Below, piece after piece: positions 1 through 64,000 of a DNA stretch of 64,000 bases. This DNA is from Alphaproteobacteria bacterium (lineage in GTDB: Bacteria; Pseudomonadota; Alphaproteobacteria; RF32; CAG-239). Location of the stretch: NCBI GenBank assembly GCA_045578445.1, contig JAZNKG010000011.1:46633-110632 (forward strand), written 5' to 3'. Within the stretch, counting starts at the first letter, position 1; the number at the start of each line of letters is the position of its first letter. The notes under the pieces are model-generated. The model worked only from the letters and a program-made list of their open reading frames with translations, had not been told where the DNA came from and made no database searches. Made by a program: the position numbers and the translations under genes.

Positions 1-1
1 T

Positions 2-421
2 CATGTTGAAAATAAAAAGCTTTTAGCAAAATGGCTATATTTAGCAGGAAAAGATATTTTTGAAGCAGGTGTAGATGTTATAATTCCAGTACCTTTACAT
101 TATCTTAGACTCTTAAAGAGAAAATACAATCAATCAGCTATTCTTGCAGATGAGCTTTCTAGAATTACAAATATTGAAGCTGATTATCATTCTTTAGTAA
201 AAACAAAAACAACTCAGCCACAAGCAGAATGCTCTGGACGAGAACGCGTTACAAATATAAAAAATGCATTTGTTGTAAAAAATAAGAAGATAAAAGGAAA
301 AAGAGTTTTATTAATTGATGATGTTTTTACCACAGGGTCAACATTAAGAGAGTGTGCTAAAGTGCTAAAGAAAGCTGGAGCAGTATCTGTTGATGCTTTA
401 ACTGTTGCAAAAGTATGTTAA
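2..421 (+). CDS. comF: ComF-family phosphoribosyltransferase-domain protein, C-terminal part (5' end outside window)
   Basis: The frame is open from the window edge to TAA at 419-421. The translation ...GKRVLLIDDVFTTGSTLRECAKVLKKAG... is the PRTase-type nucleotide-binding motif typical of ComF/GntX proteins. Confidence 0.6.
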   Translation, partial: HVENKKLLAKWLYLAGKDIFEAGVDVIIPVPLHYLRLLKRKYNQSAILADELSRITNIEADYHSLVKTKTTQPQAECSGRERVTNIKNAFVVKNKKIKGKRVLLIDDVFTTGSTLRECAKVLKKAGAVSVDALTVAKVC

Positions 422-423
422 AA

Positions 424-452
424 AAGGGCGATTAAATCGCCCCTTTTTATTT
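424..452. terminator. Bidirectional rho-independent terminator between convergent comF and the 77-aa ORF
   Basis: A GGGCGAT-TAA-ATCGCCC hairpin has an A-run upstream and a T-run downstream. The stop codon of the minus-strand ORF abuts the stem. Confidence 0.55.
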
Positions 453-680
453 TGATAAAGATAATAATTTCGAATATTTTCTCAATATACATTCAGCAAT
501 TCCAGCTAACTCTTTTTTCTGTTCGTGATAATATTTATATTCCCCTACGAGCATATCTGCTGTTAGCTCAAAAACATCTCCGCTAAAATCTTTTAAACAA
601 TGTTTATTGCTTTTAGAAGCTATTACACTTTGACGTATTTCTTCTGTTGCTTCATCTATATTATCTTTATCTTCTAACAT
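447..680 (-). CDS. Hypothetical 77-aa acidic protein, translationally coupled downstream of tolC
   Basis: A GAGGT RBS lies 4 nt before the ATG, 11 nt after the tolC stop, and a terminator hairpin follows immediately. No recognisable motif. Confidence 0.45.
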   Translation of the reverse strand: MLEDKDNIDEATEEIRQSVIASKSNKHCLKDFSGDVFELTADMLVGEYKYYHEQKKELAGIAECILRKYSKLLSLSK

Positions 681-691
681 TTTTACCTCTA

Positions 692-2050
692 TTATTTATC
701 AATATCTAAAGATATCCATTTACCTTTTGTTTCTTTATATTTAGCATCTGCATCATATAAATCAACATTTAATTTTAAATCTTTTGCGGTAAGTTTACCC
801 ATTGACTGTAATAGATTCAATCCTGATACATAGTAATCGTGTCTAGTTGTAACTTCTTCAACCTCAGAATTTAACAAATATTGATATTGATTTAATACAT
901 CTAGAACTGTTCTATTACCAAGAGCCTCTTCTTCTCTAACGCCATCTAATGCAACTTGATATGCTTTTATTTGTGCTTTAACAGAGCTTATTTTTGCTTT
1001 ATTTGCACTCAAGTATTCCCAATAACTTGTGATATTTGATTGAAGCATATCTTGTACATTGAGCAAATTTTCTTGTGCTTGCCAACGGTAGTATTTGCTT
1101 TGACGAATCTTTGCTCTGCTTGAACCTGCATTATATATAGGCATGCTAAAATTAACACCCAATTCCACAGAGTTTGTTGTTGGGTTTTTATCATACATCC
1201 AATTTTCATTTTTCATACGTCCTGCAGTTGCATAAGCATTTACAGAAGGTAATAAATCTCCTTTTGTTGTGCTAACATCATATTTTTTTGCTTTTAAATT
1301 ATGTTGTGCCGCATGTAATGAATAGTTATGCTCTTTAGCATAATTTAGTGCTTCTTCTAAACTTGTTGGAAATAATTTTTCAATATCCTTAGGGTCTTTA
1401 ATTTCTTTTGCATCTTCACCAATAACTTTTTTATAAACAGCTCTTGAGGCTTCTAAATTTCCCTCTGCTGAAATACGTTGAGATTGCGCAGATGCATAGC
1501 TTGCTTCTGCTTGTGACACATCGGTTGTTGTTGTTTCACCAACATTAAATCTTTCTTTTGTTTCTTCTAATTCTTTTTTTAGCAATTTTTCATTATTTTT
1601 TTGTAATTTAACAATAGCCTCATCGCGCAAAACGTTCAAATATGCAACAGCTGCCTCTAATATTACATTTTGTTCTGTTGCCATTAGAGCTGCTTTAGAT
1701 GCTTTTCTATAGCTTTTGGCAGAACTTACAGAATTTATAGTTTTGAAACCATTAAATATTGGTTGACTTACTGTTGCAGTTAATGTCCTACTATATCCAT
1801 CAACTGGCTTTCCTGGTTGATTCGTATTTATTTTAGAATCAGAATAACCACCGTCTACTCTTAGGGTTGGTCTATATCCAGATTTTGCAATTGCAACATT
1901 TTCATCAATCGCCTGAGCTTCGGCTCTTGCTGCTTTTAATGATGGATTGTATTCATAAGCTTTTGCTAAAGCCGTTTCTAAAGTATCTGCTTTTGCTATA
2001 CTTGTTAGCGACAACAAACAAGCAATAGACATAACTATTTGTTTTTTCAT
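692..2050 (-). CDS. tolC: TolC-family outer membrane efflux/secretion channel
   Basis: The 452-aa protein has a signal peptide (MKKQIVMSIACLLSLTSIAKA) and the two-repeat coiled-coil/beta-barrel architecture with the typical TolC N-terminal motif LETALAKAYEYNPSLKAARAE. Confidence 0.85.
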   Translation of the reverse strand: MKKQIVMSIACLLSLTSIAKADTLETALAKAYEYNPSLKAARAEAQAIDENVAIAKSGYRPTLRVDGGYSDSKINTNQPGKPVDGYSRTLTATVSQPIFNGFKTINSVSSAKSYRKASKAALMATEQNVILEAAVAYLNVLRDEAIVKLQKNNEKLLKKELEETKERFNVGETTTTDVSQAEASYASAQSQRISAEGNLEASRAVYKKVIGEDAKEIKDPKDIEKLFPTSLEEALNYAKEHNYSLHAAQHNLKAKKYDVSTTKGDLLPSVNAYATAGRMKNENWMYDKNPTTNSVELGVNFSMPIYNAGSSRAKIRQSKYYRWQAQENLLNVQDMLQSNITSYWEYLSANKAKISSVKAQIKAYQVALDGVREEEALGNRTVLDVLNQYQYLLNSEVEEVTTRHDYYVSGLNLLQSMGKLTAKDLKLNVDLYDADAKYKETKGKWISLDIDK

Positions 2051-2198
2051 ATTTTACATTCCTCTTTCAAGTTTTTATTAAAAAAGTTTCTAACCTTTAT
2101 ATAACGCAAAATTGTTAAAAAAGTGCCAATCTTAGTTTATATTTTTAAAAATAATCTTATATTATTAACTGAATTTCAAACTATTTTGTTTTAGGTTT

Positions 2199-4715
2199 GT
2201 GAATAGTGAAGTATGTTTATTATGTATGGGAGGTTGCGCTTTGAAAAAAGGTAAACTTGAAATCAATGATGAAATTAAGAGAGCTCACTTAAAACTTTCT
2301 ATTGAGCATTATATTAAATATTTTATCGGTAAGAGAGCTTGCGAATTAACTAAAGAAGAAGCATTGTATGCAATATCTTTAGCTGTGCGTGAATTCGCTA
2401 TGGATGAAATGTATAGCACAATTGCTCGCTATAATGAAAATTCATCAAAAAGAGTTTATTATTTATCAATTGAGTACTTAATTGGTCGCTCTCTGGAAAA
2501 TAATTTGCATAACTTAGGTCTTTTTGATTTGTTGAAAGATATCAAAATTGATGGATTTCCTGATATATCTTTGGAAGAAATTTTTGATACAGAATATGAC
2601 CCAGCTCTTGGAAATGGTGGTTTAGGAAGACTTGCTGCGTGCTATCTTGATTCTATGGCTTCTTTAGGTTTACCAGGTTTTGGCTATGGTATTAATTATC
2701 AATTTGGTTTATTCAAACAAAAATTTGAAAATGGATGGCAAGTAGAACAAGCAGATAACTGGTTTTCTGACTTTTCTCCATGGGAACTACCAAGACCAGA
2801 AAGAACTGTTACAATACCAATGTTTGGTAATGTAGAAACATATAGAGATGCAAGTGGAAAAGACACTTATGTATGGACAAATACTCATACATTATACGGT
2901 GTTCCATATGACTTTCCAATTGTGGGATATGATGGCAAATCTGTAAACTATTTACGCTTATTCTCAGCAAAAACAGATGATGAGTTTGATATAGACATCT
3001 TTAATAATGGTGGATATATTGAGGCTGTTGAAGATAAAATCAAGACAGAATCTATTTCCAAAGTGTTATATCCTTCTGATGCTATCGAATCGGGTAAAGC
3101 TTTAAGACTATCTCAACAATATTTCTTTGTTTCTTGTGCTATTCAAGATATTTTCAGAAGATTTTTAGAAAAAAGTAATGATTTTGTAAAATTGCCTGAT
3201 TCAGTATGTATTCAATTAAATGATACACACCCGGCTCTTGCTATTGCAGAAATGATGAGATTATTAATTGATGTGTATGGCCAAGAATGGGATGATGCGT
3301 GGAATATTGTTACTAGAACTTTTGCATATACAAACCACACATTATTACCTGAAGCTTTGGAAACATGGCCTTCTAAATATTTTGCTCATATGTTACCAAG
3401 ACATTTGCAAATTATTTATGAAATCAATCGTCGCTTCATGGAATTTGCGAGAGAAAAATTTGGTGAAAATCATGAAAAATTAGCAAAAGTATCTATTGTA
3501 TCTGGAGAAGGTGACCATCAAATCATCAGAATGGCCAATCTATCAATTGTTGGTTCTTTTTCTGTTAATGGCGTGGCAAAAATTCACTCTGAATTGATTA
3601 AAACATCTTTAGTTCCAGAATTTTATGAGTTATGGCCAGAAAAATTTACCAATATTACAAATGGTATTACTCCTCGTCGTTGGTTACTACATGCTAATAC
3701 CAACCTCGCAACTTTAATTTCTGATAAAATAGGAAAAGATTGGATTGTTAATTTAGACTTATTAGAAAAAATTTCTGATTTTGCAGAAGATGAAGAGTTT
3801 GTGAAGAAGTTTACGAAAATAAAAAAACAAAATAAAGAGCTTTTACGACATGAAATATTCAAACGTACCAATGTTGCTTTAACGACAAATAGCATGTTTG
3901 TGGTTCAAGCAAAACGTATTCATGAATATAAAAGACAACTTATGGCTATTTTGCAAGTGATTGGCGATTATCTTGCTATTGTTAGAGATAATGTTCGTCC
4001 TATTTGCCCTAAGACATATATCTTTGCTGGTAAGGCGGCTCCGTCTTATACATTTGCAAAACTTGTTATAAAATTAATTAACAATGTTGCTAATGTTGTA
4101 AATAATGACTCTAGAGTGGGTGATGCCCTTAAGGTTGTATTTATACCTGATTACAAGGTTTCTGTTGCAGAAGTATTAATTCCTGCTGCAGATGTTAGCT
4201 TACAAATATCTACAGCCGGATTTGAAGCATCTGGTACAGGTAATATGAAATTTGCACTAAACGGCGCTTTGACTGTTGGTACATATGATGGTGCTAATAT
4301 TGAGATTAGAGAAGCTGTAGGTGAAGATAATTTCTTCTTGTTTGGTCTCAAAGAAAATGAAATTCAAGATATGAGACCTAATTACAACCCTAGAAAAATT
4401 TATGAAGAATCTGAATATATTAAACGCATTTTAAATGCTATTAATTCTAATTTATTCTGTGAAAAAGATTCTCCAACATTATTTAAACCTATTTTTGATG
4501 AGATGTTAAACAGAGATTATTTCTTTGTTCTAGCTGATTTGGAAGCTTTTAATAACGCGATGCGTGAAGCAGAAAAAGCTTATAATAACAAACAAGAATG
4601 GGCTAAAAAAGCTATTTACAATGTAGCAAAAGTTGGTTATTTTTCTAGCGATAGAGCAATTTCAGAATATGCTAAAAAAATCTGGAATATATCAGCTCCA
4701 AAGAAGAAAAAATAA
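2199..4715 (+). CDS. glgP: Glycogen/maltodextrin phosphorylase (GT35 family)
   Basis: The 838-aa ORF carries the pyridoxal-phosphate site motif EASGTGNMKFALNGALTVGTYDGANIE and is conserved along its whole length with alpha-glucan phosphorylases. The start may be the ATG at 2199 or the in-frame ATG 27 nt downstream. Confidence 0.9.
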   Translation: MNSEVCLLCMGGCALKKGKLEINDEIKRAHLKLSIEHYIKYFIGKRACELTKEEALYAISLAVREFAMDEMYSTIARYNENSSKRVYYLSIEYLIGRSLENNLHNLGLFDLLKDIKIDGFPDISLEEIFDTEYDPALGNGGLGRLAACYLDSMASLGLPGFGYGINYQFGLFKQKFENGWQVEQADNWFSDFSPWELPRPERTVTIPMFGNVETYRDASGKDTYVWTNTHTLYGVPYDFPIVGYDGKSVNYLRLFSAKTDDEFDIDIFNNGGYIEAVEDKIKTESISKVLYPSDAIESGKALRLSQQYFFVSCAIQDIFRRFLEKSNDFVKLPDSVCIQLNDTHPALAIAEMMRLLIDVYGQEWDDAWNIVTRTFAYTNHTLLPEALETWPSKYFAHMLPRHLQIIYEINRRFMEFAREKFGENHEKLAKVSIVSGEGDHQIIRMANLSIVGSFSVNGVAKIHSELIKTSLVPEFYELWPEKFTNITNGITPRRWLLHANTNLATLISDKIGKDWIVNLDLLEKISDFAEDEEFVKKFTKIKKQNKELLRHEIFKRTNVALTTNSMFVVQAKRIHEYKRQLMAILQVIGDYLAIVRDNVRPICPKTYIFAGKAAPSYTFAKLVIKLINNVANVVNNDSRVGDALKVVFIPDYKVSVAEVLIPAADVSLQISTAGFEASGTGNMKFALNGALTVGTYDGANIEIREAVGEDNFFLFGLKENEIQDMRPNYNPRKIYEESEYIKRILNAINSNLFCEKDSPTLFKPIFDEMLNRDYFFVLADLEAFNNAMREAEKAYNNKQEWAKKAIYNVAKVGYFSSDRAISEYAKKIWNISAPKKKK

Positions 4716-4732
4716 TCTGATTTGTAATAAAA

Positions 4733-4766
4733 ATAAAGCTCAGAAATATCTGAGCTTTATTTTTTG
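4733..4766. terminator. Bidirectional rho-independent terminator between glgP (+) and the TerB-like gene (-)
   Basis: An AAAGCTCAGA-aatat-CTGAGCTTT hairpin is followed by TTTTTTG and preceded by an A-run. Confidence 0.6.
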
Positions 4767-4781
4767 TAGTCATATAAGAGA

Positions 4782-5213
4782 TTATTCTTTTTCCAAAATA
4801 ACATCGCCTGTTTTTTGTAAAAGAATTTTATCTAATACCCATTTATTAATTTGTTTAATTTTATCATTTTCAATATTTAATCTTTCTGCAACATCAATAA
4901 TAAAATCTATCTCACTATCATCCAAACCGCTATCTGTGTTTGCCAAGTAACATAACTCTTTAATTAAATGAAGAGATTTGCTTCTAGTTGTTAAACTTGT
5001 TACTTTCTCTAAAATTTGCTCTTTATTTAATGATTTCATAACCAAAACAATATCTTTTTCAGCAATGTCATACATTTTACCTATTTTTTTCAAAAATTCT
5101 ATTTCTTCTTTTACAACGTTTTTATCAGAACAAATCATACAGCAAAAACATTCAACAAAAATTTGTTTTTCTTCGGTACTTAAAGCTGAAATATATTCAT
5201 ATTCGCGATTCAT
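4782..5213 (-). CDS. TerB-like (tellurite-resistance TerB / DjlA-N family) small cytoplasmic protein
   Basis: The 143-aa protein shows a TerB-type pattern (LCYLANTDSGLDDSEIDFIIDVAERLNI). Family assignment is by eye only. Confidence 0.5.
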   Translation of the reverse strand: MNREYEYISALSTEEKQIFVECFCCMICSDKNVVKEEIEFLKKIGKMYDIAEKDIVLVMKSLNKEQILEKVTSLTTRSKSLHLIKELCYLANTDSGLDDSEIDFIIDVAERLNIENDKIKQINKWVLDKILLQKTGDVILEKE

Positions 5214-5367
5214 ATTTTATCTCCCAAATAAACATTTTCTAAGATGATAGTATAATTTAATTAAAATGTAGTAAATAAAAATTTTAATAATATTTATATA
5301 AAAAACAAATTAACTCAAAAAAACTGTTGACGAGTGAAAAAACTTAATGTAAAAGAACCTTTGTTAT

Positions 5368-5455
5368 GGAACGTTGGCAGAGTGGTAATGCAGCGGATTG
5401 CTAATCCGTCATCCTGAATAGGGATGCATAGGTTCGAGTCCTATACGTTCCGCCA
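5368..5455 (+). tRNA. tRNA-Ser (anticodon GCU)
   Basis: GGAACGTTGGCAGAGTGGTAATGCAGCGGATTGCTAATCCG...GGTTCGAGTCCTATACGTTCCGCCA folds into an acceptor stem, D-arm, anticodon stem CGGAT/ATCCG with loop TGCTAAT, a long variable arm and a T-arm GGTTCGAGTCC, and the CCA end is encoded. Confidence 0.85.
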
Positions 5456-5461
5456 CTTTAA

Positions 5462-5491
5462 AAGACTAACTGTTGTTAGTCTTTTTTTATG
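5462..5491 (+). terminator. Rho-independent terminator after tRNA-Ser
   Basis: An AGACTAAC-tgtt-GTTAGTCT hairpin is followed by TTTTTTT. Confidence 0.6.
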
Positions 5492-5597
5492 TAAAAAACA
5501 ATCTTTAGACAAAACATTTAATTTGTTTACTTTAATTTAAATATTTATGTGTTATATCTTCAAAATAGAGTGATATTTAAGTTTTTTAAAATAATTG

Positions 5598-5627
5598 TTG
5601 ACAAAAATGATTTACAGTGTCATTAAT
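5598..5627 (+). promoter_or_regulatory. Candidate sigma-70 promoter for the 71-aa small gene
   Basis: TTGACA at 5598-5603 is followed by a 17-18 nt spacer and a -10-like (C)ATTAAT, and a strong RBS AAGGAAA lies 7 nt before the ATG at 5657. The -10 match is weak. Confidence 0.3.
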
Positions 5628-5656
5628 TATGTCAACAATAAGAAAGGAAAAATATT

Positions 5657-5872
5657 ATGACTATGTCAACTACTAAAGAAACAAAAAGAAATATTTTTGC
5701 AAAAGCAAACCCTAGAAAGATTTTATCTGGTGTTTGTAAATCAAAAAGAACTGTTAGAGGTGTAGTTTTAGACAATTATAAACTAATCGCTACAGGTACT
5801 TGCTATGATAAAAAATTAAATAACGAATTAAATAATGTTATAATATTTAATAAACAAAAAGAAGTTGCTTAA
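5657..5872 (+). CDS. Small basic hypothetical protein (71 aa) in its own transcription unit
   Basis: The ORF has a good RBS and is flanked by a promoter-like element and an intrinsic terminator. The protein is K-rich with no recognisable motif. Confidence 0.45.
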   Translation: MTMSTTKETKRNIFAKANPRKILSGVCKSKRTVRGVVLDNYKLIATGTCYDKKLNNELNNVIIFNKQKEVA

Positions 5873-5878
5873 GCAATA

Positions 5879-5906
5879 CAAACCCGCAAAAGCGGGTTTT
5901 TTTATA
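5879..5906 (+). terminator. Rho-independent terminator after the 71-aa gene
   Basis: An AACCCGC-aaaa-GCGGGTT hairpin is followed by TTTTTTT. Confidence 0.65.
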
Positions 5907-6004
5907 TGTATTTTACACCCAACAGCAAAAAAATATCTTGCAAATCTGCTGTTTTTATATATTCTCTCAAACAGAATTTAACTTTATAAATTAAGGAGAT
6001 TGTG

Positions 6005-7042
6005 ATGCCTTTAGTTTCTATGCGTCAAATTTTAGACCATGCAGCTGAGAACAATTATGGTGTTCCTGCTTTTAATATTAATGATATGGAGCAAATTATT
6101 GCTGTTTGTGAAGCAGCTCGTGAAGTAAATGCTCCTGTTATTATTCAAACTTCAACTGGAGCAAGAAAATTTGCTGGCGATCCAATGATTCGTCATATGA
6201 TTGCAGCTGCGATTGAAATGTATCCAGAACTTCCTATTTGTTTACACCAAGACCATGGTTCTTCTGTAGATATCTGCCAATCTGCTTTGGTTAATGGCTA
6301 TTCTTCTGTAATGATGGATGGTTCTTTGGAAGCTGATGGCAAAACACCTTCTTCATTTGAATATAATGTAAAAGTAACAAAAGAAGTTGTAGCTAGAGCT
6401 CATGCTGTTGGCGCATCTGTTGAAGGTGAATTAGGTGTTATCGGTTCTTTGGAAACAGGTAAAGGTGACAAAGAAGATGGACATGGTGCTGAAGGTGTTA
6501 TTGATAAAAAACGTTTAGTAACAGATCCTGATGAAGCTGCAAAATTTGTTGAAGAAACAAATATTGATGCATTGGCTGTTGCTGTTGGCACTTCTCATGG
6601 TGCTTATAAATTTACTCGCAAACCTACAGGAGATATTTTAGCTATTGATGTTATTGAAAAAATTCATGCAAAATTACCTAATACACATATGGTTATGCAT
6701 GGTTCTTCTTCAGTTCCTCAAGAATTGCAAGATATTATCAATGCTTATGGTGGCGCTATTCCTCAAACATTTGGTGTGCCAGTTGAAGAAATTGTTAGAG
6801 GTATTAAGTCTGGTGTTCGCAAGGTTAATGTTGATACAGACTGTCGTATGGCAATTACAGGCGCAATTAGAAAAGTATTTGCAGAGAATCCAAAAGAATT
6901 TGACCCTCGTAAATACTTAAAACCTGCTATTGAAGAAATGAAAAAGGTTTGTATTGACCGTTATGTACAATTTGGTGCTGCTGGTCAAGCTGATAAAATT
7001 AAGCCAGTTCCATTGTCAGTTATGGCAAAAAGATACGCTTAA
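6005..7042 (+). CDS. fbaA: Fructose-1,6-bisphosphate aldolase, class II (FbaA-type)
   Basis: The protein [26 protein letters not shown]... with the HQDHGSS and MMDGS motifs is typical of class II FBA. An AAGGAG RBS is spaced 6 nt from the ATG at 6005; the GTG at 6002 is too close to the RBS. Confidence 0.9.
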
Positions 7043-7062
7043 TTTTGCTTAATAGTGTAAAA

Positions 7063-7095
7063 AAAGGCTCTAGGAAACTAGAGCCTTTGAGTTTT
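7063..7095. terminator. Bidirectional terminator between fbaA (+) and the ABC exporter (-)
   Basis: An AGGCTCTAG-gaaa-CTAGAGCCT hairpin is flanked by an A-run and a T-rich tract. Confidence 0.6.
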
Positions 7096-9041
7096 TAAGC
7101 TATTTTTGAAAATAGTTTTTGTTTACTGATAATATCTTGTTTGGTTAGGCAAGCTTTAATAAACGGAGAATTTTGTACCAATTCCAAAGGTGTTCCATCG
7201 TTCTCTATCTGACCATTCTTTATAACAATAACCCTATCAGCCAAAGCAATCTCTGTCGGATTATGAGTTACAAGTAATACTGTTTTGTTTTTTGCTTTTT
7301 CTTTTAAGGTATTCATAACCTTAAAGCTTAGCACTTGGTCTAGACCAGTTGTTGGCTCATCTAATATCATTATTGGTCGGTCTGTTAAGAAAATGCGAGC
7401 TAATGCTAATCTTTGACGCTGACCGCCAGATAATGCGCGTCCTTGCTGCCCTACTCTATGATACAAACCATCTTTGAAGCGAGAAATATCTTCAATTAAG
7501 CCTGCAGAATCGAGAGCTTTTTTTACTTCTTCATCTGTTGCTTGTTCGTTAAAATATTTTAAGTTATATAATAAAGTATTATCAAAGAATTGAACTCTTT
7601 GTTCAATAAACGCAATTTGCTTATTTATAACATCATCACTTAAATCTGTTATATCCTTATCACCCAACTTTATAGAACCAGAATTTAAGTCATAATCATG
7701 GCGGATTAAACTCAATAACGTAGATTTACCTTGCCCCGATGCCCCAACTATAGCAGTTATTCCACCTTTCTTTATTTTAGTCGAAATACCATTGATAACA
7801 ATCGCACCTCGTTCTATTTTCTCTTCGCCAAACATTGTAATATCTTTTATTTTAGGATAAGAAAACTCTGCATTATTAATAGTTATGGTATCGTCTATTC
7901 TTTGTAATATATCGTTACCTATTTTACGCTCTAATGCTTTGGGAAGTTCTAATTTTTTCTCTAAATCAACTATTTTATTTCTATTTGAAGATATTTGAGT
8001 ATAGCTTTTTGATAAATCCTCAAAATTAAATCTAAATTGACCTGTAGCAGAGGATATTAAAGCAAATCTACCTATATCTTTTGTGTTTATAATATCATAA
8101 ATAATAAAATAAACAATTATTGCCGTAGATAAAAAATTTACCACACCTTGCAAGGTGAACTCATTTCTAAGATCTATAAATCTTATTTTATTATAAATAC
8201 CCTCAATGTATTTACCACGATAAAATATTCTTCCACTCTCTTTTTCTGATGATAAAGCCTCTTGCACAAGTGGAGAATTTAATAAGATATCATTATCTCT
8301 TTTTGAAATATGGGAACTTAATACAGATGCTTTGTAAAAGTTTTTTCTTTTAATATCTTCTATATACAACATACTTTCTACATTAAAAATAGCTACAACA
8401 AGAAAAAGAAAAAACAAATATGGTGATACGCACATAACACTAACGGTACAAGCAATAATGGCGACAACCCCATGCAACAAACGGTAAAATGACGATAAAT
8501 TATTTAATTTTAGCTCTCTTATTTCTCGCATAAAACTAAATAAAGTCATATGGCTATTTATTACAAAGAAAGATCTTGGTTTTGATAATATTTCTTTATA
8601 TTCAACAGTTCTACTGTATCTTTTATATAAATCTTTCAACTTACTAGAGTTAAACGTTTCAAATTTACGCAAAACCGCACTTGTATTATCTTGAACAAAT
8701 CTCAAAACCATAAAAAATATAAATGTTAGTATTCCAATTTTTGATCCCGTTACAAGTTCGGGTAGCGAACCATATAAAAGCATATTTGTAAAAGGATACA
8801 ATCCATAAAGTATAGCTATCACAATATTAATGAAGATAATTTTATGATATATATTCTTACAATTCTTATTCATACTTTTATATGTTTGATAAACTAGCGT
8901 ATATAGGCTTATCTCATTAGAATCGTTATTTTTTACGCCAAAAATAAAGTTTTTTAGTTGCTTTATACGTCTTTTTTCAAACACCCAAAAACTAATAACT
9001 TTATTTTTTTGATTTAAATCAGATGTTGTTATATCTGCCAT
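7095..9041 (-). CDS. Fused ABC exporter (N-terminal 6-TM permease plus C-terminal ATPase), paralog B
   Basis: The 648-aa protein has Walker A GASGQGKST, signature LSGGQRQRLALAR, Walker B ILDEPTTGLD and H-loop LVTHN. A roughly 55-aa N-terminal cytoplasmic extension precedes the TMD, and there is no C39 peptidase domain. Confidence 0.85.
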   Translation of the reverse strand: MADITTSDLNQKNKVISFWVFEKRRIKQLKNFIFGVKNNDSNEISLYTLVYQTYKSMNKNCKNIYHKIIFINIVIAILYGLYPFTNMLLYGSLPELVTGSKIGILTFIFFMVLRFVQDNTSAVLRKFETFNSSKLKDLYKRYSRTVEYKEILSKPRSFFVINSHMTLFSFMREIRELKLNNLSSFYRLLHGVVAIIACTVSVMCVSPYLFFLFLVVAIFNVESMLYIEDIKRKNFYKASVLSSHISKRDNDILLNSPLVQEALSSEKESGRIFYRGKYIEGIYNKIRFIDLRNEFTLQGVVNFLSTAIIVYFIIYDIINTKDIGRFALISSATGQFRFNFEDLSKSYTQISSNRNKIVDLEKKLELPKALERKIGNDILQRIDDTITINNAEFSYPKIKDITMFGEEKIERGAIVINGISTKIKKGGITAIVGASGQGKSTLLSLIRHDYDLNSGSIKLGDKDITDLSDDVINKQIAFIEQRVQFFDNTLLYNLKYFNEQATDEEVKKALDSAGLIEDISRFKDGLYHRVGQQGRALSGGQRQRLALARIFLTDRPIMILDEPTTGLDQVLSFKVMNTLKEKAKNKTVLLVTHNPTEIALADRVIVIKNGQIENDGTPLELVQNSPFIKACLTKQDIISKQKLFSKIA

Positions 9042-9248
9042 AAAAAGTCCTTCCTTAAATTGATGTTTAAACGAATATAAATAATAGGAATTTTATGTTT
9101 TCTTTATGTAAGATGGTCTTTATATCTATCTACTTGATATTATGCAATAATTATTTTTAAAATTTTGTCTAAAAGTTTGCTTGACTTTTTAATAAATATG
9201 CGTATAATGAGAGTATCAAGAGGAGATAACTTCTCTTTTTTTTTATTT

Positions 9249-9281
9249 TAAAAGGCCCAAGAAACATCTTGAGCCTTTTTT
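9249..9281 (-). terminator. Rho-independent terminator after the upstream ABC exporter paralog
   Basis: Minus-strand RNA GGCUCAAGA-uguuu-CUUGGGCC contains one G.U pair and is followed by UUUU. Confidence 0.45.
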
Positions 9282-9282
9282 G

Positions 9283-11235
9283 TTAAGCAATTTTAGAAAA
9301 TAGTTTTTGTTTACTCAAAATATCTTGCTTGGTTAAGCTTGATTTTAAGAAAGGAGATGTTTCTATTAAATCAAGTGGAGCACCATCGCTTTCTATTTGA
9401 CCATCTTTTATAACAATTACCCTATCAGCAAGAGCTATTTCTGTTGGATTATGTGTTACAAGCAATACCGTTTTATTTTTAGCTTTTTCTTTTAAGGTTT
9501 TCATTACCTTGAAGCTTAACACTTGGTCTAACCCTGTTGTTGGCTCATCTAATATCATTATTGGACGGTCCGTTAAGAATATACGAGCTAAAGCCAAGCG
9601 TTGGCGCTGACCACCAGATAGGGCCCTACCATCTTGTCCAATTCTGTGATATACACCATCTTTTAGATTTAATATATCCTCTGTTAAGCCAGCAGAATCT
9701 AAAGCTTTTTGCAGTTCTTCTTCTGATGCGTTTTCTTTGAAGTATTTTAAGTTATACAACAATGTTTGATCAAAGAAGTGAACGTTTTGATCAACAAATG
9801 CTATTTGTTTGTTTATCTCGTTATCGGAAAGAGCGGTTAGAGTTTTTGTACCAAGTTTTATTGAGCCTGATGTCAGGTCATAATCGTGGCGTATTAGACT
9901 CATTAGAGTTGTTTTACCCTCACCTGATGTACCGGCAACAACGGTTATCTCTCCTGGATTTATTGTGGTTGTGATGCCTTTTATAACCTCGTTTCCACGT
10001 TCAATCGTTTCTTTTTCAGCGCCTAGCGTGGTTACATCTTTGATTTTCGGATAAGAAAAGCGAATGTCTTTTATGTTTATAGTATTATCTTCTGGTGTTA
10101 GCTTTTTAGAACCGGTTTTACGCTCTAATGCATGTGGGGTTATAAGTTGCTTTTGTGTATCTACAATCTCATTGCGATTATCTAATAGATATCTTTTATA
10201 CCAAAGAATTAATTGATAACTACGCCATCTAAATACTGATGTAGCACTATAAATCAAAGCCAATCTACCTATATCTTTTGAAACAATAATCTCGTGCAAA
10301 GCTATTGTTGCGATAAAAAAAGCAATCACCGCAGATACGATAAATGAAGAAATATTCTCCATTTTATAATCTGCAAAAAGAAGCTTTAGAGATGCTTTGG
10401 TATCTTTTTTCATTCTTTGTCTCATACAAATTTGTTCATTAGATATATTTAATGCATCTTGTACAAGTGCAGAATTTGCCATTATATCTCTATTTGTTTG
10501 TCTTACTTTTATCTTTATTAGTCTTTTTTTATTTTCTCTATTTCGCAATAAATATGATGCGTATCCGCTAAACTCTGCATATATTAAGCAAGCGACTACT
10601 ATCACAAAAAATAATTTAGATGAAACAATAAAAACACTAATCCCTGTTATACATAAAACAACAATTCCTCTTAGTTCATCTAATACATCACTCAATAGTT
10701 CCACTTTATTGTTTGTTATTTTTTCTACCATGTCATTCAAAGATGACGGTGAATTAACTTTAAAAAATGGACGTGGCTTGCGTATGATATCTGCAAAACC
10801 CTTAGTTTGTTCTGCCTCATTGTATTTGTATTTTATCACATCTCTATAACAATACCTTAAATTATTAAAAACAGGTTCAATCATTTTAGCTGCATTTAAT
10901 AATACCCAATATAGCAAAAATGTTGTTATTGCTTTTGGAGTATTATCTAATATTGCAGGCAATGAGCCATATACTAACATTTCAAAATAAGGGATTAACC
11001 CTTCTAGCATAGCTGATGCAATCCCTATAGCTATCATAAGGTATAAATTCTTCTTACAAATAGAATCCATTTCTTTATAGATATTAAAAGATAGAACAAA
11101 GGGATTTATATTGTTTTGAGATTTTATCTTGTAACCTTGGATAAATTCATAAAATTTTTTAATCTTTTGCTTTTCATAAGCAAAAAAACTTAAAGGTCGC
11201 TCAAACGAGTGAGCCAACTTATTATTATCAGTCAT
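9283..11235 (-). CDS. Fused ABC exporter (permease plus ATPase), paralog A
   Basis: The 650-aa protein has Walker A GTSGEGKTT and the canonical signature, Walker B and H-loop motifs. The last ~115 aa are almost identical to paralog B and both end in KQKLFSKIA. Confidence 0.85.
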   Translation of the reverse strand: MTDNNKLAHSFERPLSFFAYEKQKIKKFYEFIQGYKIKSQNNINPFVLSFNIYKEMDSICKKNLYLMIAIGIASAMLEGLIPYFEMLVYGSLPAILDNTPKAITTFLLYWVLLNAAKMIEPVFNNLRYCYRDVIKYKYNEAEQTKGFADIIRKPRPFFKVNSPSSLNDMVEKITNNKVELLSDVLDELRGIVVLCITGISVFIVSSKLFFVIVVACLIYAEFSGYASYLLRNRENKKRLIKIKVRQTNRDIMANSALVQDALNISNEQICMRQRMKKDTKASLKLLFADYKMENISSFIVSAVIAFFIATIALHEIIVSKDIGRLALIYSATSVFRWRSYQLILWYKRYLLDNRNEIVDTQKQLITPHALERKTGSKKLTPEDNTINIKDIRFSYPKIKDVTTLGAEKETIERGNEVIKGITTTINPGEITVVAGTSGEGKTTLMSLIRHDYDLTSGSIKLGTKTLTALSDNEINKQIAFVDQNVHFFDQTLLYNLKYFKENASEEELQKALDSAGLTEDILNLKDGVYHRIGQDGRALSGGQRQRLALARIFLTDRPIMILDEPTTGLDQVLSFKVMKTLKEKAKNKTVLLVTHNPTEIALADRVIVIKDGQIESDGAPLDLIETSPFLKSSLTKQDILSKQKLFSKIA

Positions 11236-11414
11236 AGATTAAATTTCCTTCTTAAATTATGTTAAAACAAATAAACTGTATTTGCCTGTTTTTAGGCTTA
11301 TAATTTAAGAAATTAAAAATATTTGATGTTTAATATAATAAATCATTTGTGTCCTTTTGTTTTTAATAAGGGAGAATAAGGTTTCTCCCTTATTGTTTTA
11401 TTATTATATTTAAA

Positions 11415-12842
11415 TTATTTCAAGCTTTCTATTAAAACCACTGGGTTAATGATTGTGCCAACGTCTTCTTTGAAGGTACCGGTTTTTAACCCTAATTCAA
11501 AAAACTCATAAGGTGTTATAGTTTCTTTTACGCTTTTTGCTAGTAGGTAAAGGCTAGATGCGAATACTTTCGCATATGGTCCAGCACAATGCTCAAAAGC
11601 ATATTCATCCATTTTCACACCTAGGGCAACAGTTTTGGCTCCACATGGAAAACAAAGTGAATTTGCAAATAACTCTTTTTTTGAACTTGGTACTTTATGA
11701 AGCGGTGAGTATTCTATTAACACATAATCATTTGGATTATCTAAATCGCCATCAAGTTTACAATAAACCCGCTCTTCTCTTAAAATTTTATTTTGTGTAA
11801 ATTTATTATAGTCATTACACCAAATTCCAAGTTGTTCTGCATCTTTTTTCGCTTTTACAGTCTCCTCATAACCTTCATCATTTTGAAACACCTCTGAAGT
11901 TAACGCTCCTTGAATATGAATAACATCAATACCGTTCTTTCCTTCTGATATAAGTTTCTTATGCAACTCACAAACTTTTTTTATTGCTTCAGCATAATTT
12001 ACTTGTGAACCTCTTGGATTTTCCTTTGTGCGCTGTTCATCAACTGCGTAGTAATATGCATTCGCATGAGGAGCTATTCCGCATGTCTTTCCAACAAATG
12101 CTGAAACAAAACCAACATTCGAACCTCCGCCGTAGTTTGTCGCATCAATACCAATTTCTTCATATCCTTTTAATGAGTTGTGATATTCCATATGATTAAA
12201 AAGGCGTTGCCAATCAATAATTGCTATGTTTCTTCCATTACCTTTTATGCCTTGCTTGTGAAGAGTTTTAATACCCAACCCTGGGTTTTTGCGAGCTTCT
12301 AAAAACTCTTTTGGATTAAAACCAGCTGGAAGCATTGATTTATCTTCTGGCCATTTAGTATCTTCTGAATAGCGAACAAATATAGGATTCAAACCAGATA
12401 AATCATATTCTGAAAGATCTAAATGTTCAAAAGATTTATATTCACCACGACCACCAGCGCTTGTTGGTGTTTTTGGGAAAAAGGTTTTCTTTTTAGAATC
12501 ATATTCTAATTTATAGTCTTCTGGTTTGTTTAACTGAAATATCTTTTGCTCATATCCGGTTGTAATGCGTCCACCATGCCATAATTTGAATGGATTTTTC
12601 AGTGTTTTGTTTTTAGTAACAATTAAAGCTTCTGCTAATTTATGTGATTCTTGTTTAATTAAATCATTCCAACTATCAAAGCCATATTCTTTGGCAATAA
12701 CATGCTGAGCATTCATTAATGATAATTCACTTTTACCACTAAAATACTTTTCACATCTTGATTTTGCTTCTGGGAGATTTTTCTTAAAGTCTTTTAAGAG
12801 ACATTTTGCTTCCACTTGGAAGTATTCAATATACTTTGTCAT
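11415..12842 (-). CDS. Hypothetical 475-aa protein with a subtilase (S8)-like C-terminal domain lacking the catalytic His; no signal peptide
   Basis: LHKQGIKGNGRNIAIIDWQ aligns with the subtilisin Asp block LHSQGYTGSNVKVAVIDSG, and GIAPHANAYYYAV aligns with GVAPSASLYAVKV. The HGTH position reads YGGGSN and the GTSMA Ser position reads EHCAGP (His lost, Ser possibly replaced by Cys). The N-terminus is hydrophilic. Confidence 0.5.
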   Translation of the reverse strand: MTKYIEYFQVEAKCLLKDFKKNLPEAKSRCEKYFSGKSELSLMNAQHVIAKEYGFDSWNDLIKQESHKLAEALIVTKNKTLKNPFKLWHGGRITTGYEQKIFQLNKPEDYKLEYDSKKKTFFPKTPTSAGGRGEYKSFEHLDLSEYDLSGLNPIFVRYSEDTKWPEDKSMLPAGFNPKEFLEARKNPGLGIKTLHKQGIKGNGRNIAIIDWQRLFNHMEYHNSLKGYEEIGIDATNYGGGSNVGFVSAFVGKTCGIAPHANAYYYAVDEQRTKENPRGSQVNYAEAIKKVCELHKKLISEGKNGIDVIHIQGALTSEVFQNDEGYEETVKAKKDAEQLGIWCNDYNKFTQNKILREERVYCKLDGDLDNPNDYVLIEYSPLHKVPSSKKELFANSLCFPCGAKTVALGVKMDEYAFEHCAGPYAKVFASSLYLLAKSVKETITPYEFFELGLKTGTFKEDVGTIINPVVLIESLK

Positions 12843-13025
12843 ATCTTATTCCTTTCTAAATAACCTATCCTAACGCCTGTCCGATTAGCATTGATAAGCT
12901 ACTTAAAAGAAATCTATGTAATAAAATCATCATGGCAATGTTTCACTTTGGCGGACATACCGAGCGCTTGCCTCACTCATAATGTTTCTTATATCGCAAA
13001 AATGTCCTTATGTCAATAATCTTTT

Positions 13026-13060
13026 TATAAAAAAATAGCCACCTAATTTTAGATGGCTAT
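13026..13060 (-). terminator. Rho-independent terminator after infC
   Basis: Minus-strand RNA UAGCCAUCUAA-aau-UAGGUGGCUA is followed by UUUUUUU. Confidence 0.55.
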
Positions 13061-13083
13061 TATTATTGCTTTTAGTGGTAAAT

Positions 13084-13635
13084 TTATGCAGGAGATACAA
13101 TCATATATACTTGCTTACCTTCTGCTTTAGGAGCAGCGTCTACTTTGCATAAGCCCTCTAAATCTTCTATCAATTTATTCAAAATTTCTTTACCCATATC
13201 GTTGGCAGACATTTCTCTACCTTTGTAACGCATAGTAAATTTAACTTTATCACCTTGGCTTAAGAATTTTTTAGCTTGTTTGAGCTTTACTTCATAGTCA
13301 TGAGCTTCAATCATTGGACGGAGTTTTAACTCTTTTATACTAACTACTTTTTGATTTTTCTTAGCTTCGTTTTTCTTTTTCTGCATTTCATACTTGTACT
13401 TACCATAGTCAAGCACTTTACATACAGGAGGTGTTACTTGTGGAGATATTTCTATTAAATCCAGCCCAACTTCTTGAGCAATACTTAGCGCTTCTGAAAT
13501 AGAAACAACCCCTAAATTTTCTCCATTATAATTAATTAAACGAACTTCTTTTGCTTTAATTTCTCTATTTATGCGTGGTCCGTCAGCTTCACGTACTGGC
13601 GCATTATTATTTTCCGTAGCTATTTTTGCCTCCAA
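13084..13635 (-). CDS. infC: Translation initiation factor IF-3
   Basis: The 183-aa protein is conserved along its whole length with IF-3 N- and C-domains (…INREIKAKEVRLINYNGENLGVVSISEALSIAQEVGLDLIEISPQVTPPVCKVLDYGKYKYE…). Confidence 0.9.
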   Translation of the reverse strand: MEAKIATENNNAPVREADGPRINREIKAKEVRLINYNGENLGVVSISEALSIAQEVGLDLIEISPQVTPPVCKVLDYGKYKYEMQKKKNEAKKNQKVVSIKELKLRPMIEAHDYEVKLKQAKKFLSQGDKVKFTMRYKGREMSANDMGKEILNKLIEDLEGLCKVDAAPKAEGKQVYMIVSPA

Positions 13636-13705
13636 TAAAAATTAATATTACGAAATGTATAATAATCTAACTTATTATATTTCGCAAGAAAAATCTTTAT
13701 TTTTG

Positions 13706-14554
13706 TTATATCGCAAAAGTATGCTTTTTTTGATAGATTAAAGCTAGGTCAAAACTATAAATATTTGTGTTGTAATAATTTGAATGAGCGAATGTTATTT
13801 CTGCTGTTTTTTTATCAAATTCTACACCAATAAATCCTTTTTTTATCATAGTATCAATTAGTTCAAATCTATCATAAGGAAGTGTTATTCTTGTTTTTAT
13901 ATCAGATAAAACACTTGATTTTCCCATTGGTTTATGAAGAAGAGAAATTTTTCCGCCATCAGAGGGGTCTATAGAGGTCTGAAATAAATTAAAGCGACAA
14001 GCAAAATATGGTGTCATATTCCAACGATTGTTTCTATCTACAATTGACGCACAATCTGTACAATTTAATAATGACGCCTGTTCCATACGATAGTTAATCA
14101 TTGCTGTATTAATAGCATTACCTCTATATGATGGATGAACTGAATCTGCACCAAATGTTGCTATACGAGAATTTGCATTTCTCCTTTTATCAAAAAAATT
14201 ATATTCGCAGTTTGGCAACTCTTCCTGTAAATCTTCGTTATTTTCGCAAATTTTGATATAAGACATCCCTATGAGCTCTTTTCCAACAAAAGCTCCTATA
14301 TAACGAATGTTTCTGTTTTTAAAAACACTGTTATAATATTCTTTAGAGTGTTTATGAATAAAACATTCTTGTCCTTCAGAAAGATTTGCATAGATGGTTT
14401 CTGAAAGTTTACCCATTGCTTCAGCGTCTTTTATATTTAGAGGTCTGATATGATAATGTATAGGTTTATCAAGTTTAATACCGTCAACTTTGTTAATGTT
14501 GCCCAACCAAACCATTTCTCCATTTACTTGATATTTTTTTAATTCTGTACTCAT
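13706..14554 (-). CDS. GNAT-family N-acetyltransferase domain protein with an extra C-terminal region
   Basis: GNAT motif A (VHPSYRGNAINTAMINYRMEQA) is present. The start is set at the ATG (MSTELKK) preceded by a GAGGA RBS; the longer TTG-initiated ORF would translate through a terminator hairpin. Confidence 0.55.
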   Translation of the reverse strand: MSTELKKYQVNGEMVWLGNINKVDGIKLDKPIHYHIRPLNIKDAEAMGKLSETIYANLSEGQECFIHKHSKEYYNSVFKNRNIRYIGAFVGKELIGMSYIKICENNEDLQEELPNCEYNFFDKRRNANSRIATFGADSVHPSYRGNAINTAMINYRMEQASLLNCTDCASIVDRNNRWNMTPYFACRFNLFQTSIDPSDGGKISLLHKPMGKSSVLSDIKTRITLPYDRFELIDTMIKKGFIGVEFDKKTAEITFAHSNYYNTNIYSFDLALIYQKKHTFAI

Positions 14555-14579
14555 TTTTTCCTCTAAACAATTAAACAAT

Positions 14580-14768
14580 AAAAAAAGCGGGAACAATTCC
14601 CGCTTTAAACACTTTTGTGAAGATAAATTATCTGCAACACAAAACTAACGGCGGGAACATATTTTCCTGACGTTTTATCTTGAATTGCTTTATAGTTAAA
14701 TTACCTAACATTTCATCCTCATTAAAAAAGTTGAAGGTATTATGCATTATTTTATGGTAACTTGTCAA
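14580..14768 (-). promoter_or_regulatory. Candidate transcription-attenuation leader upstream of the GNAT gene
   Basis: On the minus strand a TTGACA-N18-CATAAT promoter (plus-strand 14739-14768) is followed by a ~125-nt leader ending in a GCGGGAA-caa-UUCCCGC-U7 terminator only ~25 nt before the GNAT RBS. The leader holds a second UUCCCGC copy inside a 27-codon ORF (MLGNLTIKQFKIKRQENMFPPLVLCCR). Confidence 0.35.
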
Positions 14769-14793
14769 CTAGTTTTATATATTATATTTATGA

Positions 14794-17659
<2,866 letters not shown>

Positions 17660-19841
17660 AATCTATTCCTAACTTAGATAGAATATCTTCATTTTGTGAA
17701 GTTCTTTGAGCTACAATCCAATCTGGCACCCATGCTGAATGTGGTATTTTAGACATTGCCAACATTTTTTTATCTAAATAAAAACGAGGGGCATCTGCCA
17801 TAATTGGTGTTTCAATATGACCTTGCATCAATACAACTTGTTTTAACATTGGTAAACTTAGCAAGTCATTTGACTTAATAGCTGCAACACCTGTTAATTG
17901 ATAACTTACATTCTTTGCAAATGGGTTAAATTCTTTATTTAAGCTACCCTCTTGTCTAGAATAAGATGTTGTTTGGATTGTCTTTTGACCAATCATTTTT
18001 GAGAAACGTTCTGCAGTTTGTTCGTTATTCTGTGAAAGAATAACTTTACAAGCTGTTGTAGAAATAACTGTTTCAAGGTCATCTTTACCATATTTACCAG
18101 AAATTTGACCTAAGTCTTGTCCAATTAGTAGATATGATACTTTTTGACCACGTCCCACCGCTGGTCCGTCAATTACCGCTTTAAGTTTTGGCATTTGAGG
18201 AAACTCGTCGAGCACAAACAATACTGGGAATGGCCCCATTTTACCATCTGTTGTGTTAACAAAGTTTGGTGGGTTAGAAATTAAATATGCACTCATCAAG
18301 TCAACGAACACTGCACTAATTGGGTTCAATGCTTGGGCATCTGTTTGGTTAACTGATAAGTATACTGCAATTGGTTTCCATTCGCCTGTTACAGGGTCTT
18401 TAAGACCGCGCATATCCTTAAACTTGATGTCAGAAAAACTAGTTCTTGCAACCACCGCAGAGTTTTTAAAGATACGAATACCGTTGAAAGCCATAGATAA
18501 CACAGAACCACGTTCTTTATCTGGTTTAGACCTTAGACCACTTAACTCTTGAATACAACGACGAGAATAACCATAGTCATTTGCCTCATTAATAGCTCCA
18601 TCAAGCAACTCACCCATAAGGTCAGCCATGGCTGCCATTTGGTCACCTTCTTCTTGACGGCGTTTTATCTCGTTACTTTGTTCGATTGTTGCTGTGGTAA
18701 TCCATTCTAGAATCATAGCCAAACAAGCTTCATGATTTACCCATCTATCTGGGAAAGAATTCCATGTACCAATAGGTAAGTAGTTTTCTATTGTTAAATT
18801 ATTACTTTGCAAATCTTGTAAAGCTCTAATTGCATTGTTTTGCAAATTACCACCTTGCATATCTTCATAATGACTCATAAGCTCTGCTTTATCTTCTTCC
18901 GTCATTGTTCCTTCAACAATTTTTTGAATAAAGCGCTCATTTGCTAAAGCTTTTTCGCATTTTGAAGCCACAAATTGAATAAGACCACACAAAGCTCCTC
19001 GACCTGCTTGTGACCAATATGCATCACCGCCACCTTTAGGATCTTCTACTAAAGTATTACACATTGAATCAATATACAAGTCACGTGCAGGACCTGGAGC
19101 AGGTAATGCCCCTGGAGATAATGGATTCCAGCTAGGATAATATTCACCAGTTAGTGGGTTATCCTCCTTACCCCAGTTGATTACAAAAACAGGTCCTACT
19201 TTACTTCTTGCTCCTGTTGTGGAATAACACAATTCAGGTTTAGGGTCATTTACAATAATACTCATTGTGTCTGAGTTAAAAATTGTAGGAATCACAACAC
19301 CGGCAGTTTTACCTGTACCTGGAGGAGCACAACACAGCGTTGATAATGTTTCTTTTAATTTTAACATTTTTCCTTGAAAACGCCCTACAACCATGCAAAA
19401 ACCATCAAAACCTAATAAAGGCATGCGCTCAATATCTCTTAATGTAGCAATATGTGCTGAACCATGAACATTTGATTGGAATTTATATGGACATTTTACA
19501 GCACCTGTTATTAATATTACAGGAAAAGATATAAATGGTAATAATGGCAACCATGAACTTAATTTTGTTGGAACTGATTGTGTAAAAATCCTTCTGAACC
19601 ATTTTGCATACTGATTATAAAGAGTCTCAGGATTAGAAATAGTTTTTTTGATAAAAAGACTAACTGTATCCATACTTTTTTTAGAAATACCTTGCTGTAT
19701 TAGGTATGCTAATGGATGTGCTAGATATAGCAATACGATACTAACACCTATTGAAATAAAGAAAGTCATTGTAATCCAACGTACCGCGTTGTCATACTCT
19801 TCCCATTCTTTTCCTCTTTCTTTTGCCATTTTACACCCCTA

Positions 19842-21170
19842 TTATGCCATACTTCTAAATAATTTTCTTAATTTTTCTAATGTTTCCTCGCCAACTTTAG
19901 CTTCGCAATTATCTACCACTTTAGAGAATAAACGTATTTCTTTTGGACTACCTCTATTTATACGAGTAACATTAATATTCATATCTTGCCAAATTTCAAA
20001 CATATCCTCTGCATTAATGATATTGCCAGATTGAACAATAACATGTGGAATTACATTAAATTTCATATCAGCCACAGAAAGCTTTGTTCGTAATGCATCG
20101 CAAACAATATCAATTTGTCTTACTGGAGATATTCTGTGACTACTTTCTGAGAACCATAGTGGCTCTTCATCATTGAATTTTTCTTCATCTGCCAACCAAT
20201 CTCCTATTTCTTTATCAACAAGACAAACAAGTAAGGTGTCTTTTGAAACAGCAATACAATCAACTTTAGTGCTTTTTATTATTGGAGAAGGAATAATATC
20301 ATACCCCTTTTGAGTTAGTACATCAATAACAGGGGTTTGCGATTCCCTAACAGCGGAAGTGTCTTGATTAGAATTACTGTCATTGTTGTTCTTTTCCTCT
20401 TTTTTAGGTTTATTATCTTTTCTATTGTTTCTATCATTGTTCTTATTGTGTTTTTCTTCTTTTTTAGCGTTATCAAAACGACTATCAAAATCACTAACCC
20501 CATCTTCAGGTATCAGACTTGATGGTGGTGCTGGCGGATTTTCAACAGACTTTGGCTTGTCTTTTTTATCAAAATCAAAGTCGAAATCAAAATCATCCTC
20601 ATCAAAATTAAATAAAGCATGGTTAATTGGAGCTTCTTGTTTCTTTTTATTTGGAGTATATGACGATGTTGGTCTAGGTGAGGATATAGTAGATGTTGGA
20701 GTCTGTTTAGTGTATATATTTGATTGCATTAATGTTGCTGACGGCAAAGGCTGAGGCTTAACAGCTGTTTTTTTGATAACAGGTGTATTTTTAATTACAG
20801 GAGTTTCCTCTTTTACAGCTTTTTTCTTAATAACAACTGTAGGTTTTGTTTTTAAGGTTAATTTTCTGTATAAATATAAAGGACTATAGAATAGATGTTT
20901 GAAAAATCTATTCCATTTAACCAAGCATAAGCCTATCCACCCTGCAAATAATAACGGTACACTACTTAATACAATCAAAAAGAATCCAAACTCTGATGCG
21001 GTAATAGGCTCTCCGCTATTCCATTTTTCTCCCAATAAAATCCAATGTTCTTTAAGAAAAATATCAAAGTGCCAATTGATTAGTAAAACCACCCTTAACC
21101 CATCTATGAATACTATACTCCATAGATAGCCAACTAATAAAGTTTTTAATATTATAGTTAGTGGTTTCAA
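19842..21170 (-). CDS. Membrane-anchored hypothetical protein with a low-complexity linker and a C-terminal globular domain
   Basis: The 442-aa protein has 2-3 N-terminal TM helices, then KKTAVK / VIKNTPVIK repeats, an FDFDFDFDFD run and a K/N-rich tract, then a ~150-aa domain (…VDCIAVSKDTLLVCLVDKEIGDW…). Its stop lies 12 nt from the virD4 start. Confidence 0.55.
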   Translation of the reverse strand: MKPLTIILKTLLVGYLWSIVFIDGLRVVLLINWHFDIFLKEHWILLGEKWNSGEPITASEFGFFLIVLSSVPLLFAGWIGLCLVKWNRFFKHLFYSPLYLYRKLTLKTKPTVVIKKKAVKEETPVIKNTPVIKKTAVKPQPLPSATLMQSNIYTKQTPTSTISSPRPTSSYTPNKKKQEAPINHALFNFDEDDFDFDFDFDKKDKPKSVENPPAPPSSLIPEDGVSDFDSRFDNAKKEEKHNKNNDRNNRKDNKPKKEEKNNNDSNSNQDTSAVRESQTPVIDVLTQKGYDIIPSPIIKSTKVDCIAVSKDTLLVCLVDKEIGDWLADEEKFNDEEPLWFSESSHRISPVRQIDIVCDALRTKLSVADMKFNVIPHVIVQSGNIINAEDMFEIWQDMNINVTRINRGSPKEIRLFSKVVDNCEAKVGEETLEKLRKLFRSMA

Positions 21171-21224
21171 ATTGTTCTCCGTTCTTGTTTTTTGTATTAT
21201 AGATTAAATTTAGTTAACAACTCA

Positions 21225-21713
21225 TTATTGTTTTACATTTTCTTCTATTTTTGCTGAAATTTGTTTACGAATGTCTAAAGGTGTGTTTGCAGATCCTCCA
21301 TTTTCATTGTTTCTTATTTTTTCTGAAATTATTTCATCTATAGTTTTATCTTTAACACCAATATTTTTGATAGAAACATGTTCAACCTCTAAAGTTTTAG
21401 GTTTTGTAGCCTTTCTATATACCGCAATTATTGGTAGTAATAAAAATTTTCCTAATCCAAATTTGTACAATTTTTTACTTGCTATAAACCAAACAATAGG
21501 AAAAGCGATTAAAGATACGATAAAAGTAATATCTTTAAATGTTTTGAAAGACCCACCTTTTTCCCAAAAATTGTACAATGTATTATAATCATTTTTATCT
21601 AGGATATTAAAACCCCATAAAAATTGAAAAACGAATCGCCCCACGAGAGCAAAAACACAAAAAACTAATAATCCAATTACACTGAATCTAAATAACTTAA
21701 TAATTTTTTTCAT
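21225..21713 (-). CDS. Small 2-TM membrane protein (162 aa)
   Basis: Two hydrophobic helices are followed by a basic/hydrophilic tail. The gene lies between the two larger hypothetical genes with 14- and 54-nt gaps. Confidence 0.5.
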   Translation of the reverse strand: MKKIIKLFRFSVIGLLVFCVFALVGRFVFQFLWGFNILDKNDYNTLYNFWEKGGSFKTFKDITFIVSLIAFPIVWFIASKKLYKFGLGKFLLLPIIAVYRKATKPKTLEVEHVSIKNIGVKDKTIDEIISEKIRNNENGGSANTPLDIRKQISAKIEENVKQ

Positions 21714-21727
21714 ATTTACCCCTTATT

Positions 21728-23236
21728 CTATACTCTTCCAGCCATATAGTCATATATAAATCGCGAACTATTGCAGACATTTGGTGATTGTCTAGTGGCT
21801 GTTGCAACATTACAAATTGGTCTTCCATCAAATTCAAAATTATCAACACACATTATTGCTTCTTGTAATTTTCTTCTATTTTTTTCTTTTGTTTTTATAT
21901 TGCTTCGTGCGTCTTTATCTGCATTTGATGCAATTTCTGATACAGACAATATCGCATTATTAATATGTTCGCAATAATTTTTTATACTTTCATTTCTTTT
22001 GTTTACATCTGTACCACAATTTTCGTAAATTTTATCAATATTTAGCATGATTTCATTCATATATTGTGAAGCAGTTGTAATAATTTTATATTCTTTGTAT
22101 TTACCATTCTTTTCATCATTGCTTGTATTTTCATTTATTTCTTTTATACAAGCTTTAATTGCATCTTTATCTGATTCAGAAGCTTTTTGTTTTATCATAG
22201 TCAAACTTGCTCTAATATCGTTAAATGTTTCGTCTGCAGGAAGAATATTTACAAGCTCATCTGCATATGTCTCTACATCGGCATAATTTATTCGCCCTGA
22301 AGACTTTTTCATTTCTTTCTGCAATTCCTTATATTTTTCATTAAATCCTTCAGGCATAAAGTCTACATTTTCATCTGATAGCACTTTTAGAGCTGATAAC
22401 CTATAAGAAAAACTAGCAATCATTTTGGCTTTTTTGCATAAATTTTCTACTATTTTAGGTGTTTTTTGAAAATTTTTATAGGCATTTGCCTCTGGAGCAT
22501 CTGGATTCGCTTGAAAAGCTTCATATGATGGAACAAGAACATCTGTTGTATATCTTCTTATCTCATCTAAAGCTTCAGGACAAATTGTCGCAATATTACT
22601 CCAAGATGGTGTCTCGCCTGAGCGTATTAAAAGTATGTTTCTCTCAACTTCATCTTTAGCTTTTTTAGAGTTTTTCTCTATTTCATCAACTTTTTTACAA
22701 ACATCTTTTCTCTTGTTTTCAGCCATGTCTAGATAACTTTTACCAAGCGGTGCTTTTTCACCTTGCTCTGGTTTTGAATACAATACCCAAGTCATAAAAT
22801 CTAAAGGTATATCAACCATTTTATCAATACACCATCCATAAAACTCCAATATCATACCCCAGAAAACAGCCATGATATCTTTTTCTTTGAATTCATCTTT
22901 GCCTTTTTTACTGCGTTCAGGTGGTGTAGATTCTTTTCCTTTAGGTTTTTCTACTTTTGAATGAAGCTCTGTTGGATTAACTCCGTATGCGGAGCTAATT
23001 CCTGCAGCTACATTATCTGCATCATGCTCTGGAGGAATTGGAGGAGTAGGAGGAGTAGGAGGAGTAGGCGGAGTTGGAGGCGTATTATCACCTTCTGTTT
23101 CCTGTGATGCATCATCACCACCAGAACTATTATCGCCATCTAAATTGTCAGCAGAATCATCGAGCAAGAAATTCTCTGTTTCTTGTTTAACTTCATCCTC
23201 AAATTCTTTTTTTTCATTATTTTCGTCTACGCTCAT
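21728..23236 (-). CDS. Hypothetical 502-aa protein with an acidic N-terminus and a (PTP)n repeat; no signal peptide
   Basis: The N-terminal 60 aa are D/E/S-rich, followed by TPPTPPTPPTPPTPPIPP and then a globular Cys-containing region. No recognisable motif. Confidence 0.55.
   Translation of the reverse strand: MSVDENNEKKEFEDEVKQETENFLLDDSADNLDGDNSSGGDDASQETEGDNTPPTPPTPPTPPTPPIPPEHDADNVAAGISSAYGVNPTELHSKVEKPKGKESTPPERSKKGKDEFKEKDIMAVFWGMILEFYGWCIDKMVDIPLDFMTWVLYSKPEQGEKAPLGKSYLDMAENKRKDVCKKVDEIEKNSKKAKDEVERNILLIRSGETPSWSNIATICPEALDEIRRYTTDVLVPSYEAFQANPDAPEANAYKNFQKTPKIVENLCKKAKMIASFSYRLSALKVLSDENVDFMPEGFNEKYKELQKEMKKSSGRINYADVETYADELVNILPADETFNDIRASLTMIKQKASESDKDAIKACIKEINENTSNDEKNGKYKEYKIITTASQYMNEIMLNIDKIYENCGTDVNKRNESIKNYCEHINNAILSVSEIASNADKDARSNIKTKEKNRRKLQEAIMCVDNFEFDGRPICNVATATRQSPNVCNSSRFIYDYMAGRV
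23031..23084. repeat. 9-nt tandem repeat (GGAGGAGTA x3 perfect plus flanking degenerate copies) encoding the PTPPTPP tract
   Basis: Direct reading of the plus strand gives ggaggaatt ggaggagta ggaggagta ggaggagta ggcggagtt ggaggcg. Confidence 0.8.
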
Positions 23237-23304
23237 TTTTCTTCTCCTTGTAAATTTTTTTTATCATAGCATAAAAACACAAGGTTGTCTACTTTAAAAA
23301 TAAT

Positions 23305-24306
23305 CTAAACTTTAAGTTTTTTTACATATTCTCCAATTTTTTGATTTGCTTTTATACCATCTTCTGGAGTTACTTTTATTAATCCAAAAAATTTTGGTTT
23401 TATTTTATCAAAGTCTATTGGCGCAAACATTGCTGGATTTTTTGTTAGTGCCTCAAAAGCACCTGTAGCATCATTTTGGGCGGCTCTAAAATAATTGTTT
23501 ATTAATTTATCTACATCTATAGGAAATTTCTTCTCTTTTAATTTTTTTATAAATAAAGCTTTTCGTTCTTGCAGTTCCATATATTCTTCATATAACTCTC
23601 GTTTAATACGGTTTTTTTGCATATTTTCATGCTTTTGCTTATATAAAAATTCGCAGGTTTCTACATTTATTAGTATTTCAACATACGAAATAATAGCTAA
23701 CTGCAAATCAGTATCATTCAGACTTTCTGCAAAAGTTAAATATTCCTCATCGTTTGCATCTTTTGATAATCTTTTCATATTTTCTGGATCATATCTACAA
23801 ACAATATCCCAGCAAGCTAACATATAGTTCGCTATTTTTTTGCCCACACTAGGTTTATAATTAGGAAAAAGCATTTCTTCTTTATAATCTGTTTCTGGTA
23901 CTTTGAAATTCTTTTTATCTGCCATTGTAAATATTGCATCTTGAAAATTAGATATAGCTCGAGCTAAATCTTGCTCTTCTGTTTTTAATTTCTTTTCAGA
24001 TTGTTCTTCGTTAACAGTTGTTTCTATATTTTCTTTATAAACAGTTGTTGTTAGCAAACTATCTATGCTATTTGCATCTGGTTGTGATGTTTGGGGATTT
24101 GATACGAAGCTATCTAAACTACTTAAAGATGCTTCTTCTTTAGGTGTATCATCTTGATTAATAAAACTACTTAATAAGCTAGAAAATTCATCTTCTATGT
24201 TTGAAGCTTTTGTTTCACTAGCATTTGTATCAGTAGTCTTTTTTTCGTTATTACTATTATTATCATTAGATAAAAAAGCATCTAACCCATCTAATGTATC
24301 ACTCAT
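23305..24306 (-). CDS. Hypothetical 333-aa acidic protein with a reiterated (S/D)xLDxF(L/V)S motif; no signal peptide
   Basis: The first gene of the minus-strand cluster. Its N-terminal 90 aa contain four short acidic motifs (LDGLDAFLSND, SSLLSSFINQDD, SSLDSFVSNP, SIDSLLTT). Confidence 0.5.
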   Translation of the reverse strand: MSDTLDGLDAFLSNDNNSNNEKKTTDTNASETKASNIEDEFSSLLSSFINQDDTPKEEASLSSLDSFVSNPQTSQPDANSIDSLLTTTVYKENIETTVNEEQSEKKLKTEEQDLARAISNFQDAIFTMADKKNFKVPETDYKEEMLFPNYKPSVGKKIANYMLACWDIVCRYDPENMKRLSKDANDEEYLTFAESLNDTDLQLAIISYVEILINVETCEFLYKQKHENMQKNRIKRELYEEYMELQERKALFIKKLKEKKFPIDVDKLINNYFRAAQNDATGAFEALTKNPAMFAPIDFDKIKPKFFGLIKVTPEDGIKANQKIGEYVKKLKV

Positions 24307-24388
24307 CGTTTATCTCCCAGACATTTGTTCTTGATTTTATATTATATATTGATGTATCTTAGAATAAATTTGTGAAAATATCATTAAT

Positions 24389-25378
24389 ATGAATACAATG
24401 GAAAGTGAATTTAATAATATATTTTATACATCTGCTGTCGATGAAAAGAATCAAGGTGTTAGAATCGATAAATTTATAGCTACTTCTTGTAATCGTTTCT
24501 CAAGAGCTCAAGTTCAACGTTTAATTAGTGGTGGATTTGTTTATTGTGATGATGAAATTGTTTCTGATAAAGATTTTAAGACTCGATTAAACGATGTTTA
24601 CCAAATAATTGAACCTCAGCCTAAAGAGGCTCTTCCTGTTGCAGAAAATATTGATTTAGATATTGTATATGAAGACGAACACTTAGTTGTTGTAAATAAG
24701 CCTGCAGGAATGACTGTTCATCCTGCAGCAGGTGTTTATTCAGGAACACTTGTTAATGCGCTACTTTTTCATTGTAAAGATTCTCTTTCTGGTATTGGTG
24801 GAGTTGCTCGTCCTGGTATTGTCCATAGGATTGATAAAAACACGAGCGGACTTTTGGTTGTTGCAAAAAATGATTTAGCCCATAATGGTTTGGCAGAACA
24901 ATTTTATAAACATTCTATTGAACGAACTTATTTTGCTATTACTCATAATGTACCTAATCCTATGAATGGTATTATTGAAGGAAATATTGCAAGAAGCTCT
25001 TTTGATAGAAAAAAAATGGCATTAGTAAAAACTGGTGGCAAACACGCAATTACACACTACAAAACAATTGAAAATTACAATAACTCATTAGCTCTTATTA
25101 AATGCAATTTAGAAACTGGAAGAACTCATCAAATTAGAGTGCATATGTCTAGTATTGGATGTCATCTTGTTGGTGATGATGTTTATAAAGGAAAAAAATC
25201 TAACATTCATATGCCTGAGCTTGTTAGAAAAACTATTGTTAATTTTCCTAGACAAGCTCTACATGCATATTCTCTTGGTTTTGTACATCCTATTACAAAA
25301 GAATATTTAGAGTTTTCAAGAGACTTTCCTGAAGACATGGAAAATCTTATTAACCTATTGAGAAAACATAAACTTTAG
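24389..25378 (+). CDS. rluD: 23S rRNA pseudouridine synthase, RluA/RluD family
   Basis: An S4-like N-terminus (RIDKFIATSCNRFSRAQVQRLISGG) and the catalytic motif HRIDKNTSGLLVVAK are present. Confidence 0.85.
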   Translation: MNTMESEFNNIFYTSAVDEKNQGVRIDKFIATSCNRFSRAQVQRLISGGFVYCDDEIVSDKDFKTRLNDVYQIIEPQPKEALPVAENIDLDIVYEDEHLVVVNKPAGMTVHPAAGVYSGTLVNALLFHCKDSLSGIGGVARPGIVHRIDKNTSGLLVVAKNDLAHNGLAEQFYKHSIERTYFAITHNVPNPMNGIIEGNIARSSFDRKKMALVKTGGKHAITHYKTIENYNNSLALIKCNLETGRTHQIRVHMSSIGCHLVGDDVYKGKKSNIHMPELVRKTIVNFPRQALHAYSLGFVHPITKEYLEFSRDFPEDMENLINLLRKHKL

Positions 25379-25496
25379 TTAAAAAACATTCTATTTTTCT
25401 TAAAAATTTATTAAAAACAATAAAACTATTGTCTAGATTGTGGAAAAAACAATTAGATAATAATCTTGCTCTTGGTCAATTTTTAGGAGAATAATT

Positions 25497-26372
25497 ATGA
25501 ATGAACAACCTAATATAAATGGACTAGAGTTTTCACCAGAAGAAAATTTATCTCGATATTTACAATCTATTAAAAAATATCCTATTTTATCTTTAGAAGA
25601 AGAATTTGACTTAGCCTCTCAATATAAACTTACAAAAGATAAAAACATAGCCTATAAATTAATTACATCACACCTAAGACTTGTTGTTAAAGTTGTTTCT
25701 AAATATAGAGGCTATGGATTACCTGTTGGTGAAATGATTTCAGAAGGAAATATTGGTTTAATGTATGCTATTGATAAATTTGAACCTGAAAAAGGTTTTA
25801 GATTCTCTACATATGCATTATGGTGGATAAAAGCATCTGTTCAAAAATATATTTTAAATTCATGGTCGTTAGTTAAACTGGGAACAACAGCAGCTCAAAA
25901 AAAATTATTTTTCAACTTACGAAAAATAAAAAACAAATTAAACTTAATTGATGATAGAGAGCTTTCTCAACATATTTTAAAAGATATTGCAAAATCATTA
26001 GATGTTAGCGTTCAAGATGTTACTGATATGAATATGCGTTTAAAATCGCATGACGGTTCTCTAAATACAATAATTGATGGAGATTCTGACGGGGCATCTG
26101 AGTGGCTTGACTTTATTTCTGACAATAAACCTAATCAAGAGGAGAATTTAGCTCATATTGAAACAGTAAAATATCGAAAACAGATGTTTAAAAAAGCTTT
26201 GTATGTTTTAAATCCTAGAGAAAAAGATATCTTATTTAAAAGACGATTATATGATAAAACTATTACTTTAGACGACCTTAGTAAAACCTATAATATTTCT
26301 AAAGAACGTGTAAGACAAATTGAATTAAATTCTATTAGAAAAATAACAAAGGCAATTGAGCTTATGCAATAA
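25497..26372 (+). CDS. rpoH: RNA polymerase sigma-32 factor RpoH
   Basis: Sigma-70 regions 2 and 4 are present, together with the RpoH box QKKLFFNLRKIK. An AGGAG RBS lies 7 nt upstream. Confidence 0.9.
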   Translation: MNEQPNINGLEFSPEENLSRYLQSIKKYPILSLEEEFDLASQYKLTKDKNIAYKLITSHLRLVVKVVSKYRGYGLPVGEMISEGNIGLMYAIDKFEPEKGFRFSTYALWWIKASVQKYILNSWSLVKLGTTAAQKKLFFNLRKIKNKLNLIDDRELSQHILKDIAKSLDVSVQDVTDMNMRLKSHDGSLNTIIDGDSDGASEWLDFISDNKPNQEENLAHIETVKYRKQMFKKALYVLNPREKDILFKRRLYDKTITLDDLSKTYNISKERVRQIELNSIRKITKAIELMQ

Positions 26373-26389
26373 TATATGGATTTACCTTT

Positions 26390-26566
26390 ATGAAAAATAC
26401 TAATAGCGACAAATTATACGTCAAAATCCTTCTGATACTGTGCTTAATTTCCTTATTTTTGATTTGCATAAATTTATATGATATTAAAATAAGAAAGACT
26501 AAGCATTTACCTGTATCAGAAGGATTATCTTTTAATACTCTTAATTTACATATAGACTATGGCTAA
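26390..26566 (+). CDS. Possible 59-aa single-TM small protein (not in the supplied ORF track)
   Basis: Translation gives MKNTNSDKLYVKILLILCLISLFLICINLYDIKIRKTKHLPVSEGLSFNTLNLHIDYG. It fills the convergent gap after rpoH, but there is no clear RBS. Confidence 0.2.
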   Translation: MKNTNSDKLYVKILLILCLISLFLICINLYDIKIRKTKHLPVSEGLSFNTLNLHIDYG

Positions 26567-26569
26567 TCT

Positions 26570-27025
26570 TTAATAGTTATAAGTATCGTCCAAAGGTGTG
26601 CCTTGGTTAACACTTTGTGGTTTGTATATAAAGAGATTACTTGTTTCTGGTATCTCTTTTGTTCTTGTTATATAACCTTTTTTAAGCATACATTTTTTGT
26701 ATTTACGAGGACTTACATCTGTATCGTCTCGAACAGAATTAACTAATACAGGTGCGGCTCCTGGATAAGGAACAAAGCTTGCCCATATACCTTTTTCCTT
26801 GTGCCATTTAACTACAGTATCGTAACGTTGTTCTTCTGAATAAAACCAGCTTTTGATACTTGGAAATAAACGAAAAGCCTCTGCTTGACGCATACACTCC
26901 GAATGATCTCGAGCGAATTTAATACCGCCTGTATTATATCTATCCCAATGAAAAACAACTTGCCCTTTACCGCTTACACAAGCAGTTAATAAAAGTATTA
27001 TAAAAAATAAATAACATTTCTTCAT
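26570..27025 (-). CDS. Hypothetical lipoprotein (151 aa)
   Basis: A signal peptide with a lipobox is present (FFIILLLTACVSG). The gene is translationally coupled to the upstream GST gene by a 1-nt gap. Confidence 0.5.
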   Translation of the reverse strand: MKKCYLFFIILLLTACVSGKGQVVFHWDRYNTGGIKFARDHSECMRQAEAFRLFPSIKSWFYSEEQRYDTVVKWHKEKGIWASFVPYPGAAPVLVNSVRDDTDVSPRKYKKCMLKKGYITRTKEIPETSNLFIYKPQSVNQGTPLDDTYNY

Positions 27026-27026
27026 A

Positions 27027-27692
27027 TTAAAAATCCAAATTTGTGTAGTTGCTAGACGGCGCTATGCCTTTTATGTTATCTTTTAGTATTTCTTTAAAAC
27101 TTGGGCGGGATTTTATTTTTGCATACCATGTTTTTGCATTTTTATACTCCTCCCAAGGAATATCTCCTAAATAATCAAGTATTGATAGATGAGCAGCTGC
27201 TGTTAAATCTGCCATTGTTATGGTGTTTCCAGCTAAATAATTGTTTTTATCTGCTAAATAATCTATATATTCCATATGAAAACGTAAATTATTTAAACCT
27301 GCTTTTAATATTTTTGAATTCGGAGCAAGTTTATACTGAAAACGTTTTATAATTTTTTCAGCCACAATATATTTATATACTTCATTATAAAATTTTGTAT
27401 CAAACCACTCCATAATACGCCTTACTTCGGCTTTATTTTTAGCATCTTCTGGCAATAATTTATATTGAGGATTGCTCTCTTCTAGATATTCAGTTATAGC
27501 ATAATTTCCAGATATAACTGTTCCGTCAAAAATCAAAACAGGTAAATCTCCAGATGGGTTTATATTTGCTATTTCTGATGATAAATTCCAAGGTTCTTCT
27601 TCTTTTAAAACGAATAGCATTTTTTTCTCAGCCATAAGAAGTCTAATTTTTCTTGACTGAGGAACTATACTGTGATGAACCAAAAGAACCAT
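27027..27692 (-). CDS. Glutathione S-transferase family protein
   Basis: An N-terminal thioredoxin-like GST fold (…LPVLIFDGTVISGNYAITEYLEE…) and a helical C-domain are present. The start is the ATG (MVLLVHH) with an AGGAG RBS. Confidence 0.65.
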   Translation of the reverse strand: MVLLVHHSIVPQSRKIRLLMAEKKMLFVLKEEEPWNLSSEIANINPSGDLPVLIFDGTVISGNYAITEYLEESNPQYKLLPEDAKNKAEVRRIMEWFDTKFYNEVYKYIVAEKIIKRFQYKLAPNSKILKAGLNNLRFHMEYIDYLADKNNYLAGNTITMADLTAAAHLSILDYLGDIPWEEYKNAKTWYAKIKSRPSFKEILKDNIKGIAPSSNYTNLDF

Positions 27693-27764
27693 TTTATTTC
27701 TCCTAAAAAGCGATACTATGCTACATATTATTTTTTTAAATTTCAAGTATATGTTTGTTTTGTA

Positions 27765-28670
27765 TTATTGTACTGTTTCAGATAAATTTTCGTCTTTTGT
27801 TTGTTCCCCTATATACATTGGAGGAACAATACCTTGAGTATTTTTCTTATAAATTTCTAAAACATCTTCTAGAGCTTTATCTCTTGTTTCTTTAAACTCT
27901 TCTGTTCTCATGTATCTTTTAAGATGCTCTATATTTGGATCATTATTTAATTTATAATTAATTCTTATGAATAATGGATTTTTCCAAATAGCATCTTTAC
28001 TATAAGATATATAATCTCTTATACCTATTTTATAGGCTTCAATTTGACTAGGATAATAACCGGCAACTAAGTAATCAACTTTTTTTGTAAATAGCTTTTC
28101 AAACGCTGTTGCATAGTCATTAAAAGAAGCCATTTTATATTTTGAAAAATCTTTAATAATAAAAGAAGATAAACTATCTTGATTTATATATCCACCTTTA
28201 TATTTATGTAAATCTTCCTTGTTATTAATAACCACTGCTCCACCTCTTATTGTAATTACGTGAAGTTTATTTTCAAAAAATGCTGGATATAAATATTCAT
28301 TTTTAGAATATTGGTAAAATTCTTGCGGAACAGCAAATAGAGCGTTTATATACTTATTACCTCTTTCAAATGATTTTTTATCTTCCTCATATCCTTTTTT
28401 ATTATATACTAACTTTATATATATTTTACTTTTTTCAGCAATTTTTTTTATAAGTGGCAAAAAAGCTGACCCCTGTTCTTCTGATGAAAAAGGAAATGCA
28501 TTATGATTAGCTAACGTGTATAACTCCTTAGCTTTTTGTATTGTTGTATCGTTTAATATATATTTAGGTTGTTCAAAACCATATTTTTTTTTACCAAACA
28601 TCTTAATTGTACTAGCATTTGCTGAAAAACTAAATAACGCGATTATAAAGAATGTAAAAAGATATTTCAT
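27765..28670 (-). CDS. Periplasmic protein with solute-binding-protein-like features (301 aa)
   Basis: A cleavable signal peptide is present (FFIIALFSFSANAS). The weak resemblance to a family-3 substrate-binding fold is tentative. Confidence 0.45.
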   Translation of the reverse strand: MKYLFTFFIIALFSFSANASTIKMFGKKKYGFEQPKYILNDTTIQKAKELYTLANHNAFPFSSEEQGSAFLPLIKKIAEKSKIYIKLVYNKKGYEEDKKSFERGNKYINALFAVPQEFYQYSKNEYLYPAFFENKLHVITIRGGAVVINNKEDLHKYKGGYINQDSLSSFIIKDFSKYKMASFNDYATAFEKLFTKKVDYLVAGYYPSQIEAYKIGIRDYISYSKDAIWKNPLFIRINYKLNNDPNIEHLKRYMRTEEFKETRDKALEDVLEIYKKNTQGIVPPMYIGEQTKDENLSETVQ

Positions 28671-28734
28671 ATTACCCTCTAATTAAAAAAAAGAATCTTT
28701 GATATTTAAACTATAATTGATATTATATTAAAAA

Positions 28735-29565
28735 ATGATTTATCTTTTAACTAAAAAAGGATGTATTGTGAACAATAGTTATAGTGCGATTTATGAGCAT
28801 TTATTTTTAAAAAAAGGAACAAACAGAGGTGTTTCTGTATTTATTTCTGGAGCAGAGCAAACGGGTTCTACATGGTGTTCTCTTAATATTGCGCATGCTC
28901 TAAATCAAGAAAAACAGAGAGTTTTATTTGTTGATGCATGTGGTAATTTTTCTAATGCTTATTCTTATTTACCACTAAATACAGAATTGTTTATAGAAGA
29001 TTATACACGAGGAACCAAAACACTAAATCAGATACTATCAGGATATAAAAATAAAAACTTTAACCTCTTGGTAGCAAAATCTGGCGGTAAATTTTTACAA
29101 TCAATGCAAAAAGGAAGAATTGACATCTTTGCAGAAGATTTGTTTTTTTTAGCAGATGATTATAATCACACAATTATAGATGTGGACGCAAATAATATTG
29201 ATAAAGCTCTATGTTTATGTCAAATTGCAAATAATATTATCTTAACATGCACAGAAAATAATGCCGATATAACAAAAACATTTGAATTAATAAGAAAATT
29301 AAACGAATCAGAAATTGATGCTAATTATTATTTAATAATTAACAAAGTAAACTCTTTTGAAGATGGTTTTAAGGTTTATGAAAAACTTTGTAAAGCTTCT
29401 GATAGAACAAGCTTAAAATATCCTGATTTATTAGGTATAATAAGACTGGATACGAGAGTAAGGGATACAATTAAAAACAAAGAGATGCTTCTGACAAGAT
29501 ATCCTACCTCTGAGGCTGCTTCTGATATAAAAAATATTGCTGAAAAGCTTTGTTGGGAGAAATAA
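28735..29565 (+). CDS. ParA/MinD-family P-loop NTPase homolog with a degenerate Walker A
   Basis: The overall MinD/ParA layout is present (deviant Walker A region VFISGAEQTGSTWCSL, then LLVAKSGGKF, IIDVDANN and a C-terminal helix), but the KGGxGK[ST] lysines are absent. Confidence 0.5.
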   Translation: MIYLLTKKGCIVNNSYSAIYEHLFLKKGTNRGVSVFISGAEQTGSTWCSLNIAHALNQEKQRVLFVDACGNFSNAYSYLPLNTELFIEDYTRGTKTLNQILSGYKNKNFNLLVAKSGGKFLQSMQKGRIDIFAEDLFFLADDYNHTIIDVDANNIDKALCLCQIANNIILTCTENNADITKTFELIRKLNESEIDANYYLIINKVNSFEDGFKVYEKLCKASDRTSLKYPDLLGIIRLDTRVRDTIKNKEMLLTRYPTSEAASDIKNIAEKLCWEK

Positions 29566-29566
29566 T

Positions 29567-30718
29567 ATGCGAAATAATAATAAATATGATGCCTTAGGAT
29601 ATTTTGAATTGTTTAATATTGACCTAAATGCATCTGATGAAGATATAAGGCTTAGCTACAAAGAATTAGTAAAAAAATGGCACCCAGATTATAATACTTC
29701 GGAAGAAGCTATTGATGTTTTCAAGCAACTTTCTTCTGCATACGATGTGCTTAAAGACCCGATTTCTAGATTAAAATACAAATTACTCTCTATGGTTTAT
29801 GCAAAAGAAAATTTTCCAGATATGAAAATGCTATGTGTTTTAAAAAACATGCATGGACAAGAAGATGTAAATATGCGTGCATTTAGGCTAATAGAAATAA
29901 CAGGAAAAGGTATATCCCATTCATCTATTGATAAAATTTATTATTGTAGTCCATATGAAGCATCTTCTACTATAGAAAAAATAACCAAACATAATTGGAC
30001 GCGTGGTTTTTTAGGAATAACGGGAATATTTGCAAATTTAAAAGCTATTGTTGCTAATATTGTTAATATTAACAATAAAAAAGAAAACCTCTTATTATCT
30101 ATACATAATGCTTTAGCTTATGAACTTGAAAATAAATTTGATGAAGCTTTAACATTAGCTATACTGGCAAAGGAATATGCCTCTAAAGAAGATATTGTAT
30201 ATATCAACTCTTATATTGAAACATTAAAAAATCATAATCCTTTACCTCTTAAAAAATGGAATTTTAGTAAGCTTAAACGTATACAATTATTTTTTCCTAT
30301 AATTTTGTTTTTATGTGTTTTTGCTATATGTAGTTATTTGAATTTGAAAACCCTAGAGCAACAAAGGAAAAATGTTACAAATTTAAATCAAGTTGTAATT
30401 TTTAATGATGGAAAAACAACATATAACGATGTTTCTGTTGCAAAAATATTTGACATTCCAGTAAATATTTACGATAAAAAGCAGTTATATCATATTAAAA
30501 AAGATACTGTCGCAAGACACGGAGCAGATGATAACTTTGATATATACAAAGAAGTAGAGTCAAAGACAACTGTTAGAGTTACTGGATATACAGCTGATGG
30601 CAAATGGTCTAGAATTATGTTTGATAATGGAGTTATGGCTTTTGTAAAAACAGAATATTTAGAACAAGGAATCGGCAACGAAATACCTTTGTGGAGTAAA
30701 ATTTATAAAGAAGAATAG
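29567..30718 (+). CDS. Membrane J-domain (DnaJ-like) protein with a C-terminal bacterial SH3-like domain
   Basis: A J-domain with the HPD motif (YKELVKKWHPDYN) is followed by a single TM (LFFPIILFLCVFAICSYL) and an SH3b-like C-terminus (VRVTGYTADGKWSRIMFDNGVMAFVKTEYLE). The start is the ATG at 29567 with a GGGAG RBS, 1 nt after the upstream stop. Confidence 0.65.
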   Translation: MRNNNKYDALGYFELFNIDLNASDEDIRLSYKELVKKWHPDYNTSEEAIDVFKQLSSAYDVLKDPISRLKYKLLSMVYAKENFPDMKMLCVLKNMHGQEDVNMRAFRLIEITGKGISHSSIDKIYYCSPYEASSTIEKITKHNWTRGFLGITGIFANLKAIVANIVNINNKKENLLLSIHNALAYELENKFDEALTLAILAKEYASKEDIVYINSYIETLKNHNPLPLKKWNFSKLKRIQLFFPIILFLCVFAICSYLNLKTLEQQRKNVTNLNQVVIFNDGKTTYNDVSVAKIFDIPVNIYDKKQLYHIKKDTVARHGADDNFDIYKEVESKTTVRVTGYTADGKWSRIMFDNGVMAFVKTEYLEQGIGNEIPLWSKIYKEE

Positions 30719-30724
30719 GAATAG

Positions 30725-31852
<1,128 letters not shown>

Positions 31853-31853
31853 T

Positions 31854-32810
31854 ATGGCTAGAAAAAAATCTTGTCAAAATAAAGAAGAACTACTTTCGTC
31901 ATTTCTTAAAGAAAATGAAAAAGATGGTATTAGAGTTTTTGTTGCTGGCGGTTCTAGAGGGGGGCATAATCCGATGTATGTCCGTGATACTTATAACTTA
32001 GGCAAACAAATTGTAAAAATGGGTTTTAAGCTGGACTTTGGCTTATCTAATACAGGAATAATGGGCGCTGTTGCGCGTGGTGTTATGGATGCATGGAATG
32101 AAAAGCAACAATGCACAAATAACGAAGAATTTCCTATTCAAGGTATTACTACTGAAGAATATTACAAACTGTATGATTCTGATGATAGTATGCTTAAACA
32201 CATAAATGTAATTTTTGCAAAAACATTAGAAGAGCGAAAACAAAGATTGCTTGATGCAGACTTTGTAGTATTCGCCCCTGGTGGAGTTGGTACTCTTGAT
32301 GAGCTGGCTTATGATTGCGTTGCTATGCAAGACGGTTTGTTACAAAAGAAACCTTTTATTTTATATAATATCGGTGGATTTTTTCATCACTTGCTAGAAT
32401 ATTTAAAATCTATGGCAAACAAAGGATTTGCTGACCCTGTACCTTTTATTGTTGTTGATAACGAATCTGAATTAGAAGTTGCTTTTAATCTTTTAAAATC
32501 TAAATACAAAAAATGCAAAGAAGATAAGACTGTTTATGATAATTCAAGAGAATTGGTGTATGAATTGCCATATTTTATAAAGCGCCATCAAAATGATAAT
32601 ATGGAAGTTATAGATATTATTAGAGATGTTTGTGCTATAAGAGGGCTTGGCAACGAGGAAGAAAAAGCAAATTTAGAAAATGATATAGAAACAGCATATC
32701 TAGAAAAAGAAATTGAAAGAATGTATGAGCGACTAGCAAAAACTGGACGAGATACATCTGTTGTAAGTTATAAACTTGCAAGACTAAAGAAAAGACAAAA
32801 GAAATTATAA
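31854..32810 (+). CDS. LOG-family (TIGR00730 Rossmann-fold) protein with a C-terminal extension
   Basis: The motifs VFVAGGSRGG and PGGVGTLDEL are present. The start is the ATG 2 nt after the tgt stop, with a GGAG RBS. Confidence 0.7.
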   Translation: MARKKSCQNKEELLSSFLKENEKDGIRVFVAGGSRGGHNPMYVRDTYNLGKQIVKMGFKLDFGLSNTGIMGAVARGVMDAWNEKQQCTNNEEFPIQGITTEEYYKLYDSDDSMLKHINVIFAKTLEERKQRLLDADFVVFAPGGVGTLDELAYDCVAMQDGLLQKKPFILYNIGGFFHHLLEYLKSMANKGFADPVPFIVVDNESELEVAFNLLKSKYKKCKEDKTVYDNSRELVYELPYFIKRHQNDNMEVIDIIRDVCAIRGLGNEEEKANLENDIETAYLEKEIERMYERLAKTGRDTSVVSYKLARLKKRQKKL

Positions 32811-32916
32811 ACTTTAGAATCTAAAATATATGAAGATGATAAATGTTTTTAAGTAATGCCTATTTAATGGCTTGCGTGTGTTATTTGTCTTTCCATTAGT
32901 GATTTGTTATATCTTT

Positions 32917-34599
32917 TCAAAATAATGTGGGTTCGTTGTCTTTATTTAGCAAAACTTTTGCGGCAGCCCTTGCTTCGTTTGTTATTTTTTCACCCGCTAA
33001 CATACGAGCTATTTCTTCAAGTTTTCCGCTATTTGTTAATTTTATTAGACTTGTCGTTGTTACGTTATCAATAGTATTCTTTTCTACCTTAAAATGCTCA
33101 TTACTAAAAGATGCGACTTGAGGAGAGTGTGTAACAACAAGAACTTGTACATTTTTTGCTAATTTTGATAGACGTTCTCCAACAGCTTCAGCTGTTGCTC
33201 CTCCAATACCAGCATCTATTTCATCAAAAATAAGCGTTTCTTGACTACTTTGTTGTGCAAGATTTACTTTTAATGCTAGCATAAAACGCGACAACTCTCC
33301 GCCTGATGCAATTTTATTCAATGGTCCAAGTGGAGTGTTAGGGTTTGTTGAAACTTCAAAGCAGACATCATCCCATCCATTAGCAGACCATTGAGAATCT
33401 TCTTTTTGAGAAATGCTAGTTTGAAATTTTGCCTTTTCCATTTTCAATGGAGGTAACTCTTTCATAATATTTTTATTTAATTCTTCTGCTGATTTTTTTC
33501 TTTTATTACTTAGCAATGTAGCTTTTTCGATATACTCATTCTTAAACTCTGCAACTTTTGTTTTTAATTCTTGCAGGCAATCTTCTCCATTCTGTATATT
33601 TTGCAATAAAGATTTTAGCTCTTCTAATTTTTCTGGCAAAGAATCGATATCTGTTTGATGTTTTTTTGCTAAATCTCTAAGAGTAAAAAGTCTTGTTTCT
33701 ATATTATCTATTTCGTTTTGATTATATGTAATATCCGATGAGCTTGCTTCAATTTGTTCAATAGCATCGTTTATGCTATACATTGCATTTTCTAGATTTT
33801 GTTCAATGTCTTTATACTTATTATTTACAAGGTCATTAGCTTTTGAAATAGAATTAACTGCTCTTGATATAATATCTATGACTGAACCACCGCTATTTAA
33901 TTGAGAGTATGCAGAATTTAGTTTTTCTATTATTTTTTCTGAATTCATTAATTCGCTACGTCGTATTTTTAAAGTTTCTTCTTCTCCTTTTGATGGAGAT
34001 ACTTTTTCTAGCTCATTAACCCAGTGTTTTATATTTTCTTCATCTTCTTTTGCTTTTTTTATTTCTTGTTCTTTTTGTTCTAGTTGTTTTTTTGTTTCTT
34101 TGTAGGTCTCATAACTTATTTTTGTATTATTTTTTTCTATATTACACTTTGCATAGTCATCTAAAATATCACAATGCGTATTGCTGTTTAACAAACCATG
34201 ATTATCGTGTTGTCCGTGTATTTCTATTAGGTTTTGACTAATTTCTTTTAGCAGTTTTAAGGTAATTATCTGGTCATTAAATAAAATTTTATTCTTGCCA
34301 TCTTTTGATATTATTCTTTTGATTATAATATCATCATCTATATCTAATTCATACTCTTTTGCAATATCATATATTTTATTGTTTTTTGAAATGCTAAAAA
34401 CACCTGTTACACTTAATTTATCTGTACCAGTACGAATTAATGATGTTTCTGATTTATTACCCATTAACAAGCCTAGCGAATCGAGAAGAATAGACTTACC
34501 AGCACCTGTTTCACCGCTCAATACTATCAATCCTTTAGAAAAGTCTATATCAAGACTATCTATTAATACTACATTTCTGATTGATAGTGTTTTTAACAT
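32917..34599 (-). CDS. recN: DNA repair protein RecN
   Basis: An N-terminal Walker A (GETGAGKSILLDSLGLL), a long coiled coil and a C-terminal signature/Walker B (SGGELSRFMLALKV…LIFDEIDAGIGG) are present. Confidence 0.9.
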   Translation of the reverse strand: MLKTLSIRNVVLIDSLDIDFSKGLIVLSGETGAGKSILLDSLGLLMGNKSETSLIRTGTDKLSVTGVFSISKNNKIYDIAKEYELDIDDDIIIKRIISKDGKNKILFNDQIITLKLLKEISQNLIEIHGQHDNHGLLNSNTHCDILDDYAKCNIEKNNTKISYETYKETKKQLEQKEQEIKKAKEDEENIKHWVNELEKVSPSKGEEETLKIRRSELMNSEKIIEKLNSAYSQLNSGGSVIDIISRAVNSISKANDLVNNKYKDIEQNLENAMYSINDAIEQIEASSSDITYNQNEIDNIETRLFTLRDLAKKHQTDIDSLPEKLEELKSLLQNIQNGEDCLQELKTKVAEFKNEYIEKATLLSNKRKKSAEELNKNIMKELPPLKMEKAKFQTSISQKEDSQWSANGWDDVCFEVSTNPNTPLGPLNKIASGGELSRFMLALKVNLAQQSSQETLIFDEIDAGIGGATAEAVGERLSKLAKNVQVLVVTHSPQVASFSNEHFKVEKNTIDNVTTTSLIKLTNSGKLEEIARMLAGEKITNEARAAAKVLLNKDNEPTLF

Positions 34600-34608
34600 T
34601 GGTTGTTT

Positions 34609-35358
34609 TTATCCTTTTAGTATTAGCTCAGATGCCATTCTTGTCCACTTACCATTAGGATAATTGCTACGCAAAATCTCTTCTTTCTTTTTTGCTTCGG
34701 CATTTAGCCCTAATATAGTATAAATTTCAACTTCTCTATATAAAGCTTCTTCTATTTGTGAAGTTGTTTGATATAATTCTGTTACAGTAGAAAATCTGTT
34801 TAATGCTGAAACATATTCTTTATTAAACAAATAGTAGCGACCAACATTCATTTCATGACCAGCAAGATGATCTTCTATTAATGCCATTTTTGCTTTGGCA
34901 TCTGATGCATATTCACTATCAGGGAACATTGTTATTACTTGAGAAAATGTATCATATGCATCTTTTGTTGCTGATTGTTCTTTTTGCGATGGTGCGATTT
35001 GATCATAAAAACACACTCCTCTTAAATAATAAGCATATGCTATATCTTTATTTCCTGGGTGTAGACGAATAAATCTATCTAGAGCATTAATAGCATCATC
35101 ATATTTTTCATCTTTATAATAAGAATATGCGCTCATTAATTTTGCTTTGGTTGCCCATTTAGAATAAGGATGTTCCATTTCCACTTTATCAAAAGTTTCT
35201 GCTGCTTTTTGATATGATGTTCTTTCTAGATATTTATGTGCTTGATTGTATAACTCTTCTGCTGTAGCATTTTCTGGCAAAACAACTTCTTGTGATGTAG
35301 TACATGCAGATAATAACAAAAAACTTACAACAAATAAACCGTGTAGAACTTTTTTCAT
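34609..35358 (-). CDS. bamD: Outer membrane protein assembly factor BamD (TPR lipoprotein)
   Basis: A lipoprotein signal (LLLSACTT) and TPR repeats are present, and the gene sits in the conserved lpxC-bamD-recN order. Confidence 0.85.
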   Translation of the reverse strand: MKKVLHGLFVVSFLLLSACTTSQEVVLPENATAEELYNQAHKYLERTSYQKAAETFDKVEMEHPYSKWATKAKLMSAYSYYKDEKYDDAINALDRFIRLHPGNKDIAYAYYLRGVCFYDQIAPSQKEQSATKDAYDTFSQVITMFPDSEYASDAKAKMALIEDHLAGHEMNVGRYYLFNKEYVSALNRFSTVTELYQTTSQIEEALYREVEIYTILGLNAEAKKKEEILRSNYPNGKWTRMASELILKG

Positions 35359-35370
35359 ACCTTTTCTCCC

Positions 35371-36219
35371 TTATAACAATTCATAATTATCAGTTGATGC
35401 AAAAAGCTTTTTCAATAATTCGTTATTATGATAATGTCCGCTTTTATTGGCAACAACTTTTCCTAAGATATAATACCCTGAAGTATATAAATCTCCTATT
35501 GTATCTAAAACCTTATGATTTACACACTCATTTTCTACCCTAAAACCTTCAGGATTTAAGATTGTATCTCCGTCTAAAACAACAGCATTATCCAACGAAC
35601 CGCCTTTGATTAGCCCAATAGATTTTAAGTAATCCACTTGATATTTTTCGCAAAATGTACGGCATGGAGCAATTTGTTTTGCAAACAATTCTTCTGTTAT
35701 GTCTCCTTCAAAATTTTGCTTTCCTACGATTTTTGACGGAAAATCTATATTAAATTTTATAGAAAAAGAATCCGCTGGCAATAGCTGTACGCTAGCTCCT
35801 TTTCCATCTTCAAAAACAATTTCTTTTTTTACCTTCAAATATTTTCTTTTGGATTTTTGTTCTACTTTTGCAACCTTACTTAAAACATCATAAAAAACTT
35901 TTCCACTTCCATCTAAGATGGGAATTTCGGGATTATTTATAGAAATTATCGCATTATCTATTCCTAAAATATACAACACCGCCATCAAATGTTCTATTGT
36001 GCTGACTATATTTTTAGAATCTGTACCAATACATGTGCAATTTCTTGTATCAACAACACTAGAATACAATGCTCGAATCGGGTTGCTATTTTTTATATCA
36101 ATTCTATTAAAAACAATTCCTGTATCTTCTTTTGCTGGAGCTATTGTTAAGATAGAATCGACTCCAGAATGTAATCCTATTCCTTTTATTTCTACTGTTT
36201 GTGCTATTGTATATTGCAT
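35371..36219 (-). CDS. lpxC: UDP-3-O-acyl-N-acetylglucosamine deacetylase
   Basis: The protein MQYTIAQTVEIKGIGLHSGVDSILTIAPA… is conserved along its whole length with LpxC and includes the Zn-binding His/Asp positions. Confidence 0.9.
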   Translation of the reverse strand: MQYTIAQTVEIKGIGLHSGVDSILTIAPAKEDTGIVFNRIDIKNSNPIRALYSSVVDTRNCTCIGTDSKNIVSTIEHLMAVLYILGIDNAIISINNPEIPILDGSGKVFYDVLSKVAKVEQKSKRKYLKVKKEIVFEDGKGASVQLLPADSFSIKFNIDFPSKIVGKQNFEGDITEELFAKQIAPCRTFCEKYQVDYLKSIGLIKGGSLDNAVVLDGDTILNPEGFRVENECVNHKVLDTIGDLYTSGYYILGKVVANKSGHYHNNELLKKLFASTDNYELL

Positions 36220-36241
36220 AAGTTTCTCCTAAAAAAATAGT

Positions 36242-36625
36242 TAGGTGGCCTATAAGCCGAGTTCTGTACTTATCATTAGCTTTACAAAAGTAAAGATTCT
36301 AAGCGATAGCTATTCATCTAGGCTAAACATCACTGTTTAACTCGAGCGACCTACCTCTGGAGTGGAGTGGAAACGCTCCATATTACGAAAAATCGTACTC
36401 CTAACTTGGTCTTGCGTCAGATAGGGTTTACCTTGCCAACAATATTACTACTGTTGCGGTGAGCTCTTACCTCGCCTTTTCAACCTTACCAAATAAATTT
36501 GGCGGTATATTTCTGTGGCACTTTCCCTTAGATTTCTCTAGCCAGACGTTATCTGGTACCTTGTTTCCACGACGCTCGGACTTTCCTCACATAAAAAATT
36601 TATGCGCAGCTATCCAGCCACCTTG
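36242..36625 (-). ncRNA. rnpB: RNase P RNA (bacterial type A)
   Basis: The minus-strand RNA contains GGAAAGUCCGAGC (the P4 region), GGUACCAGAUAACGUCUGG, GGUAAGAGCUCACC and CCUAGAUGAAU…ACAGAACUCGGCUUAUAGGCCACC. The P1 stem pairs 5' GGUGGCU with 3' AGGCCACC. The ends are approximate, within +/-5 nt. Confidence 0.8.
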
Positions 36626-36789
36626 CAATATGATTTATCACATTATATTAAAAAATCAATGTTTTTAAGGGGTTTTAAGTTGCTTTATGAAAAAAATTTA
36701 CTTTTTATTAATTTTTTACTTGTTTTGTTTAAATTTTGTGTTATTTTGTCAACAACTCGATTCGGAAACTTAGAACTACGGAGTTTTTT

Positions 36790-37407
36790 ATGACAAAAAA
36801 AATATTAAATATTTTAACTTTTGTTACATTATTTTTTGTAACAACTGAAAATGTATATGCTGAATGTGATGGTTTTTATTTAGCTGGTCGTATTGGTATT
36901 GCAGAATATAAATTAGAAGAAGCTAGAAGCGGTATAAGTAGCCCCTCAGATTATGTTGTTGATAAAGAAAGACTTTTAGCAAGTGGCGCTCTCGGATATA
37001 GATACAAACATGTTAGAGCAGAGCTAGAATATATTTGGAGAGATAAAAACTCAGATAATATCGGTCCTATTACAGAAGGAACTTTCAAAACATATTCATA
37101 CATGTTTGCTTTGTATTATGACTTCTTCCCTTATTCATGGTTTACACCTTATATTAATGGTGGAATCGGTTATACTAGAAGCAAATTATCTTTGTACAAT
37201 AAAACAGTTGGTATAAACCACGAACTAAAAGACAATAGCTTTATGTGGTCTTTAGGTGCAGGTATTTCTGTTAAAGTTACAAATCGCTTAAATGTTGATT
37301 TAGGATATCGTTACTTTGACATGGGTAACAGCGACCTAGACACTTTCAACGGCAAAACAACTCTTGAAAACCAAGAAGTTTATCTAGGTTTGAGATACGT
37401 TTTGTAA
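36790..37407 (+). CDS. Small outer-membrane beta-barrel protein (OmpW/Omp25-like)
   Basis: A signal peptide, alternating amphipathic beta strands and a C-terminal aromatic residue (…LGLRYVL) are present. The start is the ATG at 36790 with a GGAG RBS. Confidence 0.65.
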   Translation: MTKKILNILTFVTLFFVTTENVYAECDGFYLAGRIGIAEYKLEEARSGISSPSDYVVDKERLLASGALGYRYKHVRAELEYIWRDKNSDNIGPITEGTFKTYSYMFALYYDFFPYSWFTPYINGGIGYTRSKLSLYNKTVGINHELKDNSFMWSLGAGISVKVTNRLNVDLGYRYFDMGNSDLDTFNGKTTLENQEVYLGLRYVL

Positions 37408-37485
37408 AAATATAAATAAGCTTGCAATATCTGTTTTATAGATTTAACTTATGTCTGATTAAAACTGATTTTGGAGCTAATAATA

Positions 37486-38883
37486 ATGACTAATAAATTA
37501 TTTGGAACAGATGGCGTAAGAGGAATTGCAAATATTTATCCAATGAACGCAGATTTTGCTTTTAGTTTGGCAAAAGTTTTAAGCAACCTAGTTTGTACTG
37601 AAAAGAAAACCGTTGCTATTGGTAAAGATACTCGCATTTCTGGAGATATGCTAGAGTCAGCTCTAACTGCTGGTTTTACATCAAACGGAGTTTCTGTTAT
37701 ATCTTTAGGAATTGTTCCAACTCCTCTTTTAACGCTTGAAACACAAAATTTAGATGTGGATATGTCTTTGATGATAACAGCATCACATAATCCATATCAA
37801 GATAATGGCATAAAACTTATTGATAAAAACGGCGATAAATTTCCTGATGAGTTTTATGCAAAAGTTGAAGGGTTTTTGGAACAAGAACAAAGCAATAACT
37901 ATAACTCAACCAATAATAACAATAATCCAATAAACAAACAACAAGTCAAAAACCCTTCCCCCCTTGGTAGAATCTTAAAAAATGATTCTATTATTGAAGA
38001 TTACATTGAAAAAATGAGAAATATTGCGCCCAATTATAAGGCACTTCAAGGTCTAAAGGTTGTTTTAGATTGTGCCAATGGTGCATATCACTATATTTTA
38101 CCACAAACTTTTAAAGACTTAGGAGCAGGTGTTATTACCATAAATAATACACCAAATGGTATTAACATTAATGAAAATTGTGGTACACAACATACAGAAA
38201 CTTTAGCTCAAACAGTTGTAGACTCTAAAGCTCACTTCGGCATTGCTGTTGATGGTGATGGTGATAGAATAATTCTTGTAGATGATAAAGGACTAGAAAT
38301 TGATGGCGATCAGCTAATTTGCTTTTTAGCACAATACCTAAAAAAACATAATCAACTAAAGAACAATACCGTTATTACTACAGAATGGTCAAATCTTGGT
38401 CTTGGTAATTATTTAAAAAACAATGATTTTATTTATGATAAAAGCAAGGTTGGAGAAAGATATGTTATTGATTTAATGAAGGAAAGTGTTTCTGTTTTAG
38501 GAGGCGAAGTTGTTGGACATATTGTACTATCTGACTATGCAAAAACAGGAGATGCTCTAGCTACTGCTATTGTCTTAGCCCTTGCTTATCTTGAAGATGG
38601 TAGAAAAATGAATGAAATATTCCCAATTTTTGAGCCATATCCTTGCATTATTAAAAATATTAGATTTTCAACAAAAGAATATATGCAACAAAGCGTGGAA
38701 TATGATGATGTTAAACAAGCTTTAAAATCTGCAAAAGAAGAGCTTGGTCAAGATAGCACCCTTATCGCAAGAAAATCAGGAACAGAGCCCGTTATAAAAC
38801 TTCGAATCGAAGCAAAGAATGCTGAATTAGTGAAAAAATGGGCGAACACTTTAAGCGATTTAATATCTAAATATCAGAAATAA
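37486..38883 (+). CDS. glmM: Phosphoglucosamine mutase
   Basis: The protein FGTDGVRG…, the active-site phosphoserine loop TASHNP and the GEVVGH motif are present. The protein carries an N-rich low-complexity insertion (NNYNSTNNNNNPINKQQ). Confidence 0.9.
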   Translation: MTNKLFGTDGVRGIANIYPMNADFAFSLAKVLSNLVCTEKKTVAIGKDTRISGDMLESALTAGFTSNGVSVISLGIVPTPLLTLETQNLDVDMSLMITASHNPYQDNGIKLIDKNGDKFPDEFYAKVEGFLEQEQSNNYNSTNNNNNPINKQQVKNPSPLGRILKNDSIIEDYIEKMRNIAPNYKALQGLKVVLDCANGAYHYILPQTFKDLGAGVITINNTPNGININENCGTQHTETLAQTVVDSKAHFGIAVDGDGDRIILVDDKGLEIDGDQLICFLAQYLKKHNQLKNNTVITTEWSNLGLGNYLKNNDFIYDKSKVGERYVIDLMKESVSVLGGEVVGHIVLSDYAKTGDALATAIVLALAYLEDGRKMNEIFPIFEPYPCIIKNIRFSTKEYMQQSVEYDDVKQALKSAKEELGQDSTLIARKSGTEPVIKLRIEAKNAELVKKWANTLSDLISKYQK

Positions 38884-38885
38884 AT

Positions 38886-40670
38886 TTAATTCGCTATATT
38901 TTCTAGTTGTTGTAGTGTTTTATATATCTTTTCATCCTTTAGGGTTATTGCTTTTGTGTGCTTTAAGCCATTTTCTATTTTATTTTTCACACTTTTGGTA
39001 TTTAACTCTTCAGCATAATCTTCTTGATGCAAAGCTCTTTGCCATAAAAATCTTGCTTCATTTTTACGCCCACCAAACCAATATGCATCACCCAAGTGGT
39101 CACTAATTATTGCATTTTGAGGATTTAACTCAGAGGCTTTTTCTAAGAAGACAATGGCATTTTTATAGTCTCCAGTTTTAAAATAAACCCATCCTAAGCT
39201 ATCCATTATTACGCTATCGTTTGGTTCTTTTTCATAGGCTTCTAAAATCATTAAAGCTGCGTTATCTATATTTATACCATATTTTAGCCAACTATATCCC
39301 AAATAATTAAGAACTTGTGGATGCCTATCACTCAGCTCAAGCGCTTTTCTGAGGCTCTTTTCAGCTTCAATCCATTGATTACTTTTATCGTAAGATATCG
39401 CTAACGAATAATATATTGGCCAATGCTTCTCTGTTTCATAAAAAATGGTATCAATAGCCTCTTTGTAGTATTTTATTGCTTCTTGATGATTGTTGTTGAT
39501 TCTTAAAGCATCTCCTAAATTAAATAATAGCTGAAAATTATTAGCATTGTTTTTATTTAATTTTTTTAGAACATTTATCGCTTGTTCGTATTTTTTTTCT
39601 TCTATCAAGTTACTAGCTTTTCGCATTTGTGCAGGATAATATAATTCAGATTTTTTACTAATAGAATCGTAATATCTATTAGCATCTTTTAACATAAATT
39701 TTTCTTCATAAATATCTGCCATAGCAACTTTAGCTATATCATTTTCAGGATTAAAATATTCTGATATAGCCATATTCAGGTGCGCATAATCGCTCCCTCC
39801 AGAAATAGATTTATATAGTAATGCTATTTCTAAAAATACTTCTGCTACACCTTCATTTGCAGTCTTTATAACAGGTTTTGCAGATTTTGTTCCTTCTTTT
39901 ATTTTATCACTTAAAGAACCTAGCATTTCTTTTATATTACTACTGCCATAATACCTTGAAACTAATTGAGTTGCTTTTGTTTTTTTATCTATACGTACAA
40001 AGAAATTAGAAATTATTTGTAAAACCCTAAAAGAAACATCATTAGCATCGTTTGAAATTACTTTATCATAAAATTTTTCAGCCTCTTCTGTTTTATCAAA
40101 GTATTCACTTATAATCCCTGAGTGTATATTATATACTGTATGTGTATCTGAAGATGTTTCCAGTTTTTTAAGAGCATTCATAGCTTGAAAGTAATTACCC
40201 TCTCCAACATAAGTCCAAGCATTAAAAAGTGGATTTACAAATGTTGTATATGGTCTTTCGTTTACTTTGTTAATACTTTCTCTTGCGAATCGATAATTAC
40301 CCTTTTTAAATGAGCTAATTGCATTTATAACATCTATAAAAATGTCATCATTTCCCATTTGACGAGCTTTATTTGCATATTTCACTGCTTCATCAATGCG
40401 TCCTGTTGCAGCCAATATCATATATGTTTTATTAAGCATTTCCTCATTTTCAAATCCTTTATCCAAAGCCTTTACATGATATATTGCTGCATTATCATAA
40501 TCTTGACGGATTAATGCCAACCTTCCAGCTAAGTAATTGCCATATACTGTATCATGTTTTTGCACATTTACATATTGAATCATATTTTGAGGATTTACCA
40601 TGTTTGCTGTACAAGAATTAAATATTCCTATACCGCCCAACAGTGTTATTATATAGCTCGTTTTAAACAT
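38886..40670 (-). CDS. TPR-repeat lipoprotein/periplasmic protein (594 aa)
   Basis: A signal peptide with a Cys (IFNSCTAN) is followed by at least 10 TPR-like repeats. The function is not inferable. Confidence 0.7.
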   Translation of the reverse strand: MFKTSYIITLLGGIGIFNSCTANMVNPQNMIQYVNVQKHDTVYGNYLAGRLALIRQDYDNAAIYHVKALDKGFENEEMLNKTYMILAATGRIDEAVKYANKARQMGNDDIFIDVINAISSFKKGNYRFARESINKVNERPYTTFVNPLFNAWTYVGEGNYFQAMNALKKLETSSDTHTVYNIHSGIISEYFDKTEEAEKFYDKVISNDANDVSFRVLQIISNFFVRIDKKTKATQLVSRYYGSSNIKEMLGSLSDKIKEGTKSAKPVIKTANEGVAEVFLEIALLYKSISGGSDYAHLNMAISEYFNPENDIAKVAMADIYEEKFMLKDANRYYDSISKKSELYYPAQMRKASNLIEEKKYEQAINVLKKLNKNNANNFQLLFNLGDALRINNNHQEAIKYYKEAIDTIFYETEKHWPIYYSLAISYDKSNQWIEAEKSLRKALELSDRHPQVLNYLGYSWLKYGINIDNAALMILEAYEKEPNDSVIMDSLGWVYFKTGDYKNAIVFLEKASELNPQNAIISDHLGDAYWFGGRKNEARFLWQRALHQEDYAEELNTKSVKNKIENGLKHTKAITLKDEKIYKTLQQLENIAN

Positions 40671-40790
40671 TTAACCTATTTTTCCTAAAATTTTTAACAT
40701 ATTATCATTTTTTGCTTAACTTTAAACTAAATTTATTATATTTGAGTAAATAATTACTTTATTTCGTAATAAAAAGTGTAATATGTCAAA

Positions 40791-41573
40791 ATGAATAGTA
40801 TGAATAAACAAATTAATATACAAGAATTACTAGACTGGTACATTATGGCAGGTGTAACAGAAACTTGTTCTGATTCGTTTTGCCTTTCAGAAAATACCAA
40901 CACAAATATTACACCTATTGCTTCTAATCACCAAAATACAGTTACAGAAAAAAGTATACAACCAAAACAATCTACAGCTTCTAAAAACGCAAAAGATATT
41001 TGCGCAAAGGCCTCCACCTTATCTGAATTAAAAGAAATAATGAATAATTTTAGTGGATGCAATTTAAAGAATACTGCAGCCTCCACGGTTTTTGGTGCAG
41101 GTTTAGATTGTGCAGAAATTATGTTTATAGGAGAAGCTCCAGGAGCTGACGAAGATAGATTAGGATTGCCTTTTGTTGGTAGATGTGGAAAATTATTAGA
41201 TAAAATGTTTGAGGCTATAAGTATAAAAAGAGAAGATTGCTTCATAACAAATGTGTTACCTTGGCGACCTCCTGGAAACAGAGCTCCTACTGATGAAGAA
41301 ATTGCTGTTTGTCTGCCGTTTTTAATGCGACAAATTGAGTTAATTAAACCTAAATATATAGTTCTTTTAGGCGGAATTGCTCTTAAAACAGTTATGGAAT
41401 CTGATGACACTATTTCAAGAGCTAGAGGAAAATGGATGGAATTCTCTATTTTAGATGAGTGTAAAGCTAATGTCATTGCAACATATCATCCTTCATATTT
41501 ATTAAGAAGCACATCTCAAAAATCTAAGGTTTGGATAGATTTATTGCGACTTAAAAAGAAATTGCACGAATAA
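40791..41573 (+). CDS. Uracil-DNA glycosylase, family 4 (Fe-S type)
   Basis: The motifs GEAPGADEDRLGLPFVGRCGKLLDKM and HPSYLLR are present. The N-terminal ~110-aa extension is common in alphaproteobacterial homologs. Confidence 0.85.
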   Translation: MNSMNKQINIQELLDWYIMAGVTETCSDSFCLSENTNTNITPIASNHQNTVTEKSIQPKQSTASKNAKDICAKASTLSELKEIMNNFSGCNLKNTAASTVFGAGLDCAEIMFIGEAPGADEDRLGLPFVGRCGKLLDKMFEAISIKREDCFITNVLPWRPPGNRAPTDEEIAVCLPFLMRQIELIKPKYIVLLGGIALKTVMESDDTISRARGKWMEFSILDECKANVIATYHPSYLLRSTSQKSKVWIDLLRLKKKLHE

Positions 41574-41666
41574 TTTATTTTTTTAAATTTATTTTCATCT
41601 AATTAATAAAAATTAAACACTCTTTTTGTATTATCAGCATAAAGATAAAAACTTGAGAGGTTTGAT

Positions 41667-42398
41667 ATGAGAAAATATAATAAATTTTTTACAACATTAA
41701 TGTCTGGCTTTTTGTTTGTTACACAAGCTTTTGCTTTAACACCAAATAAAAATGTCACAGAGATTGAACCAACTACTCGCGATAACGCTGTTATCTTTAA
41801 GATTCATGATATAAAACCTGTTGATAACGAGGGTGTTGTTACTGGATGTGATTTCTTGTTAACTTTATACAACAGAACATCTGTTAACTTCAGATCTTTT
41901 ACTATAAATCTTGATTGGTTTGATGCAGTTGAATCTGAATTTAAGTTTGATAAATATGTTGAAAATGTTATTGGTGTTGAAGAATTAAAAAAACAACAAG
42001 CGTTTTTGGGTGATAAATTTGAAACAAAACCTCTTCAAACAGCAATTACTGTAAATGCATTTGGTGCTGATACTCAAATCTCTGTTAAATCTCATATCGA
42101 TAGTGAAAAATGCTATTTATTATTAAAAGAAGCTAACTTTACTGTTACTCCTTGTGATATTGTTCGTAGCGCAGACAATATGGGGGGCGCTTCTTCTCAA
42201 GATTGCACACCTTTATTCCAATTGGTTGATACAAGTAATCCTGAATACTTTGGTCAATTCAAAAATATTTCAGCAACAGAATTAGCAATGAGAAGCAAAG
42301 ATTCTGAAAATAGAGAACTTTCAGATATTGACCTTGTTATTAATAAAATTGTTGAAAACATGGGTGCTTCAGGTAAAACATTGGAAGAAATTAACTAA
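41667..42398 (+). CDS. Secreted hypothetical protein (243 aa), paralog 1
   Basis: A signal peptide is present (LMSGFLFVTQAFA). It shares a C.F…L…F.I.L.(W/Y).D block with the next gene. Confidence 0.5.
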   Translation: MRKYNKFFTTLMSGFLFVTQAFALTPNKNVTEIEPTTRDNAVIFKIHDIKPVDNEGVVTGCDFLLTLYNRTSVNFRSFTINLDWFDAVESEFKFDKYVENVIGVEELKKQQAFLGDKFETKPLQTAITVNAFGADTQISVKSHIDSEKCYLLLKEANFTVTPCDIVRSADNMGGASSQDCTPLFQLVDTSNPEYFGQFKNISATELAMRSKDSENRELSDIDLVINKIVENMGASGKTLEEIN

Positions 42399-42412
42399 GT
42401 TATAGGTGCTTT

Positions 42413-43057
42413 ATGAAGTTTTGTAAGTTATTTATTTTAGTGTTGTTTCTAGGAATTTCTTTTCCTTCCTTTGCTCAAATACTGGATGATGACTTTCGTG
42501 GAGCACCTAAAATAAGCCAAGTTCCAGATAATGTTGATGTAAATGAGGAATTCTTTAATGAGCTTTTTGAAGAACATCCTATTGATGAAAGAGATGCATC
42601 AAAACCTATTACCTTTAGTGATGCTATTGGCAAAGCTGCAGAAATCGTTAAAACATATTCAAGCCATGTTTCTCTACAAAAAGACGTTCCAGAAAAAGTA
42701 AACATACAATACATGCCTTTAGATAATGATGTTTATTTAAGCATTGTTGATGGTAGCTTTAAAATATATAAAGATATTGTAGGGAGAATGAAATGCAGAT
42801 TTTCTGTAAAATTAAAATCTGAAGTGGATAGAGAAATAAAAATCATCGCATTATCTCTTGTGTATCCAGATTTATCTTTTGCATTTATATTCAGAGATAT
42901 TCCTCCGATGGGTGAATTGGTTCAGAATATGATAACATCTGGAAAAATTTGTTATAATCTTAACGGAGCTCCCGATATCCATGTAAACAAATGTGAGATG
43001 AAAAACACAATGAGTACAGAGTGCGTCTCTCATATAAAATGGGATAATAGAAATTAA
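42413..43057 (+). CDS. Secreted hypothetical protein (214 aa), paralog 2
   Basis: A signal peptide is present (LFILVLFLGISFPSFA). There is a weak but collinear similarity to the preceding protein. Confidence 0.5.
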   Translation: MKFCKLFILVLFLGISFPSFAQILDDDFRGAPKISQVPDNVDVNEEFFNELFEEHPIDERDASKPITFSDAIGKAAEIVKTYSSHVSLQKDVPEKVNIQYMPLDNDVYLSIVDGSFKIYKDIVGRMKCRFSVKLKSEVDREIKIIALSLVYPDLSFAFIFRDIPPMGELVQNMITSGKICYNLNGAPDIHVNKCEMKNTMSTECVSHIKWDNRN

Positions 43058-43059
43058 GA

Positions 43060-43086
43060 CCTTTAAATAAGGTCTTTTTTTATATT
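43060..43086 (+). terminator. Rho-independent terminator after the secreted-protein pair
   Basis: An AGACCTT-taaat-AAGGTCT hairpin is followed by TTTTTTT. Confidence 0.6.
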
Positions 43087-43111
43087 TAAAACTTGATTTT
43101 CTTCCTAAATT

Positions 43112-43465
43112 ATGGTAGTATATAAGTGTAAATTTATACATATGAAGGAGGTTATATTTAGGTTTGCGTGGGCTTGTATCCTGGCTTTCTTGATAACAAG
43201 ACTGTGCATGTGGGTTGACACCAAGTGGTTAATTCACGAAAAATGGTTCTTTCCTGATATGTTGTGGTGGCTTGAAGCTCACAATATAGTGTTACGAAAG
43301 GTGTTCTTTTGGCTACTTGTAGTCATATTAACCCTTGGTGATGTGGGAAAGAGGATTGGCAATATTCTACTTATATTGATAGGTGTTGCCGGCGCGTTAT
43401 TACTGTTGGTACTCGTAATAGAGTTTTGTTCATGGCTTTTCCCATGGATCAACAGTTTAATATAG
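43112..43465 (+). CDS. Small hydrophobic membrane protein (117 aa)
   Basis: Three predicted TM segments are present, and the gene has its own terminator downstream. Start ambiguous: 43112 or the ATG at 43142 (MKEV…). Confidence 0.4.
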   Translation: MVVYKCKFIHMKEVIFRFAWACILAFLITRLCMWVDTKWLIHEKWFFPDMLWWLEAHNIVLRKVFFWLLVVILTLGDVGKRIGNILLILIGVAGALLLLVLVIEFCSWLFPWINSLI

Positions 43466-43502
43466 AGAGAAATGTTCTACCCAGAACATTTCTTTTTTTT
43501 GT
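43466..43502 (+). terminator. Rho-independent terminator upstream of tolQ
   Basis: An AGAAATGTTCT-accc-AGAACATTTCT hairpin is followed by TTTTTTTT. Confidence 0.65.
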
Positions 43503-43581
43503 TTGAATTAGTTGTTTTTTCATAATTATGTGTTATGAAGTATGCTAAAGAAATTTTATTTTATCAAAAAAAGAGGAAAAA

Positions 43582-44316
43582 ATGGAAACAGAAGTTGCTA
43601 CCGAAGTTGTTAACCAACTCTCTATGTGGGATATGGTTTGGTCGTCTGATCTTGTTACAAAAGCTGTTATGATTGGTTTGATTGCAGCATCAGTATGGTC
43701 TTGGGCGATTATTTTTGAAAAATTTAATACATTACGTCAAGTTAAACACTTATCAAAAGTTTTTGAAGAGCGTTTTTGGTCTGGTGGTTCTTTAGATAAA
43801 TTATTTGATTCTATTGGCAACCCACAAGACCCTATGTCTGCAATGTTTGTTGCTGCTATGAAAGAGTGGAGAAGAACAAATATTATGAAATCTAAGACAG
43901 ATAGAGGTCTTAGAGGGGTTTCTTTACAACAACGAATCGAAAAATCGATGATGGTTTCTATGGATAAAGAACTTGATGAATTGGATAATAATTTAGGTTT
44001 TCTAGCATCAACAGGTTCTGTTGCTCCATTGGTTGGTTTGTTTGGTACTGTTTGGGGTATTATTGACTGTTTTAATGCTATTGCGGCTACACAAAGCAAC
44101 TCTTTAACATCTATAGCACCAGGTATTGCAGAAGCTTTATTTACCACCGCTTTTGGTTTGATTGCAGCTATTCCTGCATATGTAGCATATAACATAATAA
44201 CTTCTGATATTGAAAGATATTCTAAAAAATTAGAAAACTTTATGGCTGAATTTTCTAGTATTTTATCTCGTGAAATAGATGATAATGCTATTAGAGCTGA
44301 TTTAGCAGGAGAATAA
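43582..44316 (+). CDS. tolQ: Tol-Pal system protein TolQ (MotA/TolQ/ExbB family)
   Basis: Three TM helices and the conserved C-terminal channel region (GLFGTVWGI…AIAPGIAEALFTTAFGL) are present. Confidence 0.85.
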   Translation: METEVATEVVNQLSMWDMVWSSDLVTKAVMIGLIAASVWSWAIIFEKFNTLRQVKHLSKVFEERFWSGGSLDKLFDSIGNPQDPMSAMFVAAMKEWRRTNIMKSKTDRGLRGVSLQQRIEKSMMVSMDKELDELDNNLGFLASTGSVAPLVGLFGTVWGIIDCFNAIAATQSNSLTSIAPGIAEALFTTAFGLIAAIPAYVAYNIITSDIERYSKKLENFMAEFSSILSREIDDNAIRADLAGE

Positions 44317-44318
44317 TA

Positions 44319-44741
44319 ATGGCTATATATAATGGTCGTATCATAAGACGCAGTAGTCGTCGTAATGCTAATATTAATATGACAAATCTTATGGATGTGA
44401 TGATGGTTTTATTGGTGGTATTTATGGTAGCAGCTCCACTCATGACATCAGGTATTCCATTAGATTTGCCTAAAGTTGGAGGAGGCACACTCAACGGTAA
44501 AGAAACATCTATTAATATTAGTGTTGATAGAGATGGTATATACTATATTGGTCAATCAGAAATTTCTCCAGATACCATTATTGATAAAATTGTTGCAATT
44601 AAAGGCGAAAATAAAGATGTTACAATAACAATTTCTGGAGATACATCTTCTTCTTATGGTAGTGTTATTGGTTTAATGGCTTTATTAAAAGATGCTGGTT
44701 TTAGTAAAGTTGGATTAAAAACAGAAGCTCGTAAAAAATAG
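44319..44741 (+). CDS. tolR: Tol-Pal system protein TolR (ExbD/TolR family)
   Basis: The 140-aa protein has a single TM with the conserved Asp (NMTNLMDVMMVLLVVFMV) and a periplasmic domain. Its start lies 2 nt after the tolQ stop. Confidence 0.85.
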   Translation: MAIYNGRIIRRSSRRNANINMTNLMDVMMVLLVVFMVAAPLMTSGIPLDLPKVGGGTLNGKETSINISVDRDGIYYIGQSEISPDTIIDKIVAIKGENKDVTITISGDTSSSYGSVIGLMALLKDAGFSKVGLKTEARKK

Positions 44742-44750
44742 AGGACATTT

Positions 44751-45770
44751 TTGTTTATGCAGAAAAAGTACGTTTACAGTTCAATAATATTTCATATAGC
44801 CATAGTTTTACTATGCGTTATTGATATATCTTTTTTATCTGGTAAACGTGAATTTGACGAACAACCTCCAATTATCGTTGATTTGAATGATGTAAAAATT
44901 TCTGATATGACAAATATACCCGAGCTTGCTGTTCGTGGTGAAGAAAGAAAAGTAGCTACTCGAAAAGATGAGCCAAATAAAGAGGTGTCTTCAGCAGTAA
45001 CTCCTAAGCAACAAAAAAATAATGAAATTAAAGCACCAGAGCCTGAAGTTATTGAAGAACAAGAAATAAAATCTCCCTCATTGATTGAAGAACCTAAAAT
45101 GGAAGAAAAAACAGATGAGCCTAAAAAAGAATCCAAAAAACCAATAAAAGAGAAGAAAAAACCTGCTCCAATCCCTCAGAAAAAACCACAGGTTAAACCT
45201 AACAAACCCGCACCAAAGAAAAAACCGGAGCCTAAAAAAGACAATAAAACACCGGCTTCTTCAAGTAAAAACAAAAAAACTGTTAAAAATGCAAATCCTT
45301 TGCAAAGCTTAATGAACTCTGTTGATGATTTACAAAAACAAATCGGTGAAGAAAATGCTCCAGCTCAAATTCCTTTTGATGAACCTGTAAATAATATGGG
45401 AATCGAAGGCGGTAATAGTAAAGGTTCTTATTTTAGTGAGCTATCTGTATCTGGTATTGATTTTGTTAAATCAAAAATCCAAGAATCTTGGAAAACCACT
45501 ATTGGTGGTAAAGATGATAGAAATATTGAAGTTGTAATAAATGTTTTACTTACTAAAGAAGGTCTTATCCAAGATGTTAAAATAGAAGATATGCGTAGAT
45601 ATCGTTCTGATACATATTTCCAAGCTCTTGCTGATAGTGCAGAAAGAGCAATTTATATAGCTCAAGATGCTCATGGAGTTTTCAAAGTTTTAGCATCACA
45701 AAATGGTTCTAGCTATAATGATTGGAAAAATATTAGATTTACATTTACACCATTAGGACTAATTAAGTAA
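44751..45770 (+). CDS. tolA: TolA-like cell-envelope protein
   Basis: An N-terminal TM is followed by a long K/P/E-rich linker (KKPAPIPQKKPQVKPNKPAPKKKPEPKK) and a C-terminal TolA/TonB-like domain. The gene lies directly after tolR. Confidence 0.65.
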   Translation: MFMQKKYVYSSIIFHIAIVLLCVIDISFLSGKREFDEQPPIIVDLNDVKISDMTNIPELAVRGEERKVATRKDEPNKEVSSAVTPKQQKNNEIKAPEPEVIEEQEIKSPSLIEEPKMEEKTDEPKKESKKPIKEKKKPAPIPQKKPQVKPNKPAPKKKPEPKKDNKTPASSSKNKKTVKNANPLQSLMNSVDDLQKQIGEENAPAQIPFDEPVNNMGIEGGNSKGSYFSELSVSGIDFVKSKIQESWKTTIGGKDDRNIEVVINVLLTKEGLIQDVKIEDMRRYRSDTYFQALADSAERAIYIAQDAHGVFKVLASQNGSSYNDWKNIRFTFTPLGLIK

Positions 45771-46382
45771 CTATATATTTAATCTATAGCCATTGTTTTC
45801 GGTAATTATAAGCTGGCTTCCACCATCTTCTTCAACCTTTTGACGCAATCTATATATATGTGTTTCTATAGTGTGTGTTGTTACGTCTGCGCTATATCCC
45901 CACACATTTTCTAACAAATTTTCTTTAGTAGAAATTACCCCCGAGTTTTGATATAAATATCTTAACATTTCAACTTCTCGCTCTGTTAGTTTGATTGTTT
46001 TATTTGAAATTGAAGAGGTTATTTCCTTTTTTATTGGATAAAGGCTGTATTCTTTGAATTTTATACATTCTTTGCGGTTAACTTTGGGTAATAAATTTTT
46101 GTTTTTTAAGCTCTCTAATAAATCTTTTAAGATAATTGGCTTCTTTATAACAATATCTGCATATTTTTCGATATCTTTGTCTTTAGAAAAGAGTACAAAA
46201 TATTGCCCTTTTTCTTCTTTTGCTAGTTGTTTTAATTTAGCCTCATCTTCATCTATAAAAATTATAGATTTATCATGTGTTTCATTAATGCTTACACTAT
46301 ATGATGGGACATATTTTTCTATCTGTTGTGCTAAATCTTCTGCAAAAGGAATATTATCAGATATTATACTAATTTCTGTCAT
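45771..46382 (-). CDS. OmpR-family winged-helix regulator with a divergent receiver domain
   Basis: The C-terminal trans_reg_C-type wHTH (LTEREVEMLRYLYQNSGVISTKENLLENVWGY…YRLRQKVE) is clear. The N-terminal domain is receiver-like, but the acidic pocket is SDN rather than DD. Confidence 0.55.
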   Translation of the reverse strand: MTEISIISDNIPFAEDLAQQIEKYVPSYSVSINETHDKSIIFIDEDEAKLKQLAKEEKGQYFVLFSKDKDIEKYADIVIKKPIILKDLLESLKNKNLLPKVNRKECIKFKEYSLYPIKKEITSSISNKTIKLTEREVEMLRYLYQNSGVISTKENLLENVWGYSADVTTHTIETHIYRLRQKVEEDGGSQLIITENNGYRLNI

Positions 46383-47476
46383 AGACTTAACTCCATACCA
46401 AAAATAAAGGCATAGCCTTTGCTGTTATTAAGAATATTATTGTTTTCACCAGCACTTTCAAGATGAGCTGTAGTAAATGAGAAAGTTATGTTTTTATTGT
46501 ATTCATAACTATTAGAAAAGCTAATGATTTTATCTCTATTTTTAGATATATTTGATTTAGAATCGAAATAGCTTAATCCTGTAGTAACAGGTCCTATTGA
46601 ATAGCTTATTCCTACATTATAAGCTTCTCCATCTCTGTATGCATCAAACAATGTATTTTGATTTATAACATATTTGTTATTATCTGATTTTGTTTTTCTA
46701 TATGATGCGCCAATTGTGAATCCTTTTCTATAGATACTTATGCCAGCAGAATATTCCTTATCTGTATTTTCATAATCAGCGAATCCAAGCGAAGCTTCAA
46801 GTTCATAACCTAAAACATCCCAAAAACCATATGAACCTATCACATATCCATCACTATTTTTATATTCAGCTTTTTTAGAAACAAGACCTGATTGACTATA
46901 TATATCAGGAATATAACTCACACCTAAATTTATCCCATAAAAACTTGGTGTTACATAATTTACTTTTAATGATGCGCCATCTGTATTTAAGTATGTAGAA
47001 TTTAGTGTTTTATATGAAGAATTACTATCCTTTTTGTACCAGTTAGGATTATTTATAAAATTGACTATATCTGTATTATTTACTCGATAATTTCCAACAT
47101 TCGGAGCACCTACGGCAAAATTATATGCAACATTTTGAACCTGCCCTATAGATATTTCACCCAAAGGACTTTCTAATACTCCAAAAAACTCTTCTCCCCA
47201 TTTTCCTTGATTATAGTTTTCTACTTCCTTGTTTGTATCAGCCATAACATAACCAATAGCAGAAAGCGTGTAATCTTCATTGATGTTGTAAGATATTTTA
47301 CTATATACATTTAATGAAGAATTTATATTATTATTTTTATATAAACTCTTGTATGGTGAAGAATAGTCCGTATATCCATAATAGTTATTAATATTTATGG
47401 CATATTCTGTGGTTAATGCTTTTGCATTGCTTATTGATGGAGCTATAAGAACAAGAAATATTAGTGCTTTTTTCAT
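46379..47476 (-). CDS. Outer-membrane beta-barrel protein (porin-like)
   Basis: A signal peptide (MKKALIFLVLIAPSISNAKA), abundant Tyr/Gly/Asn alternation and a C-terminal …FIFGMELSL are present. The start is set at the Met preceding the signal peptide. Confidence 0.6.
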   Translation of the reverse strand: MKKALIFLVLIAPSISNAKALTTEYAININNYYGYTDYSSPYKSLYKNNNINSSLNVYSKISYNINEDYTLSAIGYVMADTNKEVENYNQGKWGEEFFGVLESPLGEISIGQVQNVAYNFAVGAPNVGNYRVNNTDIVNFINNPNWYKKDSNSSYKTLNSTYLNTDGASLKVNYVTPSFYGINLGVSYIPDIYSQSGLVSKKAEYKNSDGYVIGSYGFWDVLGYELEASLGFADYENTDKEYSAGISIYRKGFTIGASYRKTKSDNNKYVINQNTLFDAYRDGEAYNVGISYSIGPVTTGLSYFDSKSNISKNRDKIISFSNSYEYNKNITFSFTTAHLESAGENNNILNNSKGYAFIFGMELSL

Positions 47477-47650
47477 AAAATTTTCAGTATCCACAATATT
47501 AAACTTTATGATAATATAAAACTATCTTTTTGTCTTAACAAGAGTTATATTGTTTATAACCTAAAAAAATATGGATAAATATTATGCTTTTTGTTTTAGA
47601 TTAGCATATAAGTGTATTAAATTAATTAAACTAACATGGAGTGAAAGATA

Positions 47651-49180
47651 ATGCAAAAACCTGTAATGTTGCTTATTTTGGACGGATGGGGATATAGAGA
47701 AGAAAAAACTTTGGATAATGCTATTGAACAAGGAAACACACCTAACTGGCATTATTTATTAGATAATTGTCCAAATTGCTTGGTTGAAACATCTGGATAT
47801 GATGTGGGTTTACCAGAAGGTCAAATGGGTAATTCAGAGGTAGGACATACAAACCTTGGTGCTGGACGAGTTGTTATGCAAGATTTACCTAAAATTGATT
47901 TAGCAATAAAAGATAATACTTTAGAAACTATGCCTGTTTTAGTAGATATGATTAAAAAACTAAAAGAATCTAATGGAACTTGTCATTTAATGGGTTTAAT
48001 GTCTCCTGGTGGTGTTCATTCTCATCAAAAACACTTTGAAGCTCTTTGTGAAATATTGAGCAAAAATGGAATTAATGTTAGTGTTCATGCTTTTTTAGAC
48101 GGTAGAGATACTCCTCCTCAATCTGCTTTAGGTTTTGTTGAAGATTTTGAAAATAATATAAAGAATCTAAATAACGTCAAAGTAGCAACAATATCTGGAC
48201 GTTTCTATGCTATGGATAGAGATAAACGATGGGATAGAGTTGAGTTGGCTTATAACAATATAGTATCTGCGACAGGGAATCGTTTTCCTACGTCATCTGA
48301 AGCTATTGCAACATCTTATAAAAATGGTATTACAGATGAATTTGTTGTGCCTGTTGTTATTGGTGATTATAACGGAGCAAAAGATGGCGATGCTGTTTTA
48401 ATGGTAAATTACCGCGCAGATAGAGCTAGAGAAATTCTATATGCTCTTGGAGATAAAGAATTCAACGGTTTTGAAAGAAATAAAGTTATCAACTTTATAG
48501 ACTTGGTTGGTATGACAGAATATTCTGTTGACCACAAACGTTTTATGAAAACAATATTTGAACCAGAATCTCTAACAAATATTTTTGGAGAAGTTGTTGC
48601 TAACCATGGTCTAACACAGCTACGAATCGCAGAAACAGAAAAATATGCTCATGTTACTTTCTTCTTTAATGGCGGTGAAGAAAAAGAATTTAAAGGTGAA
48701 GAAAGAATTCTTATTAACAGCCCTAAAGTTGCAACATATGACCTAAAACCTGAAATGAGCGTTTATGAAGTTACAGAAGCATTAACCGATGTAATAGAAA
48801 AACAAAAATATGATGTTATTATTTGTAATTTTGCTAATGGAGATATGGTTGGTCATACTGGAATTATGGATGCGGCTTTGAAAGCTGTTGAAGCGGTTGA
48901 TGATTGTTTAGGACAAGTAATGAGAGCCATTAAGAGCGTTGATGGTGTATTACTTGTAACTGCAGATCATGGAAATGCTGAAAAAATGGTTGATGAAAAA
49001 ACCGGTGAACCATATACAGCTCACACTGTAGGAAAAGTAAAAGCTGTTCTTTATAATTCTCAAAATTCTATAAAAGGAATGAAAGATGGAAGACTAGCTG
49101 ATATAGCTCCAACACTTTTAGATTTAATGAATATAGAAAAACCATCAGAAATGACTGGTAATTCTTTGATTGTTTCGTAG
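47651..49180 (+). CDS. gpmI: 2,3-bisphosphoglycerate-independent phosphoglycerate mutase
   Basis: The 509-aa protein is conserved along its whole length with GpmI and has the LLILDGWGY N-terminus and metal-binding His/Asp motifs. Confidence 0.9.
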   Translation: MQKPVMLLILDGWGYREEKTLDNAIEQGNTPNWHYLLDNCPNCLVETSGYDVGLPEGQMGNSEVGHTNLGAGRVVMQDLPKIDLAIKDNTLETMPVLVDMIKKLKESNGTCHLMGLMSPGGVHSHQKHFEALCEILSKNGINVSVHAFLDGRDTPPQSALGFVEDFENNIKNLNNVKVATISGRFYAMDRDKRWDRVELAYNNIVSATGNRFPTSSEAIATSYKNGITDEFVVPVVIGDYNGAKDGDAVLMVNYRADRAREILYALGDKEFNGFERNKVINFIDLVGMTEYSVDHKRFMKTIFEPESLTNIFGEVVANHGLTQLRIAETEKYAHVTFFFNGGEEKEFKGEERILINSPKVATYDLKPEMSVYEVTEALTDVIEKQKYDVIICNFANGDMVGHTGIMDAALKAVEAVDDCLGQVMRAIKSVDGVLLVTADHGNAEKMVDEKTGEPYTAHTVGKVKAVLYNSQNSIKGMKDGRLADIAPTLLDLMNIEKPSEMTGNSLIVS

Positions 49181-49186
49181 GAAAAA

Positions 49187-50413
49187 ATGAATAAACGATA
49201 CGTCTTTAGTATAACTTATAGTTTAGTATTTTTATTAAGCCTAATTACTAATTTGGGTTATGCTAAAGATGTATCTGAAAAAGATGTATTAAAAATAGAG
49301 CATGAAGCACAAAAAAAAGAATTAGAATCAAAACAGTTACAAGCTCAAGCAATACAACTCAATCTTGAATTATCTAAAATAGATAAAAATTTAATTTCTC
49401 TAGCAAAAAAGATACAAGACAATGAAGACTTACTTTTTAATTCTGAAAAAAAACAAAAAAAACTTTCTGGCGATTTAGCAAAAAAAGAAAATGATTTTAT
49501 CAAAGAAAATAGGTCTCTTGTTCAAACGGTTGCTTCTTTGCAAAATATGTCTTTAAATCCTTCAGAATCGATTATACTTCAACCTTTATCTCCTGTTGAC
49601 ATCATCAGAAGTGCTATTTTATTAAGAGAGGTTATTCCATATTTAAATGAAACTTCTTCTAAATTAAAAGCTGACTTAGATTATATTTATCAACAAAAAA
49701 AGAATCTAGAAGACACTGTAGCTCTTGCAAAAAAACAATCTTCGGATTTAGAAAAACAACAAAAAGAAATGAAGGATTTACTTAAGAAAAAAACTTCTTT
49801 AAGAAAAAATGTTGAAAAAAAAGGTGCTGAAACAAAAAAAATTGCCGAAAATCTTACATCAAAAGCTAAAGATTTAAGAGAATTATTGGAAGAAATAGAG
49901 CGCCAAAAAGAATTAGCTAGAAAAAAACAAGAAGAAGAGCGTAGAATAGCCTTGGAAAAAGAGAAAAATAAACAAAAGGTTGTTGATGTAAATACGCATA
50001 AAGCGATTAAACAACAAACATCAAAAGGACGTTTTGCTAATGCTAAAGGAACTCTTTCTCAACCTGTTAGAGGTACTTTGATTACAGATTATGGCGAAAT
50101 GATTTCTAATGGAGTTACATCTAAGGGAATCGTTTATAAAACTCGTCCAAACGCTCAAGTTATCGCCCCTTATGATGGAACAGTTATTTTTTCTGGTCCA
50201 TTTAAAGGATATGGTAACCTTATTATTGTAGAACATGGAGATGGTTATCTGTCTTTGTTAGCTGGATTAGGTAATATTGACTGCGAATTAGGTCAAATGT
50301 TGCTTACAGGAGAACCTGTTGGTACAATGCCTGAAACTGCTGGAGCTAAACTTTATGTAGAAATTAGAAAAGACAGACAACCAATAAATCCTGCACCCTG
50401 GATTGCTGGTTAA
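49187..50413 (+). CDS. M23/LytM-domain murein hydrolase activator (EnvC-like)
   Basis: A signal peptide, long coiled coils and a C-terminal LytM domain (…IIVEHGDGYLSLLAGL…) are present. The gene is followed by ctpA, as in many proteobacteria. Confidence 0.8.
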   Translation: MNKRYVFSITYSLVFLLSLITNLGYAKDVSEKDVLKIEHEAQKKELESKQLQAQAIQLNLELSKIDKNLISLAKKIQDNEDLLFNSEKKQKKLSGDLAKKENDFIKENRSLVQTVASLQNMSLNPSESIILQPLSPVDIIRSAILLREVIPYLNETSSKLKADLDYIYQQKKNLEDTVALAKKQSSDLEKQQKEMKDLLKKKTSLRKNVEKKGAETKKIAENLTSKAKDLRELLEEIERQKELARKKQEEERRIALEKEKNKQKVVDVNTHKAIKQQTSKGRFANAKGTLSQPVRGTLITDYGEMISNGVTSKGIVYKTRPNAQVIAPYDGTVIFSGPFKGYGNLIIVEHGDGYLSLLAGLGNIDCELGQMLLTGEPVGTMPETAGAKLYVEIRKDRQPINPAPWIAG

Positions 50414-50434
50414 TTTTATTAGATAGGAAAAGTT

Positions 50435-51724
50435 ATGAAAAAAAGTAAATTATTTTTTATTTCGTTATTAGTAGCTAGTTTATTGAATATAACAAATGTT
50501 AATGCTGCAAAAAAAGAGGAAGCAAATGTTAACACATATGAATTGCTAAATTTGTTTGCAGAAGTAATGGAAAGAGCTAAAATATCTTATGTAGAAGAAG
50601 TTACTGATAAAAAGCTAATTGAATCGGCAATAAATGGAATGTTGACATCTCTAGACCCTCATTCAAGTTATCTAGATGTTGATAGTTTTAACTATATGAA
50701 CGAGCAAACAAAAGGAAAGTTTGGTGGGTTAGGTATAGAGATAACTATGGATAACGGATTAGTAAAAGTTGTTTCTCCGATTGATGATACACCAGCAGCT
50801 AAAGCTGGTATAAAAGCTGGAGATTACATCACTAATATTGATGATGAAACAGTTGTTGGAATGAGTTTAAACGAAGCTGTTAGCAAACTTAGAGGTAAAG
50901 TTGGAACTAAAGTTAAATTATCAATAAGACGTGTAAATTCTAAACCTATTGAACTAACAATAAAACGTCAAGAAATAAAAATTCAATCTGTAAAAAGCGA
51001 AATTAAAAACGATGAAGTAAGCTATATAAGAATATCATCATTTAGTGAAGATATTGACCAAATAATTTCTGAAGAAATTGAAAAAGCTAAAAAGCAATTA
51101 AAAAATAAACTTCTTGGTATTGTGATTGATGTTAGAAACAATCCTGGTGGTCTATTAGACCAAGCTGTTGAGGTTTCTGATTTATTCTTAGAAAAAGGAG
51201 AAATTGTTTCAACTCGCTCTAGAAATGAAAGCGATACAGTTAAATTTATGGCAACAGAAGGCGATATTGCAAAAGATTTACCTATTGTTGTTATGATAAA
51301 TGAAGGTTCAGCTTCAGCTTCTGAAATTTTAGCTGGTGCTTTACAAGACCACAGACGTGCTGTTATCTTGGGTGAAAAATCATTTGGTAAAGGTTCTGTA
51401 CAAACAGTTATTCCTTTAAGAGATTTTGGTGCTATGCGCATTACCACCGCTAGATATTACACACCTTCTGGTCGTTCAATTCAGGCAAAAGGTATTGAAC
51501 CTGATATATTAGTTAAACCTGCAAAGATTGAGGAATTAGAATCGTACGCACTAAATATAAGTGAAGCAGAATTGAACAACGCTTTGAAAAATGATACTTC
51601 AAACGAAAAAGAAGAAAAAGCTAATAAATCTAAAAATAAAGAAGATTTAGCTGATTATCAACTTATCAGAGCTCTTGATTTAGTTAAAGCTTTATCTCTT
51701 TACTCAAAATCTGGTTCTAACTAA
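50435..51724 (+). CDS. ctpA: Carboxy-terminal processing protease (S41)
   Basis: A PDZ domain (GLGIEITMDNGLVKVVSP) and the S41 catalytic region (GSASASEILAGALQD…GEKSFGKGSVQ) are present. Confidence 0.9.
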   Translation: MKKSKLFFISLLVASLLNITNVNAAKKEEANVNTYELLNLFAEVMERAKISYVEEVTDKKLIESAINGMLTSLDPHSSYLDVDSFNYMNEQTKGKFGGLGIEITMDNGLVKVVSPIDDTPAAKAGIKAGDYITNIDDETVVGMSLNEAVSKLRGKVGTKVKLSIRRVNSKPIELTIKRQEIKIQSVKSEIKNDEVSYIRISSFSEDIDQIISEEIEKAKKQLKNKLLGIVIDVRNNPGGLLDQAVEVSDLFLEKGEIVSTRSRNESDTVKFMATEGDIAKDLPIVVMINEGSASASEILAGALQDHRRAVILGEKSFGKGSVQTVIPLRDFGAMRITTARYYTPSGRSIQAKGIEPDILVKPAKIEELESYALNISEAELNNALKNDTSNEKEEKANKSKNKEDLADYQLIRALDLVKALSLYSKSGSN

Positions 51725-51735
51725 GGGGTGCTGTT

Positions 51736-52224
51736 TTGACTAAAAAATATAGACCTTGCGCTGGAGCAGTTGTCTTTAATAATAAAGGACAAGTGCTCCT
51801 TGGAGCTAGAATAGAATCTAATACTGATGACTGGCAATTTCCTCAGGGTGGTATAGAAAAAAATGAAAAGCCACTCCAAGCTGCTAAAAGAGAACTTTTT
51901 GAAGAAATGAATGTATCCTCTATAGAATTTGTAGCTATAGATAAAAGACCAATGGTTTATGAATTTCCTGATAATGTAAAAAATAAATTTAAAAAGAAAG
52001 GGATTTATTTTGATGGTCAGGAAATATATTTTGCTCTTTTCTTTTTTACGGGCTTTGATGAAGAAATCTCAGTAAAAACAAAAACACCCGAGTTTAAAAA
52101 ATATGCATGGAAAGATTTAAACTTTGCCGTTAACAGTGTTATTGATTTTAAAAAAGACGTATACAAAAATTTAGCTAAAAACTTTATACCTTTAATTGAG
52201 CAATATCTAAAAAATGCCTCTTGA
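51736..52224 (+). CDS. rppH: NUDIX hydrolase (RNA pyrophosphohydrolase RppH-like)
   Basis: The Nudix box GGIEKNEKPLQAAKRELFEEMN is present. Confidence 0.8.
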   Translation: MTKKYRPCAGAVVFNNKGQVLLGARIESNTDDWQFPQGGIEKNEKPLQAAKRELFEEMNVSSIEFVAIDKRPMVYEFPDNVKNKFKKKGIYFDGQEIYFALFFFTGFDEEISVKTKTPEFKKYAWKDLNFAVNSVIDFKKDVYKNLAKNFIPLIEQYLKNAS

Positions 52225-52277
52225 TATTTGAATAACTTTAGCTTAAATTTATTTTATATATTTAGGATGGAGCAATA

Positions 52278-52724
52278 ATGAATAACTTACCTGAAATAAA
52301 AGACATACATATTCCTGATGCTGTGTCAGTATTTCCTCTTGCTTATGGCTGGTGGGTTATTATTGCCTTTATAATCGCTTTATTCTTTTTGATAAAAATA
52401 GTGTTGTTTATCATCAAAACAAGTAAAAAGCATTATGCTTTAAAAGAATTAAAGTCTATAGATGTTTCAAACGGAGTTGATGCTGTTATAAATATATCTA
52501 ACTTACTAAGAAGAATTTGTATTGTAAAATACCCTGAAGCATCTTCTTTATACGGAAAGGATTGGGTGGAATTTTTAACAAAAAAAAATATACCTATATC
52601 TAAAGATGCTGCCAGTTTATTGATATATGCTCCATTTATGGATAAGAATACTAAAAAATATAAAATAAAAACTATTGAAGAGATTAAAGATTTTTGCAAA
52701 AAATGGATTGGAGACAATCTATGA
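52278..52724 (+). CDS. Small membrane protein preceding batA (DUF4381-like position)
   Basis: The 148-aa protein has one TM helix. Its end overlaps the batA start. Confidence 0.45.
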   Translation: MNNLPEIKDIHIPDAVSVFPLAYGWWVIIAFIIALFFLIKIVLFIIKTSKKHYALKELKSIDVSNGVDAVINISNLLRRICIVKYPEASSLYGKDWVEFLTKKNIPISKDAASLLIYAPFMDKNTKKYKIKTIEEIKDFCKKWIGDNL

Positions 52725-53722
52725 ATAAATTTGAATATCCTGAAATGTTTTGGCTGCTAATTCTTCCTTTCTTCTTTTATATTATATTACCTAAAGTTAA
52801 AGGATTGCATGGTGATGCGATAAGAGTGCCTTTTATTGATGATATAAAAAATATAAAAGCTTCTGTAAAAAATAAATATTACTCTACTATAGGTAAGAGT
52901 GTGTTATTTTCTATAAAATTTGTTTATCTGTTTATATTGTGGATTTTATTAGTAATCGCTTCAGCTCGTCCACAATATGTAGGCGAGCCATTTAGGCTAA
53001 AAACCGATAATAGAGATATAATGATGGTTATTGATATTTCTACATCAATGCTTCAACCTGATTTTCATTTATCTGGAAGAAGTATTGATAGATTATCAGC
53101 AGTAAAGCTTGTTGTAAGTGATTTTATTAAAAACAGAACAGAAGACCGGCTAGGCTTGATATTATTTGCAACCAGAGCTTATTTACAATCACCTTTAACA
53201 TTTGATAAGCAAGCTATTATGGATATTTTGCTTAGCGCAGATGCTGGTATGGCTGGTAATTCAACATCCATTGGCGACGCTTTAGGTTTAGCATTAAAAA
53301 ATATAAAAAATGAAAAAGATAAAAAGAATAAAGTTATTATTTTACTTACTGATGGAGAGCATAACGATGGTGCCTTATCTATGGCAGAAGCTATTGATTT
53401 AGCTCAAAAAGAAGGTATAAAAATATATACTATAGGCGTTGGTGCTGATGAAAGCTTTTTTGGTGGTTTAATAAAGTTTGCTCGTTCTGGTCTTGATGAA
53501 GCTAGTTTAAGAGAAGTTGCAGACAAGACAAAAGGAACTTATTTTAGAGCAAAGGATTTATCTAGTTTGAGAGAAGTTTATAAAAACATTAATCAACTAG
53601 AACCACAAAACAATGAAGGTAATATTATTCAAGAAAAGAAAGAGTTGTTTTATATTCCTTTAGCATTAGCTTTAATATTATCTGTATTTTTGTTGTTTAT
53701 ACCAAGGAGTTATTTGAAATGA
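52721..53722 (+). CDS. batA: vWA-domain membrane protein BatA
   Basis: Two N-terminal TMs and a vWA domain with a MIDAS motif (MMVIDISTSM…LTDGEHNDG) are present. The start is the ATG at 52721 with a GGAG RBS. Confidence 0.75.
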   Translation: MNKFEYPEMFWLLILPFFFYIILPKVKGLHGDAIRVPFIDDIKNIKASVKNKYYSTIGKSVLFSIKFVYLFILWILLVIASARPQYVGEPFRLKTDNRDIMMVIDISTSMLQPDFHLSGRSIDRLSAVKLVVSDFIKNRTEDRLGLILFATRAYLQSPLTFDKQAIMDILLSADAGMAGNSTSIGDALGLALKNIKNEKDKKNKVIILLTDGEHNDGALSMAEAIDLAQKEGIKIYTIGVGADESFFGGLIKFARSGLDEASLREVADKTKGTYFRAKDLSSLREVYKNINQLEPQNNEGNIIQEKKELFYIPLALALILSVFLLFIPRSYLK

Positions 53723-55614
53723 TAGATTTTATTGAAAATTTTCATTTTTTAAGACCTTGGATGTTATTATTTCTTTTAATACCTCTTGGTTTGTTTTTTA
53801 AGAAAATTAAGGCATCTCACATTTCATCTTGGGCTGATATTTGTGATAAGCACTTGCTTAATTTTTTAGTGATTAATGAAAACAATGTAAGGAAAATTAA
53901 CTTAAAAAAATTTATATATATTGGACTTGTTGTTGCATGTATTTCTGTGGCCGGACCTTCTTGGAAAAAGATAGAAATCCCATCTTTTTCTATAGAAAAT
54001 CCTAATATATTTATACTTAGTTTAGCGCAAGATATGCAATTGACCGATGTTCCTCCAAGCAGGCTTGAAAGAGCAAAATATATGATTTCAGATATTGCAG
54101 ATAACATATCTGTGCAAGGACAATTTGGTATTATGGTGTATTCTGAAGAGCCGTATTTAATATCGCCATTTACCGATGATATTAGTCTTATAAAGTCTTT
54201 ATTATATCAAATTGTTCCAGATATCGTTCCAGATAATGGAGATAGATTAGATAGAGCTATATTATTAGCCTTAGAACGATTTAAGGCTGCTGGTTATTCT
54301 AAAGGAAACATTATTTTGTTAGCTTCTGACGTGGGACAGCGTTTTGATTTAGCCTTACAGAATACAAAAAATGCTGTTTCTTTAGGATATGATATAAATG
54401 TTATTGATACTTCTTTTGATGGAAACGAAAAATTAAAAATGTTAGCTGATACAGGTAATGGGGTATATTTAAGAATTTTTGATACGTCTACTAAAGCTTT
54501 AGTTGAAAAAATAAAACAAATTGATACTCAAAACCTTCAAAAAAACAAAAACATGCGTTCAACTTATATTGATTTTGGATACTATTTAGTTTTTATTCCT
54601 TTGTTTTGTTTGTTATTATTTTTCAGAAAAGGTCTATTAGTTTTGTTGTTTTTCTTTGTTTCTTTTGACGTTAATGCCTCTTTCTTGTTAAACAAAAATC
54701 AAGAAGGTCTTAAGTTATTTAAACAAGAACAATATGATTTAGCTAAAGATACTTTTGATGACGAGTATTGGCAGGGTATAAGTTTATACAAACTAAACAA
54801 TTATGAAGAAGCATTAAATAAATTTAATAAAATAACCTCATCAGATGGTTTTTATAATAAAGGTGTAACTTTGGTTAAGCTTTGTAAATATAAAGAAGCA
54901 TTAGAAGCTTTTAATGAAAGTTATAAAATTGATAAAAAAAATGAGGATGCAAAATATAATATAGATGTTTTGACAAAGCTTTTTGAAGATGCAAAAGAAA
55001 AGCCAGAACTTCTTAACTGTCAAAATAATCAACAACAACAGCAAAATCAAAATGATAATAACGATAAAAATAATAATGAAAAAAATCAAAATAATGATGA
55101 AAATAACGGTAATGGGAAAAATAATAACGAAAACAACCAAAATAATGACAAGAATAGCAGTAATGAAAAAAATAATTCAGAAAATAAAGACAAGAATCAG
55201 CAACAAGACAAAAATGATAAACAGAATGATAACAATGAAAACACATCAGATAATAGTGAAAACAAACAAAAAGATAGTAATAAAAATCAAGATGACCAAC
55301 AGCAAAATCAAAATGACAATAGCGAAAACAATGGCGATGATAAACAAAGTAAAACTGACGAAAATAGAGAATCTTCAAATAAAAAAGATTCAGATGCTTC
55401 AACAAAAAATAAAAACTCAGATTTAGATAAAGAAGATAAACAAAAGGCAAAATCTTTGCTAGCTAAAGAGGGTGATGAAAACGAAAAATATGACGAAGAA
55501 GCTATGGCTATGCAACGATTGTATAGAGAAATCCCTGAAGATGTTGGTGGTTTATTGCGAGAATTTATAAAAAAAGAATACATGAAAGATAGGTATAATA
55601 ATGAAAATATGTAA
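53719..55614 (+). CDS. batB: BatB-like vWA plus TPR protein with an N/Q/D/K-rich low-complexity tail
   Basis: An N-terminal TM, a vWA-like region, a second TM, TPR repeats and a ~140-aa N/Q/D/K-rich region are present. The gene overlaps the batA stop by 4 nt. Confidence 0.65.
   Translation: MIDFIENFHFLRPWMLLFLLIPLGLFFKKIKASHISSWADICDKHLLNFLVINENNVRKINLKKFIYIGLVVACISVAGPSWKKIEIPSFSIENPNIFILSLAQDMQLTDVPPSRLERAKYMISDIADNISVQGQFGIMVYSEEPYLISPFTDDISLIKSLLYQIVPDIVPDNGDRLDRAILLALERFKAAGYSKGNIILLASDVGQRFDLALQNTKNAVSLGYDINVIDTSFDGNEKLKMLADTGNGVYLRIFDTSTKALVEKIKQIDTQNLQKNKNMRSTYIDFGYYLVFIPLFCLLLFFRKGLLVLLFFFVSFDVNASFLLNKNQEGLKLFKQEQYDLAKDTFDDEYWQGISLYKLNNYEEALNKFNKITSSDGFYNKGVTLVKLCKYKEALEAFNESYKIDKKNEDAKYNIDVLTKLFEDAKEKPELLNCQNNQQQQQNQNDNNDKNNNEKNQNNDENNGNGKNNNENNQNNDKNSSNEKNNSENKDKNQQQDKNDKQNDNNENTSDNSENKQKDSNKNQDDQQQNQNDNSENNGDDKQSKTDENRESSNKKDSDASTKNKNSDLDKEDKQKAKSLLAKEGDENEKYDEEAMAMQRLYREIPEDVGGLLREFIKKEYMKDRYNNENM
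55020..55450 (+). repeat. Low-complexity AT-rich coding repeat (AAT/GAT/AAA/CAA codon runs)
   Basis: The tract encodes QNNQQQQQNQNDNNDKNNNEKNQNNDENNGNGKNNNENNQNNDK…. Both strands yield spurious long ORFs here. Confidence 0.8.
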
Positions 55615-57313
55615 ATTTATTCTAACTTTAGTTTTTGTACTATTTTCTTTTAGTGCTCACTGTGATCAGCTAAATCTTAGTGTTGATAAAGATGTTTTAA
55701 TTAGTGGAGAGCCCTTTTATTTAACTATAAGCTATGATGGAAATAGTAATAGTAATCCTAACTTAGACCCTTTAAAAAAAGATTTTCAGATAATTTCTAA
55801 TTCTGTTTCTCGTTCTGTAAATATTATTAATGGTAATATGTCTCAAACAAAACAATGGAGAATCGGTTTAATTCCACTAAAAGAAGGAAAAATCAAAATT
55901 TCTCCGTTAAAATTAGACAATCTAACATCTAATTATATCGATATTGATGTAAAAGAAACTACAGATGTTGCCTATATTGATGATAGCAAACACAATTCAA
56001 ATGCTCCTTTTTTACAAGTGAAACAAATCTCTGATACAAAAGAGCCTTATATACAGCAACAAGTAACTTTTTTAGTTACATTATACGATAGTATTGGATT
56101 AAGAATTAATAACATTACTGTAAGTAAAGAATCTTCAAATAACTGGTCTATTGTTCCTGTTTTGGAGACACCAATTGTTGATAAAGATGTTATAAATGGT
56201 AAAAAAGTAAACGTTATTCATTATGCTTTTGCAGGATTTCCTCAAAAAAGTGGAAAAATAGAAGAGCCAAGATTTATAATTGACGGCTATTATTTAAAAA
56301 ACAATGAGTTTTCTTTTCCTGTGTTTGATGATGATTTTGATGTTTTTGGATTTAATAATGTTTTTAACCAACAAGTCCCTGTAAAAATGCAGACAAAAGA
56401 AAGTTTTGTTACTGTTAAGTCAATTCCAGATGATTATAAAGGAAGATATTGGCTTCCTCTTTCAAACTTAACAATATCTTCAGAACTTAAAAACATAGAT
56501 AATATAAAACAAGGTGACGCATTTAATCAGATAATAACGATTACAGCATCAGGGTTACAAGAAACAATGTTCCCTCAAATAAAATTTAACACCATTGATG
56601 GAGTTAAAAGTTATCCAGAAAAACCTCAATTATCTACAAGAATATCAAAAGGATTGGTTGAAACAACGGCTGTATTTAATAATGTTTATATACCAAACAA
56701 AACAGGGGAAATAATTATTCCTTCTGTTGAAATAGATTGGTTTAATATAAATACACAAAAAATAGAAAAAAGTTCAACTCAACCAGAAAAGATTATGGTT
56801 GAAGTTAATCCTAATATTATTTCTCAGCCTATTAAAATCGAACCCGTTATAGAAAAAGAATCCTCAGCAGAAATAAAAGAAAATAAAAATGAAGATATTA
56901 ATACGCTTAATGTAAAAGAAAAAGCTTATAAAGATTATTTGTACTATGTTTTTTATGTTTTATTGTTTGTTTTGTTTGTGCTTATATATAACAAAGTTAG
57001 CTCTAAAAACCTACATAAAAAGCAGGTTATAAAAGCAATAAAACAACATGACTATAGAAAAGCAAGAGAAGCTCTTTTAGAATGGGCTATGTCTAAATTT
57101 AATAACAACTCTATAAAAAATATTAATGATGTTTCTAAACTGGTAAATGATGAAGAATTTTCAAGACAATTATCAAATTTGAATAAAATGATTTATTCAG
57201 AAACAGAAGATGCTTTTGATTATATAAAATTTATTGAAATTTTTAAAAATATTGATAAAATTAAGTATAGAAGAGATAAAAGTAAAAAACCTATACCTCT
57301 TTTATATGATTAA
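55601..57313 (+). CDS. batD: BatD-like protein
   Basis: The 570-aa protein has a signal peptide and a C-terminal TM (YYVFYVLLFVLFVLIY), and the gene is positioned directly after batB. Confidence 0.6.
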   Translation: MKICKFILTLVFVLFSFSAHCDQLNLSVDKDVLISGEPFYLTISYDGNSNSNPNLDPLKKDFQIISNSVSRSVNIINGNMSQTKQWRIGLIPLKEGKIKISPLKLDNLTSNYIDIDVKETTDVAYIDDSKHNSNAPFLQVKQISDTKEPYIQQQVTFLVTLYDSIGLRINNITVSKESSNNWSIVPVLETPIVDKDVINGKKVNVIHYAFAGFPQKSGKIEEPRFIIDGYYLKNNEFSFPVFDDDFDVFGFNNVFNQQVPVKMQTKESFVTVKSIPDDYKGRYWLPLSNLTISSELKNIDNIKQGDAFNQIITITASGLQETMFPQIKFNTIDGVKSYPEKPQLSTRISKGLVETTAVFNNVYIPNKTGEIIIPSVEIDWFNINTQKIEKSSTQPEKIMVEVNPNIISQPIKIEPVIEKESSAEIKENKNEDINTLNVKEKAYKDYLYYVFYVLLFVLFVLIYNKVSSKNLHKKQVIKAIKQHDYRKAREALLEWAMSKFNNNSIKNINDVSKLVNDEEFSRQLSNLNKMIYSETEDAFDYIKFIEIFKNIDKIKYRRDKSKKPIPLLYD

Positions 57314-57316
57314 GGA

Positions 57317-58141
57317 ATGGATATGCTTGTACTAAAACGTTTGCTTTGCGGTATTGTTGCTTTAATGCTCGTGATAATAGGCATTAATTTGCTTGGTAAT
57401 TTTGGCTTTTGGCGAATCTTATTTGGTATAATTTTTCTATTAGCAGGAATAACACTATCTTACATAGCTATTATGCAAGGTATACCTAAATATTCATTTT
57501 GGATTACTTTGTTAGCCTTAGCATTATCTTTTGCTTTATATAAAGCATATTTTCCATCTATCGGTGATACAGATTCTATATCTGATGAAAAAAGCATTGA
57601 ACAAAATAAAGAAGCGGTTCCTCAAAAAACCGTAAAGAAATCTAACCCTTTAAATGCTTACCCTAAAATAAGCGGTAGTGCCACTGTTTTAAGCGCTAAT
57701 GTTTTTTATGTTGGTGGAAGGTATGTTAGATTATTTGGTGTAGATGCTCCTGATATCGACCAAATTTGTTCTGACAACTTTGAAGCATCATACAATTGTG
57801 GTGAAGAAGCTGCTTCTTGGGTTAGAAATTGGATAGATAATAATGTTATAGATTGTTATTTATTAAAAATTTCTCCTAATGGGCAGGATTTAGCTACATG
57901 CGTATGGGGGGATTATGATATAGGAGCTGCATTAGTTGGTGCTGGATGGGGTTTAGCCAATAGAAATGATTCAGATATATATGTTCCTTATCAAGTAAAA
58001 GCTCAGTCAGAAAAATTTGGTTTATGGCAAGGTACTTTTTATCTACCTGAAGATTGGAGAAAAATGAAGAAGAATCAAAACAATTTCAAGTTGAAAAAGA
58101 AATTTAATAAGAAGTTGTTTAATTTTGGGTCTTGGTTTTAG
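57317..58141 (+). CDS. Membrane-anchored thermonuclease (SNase-like) domain protein
   Basis: Two N-terminal TMs are followed by an SNase-like domain (VFYVGGRYVRLFGVDAPDIDQ…). Confidence 0.6.
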   Translation: MDMLVLKRLLCGIVALMLVIIGINLLGNFGFWRILFGIIFLLAGITLSYIAIMQGIPKYSFWITLLALALSFALYKAYFPSIGDTDSISDEKSIEQNKEAVPQKTVKKSNPLNAYPKISGSATVLSANVFYVGGRYVRLFGVDAPDIDQICSDNFEASYNCGEEAASWVRNWIDNNVIDCYLLKISPNGQDLATCVWGDYDIGAALVGAGWGLANRNDSDIYVPYQVKAQSEKFGLWQGTFYLPEDWRKMKKNQNNFKLKKKFNKKLFNFGSWF

Positions 58142-58143
58142 TA

Positions 58144-58611
58144 ATGAATATATACAAAAAATCTTTTGAGTGTAAAGACGAGAATGATACAAAAAAACTA
58201 GCCTGCATCATAGCTAAAATGAGCAAAAAAGGTGATGTTTTTGCCCTGTATGGAACACTTGGAGCTGGAAAGAGTACTTTTTCTAGATATTTTATACAAT
58301 ATTTTATGGGAAATATAGATGTACCCAGCCCAACCTTTACACTTGTACAAACGTATTCTACAGTTAATTTTGAGATATATCACTATGATATGTATAGATT
58401 AAAACATTACGAAGAAGCTTATGAATTGGGTATAGATGAGGCATTTTATAATGCAGTGAACTTAATTGAATGGCCTGAAAAAATAGAAACAATTTTACCT
58501 AGAAACATTTGGAAAATAAATATTACAACAAATGGTTCTGTTAGATTATTTGAAATAGCAACAACTTCAGAAGAAAAAGCATCACGATTAAAGGAGGTTG
58601 TTTTTGAATAA
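58144..58611 (+). CDS. tsaE: tRNA threonylcarbamoyladenosine biosynthesis protein TsaE
   Basis: A P-loop (LYGTLGAGKSTFSRYF) and TsaE-typical length are present. The start is the ATG at 58144. Confidence 0.8.
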   Translation: MNIYKKSFECKDENDTKKLACIIAKMSKKGDVFALYGTLGAGKSTFSRYFIQYFMGNIDVPSPTFTLVQTYSTVNFEIYHYDMYRLKHYEEAYELGIDEAFYNAVNLIEWPEKIETILPRNIWKINITTNGSVRLFEIATTSEEKASRLKEVVFE

Positions 58612-59026
58612 TATTCACGCAACAATGGTAAGCATATTTAATAAAGGAATTCTTTTAATTGGAAAATCTGGTAGTGGTAAATCAGATTTAGCGCTAAGAA
58701 TGATTTTAGAAAAAGGCGCAAAACTTGTTGCTGATGATAGAGTTATATTAACCACTGAAAATGGTGAATTATATGGAGAATCTCCTGAAAATATTTCAGG
58801 AAAATTAGAAGTGAGAGGTATTGGTATTTCTGACTTTGAATTTATAAAAAAATCTAAAATAGACCTATGTATTGAACTATGCTCTTCTAGAGATGAGGTT
58901 GAAAGAATGCCAATTGATGAAAACATAACTTTTTTGGGAATATCTATAACAAAAATAAAGATTTATCCTTTTGATTGTTCTACACTTTGTAAAATTATTG
59001 TAAAAATTTGTAGTATTGTTTCTTAA
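58598..59026 (+). CDS. hprK: HPr kinase/phosphorylase C-terminal-domain-only homolog
   Basis: The P-loop GILLIGKSGSGKSDLALRMI and the LEVRGIGI motif are present. The protein is 142 aa long, the short form found in alphaproteobacteria. Confidence 0.75.
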   Translation: MFLNNIHATMVSIFNKGILLIGKSGSGKSDLALRMILEKGAKLVADDRVILTTENGELYGESPENISGKLEVRGIGISDFEFIKKSKIDLCIELCSSRDEVERMPIDENITFLGISITKIKIYPFDCSTLCKIIVKICSIVS

Positions 59027-59066
59027 TATTACATAGGTGTTTGTAAAATAAATATAAGAGGTAAAG

Positions 59067-59858
59067 ATGTTTTTACGTTTTAGCGAGGCTTTTTTGAGAG
59101 CTTTAGGTAAACCTTTAGTTAAATTTCTGTCTTCTTTGGGAGATTTAACGGTTTTTATGTTAAAATCTTTATATCATTGTTTTGTTCCGCCTTTTTACTT
59201 TAGGTTGATTTTTAAACAATTGCTAGACATTGGATTTTACTCTTTACCTGTAGTTGGGTTGACTACAATTTTTGCAGGTATGGTTATTGCTTTGCAGAGT
59301 TATTCTGGTTTTGCTACCGTTGGTGCAGAAAGTATGGTGGCTAGCGTTGTTTTAATTTCTGTTACTAGAGAATTAGCTCCTGTGTTATCTGCATTAATGG
59401 TTGCAGGCAGAATAGGTGCTGCAATGGCTGCAGAAATTGGCACAATGCGTGTTACTGAACAAATAGATGCTCTAACCACCCTATCAACAAATCCTTTTAA
59501 ATATTTAGTTGCTCCGAGAGTGTGGGCTGGTTTTATTGTTATGCCTATTTTGGTATTAATTGGTGATGTTATTGGTATTTTTGGCGGATATGTTGTTGGT
59601 GTATATAAACTAGGGTTTAATGCTTCAAATTATATAAATGCAACAATAAACGATTTAGAAGCTCTTGATATAACAACTGGTGTTGCAAAAGCTGCTGTGT
59701 TTGGTTTTATTATTTCTTTAATGGGATGTTATAATGGGTATAAGTCGAGAGGTGGAGCGCAAGGTGTAGGTAATGCTACAACAAACGCTGTTGTATCATC
59801 ATCTATTCTTATTCTTATATTTAACTACCTTATTACTGAAATGTTTTTTTCTAGATAA
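59067..59858 (+). CDS. mlaE: Phospholipid ABC transporter permease MlaE
   Basis: The 263-aa polytopic protein is conserved with MlaE (…[36 protein letters not shown]…). Confidence 0.85.
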   Translation: [263 protein letters not shown]

Positions 59859-59870
59859 GCGGAGAAGACA

Positions 59871-60638
59871 ATGGAAAAAGATGTAAAAATAAGTATTAGA
59901 AATCTTCATAAAAGATTTGGAAAAAAACAAGTACTAAACGGTGTTGATTTAGATTTATACAAGGGAGAATCGCTTGTTGTCATTGGTGGCTCTGGCACAG
60001 GTAAATCTGTTTTGATAAAATGTATACAAGGTTTATTAACACCTGATAGTGGCTCTATTTGTATTGATGGAGTTGAAATAGTTGGTGAACACCATAATGT
60101 TATTGATCAAATGCATAGTAAAATGGGGATGCTATTTCAAGGTGGAGCTTTATTTGATAGTTTAACTGTGTGGGAGAATGTTGCTTTTGATTTAATTCAA
60201 AATCGAGGTTTTAGTAAAAAGAAAGCTCGAATTGTGGCAATAAAAGTTCTTCGTCAAGTGGGTTTAGGTAGTGATATTGCTGATTTATATCCTTCTGAAT
60301 TATCTGGTGGTATGCAAAAACGTGTTGGCTTAGCTAGAGCTGTTATAACACGTCCTGAAATAATATTTTTTGATGAACCAACGACTGGTTTAGACCCTAT
60401 TATGGCAGACGTTATCAATGATTTAATTATCGAATCAGCAAAAGATTTAGGGGCTACTACTTTAACAATTACACATGATATGGCTTCTGCTAGAAAAATT
60501 GCTGATAAAATAGCTATGTTATATGAAGGAAAAATTATTTGGTATGGCACTGTTAAAGATTTAGATAAAACATCTAATCCTTATGTTAAACAATTTATAA
60601 ATGGCTCATCTAAAGGACCTATTAACGTGGAGAAATAA
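59871..60638 (+). CDS. mlaF: Phospholipid ABC transporter ATP-binding protein MlaF
   Basis: Walker A GGSGTGKS, signature LSGGMQKRVGLARA and Walker B IIFFDEPTTGLD are present. Confidence 0.85.
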   Translation: MEKDVKISIRNLHKRFGKKQVLNGVDLDLYKGESLVVIGGSGTGKSVLIKCIQGLLTPDSGSICIDGVEIVGEHHNVIDQMHSKMGMLFQGGALFDSLTVWENVAFDLIQNRGFSKKKARIVAIKVLRQVGLGSDIADLYPSELSGGMQKRVGLARAVITRPEIIFFDEPTTGLDPIMADVINDLIIESAKDLGATTLTITHDMASARKIADKIAMLYEGKIIWYGTVKDLDKTSNPYVKQFINGSSKGPINVEK

Positions 60639-60639
60639 C

Positions 60640-62016
60640 ATGGCTAAAAAATCAACCATTGAATATGTTTGCCAATCTTGTGGTTCTGTTTATCCTAAAT
60701 GGCAAGGAAAGTGTGATTCTTGTGGTGAATGGAATTCAATTGTTGAAGAAAAAAAACAATCCGCTGAATTTTCTAATATATCAAATAAAAAACAGGGCAC
60801 TACTATAGATTTTGTTTCATTAAACGGAGAAAGTCAGACTTATAAAAGATTGGTAACAAATCTTTCTGAAATTAATCGCGTTTCTGGTGGCGGTCTAGTT
60901 CCTGGCTCTGTTGTTTTGGTTGGCGGTGACCCTGGTATTGGTAAATCAACACTTTTACTTCAAATCTGTGCAGATATTGCTAATAAAGAAAAAGACAGTA
61001 GGTGTTTTTATATATCTGGAGAAGAAGCTATTGACCAAGTAAGAATTAGAGCTAAAAGATTGGGTTTAGCTGATTCTCCTGTTAGATTAGCTAGCACAAC
61101 TAGTGTTAAAGATATTATTGCCACCTTGGAAAAAGAAAACCCAACTTTAGTAATTATAGACTCCATTCAAACAATGTATATTGATGAGGTTGAGTCTACC
61201 CCAGGTAGTGTTGCTCAAGTGAGGGCAGCGGCTTATGAGTTGATTAAAATAGCCAAGAAAAAAGGTTTTATTCTTTTTTTAGTTGGTCATGTAACAAAAC
61301 AAGGCTCAATTGCTGGACCACGTGTTTTAGAGCATATGGTTGATACTGTTTTATATTTTGAAGGCGATAGAGGGCATCATTTTCGTATACTAAGAGCTGT
61401 AAAAAACAGATATGGTGCAACAGATGAAATTGGTGTTTTTGAAATGCAAGATAATGGGCTTGTTGAAGTAGAAAATCCATCAGCTTTATTCTTAGCTGAA
61501 CGTCAAGGTTGTGTATCTGGTTCTTGTGTATTTGCTGGAATTGAAGGTTCTAGACCTGTTTTAGTAGAGATACAAGCTTTGGTTGGAAATAGTGGTTATA
61601 GTGGAGCAAAAAGAGCTGTTGTTGGTTGGGATTCGAATCGTCTAGCAATGGTTTTAGCTGTGTTAGAGGCTAGATGTGGTATGAATTTTAGCACTCATGA
61701 TGTGTATCTAAATATTGCAGGTGGTTTAAAAATATCTGAGCCAGCTGCAGATTTAGCTGTTGCTATGGCGGTTATATCGTCTATGACAAATAAACCTTTA
61801 CCTGCTGATATGGTTGTTTTTGGAGAAATTGGATTATCTGGAGAAATAAGAGCTGTAAGTCAACCAGATTTAAGACTTAAAGAAGCAAAAAAATTGGGAT
61901 TTACCAATGCAATTATTCCAAATTCATTTAACAAAGATAAAAAACAAAAACTTATTTCTGATATGTCTTATCATGAAATTGGTAATGTACAACGTTTAAT
62001 ATCTAAATTTAGTTAG
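60640..62016 (+). CDS. radA: DNA repair protein RadA
   Basis: A Zn ribbon (CQSCGSVYPKWQGKCDSCGEWNS), RecA-like Walker A GDPGIGKST, the KNRYG motif and a Lon-like C-domain are present. Confidence 0.9.
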   Translation: MAKKSTIEYVCQSCGSVYPKWQGKCDSCGEWNSIVEEKKQSAEFSNISNKKQGTTIDFVSLNGESQTYKRLVTNLSEINRVSGGGLVPGSVVLVGGDPGIGKSTLLLQICADIANKEKDSRCFYISGEEAIDQVRIRAKRLGLADSPVRLASTTSVKDIIATLEKENPTLVIIDSIQTMYIDEVESTPGSVAQVRAAAYELIKIAKKKGFILFLVGHVTKQGSIAGPRVLEHMVDTVLYFEGDRGHHFRILRAVKNRYGATDEIGVFEMQDNGLVEVENPSALFLAERQGCVSGSCVFAGIEGSRPVLVEIQALVGNSGYSGAKRAVVGWDSNRLAMVLAVLEARCGMNFSTHDVYLNIAGGLKISEPAADLAVAMAVISSMTNKPLPADMVVFGEIGLSGEIRAVSQPDLRLKEAKKLGFTNAIIPNSFNKDKKQKLISDMSYHEIGNVQRLISKFS

Positions 62017-62026
62017 AGAGGATAAT

Positions 62027-62776
62027 ATGGAGCCTTTGAATAATATTGATGTTATTATTTTAATATGCGTAGGAATATCTATGCTTGTCGCATTTATTCG
62101 CGGTTTTGTAAAAGAGGTGTTATCTATATGTGGTCTGGCTATATTTGCTTTTTTAACTATATATTTAACTCCTATTATTATTCCTTTTGCAACAAAATAC
62201 ATTGCTAGTAAAATCTTGGCTCAATTTGTTATTTTTCTTGTAATAATGGCTATTTTTTATGCTGTTTGGATTGTATGTACAGACAAACTCATTGCAAAAA
62301 TTAGAAAGAGCACTTTGAGCTTTATGGATAGATTGTTTGGATTGGTTTTTGGTTTTATTAGAGCTGTTTTGATTTTAGGTTTTTGTTTTTTGTTAGTAAA
62401 AGCAACTCTTCCAGAAGAACTTGAAAACAAAGATAGCTCATTGAAAAAATCTCAATATTTTATGATGGCTAAAGGATGCTCTGATGTTATAGAAAAATTA
62501 TTACCAAAAGACTTTATTAAAAACTCTTTCAAATCCGTTGAAGATATAAATAAGGCTGAAAAAAAGAAAGATGAAAAATCTAAAAACGAAAAAGAAGAAA
62601 AAATAAAGGAACTACTTCCATCTTCAAAAGATCAAGAACAAATGGATAAAATGTTTGAAATGTTAGTTAAACCTCAAATTAAAGAAAAAACATTAGATAA
62701 AAAGGAAGAAACAAAAGGCTACAACAATAAAGACACAAATAGCTTAGATAGATTAATCGATGTAGCTACTGAGTAA
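62027..62776 (+). CDS. cvpA: CvpA-family membrane protein
   Basis: Four TMs and a K/E-rich C-terminal tail are present. Confidence 0.7.
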   Translation: MEPLNNIDVIILICVGISMLVAFIRGFVKEVLSICGLAIFAFLTIYLTPIIIPFATKYIASKILAQFVIFLVIMAIFYAVWIVCTDKLIAKIRKSTLSFMDRLFGLVFGFIRAVLILGFCFLLVKATLPEELENKDSSLKKSQYFMMAKGCSDVIEKLLPKDFIKNSFKSVEDINKAEKKKDEKSKNEKEEKIKELLPSSKDQEQMDKMFEMLVKPQIKEKTLDKKEETKGYNNKDTNSLDRLIDVATE

Positions 62777-62777
62777 A

Positions 62778-62814
62778 ATAATGGAGGTATTAATTTTACC
62801 TCCATTATTTTTTA
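62778..62814. terminator. Bidirectional terminator between cvpA (+) and tyrS (-)
   Basis: An AATAATGGAGGTA-ttaattt-TACCTCCATTATT hairpin is followed by TTTTT. Confidence 0.65.
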
Positions 62815-62822
62815 TGATATAT

Positions 62823-64000
62823 CTAGTCTACTAAAATTAACAATCCGTGTTTTTTCTTACCTTGTGATAATTTTATATTGCCGTTTTCTATATCATTTTC
62901 GGTTATGACATAATTCTCGTTTGTTATAACCTTATCATTAAGCTTCAAACCTGATTGTTTAATTAATCTTCTTGCTTCACCTTTGCTGGAAACAAAACCC
63001 AAGGCTGTAAATGCATCTAATACGTTTACCCCTTGTTTTGAGCCTTTTATTGTTGGTAAATCACCACCAATAGCTCCTTTTTCAAAGGTTTTTATAGCTG
63101 TATCTTGTGCAGCTATAGCTTCATCTTCTCCGCGACAAATCTTTGTAGCCTCAAAAGCCAAAATCTTTTTAGCTTCATTTATTTCTTTGTCTTGTAGTTT
63201 TTCTAAGCGTTTTATTTCATCTATTGGTAAATCTGTAAATATACGCAAACATTTACCAACATCTGCATCTCCAATATTACGAAAATATTGATAGTAATCA
63301 TATGCTGGTAACTTATCTTCGTTTATCCATACAGCATTTCCTTCTGATTTTCCCATTTTTTTACCTGACGAATCGGTTAGAATTGGACTTGTAAAGCCAA
63401 ATAGCTCTGTATCATATCTTCTACGTCCAAGCTCTGTTCCAGAAACAATATTACCCCATTGGTCAGAACCGGCAATTTGAGCTCTACAACCATATTTTTG
63501 CATTAAAACACAAAAATCATATCCTTGTAGTAACATATAGTTAAACTCTAAGAAGGACATTGGTTGTTCTCTTTCTAAGCGAGTTTTAACACTATCCATG
63601 GTTAACATACGATTCACAGAATAACATGTTCCTATATCTCTTAAAAACTCAAGATAATTTATATTTTTAAACCAATCATAATTATCCACCATTATGGCAT
63701 CATTTTTACCATCACCAAATTTTAAGAATTTCATAAAAGATCTTTTTAAGCCTTGTATGTTTTTAGATAACGTTTCTTCATCTAAAAATGGACGAAGCTT
63801 ATCTTTGCCAGAAGGATCTCCTATGCGAGCTGTAGCTCCACCAACCAAAGTTAGTGGTTTATGTCCACATTTTTGAAACCAACGCATCATCATTAAAGGC
63901 ACAATGTGACCTATATGCAAACTATCTCCTGTTGGGTCTGAACCTAAATATCCAACAGCTGGAATACCTTTTTTTTCACAATCTTCTAAGTATTCATCAA
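62823..64000 (-). CDS. tyrS: Tyrosine--tRNA ligase (N-terminus beyond window)
   Basis: The HIGH motif (DSLHIGHIVPL), KMSKS (KMGKSEGN) and a C-terminal S4-like domain are present. The frame stays open to the window edge (…EDCEKKGIPAVGYLGSDPTGDSLHIGH). Confidence 0.85.
   Translation of the reverse strand, partial: DEYLEDCEKKGIPAVGYLGSDPTGDSLHIGHIVPLMMMRWFQKCGHKPLTLVGGATARIGDPSGKDKLRPFLDEETLSKNIQGLKRSFMKFLKFGDGKNDAIMVDNYDWFKNINYLEFLRDIGTCYSVNRMLTMDSVKTRLEREQPMSFLEFNYMLLQGYDFCVLMQKYGCRAQIAGSDQWGNIVSGTELGRRRYDTELFGFTSPILTDSSGKKMGKSEGNAVWINEDKLPAYDYYQYFRNIGDADVGKCLRIFTDLPIDEIKRLEKLQDKEINEAKKILAFEATKICRGEDEAIAAQDTAIKTFEKGAIGGDLPTIKGSKQGVNVLDAFTALGFVSSKGEARRLIKQSGLKLNDKVITNENYVITENDIENGNIKLSQGKKKHGLLILVD

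Follow-up and report, generated by a model that had tools for sequence, protein, structure and literature searches.

A degenerate subtilase family of gut Alphaproteobacteria, often linked to an N-acetyltransferase and an ABC exporter, as a candidate cytoplasmic pseudo-peptidase

The gene at positions 11415..12842 (minus strand) of the window, that is, of the whole 64,000-nucleotide stretch of alphaproteobacterial DNA that was analyzed, is predicted to encode a protein of the subtilase (S8) fold that has lost its catalytic residues. It belongs to a family that is under purifying conservation. Given this loss and the fact that genes for a GNAT N-acetyltransferase and an ABC pump usually adjoin it, the protein probably binds something for that pair and does not cut. 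An even chance is given to the reading that the gene encodes a cytoplasmic, non-catalytic S8 homologue that acts as a binding or adaptor subunit, forming the first gene of a GNAT-ABC module, or as a regulator of the pump.

The gene and its immediate surroundings

The open reading frame is complete and codes for 475 amino acids plus the stop codon; its limits coincide exactly with those given in the original prediction, which had been made from the DNA letters. The ATG start is backed by M1, Y4, and F8, which are invariant across the family. As had been claimed, there is no signal peptide: the N terminus is not hydrophobic, with a maximal Kyte-Doolittle mean (15-residue window) of 0.21 in the first 60 amino acids, and a maximum of 1.48 over 15 residues across the whole protein leaves no transmembrane segment. 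Together with the lipoboxes or signal anchors seen in its relatives, these features of the sequence point to a cytoplasmic location.

On the 5' side, a terminator-like hairpin of infC (13034-13061) precedes a putative promoter, TTGACA-17 nt-TATAAG (12988..13016, minus strand), which is assigned from consensus matches only. No riboswitch or other known RNA element in the 5' leader was matched in Rfam at E<=1. Another hairpin, with a 13-bp stem (11364..11395), is located 20 nt past the stop codon; since the stretch that comes next on the coding (minus) strand is A-rich and there is no U-tract, read-through into the ABC genes is possible. A search for short precursor peptides revealed no ORF of at least 20 amino acids in the gap 11236-11414 and, in 12843-13083, none whose context is plausible. 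Two same-strand genes follow, in line with the claim that the gene is upstream of tandem ABC exporters; they encode half-transporters of 650 (9283..11235, minus strand) and 648 amino acids (7095..9041, minus strand).

A degenerate subtilase body

Residues 191-475 (11418..12272, minus strand) correspond to a degenerate S8 body according to Foldseek, hhalign, and profile searches of the PDB. Structure prediction, a check that the original prediction had proposed, returned the S8 fold: for the AF2 model (pLDDT 94.6, pTM 0.93), the best 50 Foldseek matches in the PDB were all S8 peptidases (E 3.5e-7 to 1e-5, probability 1.0), at target-normalised TM scores of ~0.5-0.6. The statement that the C-terminal half is subtilisin-like was borne out by a profile-sequence hhalign comparison with subtilisin BPN' (probability 95.7%, E 8.8e-9), in which the Asp block LHKQGIKGNGRNIAIIDW is matched with ALHSQGYTGSNVKVAVIDS of BPN', GIAPHANAYY with GVAPSASLYA, and IDVIHIQGAL with MDVINMSLGG. 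A family profile retrieved 56 PDB sequences at E<=0.01, the best of which were Tk-SP (E 2.6e-13), intracellular serine proteases, and subtilisins. The protein alone has no match among Pfam, NCBIfam, or PDB sequence models even at E<=1, PF00082 included, and it is 12-17% identical to solved S8 structures; its relatives at 31-35% identity (E ~1e-30) exceed the gathering threshold of PF00082. Judged by these comparisons of sequences and models, the predicted S8 relationship is far beyond chance.

Loss of the catalytic triad

The query has kept the catalytic Asp, D210 (codon 12213..12215, minus strand), which corresponds to Asp32 of BPN'. This residue is found in 35/54 members of the pseudo-S8 family and is lost in 19/54, whereas all 29 active-type relatives possess it. 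The column of the catalytic His64 is occupied by S241 (codon 12120..12122, minus strand), located within YGGGSN; His is present there in 0/54 family members compared to 29/29 relatives, so that the earlier claim of a missing catalytic His stands. The column of the catalytic Ser221 holds P422 (codon 11577..11579, minus strand), and Ser occurs in this column in 5/54 family members compared to 26/29 relatives. In a second family set, His and Ser were found in the catalytic columns of 1/49 and 6/49 sequences, respectively.

The columns that are invariant in the relatives and relaxed in the family are exactly active-site elements, namely, M240/H241, V245, S309/S311, and G420, and the Ser column and P426, which are of the invariant type in the relatives, are likewise relaxed. 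S309/S311 correspond to the Ser125 strand of BPN', the canonical substrate-binding strand. As this strand is degenerate in the family, it cannot be taken for granted that the classical cleft binds peptides.

The original prediction considered that the protein may be a pseudo-peptidase and named failure to predict a subtilase fold, or an intact triad on proper alignment, as results that would speak against it. The S8 fold is predicted and proper alignment reveals no intact Asp-His-Ser triad, so this reading survives: alignment and model support a pseudo-peptidase with a subtilase fold.

The N-terminal region

The N-terminal ~200 amino acids had been described as lacking a recognisable domain. 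This is correct for curated libraries, but residues 1-80 form a strongly conserved domain of five helices that has hundreds of stand-alone homologues, and residues 139-190 form a conserved extension common to the triad-intact relatives. The five-helix domain (12603..12842, minus strand), delimited by entropy, the helices of the AF2 model, and its stand-alone homologues, is the best-conserved part of the family (entropy 1.15 versus 1.66 for the S8 body), has 20 near-invariant family-specific residues, and has no fold match in the PDB. A single-sequence search with this domain gave only 11 short fragments; an alignment-based search gave 699 homologues, among them stand-alone proteins of ~130-155 amino acids without Pfam match or annotation. 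The stand-alone family is widespread in many phyla, including members in Legionella, and its genes occur as orphans in accessory islands, accompanied by genes for toxin-antitoxin systems, nucleases, or transposases.

The linker that follows (residues 81-138; 12429..12602, minus strand) contains small beta elements and is poorly conserved (entropy 2.29); the lowest pLDDT values of the AF2 model, 74-81, are around residues 121-140. In the pre-S8 extension (residues 139-190; 12273..12428, minus strand; entropy 1.19), the pattern D-x-S-x-Y-D-L-S ... T-x-W-P ... P-x-G-F-N-P ... R-K-N-P-G-L-G can be recognized, and W164, G188, and L189 are invariant in both the family and the triad-intact relatives.

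Distribution and conservation of the family

The family comprises at least 88 full-length homologues of 37-92% identity and is under purifying conservation, with 39 invariant columns that are concentrated in the N-terminal domain. Family-specific invariant residues are H294, C361, D306, D372, R184, and R204. All 42 genome loci belong to metagenome-assembled genomes (MAGs) of gut or rumen Alphaproteobacteria, and the family was found only there, often as two paralogs; pairs are kept in ~11 genomes, and the query's paralog lineage counts 32 genes and the second one 17. A defence or phage origin was rejected, as neither the protein nor a stand-alone homologue of its N-terminal domain matched PADLOC or PHROGs.

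The nearest triad-intact relatives form a sister clade (P0091-P0120 and ~1,000 more in metagenomes) of 31-35% identity over residues 139-475, with which the family has the pre-S8 extension (T-x-W-P, P-x-G-F-D-P, K-N-P-G-L-G) and the stretch VGKTCGVAP in common. Unlike the family, the sister clade has retained Asp, His, and Ser and has no N-terminal helical domain, and most of the members displayed carry lipoprotein (lipobox) or signal-anchor N termini. Two of them, P0102 and P0091, are signal-less with the triad intact. The idea of a toxin-immunity pair, in which a dead paralog neutralises an active signal-less S8 protein, was rejected because the genes of both adjoin no pseudo-S8 gene.

Linkage to GNAT and ABC exporter genes

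The query's lineage is linked to two other gene families. An orthologous RimI-like GNAT gene adjoins 20/32 genes, usually ~50-60 bp downstream, one specific ABC-exporter clade is within 4 kb of 23/32, and one or both adjoin 27/32, but many of these loci come from related MAGs, and the independent linkage events are therefore fewer than the raw counts. Membership of the ABC clade corresponds to at least 448 bits to the ABC proteins of the window, versus ~130 bits for other ABC exporters. The typical order is pseudo-S8, GNAT, and then a single ABC gene. In the reverse test, a pseudo-S8 gene was directly upstream in 13/13 metagenome loci that had been found through the GNAT and that include upstream sequence. 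The genes upstream of the set vary by locus and include infC, a Zeta-toxin gene, a bPH_2-domain gene (L024-type loci), and a peptidyl-prolyl isomerase gene (L005), which suggests that the pseudo-S8/GNAT/ABC set moves as a unit.

The co-occurrence with the ABC pair, which the original prediction had proposed to check, is thus seen for this clade, but usually as a single ABC gene, and it is missing at loci L001 and L004. A reading of the first few loci, according to which the ABC pair is not conserved beside the gene, was overturned by the scan of the 42 genome loci. In the window, the small GNAT is missing beside the gene and the exporter gene is duplicated. A 296-amino-acid, weakly GNAT-like protein is encoded two genes upstream; compared by BLASTP with the linked small GNAT, this protein gave no significant match (the best one spanned 16 residues at E 0.03), and it was rejected as a homologue. 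Genes for a 537-amino-acid protein and an HD-domain protein near the module were also set aside, since they are limited to one clade and missing from the window.

The main alternative is a pseudo-peptidase whose role is independent of GNAT and ABC, in which the N-terminal domain works as an interaction, regulatory, chaperone-like, or immunity-type module and adjacency reflects a shared variable region. We regard it as possible, if on the doubtful side. It would agree with the N-terminal domain being the most conserved region and with the many phyla and island contexts in which this domain stands alone. A Zeta-toxin gene is directly upstream of the pseudo-S8 gene in L011, with a same-sized gene at that place in L010 and L012, and the second paralog lineage has almost no GNAT/ABC linkage. 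Of the close orthologs, those at L001/L009 adjoin neither partner and the one at L004 adjoins a GNAT gene only. However, GNAT and/or the specific ABC clade are kept by 27 of the 32 genes in spite of differing flanks, the GNAT adjoins the pseudo-S8 gene in every testable metagenome locus, and neither PADLOC nor PHROGs yields a match for the protein.

Proposed role

The preferred reading, a non-catalytic subunit coupled to GNAT and pump, suggests the following scheme. The S8 body would descend from S8 peptidases of a clade in which most members are lipoproteins or secreted. Within the family, the catalytic His is lost in all members, the Ser usually, and the Asp often, with relaxation of the substrate-binding strand, and the N-terminal export signal of that clade would have been replaced by the five-helix domain, otherwise a stand-alone accessory protein in many bacteria, which is now the most constrained part. 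The resulting protein would act as a binding or adaptor subunit and not as an enzyme. In the query's lineage, it may form a movable module that consists of the pseudo-S8 gene, followed by a small RimI/AAC-like GNAT N-acetyltransferase and then by one or two dedicated ABCB-type exporters. A module with these partners makes ligand recognition or holding, or regulation of the pump, the most likely role: the ligand that the protein may recognize or hold would be an amine or resemble a peptide, and it would be N-acetylated and pumped out; alternatively, the protein may regulate the pump. Fold and homology, the lost triad, the missing signal peptide, purifying conservation, taxonomic range, and gene linkage are shown by the analysis; ligand binding, a physical or functional coupling to GNAT and ABC, and the identity of the cargo are inferred.

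The coupled role is weakened by linkage that is not universal (L001/L009, L004, the second lineage), by the small GNAT missing in the window, by the lack of a precursor-peptide ORF in the gaps, and by the degenerate substrate strand. A more specific proposal, which we put forward as speculative and rather unlikely, is that the pseudo-S8 protein serves as the subunit for substrate recognition or gating in a hitherto undescribed "bind, N-acetylate, export" system of uncultured gut Alphaproteobacteria, with three parts: a dead S8 protein, a RimI-like GNAT, and a dedicated ABCB-type exporter. If true, this system would handle a peptide-like signal, a toxin, or a host- or diet-derived compound, and the protein would represent a new class of soluble ABC-exporter accessory protein, in which a recycled protease fold is joined to a mobile five-helix domain.

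The exporters and the question of secretion

Both ABC proteins contain canonical Walker A, Walker B, signature, and H-loop motifs and an N-terminal extension of ~60 amino acids; they are paralogs with 51% identity. Half-transporter 1, a member of the ABC clade that recurs beside the pseudo-S8 genes, is probably the partner with which the pseudo-subtilase functions. The original prediction raised the further possibility that the protein itself is exported by this pair and a nearby TolC, and a TolC-like OEP gene is indeed present at 692-2050 (minus strand). This type-I-like route, with the protein as cargo, would account for the missing Sec signal, for the exporters being immediately 3' in a pairing that recurs in the lineage, and for nucleotide-binding domains whose scores against models of type I secretion ATPases are good, yet far below the cut-offs of these models. 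We nevertheless consider it very unlikely. No gene for a membrane-fusion protein (MFP; HlyD family) was found in the infC-fba interval of the window, among the neighbours annotated at L001-L007, or among the scanned genes in L011 and L024, and neither ABC protein carries a C39 or C39-like domain. It is common for TolC genes to be unlinked, so the position of the one in the window by itself weighs neither for nor against a type I system. This gene is 5 kb from the ABC pair, behind phosphorylase, TerB-like, and fba genes, and it is kept in L001, whose genome is without the ABC pair. RTX-type Gly-rich nonapeptide repeats and an added C-terminal secretion signal are absent from the protein, the C terminus of which (N-P-x-x-L-I-E-x-L) is the terminal S8 helix conserved in the lipoprotein-type relatives, and several orthologs have no ABC neighbour. 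With no MFP gene seen near the exporters, export of the protein is not supported.

A second route would make the protein a type IV secretion (T4SS, VirD4) effector, the dead protease serving in the recipient cell as decoy or binder. A gene for a VirD4/TraG-like T4SS coupling protein (17610-19829, minus strand) is 5 kb away and syntenic with the pseudo-subtilase gene in L001 and L004, the Sec signal is again missing, and Legionella has stand-alone homologues of the N-terminal domain. This proposal is highly improbable: at its C terminus, the protein neither extends past the S8 fold nor has a charged tail, many gene contexts have no VirD4 nearby, and the Legionella homologue sits in a toxin-antitoxin island with no recognisable effector context.

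Residual catalysis and decay as unlikely readings

That the protein is still an enzyme with a replacement nucleophile, either Cys419 or another Cys/His pair, is barely credible. The original prediction placed a Cys at the position of the nucleophile Ser and envisaged a Cys-based variant, but the residue in question, C419 (codon 11586..11588, minus strand), is three residues upstream of the Ser221 column, aligns to Tyr217 of BPN', and is found in 10/54 members. In the query and the sequences most closely related to it, Cys419 is near the former Ser position, and C254, C361, and H294 are invariant in the family. However, C254 is also present in active relatives, C361 is matched with a core strand that is buried in BPN', and H294 is in a helix extension that aligns beyond the 104-116 helix of BPN', in a region that we take to be away from the cleft. 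As Cys419 is off the nucleophile column and not conserved, and since the general-base His is missing in 54/54 members and the Asp in 19/54, the Cys-based enzyme is rejected. A decaying relic without function, to which the lost catalytic residues and a homologue split into two ORFs (L044) might point, is effectively refuted by the conservation pattern as read from the sequences, namely, full-length conservation down to 37% identity, the paralogs kept in ~11 genomes, and the many invariant residues, alongside the very confident AF2 model.

Significance

To our knowledge, bacterial dead proteases that are kept as binders or sensors are few, with the Csp proteins of Clostridioides difficile as the main S8 example. 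The gene adds an unannotated pseudo-S8 family that matches no Pfam or NCBIfam model, and it offers a clear evolutionary path, in which an exported active peptidase may have become a cytoplasmic pseudo-enzyme by shedding its signal peptide and triad and acquiring a helical domain. Its partnership with a GNAT and one specific ABC-exporter clade is recurrent and testable, its hosts are uncultured and poorly understood low-GC gut and rumen Alphaproteobacteria, and it also reveals a large unannotated family of small stand-alone proteins with the same N-terminal domain. If the coupling to GNAT and pump is true, a new kind of ABC-exporter accessory subunit would be at hand, and with it a handle on what such gut bacteria export; if it is false, the protein is one further S8 non-peptidase homologue.

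Comparison with known systems

The predicted fold is that of the classical S8A subtilases (Foldseek probability 1.0), such as subtilisin BPN'/Carlsberg, Tk-SP of Thermococcus kodakarensis, and the Bacillus intracellular subtilisins, the last of which also have no signal peptide. The Asp block, the GxAPxAxLY block, and the strand before the SLGG motif are all alignable. In contrast to these enzymes, the pseudo-subtilase has neither the His nor the Ser, its Ser125-type strand is relaxed, it fails PF00082 when taken alone and stays at the low identity to solved structures given above, and it adds 190 N-terminal residues (helical domain, linker, and pre-S8 extension).

Another system that invites comparison is that of class I lanthipeptide clusters, in which LanP, a subtilisin-like leader peptidase that in some cases has no signal peptide, is accompanied by the ABC exporter LanT; some of these clusters also hold an N-acetyltransferase. 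The likeness is that of an S8-fold gene that adjoins an ABCB-type exporter of ~600-650 amino acids without a peptidase domain, whereas the pseudo-subtilase has no catalytic triad. Neither the window nor the neighbours that were annotated or scanned (L001-L007, L011, L024) showed genes for LanB, LanC, LanM, or precursor peptides, and the idea of a RiPP or lanthipeptide locus was rejected on the grounds that there is no precursor ORF and there are no modification enzymes.

In HlyB, the haemolysin ABC exporter, the transport substrate is bound by a degenerate peptidase domain, the C39-like domain (CLD). Here, too, a nucleophile-less peptidase fold is kept beside an ABC exporter, binding or chaperoning being the role of the CLD. 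The two differ in that the CLD belongs to the C39 cysteine peptidase clan and is fused to its transporter, whereas the pseudo-subtilase is of the S8 type and separate; moreover, HlyB works together with an MFP and TolC, and a linked MFP was not seen here among the neighbours checked.

CspA and CspC of C. difficile are pseudoproteases of the subtilisin type that serve as sensors of germinants or as regulators (PMC7200643, PMC6636752). They likewise represent a gut-bacterial S8 fold with an incomplete triad that is retained under selection, the non-proteolytic role being that of the Csp proteins. No Csp chain is among the 56 PDB sequences retrieved by the family profile at E<=0.01, the hosts here are non-sporulating Alphaproteobacteria and not a sporulating Firmicute, the neighbours are infC, GNAT, ABC, and fba genes and not those of the cspBA-cspC locus, and the pseudo-subtilase has the N-terminal helical domain. 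In functional terms, CspA and CspC are the best precedent for a dead subtilase that senses a ligand or regulates.

The pseudo-S8 gene and its surroundings

The degenerate subtilase (pseudo-S8) gene lies exactly where it was predicted, at 11415-12842 on the minus strand, and encodes 475 aa from an ATG; this start codon is considered correct because the N terminus (M1, Y4, F8, K13) is invariant across the family of full-length homologues. The predicted lack of a signal peptide was confirmed, with a maximum Kyte-Doolittle mean over 15 residues of 0.21 in the first 60 residues, and no transmembrane segment was found in the protein (maximum 15-residue mean of 1.48 overall). It is also located, as proposed, upstream of an exporter pair, namely, two tandem ABC genes on the same strand (9283-11235 and 7095-9041). 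Upstream, infC (13084-13635) is followed by a terminator-like hairpin (13061-13034) and a promoter-like TTGACA-17 nt-TATAAG (13016-12988), and judging from these motifs the gene apparently carries signals of its own. Another hairpin (11395-11364) is found 20 nt past the stop codon; because it has no U-tract on the coding strand, read-through is possible and transcription could continue into the ABC genes. The low G+C content of the window (about 30%) and its synteny with L001 and L004, two loci with orthologs, place it among the gut/rumen Alphaproteobacteria group.

A subtilase fold without a catalytic triad

The query alone had no Pfam, NCBIfam, or PDB-sequence match, even at E<=1 or E<=10. 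The assignment as a subtilase, made by eye in the original prediction, is nevertheless supported by its relatives, its modeled fold, and profile alignment. A homology search returned 465 relatives, about 88 of them full-length members of the family at 37-92% identity that lack any Pfam domain; relatives at about 35% identity and lower cover residues ~139-475 and carry PF00082, with 43-54 bits in a direct scan (cut-off, 21.8). Searched exhaustively, 1.84 billion representatives yielded 1,182 relatives. The AF2 model from an 83-sequence alignment reached a pLDDT of 94.6 and a pTM of 0.93, and its top 50 Foldseek matches in the PDB were all S8 peptidases, including PagA, intracellular subtilisin, BPN', Carlsberg, S1P, and MycP1. 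The family profile matched subtilisin BPN' (probability 95.7%, E 8.8e-9) and, in a PDB sequence set, Tk-SP (E 2.6e-13), and the three blocks named initially (the Asp block, GxAPxAxxY, and IDVIxxxxG) align to BPN' as claimed.

The triad has been lost in the family. Asp is found in 29/29 triad-bearing relatives and 35/54 family members (D210 in the query), Ser in 26/29 and 5/54 (P422), and His in 29/29 and 0/54, with S241 at this column, so that the catalytic His is missing as predicted. Translations of 49 genes taken from genome loci, a second and independent set, gave His in 1 and Ser in 6 cases, and the sole His-bearing gene has neither Asp nor Ser. The suggestion that Cys replaces the nucleophile did not hold: C419 lies three residues short of the nucleophile column, opposite Tyr217 of BPN', and only 10 of the 54 family members have it. 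Given this, and the absence of His from all 54, a Cys-based variant is not borne out. Active-site positions that are invariant in the relatives are relaxed in the family, namely, the M-H-G block, V245, the I-S-I-S strand (the BPN' Ser125 equivalent, which pairs with the substrate backbone), G420, and the G-G-x-S-W-x-x-P block. This is the mark of a protein inactivated in an ancestor whose old active site has since drifted, and not of a change to another nucleophile. In the BPN' alignment, the family-specific invariant residues H294, C361, D306, and D372 fall outside the cleft, C361 in what we take to be a core strand and H294 in a presumed helix extension. The protein is an S8 member by fold and homology that fails the defining catalytic feature and is therefore a non-peptidase homologue; the pseudo-peptidase reading of the original prediction stands, and the protein is very probably a pseudo-enzyme.

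Domain architecture and origin

The triad-keeping relatives mostly start with lipoprotein-type signals (L-T-G-C, L-A-S-C, L-S-G-C, or L-A-G-C) or signal anchors. Where these have an export signal, the family has a five-helix N-domain (residues 1-80), followed by a variable linker (81-138) and a conserved pre-S8 extension (139-190) common to the query and the triad-keeping relatives. The N-domain is the best-conserved region of the protein, with a mean column entropy of 1.15 (the S8 body has 1.66), and it contains 20 near-invariant residues specific to the family, the motif L-S-L-M-x-x-Q-H-V-I-A-K-E-Y-G-F-x-x-W among them. Its pLDDT is 78 when modeled alone versus about 90-97 within the full protein, which, together with the pTM of the full model, suggests that it packs against the S8 body. 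Foldseek found no PDB match for it (best E 4.3).

A profile search with the N-domain gave 699 matches, which are stand-alone proteins of about 130-155 aa from Lachnospiraceae, Butyrivibrio, Flavobacterium, Sediminibacterium, Gammaproteobacteria, Legionella, and Schwartzia, all "hypothetical" and none with a Pfam domain. Since the N-domain is also free-standing and the S8 body is degenerate, the family is a fusion of a mobile helical module to a degenerate, internalized subtilase. The stand-alone genes inspected are orphans in variable regions or accessory islands: one is found in Legionella steelei beside an AbiEi/AbiEii pair and DUF4917, another (5001-5453) in Flavobacterium magnum CP028811 (L057) within an array of unannotated genes of 140-190 aa that also holds a transposase and Kinase-PolyVal, and another amid SNIPE and PLD nuclease genes on a metagenome contig. 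Besides L057, the loci in this set are L050 (6004-6417), L058, and L059. This setting resembles immunity-gene or defense islands; no defense- or phage-type model matched a stand-alone homologue.

In the triad-bearing sister clade, P0128, P0130, and P0131 each carry this type of S8 domain twice in tandem, and a pentapeptide-repeat-like stretch (D-L-R-G-x-D-L-S-G-L-D-L) precedes their T-x-W-P motif. The first copy of P0130 lacks Asp, His, and Ser (IIAG, VEG, GGWNW) and the second lacks Ser (GARAW), so catalysis has been lost more than once in this clade. The closest triad-intact relatives, P0091 and P0102 (at least one comes from an Alphaproteobacteria MAG), are likewise without signal peptides; they have Lys/Arg-rich C-terminal tails of about 40-60 residues that are absent from the pseudo-enzymes, and no pseudo-S8 gene neighbors their genes.

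Distribution

One scan of 185,579 species-representative genomes identified 42 family loci, every one of them in a MAG of uncultured Alphaproteobacteria from gut or rumen. The samples were from human, water buffalo, roe deer, and rumen, and the genomes go under the labels Alphaproteobacteria bacterium, Acetobacter sp., Rhodospirillales, or Rickettsiales. Two paralogs occur in about 11 genomes. In L044, a family member is broken into adjacent ORFs (1901-2545 and 2552-3289), either a genuine pseudogene or an assembly frameshift. L006 encodes a 473-aa serpin (PF00079; 15375-16796, minus strand), uncommon in bacteria, about 6 kb from a second-lineage pseudo-S8 gene.

Linkage to a GNAT and to ABC exporters

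Co-occurrence with the ABC genes holds in part. Among the 32 genes of the query's lineage (at least 43% identity), a specific ABC clade lies within 4 kb in 23, an orthologous small GNAT acetyltransferase of 158-160 aa is adjacent in 20, and at least one of these is present in 27, as compared with 0 and 1 of 17 genes for ABC and GNAT in the second paralog lineage. The ABC pair is missing from the syntenic L001 (ortholog 70% identical), where the pseudo-S8 gene runs directly to fba, and from L004 (86% identical), where a small GNAT occupies that place. The linked ABC clade scores 448-1,408 bits against the window ABC proteins, versus about 130 bits for unrelated ABC exporters at those loci. The GNAT gene is mostly 50-60 bp downstream on the same strand, and a search of metagenome contigs with the GNAT gave 15 loci, with pseudo-S8 directly upstream in 13/13 that have upstream sequence, about 11 of these being from one species. 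In the second lineage, many pseudo-S8 genes are preceded by a gene for ~155-160 aa, annotated as HSP20 in L006 and L007.

The commonest gene order is S8-GNAT-ABC; others are S8-ABC-ABC (window, L012), S8-ABC-S8-GNAT-ABC (L011), S8-S8-ABC (L016), and S8-GNAT-GNAT-ABC (L028). The set behaves as a movable module because the upstream genes vary, being infC, a Zeta-toxin kinase, a bPH_2-domain gene (L024-type loci), or a prolyl isomerase (L005). The L011 kinase gene (1147-2040, plus strand; Zeta-toxin/PezT type, PF06414, E 3e-46), about 240 bp upstream of pseudo-S8, occupies the place of infC in the window, and L010 and L012 carry a ~298-aa gene there. In one clade (L024, 10100-10783 and 10992-12605; also L003, L022-L032, L038, and L062-L072), the module is found together with genes for a 227-aa HD-domain protein and for a helical protein of 531-537 aa that has no Pfam match, with ABC before or after them; neither gene occurs in the window.

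The GNAT, a generic small N-acetyltransferase of RimI/AAC/PaiA-like type, reaches no NCBIfam equivalog cut-off. The ABC proteins are half-transporters of the ABCB type. Their Walker A, Q-loop, signature, Walker B, and H-loop motifs are canonical, their membrane domain is divergent, and they are extended by about 60 aa at the N terminus; no C39 domain was found in the window pair. These two are 51% identical overall, unevenly spread, with 9-22/50 identities per membrane-domain block versus 49/50 in NBD alignment columns 551-600, a pattern that suggests recent gene conversion between the 3' halves. The small GNAT is absent from the window, where a weakly GNAT-like 296-aa gene (13706-14596, minus strand; Acetyltransf_1 E 0.008, PHROG acetyltransferase E 2e-4) lies two genes upstream of pseudo-S8; its product has no significant similarity to the small GNAT. 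Among the loci examined, a gene of this type (~282-296 aa), two upstream and before a 183-aa gene (infC in the window and L001), is present where the small adjacent GNAT is missing (window, L001/L009, L013, L014, and L016) and absent where it is present (L004, L010, and L011). From this distribution, it is possibly a functional replacement.

Possible routes of export

A type IV route for the pseudo-S8 protein amounts to proximity in some genomes to a VirD4-like gene (17610-19829). This VirD4/TraG-type coupling protein gene (minus strand) is flanked by ORFs at 16871-17659, 19842-21170, and 21728-23236, all on the minus strand and without Pfam matches, some being low-complexity and Pro/Asn/Lys-rich; the block is syntenic in L001 and L004 and hints that these gut Alphaproteobacteria encode a type IV secretion system on the chromosome. 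Type-I-like export through the ABC pair and the nearby TolC, which had been raised originally, is unsupported, since no membrane-fusion protein occurs among the annotated or scanned ABC neighbors or between infC and fba in the window, glycogen phosphorylase, TerB-like, and fba genes lie between the pair and the TolC-family gene (692-2050), which L001 retains without the pair, and the pseudo-S8 C terminus is a conserved terminal helix of the fold.

Proposed role and comparison with known systems

What the analysis shows is an S8-fold protein that is conserved, cytoplasmic, and devoid of a catalytic triad, with a mobile helical domain fused to it; in one paralog lineage, its gene is linked to a GNAT gene and to one clade of dedicated ABC exporters. 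In the favored reading, the pseudo-S8 protein would bind rather than cut, as an adaptor, recognition, or regulatory subunit of an acetylate-and-export module whose cargo could be a peptide-like or amine compound. The chances that it is functionally coupled to the GNAT and ABC proteins are about even, and those of the specific adaptor mechanism are lower. Against the adaptor reading, the GNAT/ABC linkage has exceptions, the strand that serves binding in classical subtilases is degenerate here, and the second paralog lineage has no such partners; further weaknesses are that no cargo or precursor gene was found in the intergenic gaps of the window and no regulatory RNA in the 5' leader.

No recognizable lanthipeptide, type I secretion, defense, or phage system fits (neighbor, precursor-ORF, and PADLOC/PHROGs scans). 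Precedents exist in logic. In the ABC exporter HlyB, the cargo is held by a degenerate C39-like domain, a case of a degenerate peptidase serving such a transporter. The C. difficile pseudoproteases CspA and CspC sense small molecules (PMC7200643, PMC6636752) and exemplify a dead protease as binder or sensor, although the family profile against PDB sequences does not place pseudo-S8 in the Csp clade. Subtilase-derived pseudo-enzymes are already known as a kind; what is new is this family, its domain fusion, its restriction to gut Alphaproteobacteria, and its gene partnership.

Follow-up and report, generated by a model that had tools for sequence, protein, structure and literature searches.

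A membrane-tethered protein with a NERD-like C-terminal domain encoded directly upstream of a chromosomal virD4 in uncultured gut and rumen Alphaproteobacteria

Introduction

Which substrates leave the cell through a type IV secretion system (T4SS) is determined by coupling proteins. Some of these ATPases have partners encoded by adjacent genes, such as DotM with DotL in Legionella, where DotM is membrane-anchored, and CagZ with Cag-beta in Helicobacter; to our knowledge, few accessory subunits of coupling proteins have been described outside these two genera. Membrane-associated relaxases are also encoded beside the coupling protein, as in the TraI-TraD pair of the gonococcal genetic island, and the MOBC relaxases (MobC/TraX) have a catalytic domain that is restriction-endonuclease-like, of a PD-(D/E)xK-like type, and not HUH. 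Systems that combine a membrane-associated relaxase with a type IV coupling protein (T4CP) sit on plasmids or genomic islands that include an oriT.

In a 64,000-nt stretch of contig JAZNKG010000011.1 (assembly GCA_045578445.1) from an alphaproteobacterium of the GTDB lineage RF32; CAG-239, hereafter the window, an open reading frame (ORF) of 442 aa lies directly upstream of virD4. The initial annotation of this DNA suggested that its product is a membrane-anchored protein whose C-terminal domain loosely resembles NERD and restriction-endonuclease-like domains, and that, if this resemblance were confirmed, it could take part in DNA or substrate processing. Is this protein a dedicated partner of VirD4, and does it have the fold and the active site of a nuclease? 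Our literature search found no paper tying NERD domains to T4SS coupling proteins, and no account of a T4SS in the gut alphaproteobacterial lineage that carries the pair.

Results

The 442-aa ORF is a genuine, strongly conserved gene, far beyond a chance reading frame: it has 998 homologues (E ≤ 1e-3) and relatives in at least 134 species-level genomes, and its C-terminal domain changes roughly as fast as the housekeeping enzyme RluD. The rate of VirD4 lies between those of RluD and RpoH. All of the homologues are annotated as 'hypothetical'. The TTG start matches the start position in homologues (Table 1). The ORF, its coordinates and the 12-nt gap that separates it from the virD4 ATG (position 19829, same strand) were all confirmed in the sequence, as were the strings quoted by the initial annotation, namely VIKNTPVIK at residue 125, KKTAVK at 133, VDCIAVSKDTLLVCLVDKEIGDW at 303 and HVIVQSGNII at 376. 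The run reported as FDFDFDFDFD is in fact FDFDFDFD, with four units at residues 194–201 and not five. Scans of the 442-aa protein against Pfam, NCBIfam, PADLOC and, by sequence, the PDB gave no meaningful match, and PDB sequences searched with family profiles returned transmembrane (TM) noise or chance matches only.

Table 1. Positions of the genes, domains, motifs and key residues in the window
Feature	Position	Strand	Basis
Block of conserved genes on one strand, flanked by rluD and ligA	16871..24306	minus	Synteny in relatives
virD4, VirD4/TraG-type type IV coupling protein, 739 aa	17610..19829	minus	Pfam, NCBIfam
Gene for the membrane-tethered NERD-like protein	19842..21170	minus	ORF list; 442 aa plus stop; TTG start
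C-terminal domain, residues 278–442	19845..20339	minus	AF2; Foldseek; Pfam NERD in relatives
Family signature GDWLADEEKFNDEEPLWFSESSHRISPVR, residues 323–351	20118..20204	minus	Conservation; three short strands and start of next helix
D319-K320-E321, (D/E)xK position, end of strand beta-3	20208..20216	minus	Glu replaces Lys
D304, 'PD' aspartate position, start of strand beta-2	20259..20261	minus	Asp in 64/77 TM-type representatives
Disordered K/P/T/N-rich linker, residues 107–277	20340..20852	minus	AF2 pLDDT 40–49, without secondary structure
Acidic/aromatic linker motif HALFNFDEDDFDFDFDFD, residues 184–201	20568..20621	minus	Kept in close relatives
N-terminal membrane module, residues 1–106	20853..21170	minus	AF2, hydropathy, charge counts
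GGAG Shine-Dalgarno of the 442-aa gene	21177..21180	minus	Sequence reading; 6 nt upstream of TTG
162-aa gene upstream of the 442-aa gene	21225..21713	minus	Paralogue of the N-terminal membrane module, without NERD-like domain

The predicted layout of the protein is a two-TM membrane module, a disordered linker of ~170 aa and a cytoplasmic C-terminal domain. The membrane module consists of TM1 (~residues 3–32), a conserved acidic outer loop (residues 32–60, NWHFDIF..HW..KWNSG) and TM2 (~55–86), which runs into a basic juxtamembrane helix. Of the two to three TM helices first suggested, two hydrophobic segments are present and no third. AlphaFold (AF2) places helices at residues 2–33, 40–52 and 58–106 with pLDDT 84–90, and W33, F35 and G53 of the module are close to invariant. 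The outer loop has two K+R and five D+E residues, while residues 87–135 have 13 and two, respectively; on the basis of these positive-inside charge counts and the AF2 helices, the C-terminal domain is predicted to be cytoplasmic and tethered to the inner membrane, which agrees with the tethered domain that had been proposed. The linker evolves fast (median identity 27–43%) and is rich in lysine, proline and asparagine (15%, 11% and 11% of residues 110–275). An alignment by hhalign of the 162-aa protein encoded upstream with the membrane module gave a probability of 99.0% (E 5.3e-18, 105 columns), compared with 0.2% for the control alignment with the C-terminal domain, and the 162-aa gene is present in 76 of the 83 related loci.

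Six genes make up the conserved block, in the order 333-aa gene, 502-aa gene, 162-aa gene, 442-aa gene, virD4 and a gene for a 262-aa polytopic membrane protein. The virD4 product matches the Pfam families T4SS-DNA_transf (4e-54) and TraG-D_C (1e-22); the four other genes of the block (333, 502, 162 and 262 aa) have no Pfam, NCBIfam or PADLOC match. A scan of the operon for promoters and terminators gave counts indistinguishable from those of shuffled sequences. A PD-(D/E)xK-like fold beside a coupling protein, together with the kinship of MOBC relaxases to restriction endonucleases, might mark the 442-aa protein as a MOBC-type relaxase belonging to an integrated element, conjugative or mobilisable, or else as a defence or toxin nuclease. 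We regard this as highly improbable. The locus is chromosomal and is flanked across the clade by the same housekeeping genes, rpoH, rluD and ligA, and its base composition is like that of the remaining window. No relaxase, oriT, integrase or virB genes were found within the 64-kb window, no relaxase family came up in the Pfam and NCBIfam scans, and the 442-aa protein is an integral membrane protein. Neither the 72,556 plasmids nor the 50,697 phages searched by tblastn contained a match to the domain, and PADLOC gave no defence-system match for the 442-aa protein. A mobile-element or defence origin was rejected on the grounds of synteny, absence from plasmids and phages, and the lack of a PADLOC match.

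The 442-aa gene and the chromosomal virD4 form a tight two-gene unit. In all 83 of the 83 related loci, virD4 directly follows the 442-aa gene, at a distance of −4 to 30 nt (median 16 nt). It also follows three relatives of 24–28% identity, which lie in unrelated neighbourhoods with gaps of 95, 23 and 73 nt and in which the pair is not accompanied by any other gene of the operon. Location next to a T4CP gene, in the same orientation and at operon spacing, is thus the rule in the family, with exceptions in divergent branches. The conservation beside virD4 that had been anticipated holds for the related loci and for the three distant contexts, but not for the most divergent branches, which have no virD4 linkage. 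Two genomes have divergent family members upstream of accB-accC, others are found in housekeeping contexts without VirD4, and one lineage (L091) keeps the rpoH-rluD-g333 synteny with no VirD4 within 5.5 kb. A further member with the canonical motif (L092) does not adjoin virD4. A 1513-aa gene at L092 was considered as the domain-bearing representative P0177 and rejected, since the sequences differ and the motif is absent.

The VirD4-free contexts would fit a general membrane-associated housekeeping factor that, for example, ties the nucleoid, RNA or the division machinery to the membrane, with the adjacency to virD4 reflecting operon history; membrane-anchored NERD proteins that do not serve secretion are known, namely SmdA (PMC9040797) and TbLrRP2 (PMC12702573). 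This explanation seems unlikely to us, given that the pair is kept at its narrow spacing in every one of the related loci and that it recurs in three unrelated neighbourhoods without the other operon genes, a recurrence that is hard to explain unless there is selection on the pair.

The C-terminal domain comprises a NERD-like core of PD-(D/E)xK fold (~residues 279–380) and a conserved extension of ~60 aa, which reads GNIINAEDM..W..V.V.R..G.P and ends in a C-terminal helix. AF2 modelled the domain with a pLDDT of 88–94 in one model and 77.7 (pTM 0.76) in the other, with secondary-structure elements in the order alpha-beta-beta-beta...alpha-beta. The predicted core has the helix, three to four antiparallel strands, helix and strand of the restriction-endonuclease-like alpha/beta fold. 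When compared with the PDB using Foldseek, the two AF2 models retrieved almost exclusively PD-(D/E)xK folds, with AF1548 as the best match (probability 0.98–0.99) and the R2 RLE domain, EndoMS, Nt.BspD6I, Hjc, Card1, Bax1 and RecU as further top matches, at weak E-values of which none was below 1e-3 for either model. NERD (PF08378) was the sole recurrent Pfam match: sub-threshold scores were obtained for 16 of 28 close family members and for 22 of a more diverse set of 56. Two relatives score over the curated NERD cutoff of 22.1 bits: P0069 (24.8 bits), which is 60% identical to the 442-aa protein, and P0280 (30.0 bits), both covering positions 13–111 of the 111 in the model. The 442-aa protein itself has no match to the Pfam NERD model at E ≤ 1. 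At the level of the fold, the description of the domain as NERD-type or restriction-nuclease-like is largely right, as supported by the Pfam matches of relatives and by the predicted structures.

The initial annotation had also read a (D/E)xK-like pattern in this domain, and here the resemblance to a nuclease is incomplete. Two of the three classical metal-binding/catalytic positions are kept, D304 and D319, and E329 and E342 of an acidic loop are nearly invariant. The D304 column is Asp in 83% of representatives, invariant in A4, and invariant across two clades that are ~18% identical to each other; the D319 column is D or E in 73 of 80 representatives (91%). The lysine of (D/E)xK is absent, as the triplet reads D319-K320-E321 with Glu in the Lys position, and the 442-aa protein therefore does not have the catalytic D...(D/E)xK triad. 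Among representatives, position 321 is variable (E41, Q7, D7, T7, V5) with no conserved Lys, and K320 is likewise variable. Judged from these residues, a canonical PD-(D/E)xK active site is not supported, and the 442-aa protein possibly has nuclease activity.

The hallmark of the family is instead a loop motif, DWLADEE.FN.E.PLWFSE..HR.SPV, with AF2 strands at residues 323–328, 338–341 and 345–347. W339, S348 and P349 of this signature are invariant, and W325, A327, E329, P337 and E342 are conserved in at least 90%. N386 of the C-terminal domain is invariant too, so that the most conserved residues (W339, S348, P349 and N386) fall outside the classical catalytic triad. The same signature motif and domain occur at the N-terminus of soluble AAA+ ATPases. 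These fused relatives keep the motif while the D304 column is not conserved, and the role of the motif may therefore be independent of catalysis. When one of them (P0233) was used as the query, matches to its AAA module drowned out the rest, and the genes around it told us nothing further. A further feature of the most conserved loop is its strong acidity, which is atypical for a direct DNA-binding surface.

A non-enzymatic VirD4 partner whose degenerate NERD fold came to serve the coupling ATPase as a protein-protein adaptor, an anchor or a regulator would be in keeping with several of these observations: the missing lysine at a variable position, the invariant residues outside the triad, and the sharing of the signature motif, but not of the D304 column, with the AAA+-fused relatives, which fits a module that binds ring ATPases. 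It would also suit the chromosomal housekeeping context without DNA-transfer genes, and has a precedent in SmdA, which is membrane-anchored and NERD-like and lacks several canonical residues (PMC9040797). The acidic loop of such a protein might, for example, imitate a substrate or block the ATPase like a plug. A protein of this kind would act in a manner comparable to DotM and CagZ, the T4CP partners encoded by adjacent genes, or to SmdA. We consider a non-enzymatic partner somewhat unlikely, because dead nuclease folds usually lose the residues at catalytic positions, whereas D304 and D319 are kept at the high frequencies given above and D304 even across the two distant clades.

Discussion

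We tentatively favour a joint reading in which the 442-aa protein belongs to a divergent branch of the NERD (restriction-endonuclease-fold) family that has so far gone unannotated, and serves as a dedicated VirD4 partner at the cytoplasmic face of the membrane, where it may bind, and possibly nick or trim, nucleic acid or a metal-held substrate. The two TM helices would anchor the protein in the inner membrane and the flexible linker of ~170 residues would leave the NERD-like domain in the cytoplasm, so that the protein could be held beside the VirD4 hexamer. The C-terminal domain would there bind, and perhaps nick or trim, nucleic acid, or engage another substrate through a bound metal, and the protein would then hand the substrate to VirD4 in the way of membrane-associated relaxases beside their coupling proteins. 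The 162-aa protein, a paralogue of the membrane module, would probably dock at the same membrane site. Since D304, D319 and the acidic loop residues E329 and E342 are kept, we infer the binding of nucleic acid or of a substrate held by metal. For DNA processing we infer a role and go no further, because the lysine is missing, the Foldseek E-values are weak, the protein has no NERD match and the most divergent branches are unlinked to virD4.

Compared by description, the 442-aa protein resembles membrane-associated relaxases in having a fold of the DNA-cutting type at the membrane and a gene beside that of the T4CP. Unlike those relaxases, it forms with virD4 a vertically inherited chromosomal core locus, its domain is absent from the plasmid and phage collections, and the catalytic lysine is missing. 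Like DotM and CagZ, which associate with the cytoplasmic portion of their coupling ATPases, it is the product of an adjacent gene, and a similar association is suggested by analogy; the folds are unrelated, and no Pfam or NCBIfam family except NERD recurs in the 442-aa family.

Many bacterial NERD proteins have a TM segment (PMC12702573). The 442-aa protein shares with NERD (PF08378), a branch of the PD-(D/E)xK phosphodiesterase superfamily, a conserved Asp ahead of strand 2 and a conserved acidic residue that ends strand 3. It differs in falling below Pfam detection, in the absent lysine, in the extension after the core, in a hallmark of its own (from WLADEE to SPV, followed further on by INAEDM..W), in a two-TM module that has its own paralogue, and in the tight pairing with virD4. 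SmdA of Staphylococcus aureus likewise combines an N-terminal membrane anchor with a cytoplasmic domain of partial NERD similarity, a likeness drawn from architecture alone. Several of the residues most conserved in NERD are missing from SmdA, its conserved residues matter for function, and no nuclease activity has been shown for it (PMC9040797). SmdA is a monocistronic Firmicutes protein with one TM helix that acts in cell division at the division septum (PMC9040797), whereas the 442-aa protein has two TM helices and, unlike SmdA, a gene linked to that of a coupling protein. In Trypanosoma brucei, TbLrRP2 is a membrane-anchored NERD subunit of a membrane-bound complex, and its conserved charged NERD residues are needed for rRNA processing (PMC12702573). 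It differs from the 442-aa protein in being eukaryotic, in its location at the ER or nuclear envelope, in its RNA substrate, in keeping the charged residues and in having no ATPase partner.

The 442-aa protein looks like a new accessory of the VirD4 ATPase, from a family of about 1000 proteins of which none is annotated and which is tightly linked to virD4 in widespread uncultured gut and rumen Alphaproteobacteria. The conserved domain signature defined here is new and is missed by the current Pfam NERD model. If the domain is active, it would prepare nucleic acid for the VirD4 motor independently of a relaxase, at a chromosomal and non-mobile locus; an inactive domain would be a clear-cut case of a nuclease fold turned into an adaptor for an ATPase. 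In either case, D304 and D319, the signature loop and the FDFDFD motif of the linker offer handles on the role of VirD4 in these bacteria. As a speculative and rather improbable extension, the 'WLADEE' domain could be a NERD-derived module for ring ATPases, either fused to AAA+ or paired with VirD4. Together with the 162-aa paralogue and other lineage-specific operon genes it would then form a new coupling complex around a chromosomal VirD4 uncoupled from virB, and this complex could process nucleic acid and move it out of the cell, or into it, with no classical HUH relaxase.

Within the linker, HALFNFDEDDFDFDFDFD is a candidate short linear docking motif. AF2 does not order it (residues 184–201). 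FDFDFD was considered as a general marker of VirD4 linkage and rejected, as it is not evident in the VirD4-linked relatives of 24–28% identity. In close relatives H184–F189 and D193–F198 are invariant, and variants of the FDFDFD motif are found in 80 of 84 clade members.

Linkage of the 442-aa gene to virD4

The initial annotation placed a membrane-anchored 442-aa protein 12 nt upstream of virD4, and both the minus-strand ORF and this spacing, from its stop codon to the virD4 ATG, are confirmed (see table). A GGAG Shine-Dalgarno sequence lies 6 nt upstream of the start codon. All peptides quoted for the protein were found in it; the run given as FDFDFDFDFD, with five units, is FDFDFDFD, with four (residues 194-201). 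The virD4 product matches T4SS-DNA_transf (4e-54), TraG-D_C (1e-22) and TrwB_AAD_bind (4e-17) in Pfam, and is a divergent member since all NCBIfam VirD4-type models score below their equivalog cutoffs.

Features of the window and tblastn matches of their products in 83 related loci
Feature	Coordinates	Strand	Description	Loci matched
442-aa gene	19842..21170	-	TTG start, 442 aa	83/83
virD4	17610..19829	-	VirD4/TraG-type coupling protein (Pfam, NCBIfam)	83/83
162-aa gene	21225..21713	-	paralogue of the 2-TM membrane module only; immediately upstream of the 442-aa gene	76/83
333-aa gene				73/83
rluD				73/83
rpoH				68/83
Six-gene block, rluD to ligA	16871-24306	-	333 aa, 502 aa, 162 aa, 442-aa gene, virD4, 262 aa; syntenic in relatives	
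RNase P RNA	36237-36625	-		
tRNA-Ser(GCT)	5368-5455	+		

The two genes are kept as a pair across unrelated contexts at translational-coupling distances. Conservation of the gene beside virD4 in relatives had been proposed as a check, and in our tblastn search with the window proteins every one of the 83 related loci (one contig present twice) matched both. The distance from the stop of the 442-aa gene to the virD4 start ranges from -4 to 30 nt, with a median of 16. Three homologues with only 24-28% identity (P0160, P0172 and P0175) likewise have directly downstream a gene for a VirD4 of ~730 aa, with 50-54% identity to that of the window, in wholly different neighbourhoods: one has lolA upstream and rpmI-rplT-pheST downstream, and the other two have an RHH gene, and a peroxiredoxin with a dehydrogenase. 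As no other operon gene is kept at these three loci, the two-gene pair is the conserved unit.

VirD4 is chromosomal and vertically inherited in this clade (63-94% identity, loci L004-L083), with conservation between that of RluD and RpoH. Its nearest plasmid relatives (33% identity) belong to a classical virB4...virB8-virB9-virB10-virB11-virD4 cluster, and the large ORFs of the 64-kb window turned up no virB-type gene. From these clusters and the window context, we therefore infer that a P-type VirD4 became separated from the virB genes and gained new neighbours in this lineage. A tblastn search with the C-domain (residues 278-442) matched nothing in either 72,556 plasmids or 50,697 phages, and the 442-aa protein has no PADLOC match. 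The synteny and the lack of matches in all three kinds of collection make it highly improbable that the protein is a mobile-element relaxase or a defence nuclease.

Linkage to VirD4 is not universal in the family. A clade with ~17% identity immediately precedes accB-accC in two separate genomes (L084, 5110-6318; L085, 10001-11305), and another unlinked locus adjoins fabA. Locus L091 (3894-13768) keeps the rpoH-rluD-g333-like synteny with no VirD4 within 5.5 kb downstream, and L092 (7001-9881) has tandem members of 359 and 521 aa with no VirD4 nearby. Such branches would fit a housekeeping role unrelated to VirD4, an explanation that we consider improbable because it does not account for the repeated preservation of the pair. 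At L084, a TraT-family gene is found just 5' of the family member. L091 carries two membrane-module genes followed by unknown genes of 345, 493 and 928 aa, and the second, 521-aa member at L092 combines the canonical signature with a long K/E-rich C-terminal tail.

Membrane module, linker and 162-aa paralogue

The full-length AF2 model, built from 49 sequences in two clades ~18% identical, predicts helices at residues 2-33, 40-52 and 58-106 (pLDDT 84-90), disorder at 110-275 (pLDDT 40-49) and a compact domain at 278-442 (pLDDT 88-94). Of the two to three TM helices originally proposed, hydropathy retains two TM-grade segments (~3-32 and ~55-86) and no third. Between them lies a loop with a net negative charge (K+R 2, D+E 5), while the 50 residues past TM2 hold 13 K+R versus 2 D+E; under the positive-inside rule, this charge asymmetry around TM2 indicates a cytoplasmic C-domain. 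The proposed membrane tethering of the C-terminal domain thus holds, with a two-TM anchor and a domain predicted to be cytoplasmic from AF2, hydropathy and charge.

The outer-loop residues W33, F35 and G53 are near-invariant across the whole family. In the linker, an acidic/aromatic motif, HALFNF-DEDDFD-x-DFDF, is invariant among close relatives and occurs in variants in 80 of 84 clade members; it shows no order in the AF2 model. The 162-aa protein aligns with the membrane module in hhalign (probability 99.0%, E 5.3e-18, 105 columns), and a control alignment with the C-domain gave 0.2%; it has no NERD-like domain.

A NERD-like fold in the C-domain

The 442-aa protein itself has no significant Pfam match, and NERD (PF08378) is the sole family that recurs when its relatives are scanned singly, with matches in 16 of the 28 close members scanned (best 3.4e-5) and, among 56 diverse ones, in 22 (best 2.9e-5). 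The curated cutoff of 22.1 bits is exceeded by P0069 (24.8 bits; 60% identical to the 442-aa protein) and P0280 (30.0 bits), both aligned over HMM positions 13-111 of 111; the 442-aa protein remains below it. In two AF2 models, the structure prediction first suggested as a check, the C-domain consists of a helix, four strands, a helix and further strands. Instead of the non-nuclease fold that would have spoken against the annotation, Foldseek against the PDB returned almost only restriction-endonuclease-like folds, led by AF1548 (probability 0.98-0.99) and including the R2 retrotransposon RLE domain, RPA0323, EndoMS, Nt.BspD6I, Hjc, Card1/Cdn1, Bax1 and RecU, with weak E-values (none below 1e-3). 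No solved structure related by sequence was found in the PDB. A restriction-endonuclease-like/NERD fold, which places the domain in the PD-(D/E)xK superfamily by fold, is well supported by these results taken together.

A collection of 5.8 billion proteins contains 998 homologues of the 442-aa protein (E<=1e-3), the best 120 of which are full-length with 51-99% identity; searched exhaustively with a profile, 1.84 billion representatives yielded 317 relatives at E<=1e-3. Named homologues are all "hypothetical protein" from Alphaproteobacteria MAGs, and NCBIfam has no model for the family either. Relatives are present in at least 134 GTDB species genomes. The 80 retained loci all come from uncultured gut or rumen Alphaproteobacteria whose record titles read Azospirillum, Acetobacter, Rickettsiales or Rhodospirillales, labels that presumably correspond to the RF32-type gut lineage. 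We take the family to be a divergent, currently unannotated NERD branch, a large sub-family with its own signature. Across the 83 loci, the C-domain is about as conserved as RluD and the linker is the fast-evolving part: median identities are 73% for the C-domain, 68% for RluD and 43% for the linker in the closer sub-clade, versus 57%, 59% and 27% in the farther one. The C-domain is under strong purifying selection.

An incomplete active site and a distinct signature

The D...(D/E)xK resemblance noted by eye stands for the NERD-like fold and for D304 and D319, but the triplet reads D319-K320-E321, with Glu at the Lys position. Among 82 membrane-type representatives, D304 (ahead of strand 2) is Asp in 83% and D319 (end of strand 3) is acidic in 91%, while the Lys position is variable (E41, Q7, D7, T7, V5), as is the middle position. 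The full catalytic triad is therefore not supported and the classical nuclease site is incomplete, with the hallmark of the family elsewhere: GDWLADEE.FN.E.PLWFSE..HR.SPV, and further on INAEDM...W. W339, S348, P349 and N386 are invariant, and W325, A327, E329, P337, E342, D389 and W394 near-invariant. In the better AF2 model, the signature forms three short strands (323-328, 338-341, 345-347) and then leads into a helix.

Membrane-associated relaxases encoded beside their T4CPs are a precedent for the present gene pair, whose gene logic resembles both theirs and that of T4CP partners. The reading that we tentatively favour is that the 442-aa protein would be dedicated to the VirD4 hexamer as its partner on the inner side of the membrane, with the two-TM anchor and long flexible tether holding the NERD-type domain in the cytoplasm, where it may bind, and perhaps nick or trim, a substrate (nucleic acid or another one bridged by metal) before handing it to VirD4. 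This is suggested by the pairing with virD4, the two acidic nuclease-site positions, the near-invariant acidic loop, TbLrRP2 and the relaxase precedent. TbLrRP2 requires its NERD residues for nucleic-acid processing (PMC12702573).

The signature and core also occupy the N-terminus of some soluble proteins, 500-1400 aa long, which are otherwise made up of one to three AAA + AAA_lid_6 (SpoVK/CbbX-type) ATPase modules. These fusions keep the signature but not the D304 column. Together with the missing Lys and the location of the invariant residues, this argues for the main rival, a catalytically dead fold that serves ring ATPases as adaptor or regulator, which we regard as rather unlikely, if less so than the other alternatives. 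SmdA of S. aureus exemplifies an essential role, possibly not of the nuclease type, for a degenerate NERD domain anchored in the membrane (PMC9040797). Carriers of the fusion are P0228, P0233, P0236, P0245, P0247, P0249, P0262, P0269 and locus L086, from Bacteroidaceae among others, and their N-terminal domain has no Pfam annotation.

NERD, within the PD-(D/E)xK superfamily, is the closest known family, with the fold shared but not the catalytic triad, and SmdA and TbLrRP2 have a similar membrane-anchored architecture. Our literature search found no paper tying NERD to coupling proteins and none on T4SS in this gut lineage. New here is a sub-family apparently derived from NERD: it carries a signature of its own, its membrane module has a paralogue, and its pairing with VirD4, encoded on the chromosome, is conserved.

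Operon neighbours and chromosomal surroundings

The 333-, 502-, 162- and 262-aa proteins have no match in Pfam, NCBIfam or PADLOC. The 333- and 502-aa proteins begin with long stretches that are acidic and disordered, including a PTPPTPPTPPTPP run in the 502-aa one, while the 262-aa protein is polytopic; these three products may be additional VirD4-associated components, or substrates. Read from its first ATG, the 262-aa ORF overlaps the virD4 3' end by 50 nt (17610-17659); this overlap is shorter in relatives, so the real start codon may lie further downstream. At its 3' end, the ORF shares 14 nt with the convergent ligA (16871-16884). The window is ordinary chromosome, with ligA, rluD, rpoH, infC, an RND efflux outer-membrane factor, glycogen phosphorylase, lpxC, bamD, tgt, a recN-like gene, RNase P RNA, a Bat operon, mlaEF, radA and tyrS. 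On the plus strand (52694-57313), tsaE, mlaE/mlaF, radA and cvpA come after the Bat-type operon, which encodes VWA, VWA+TPR and BatD-domain proteins.
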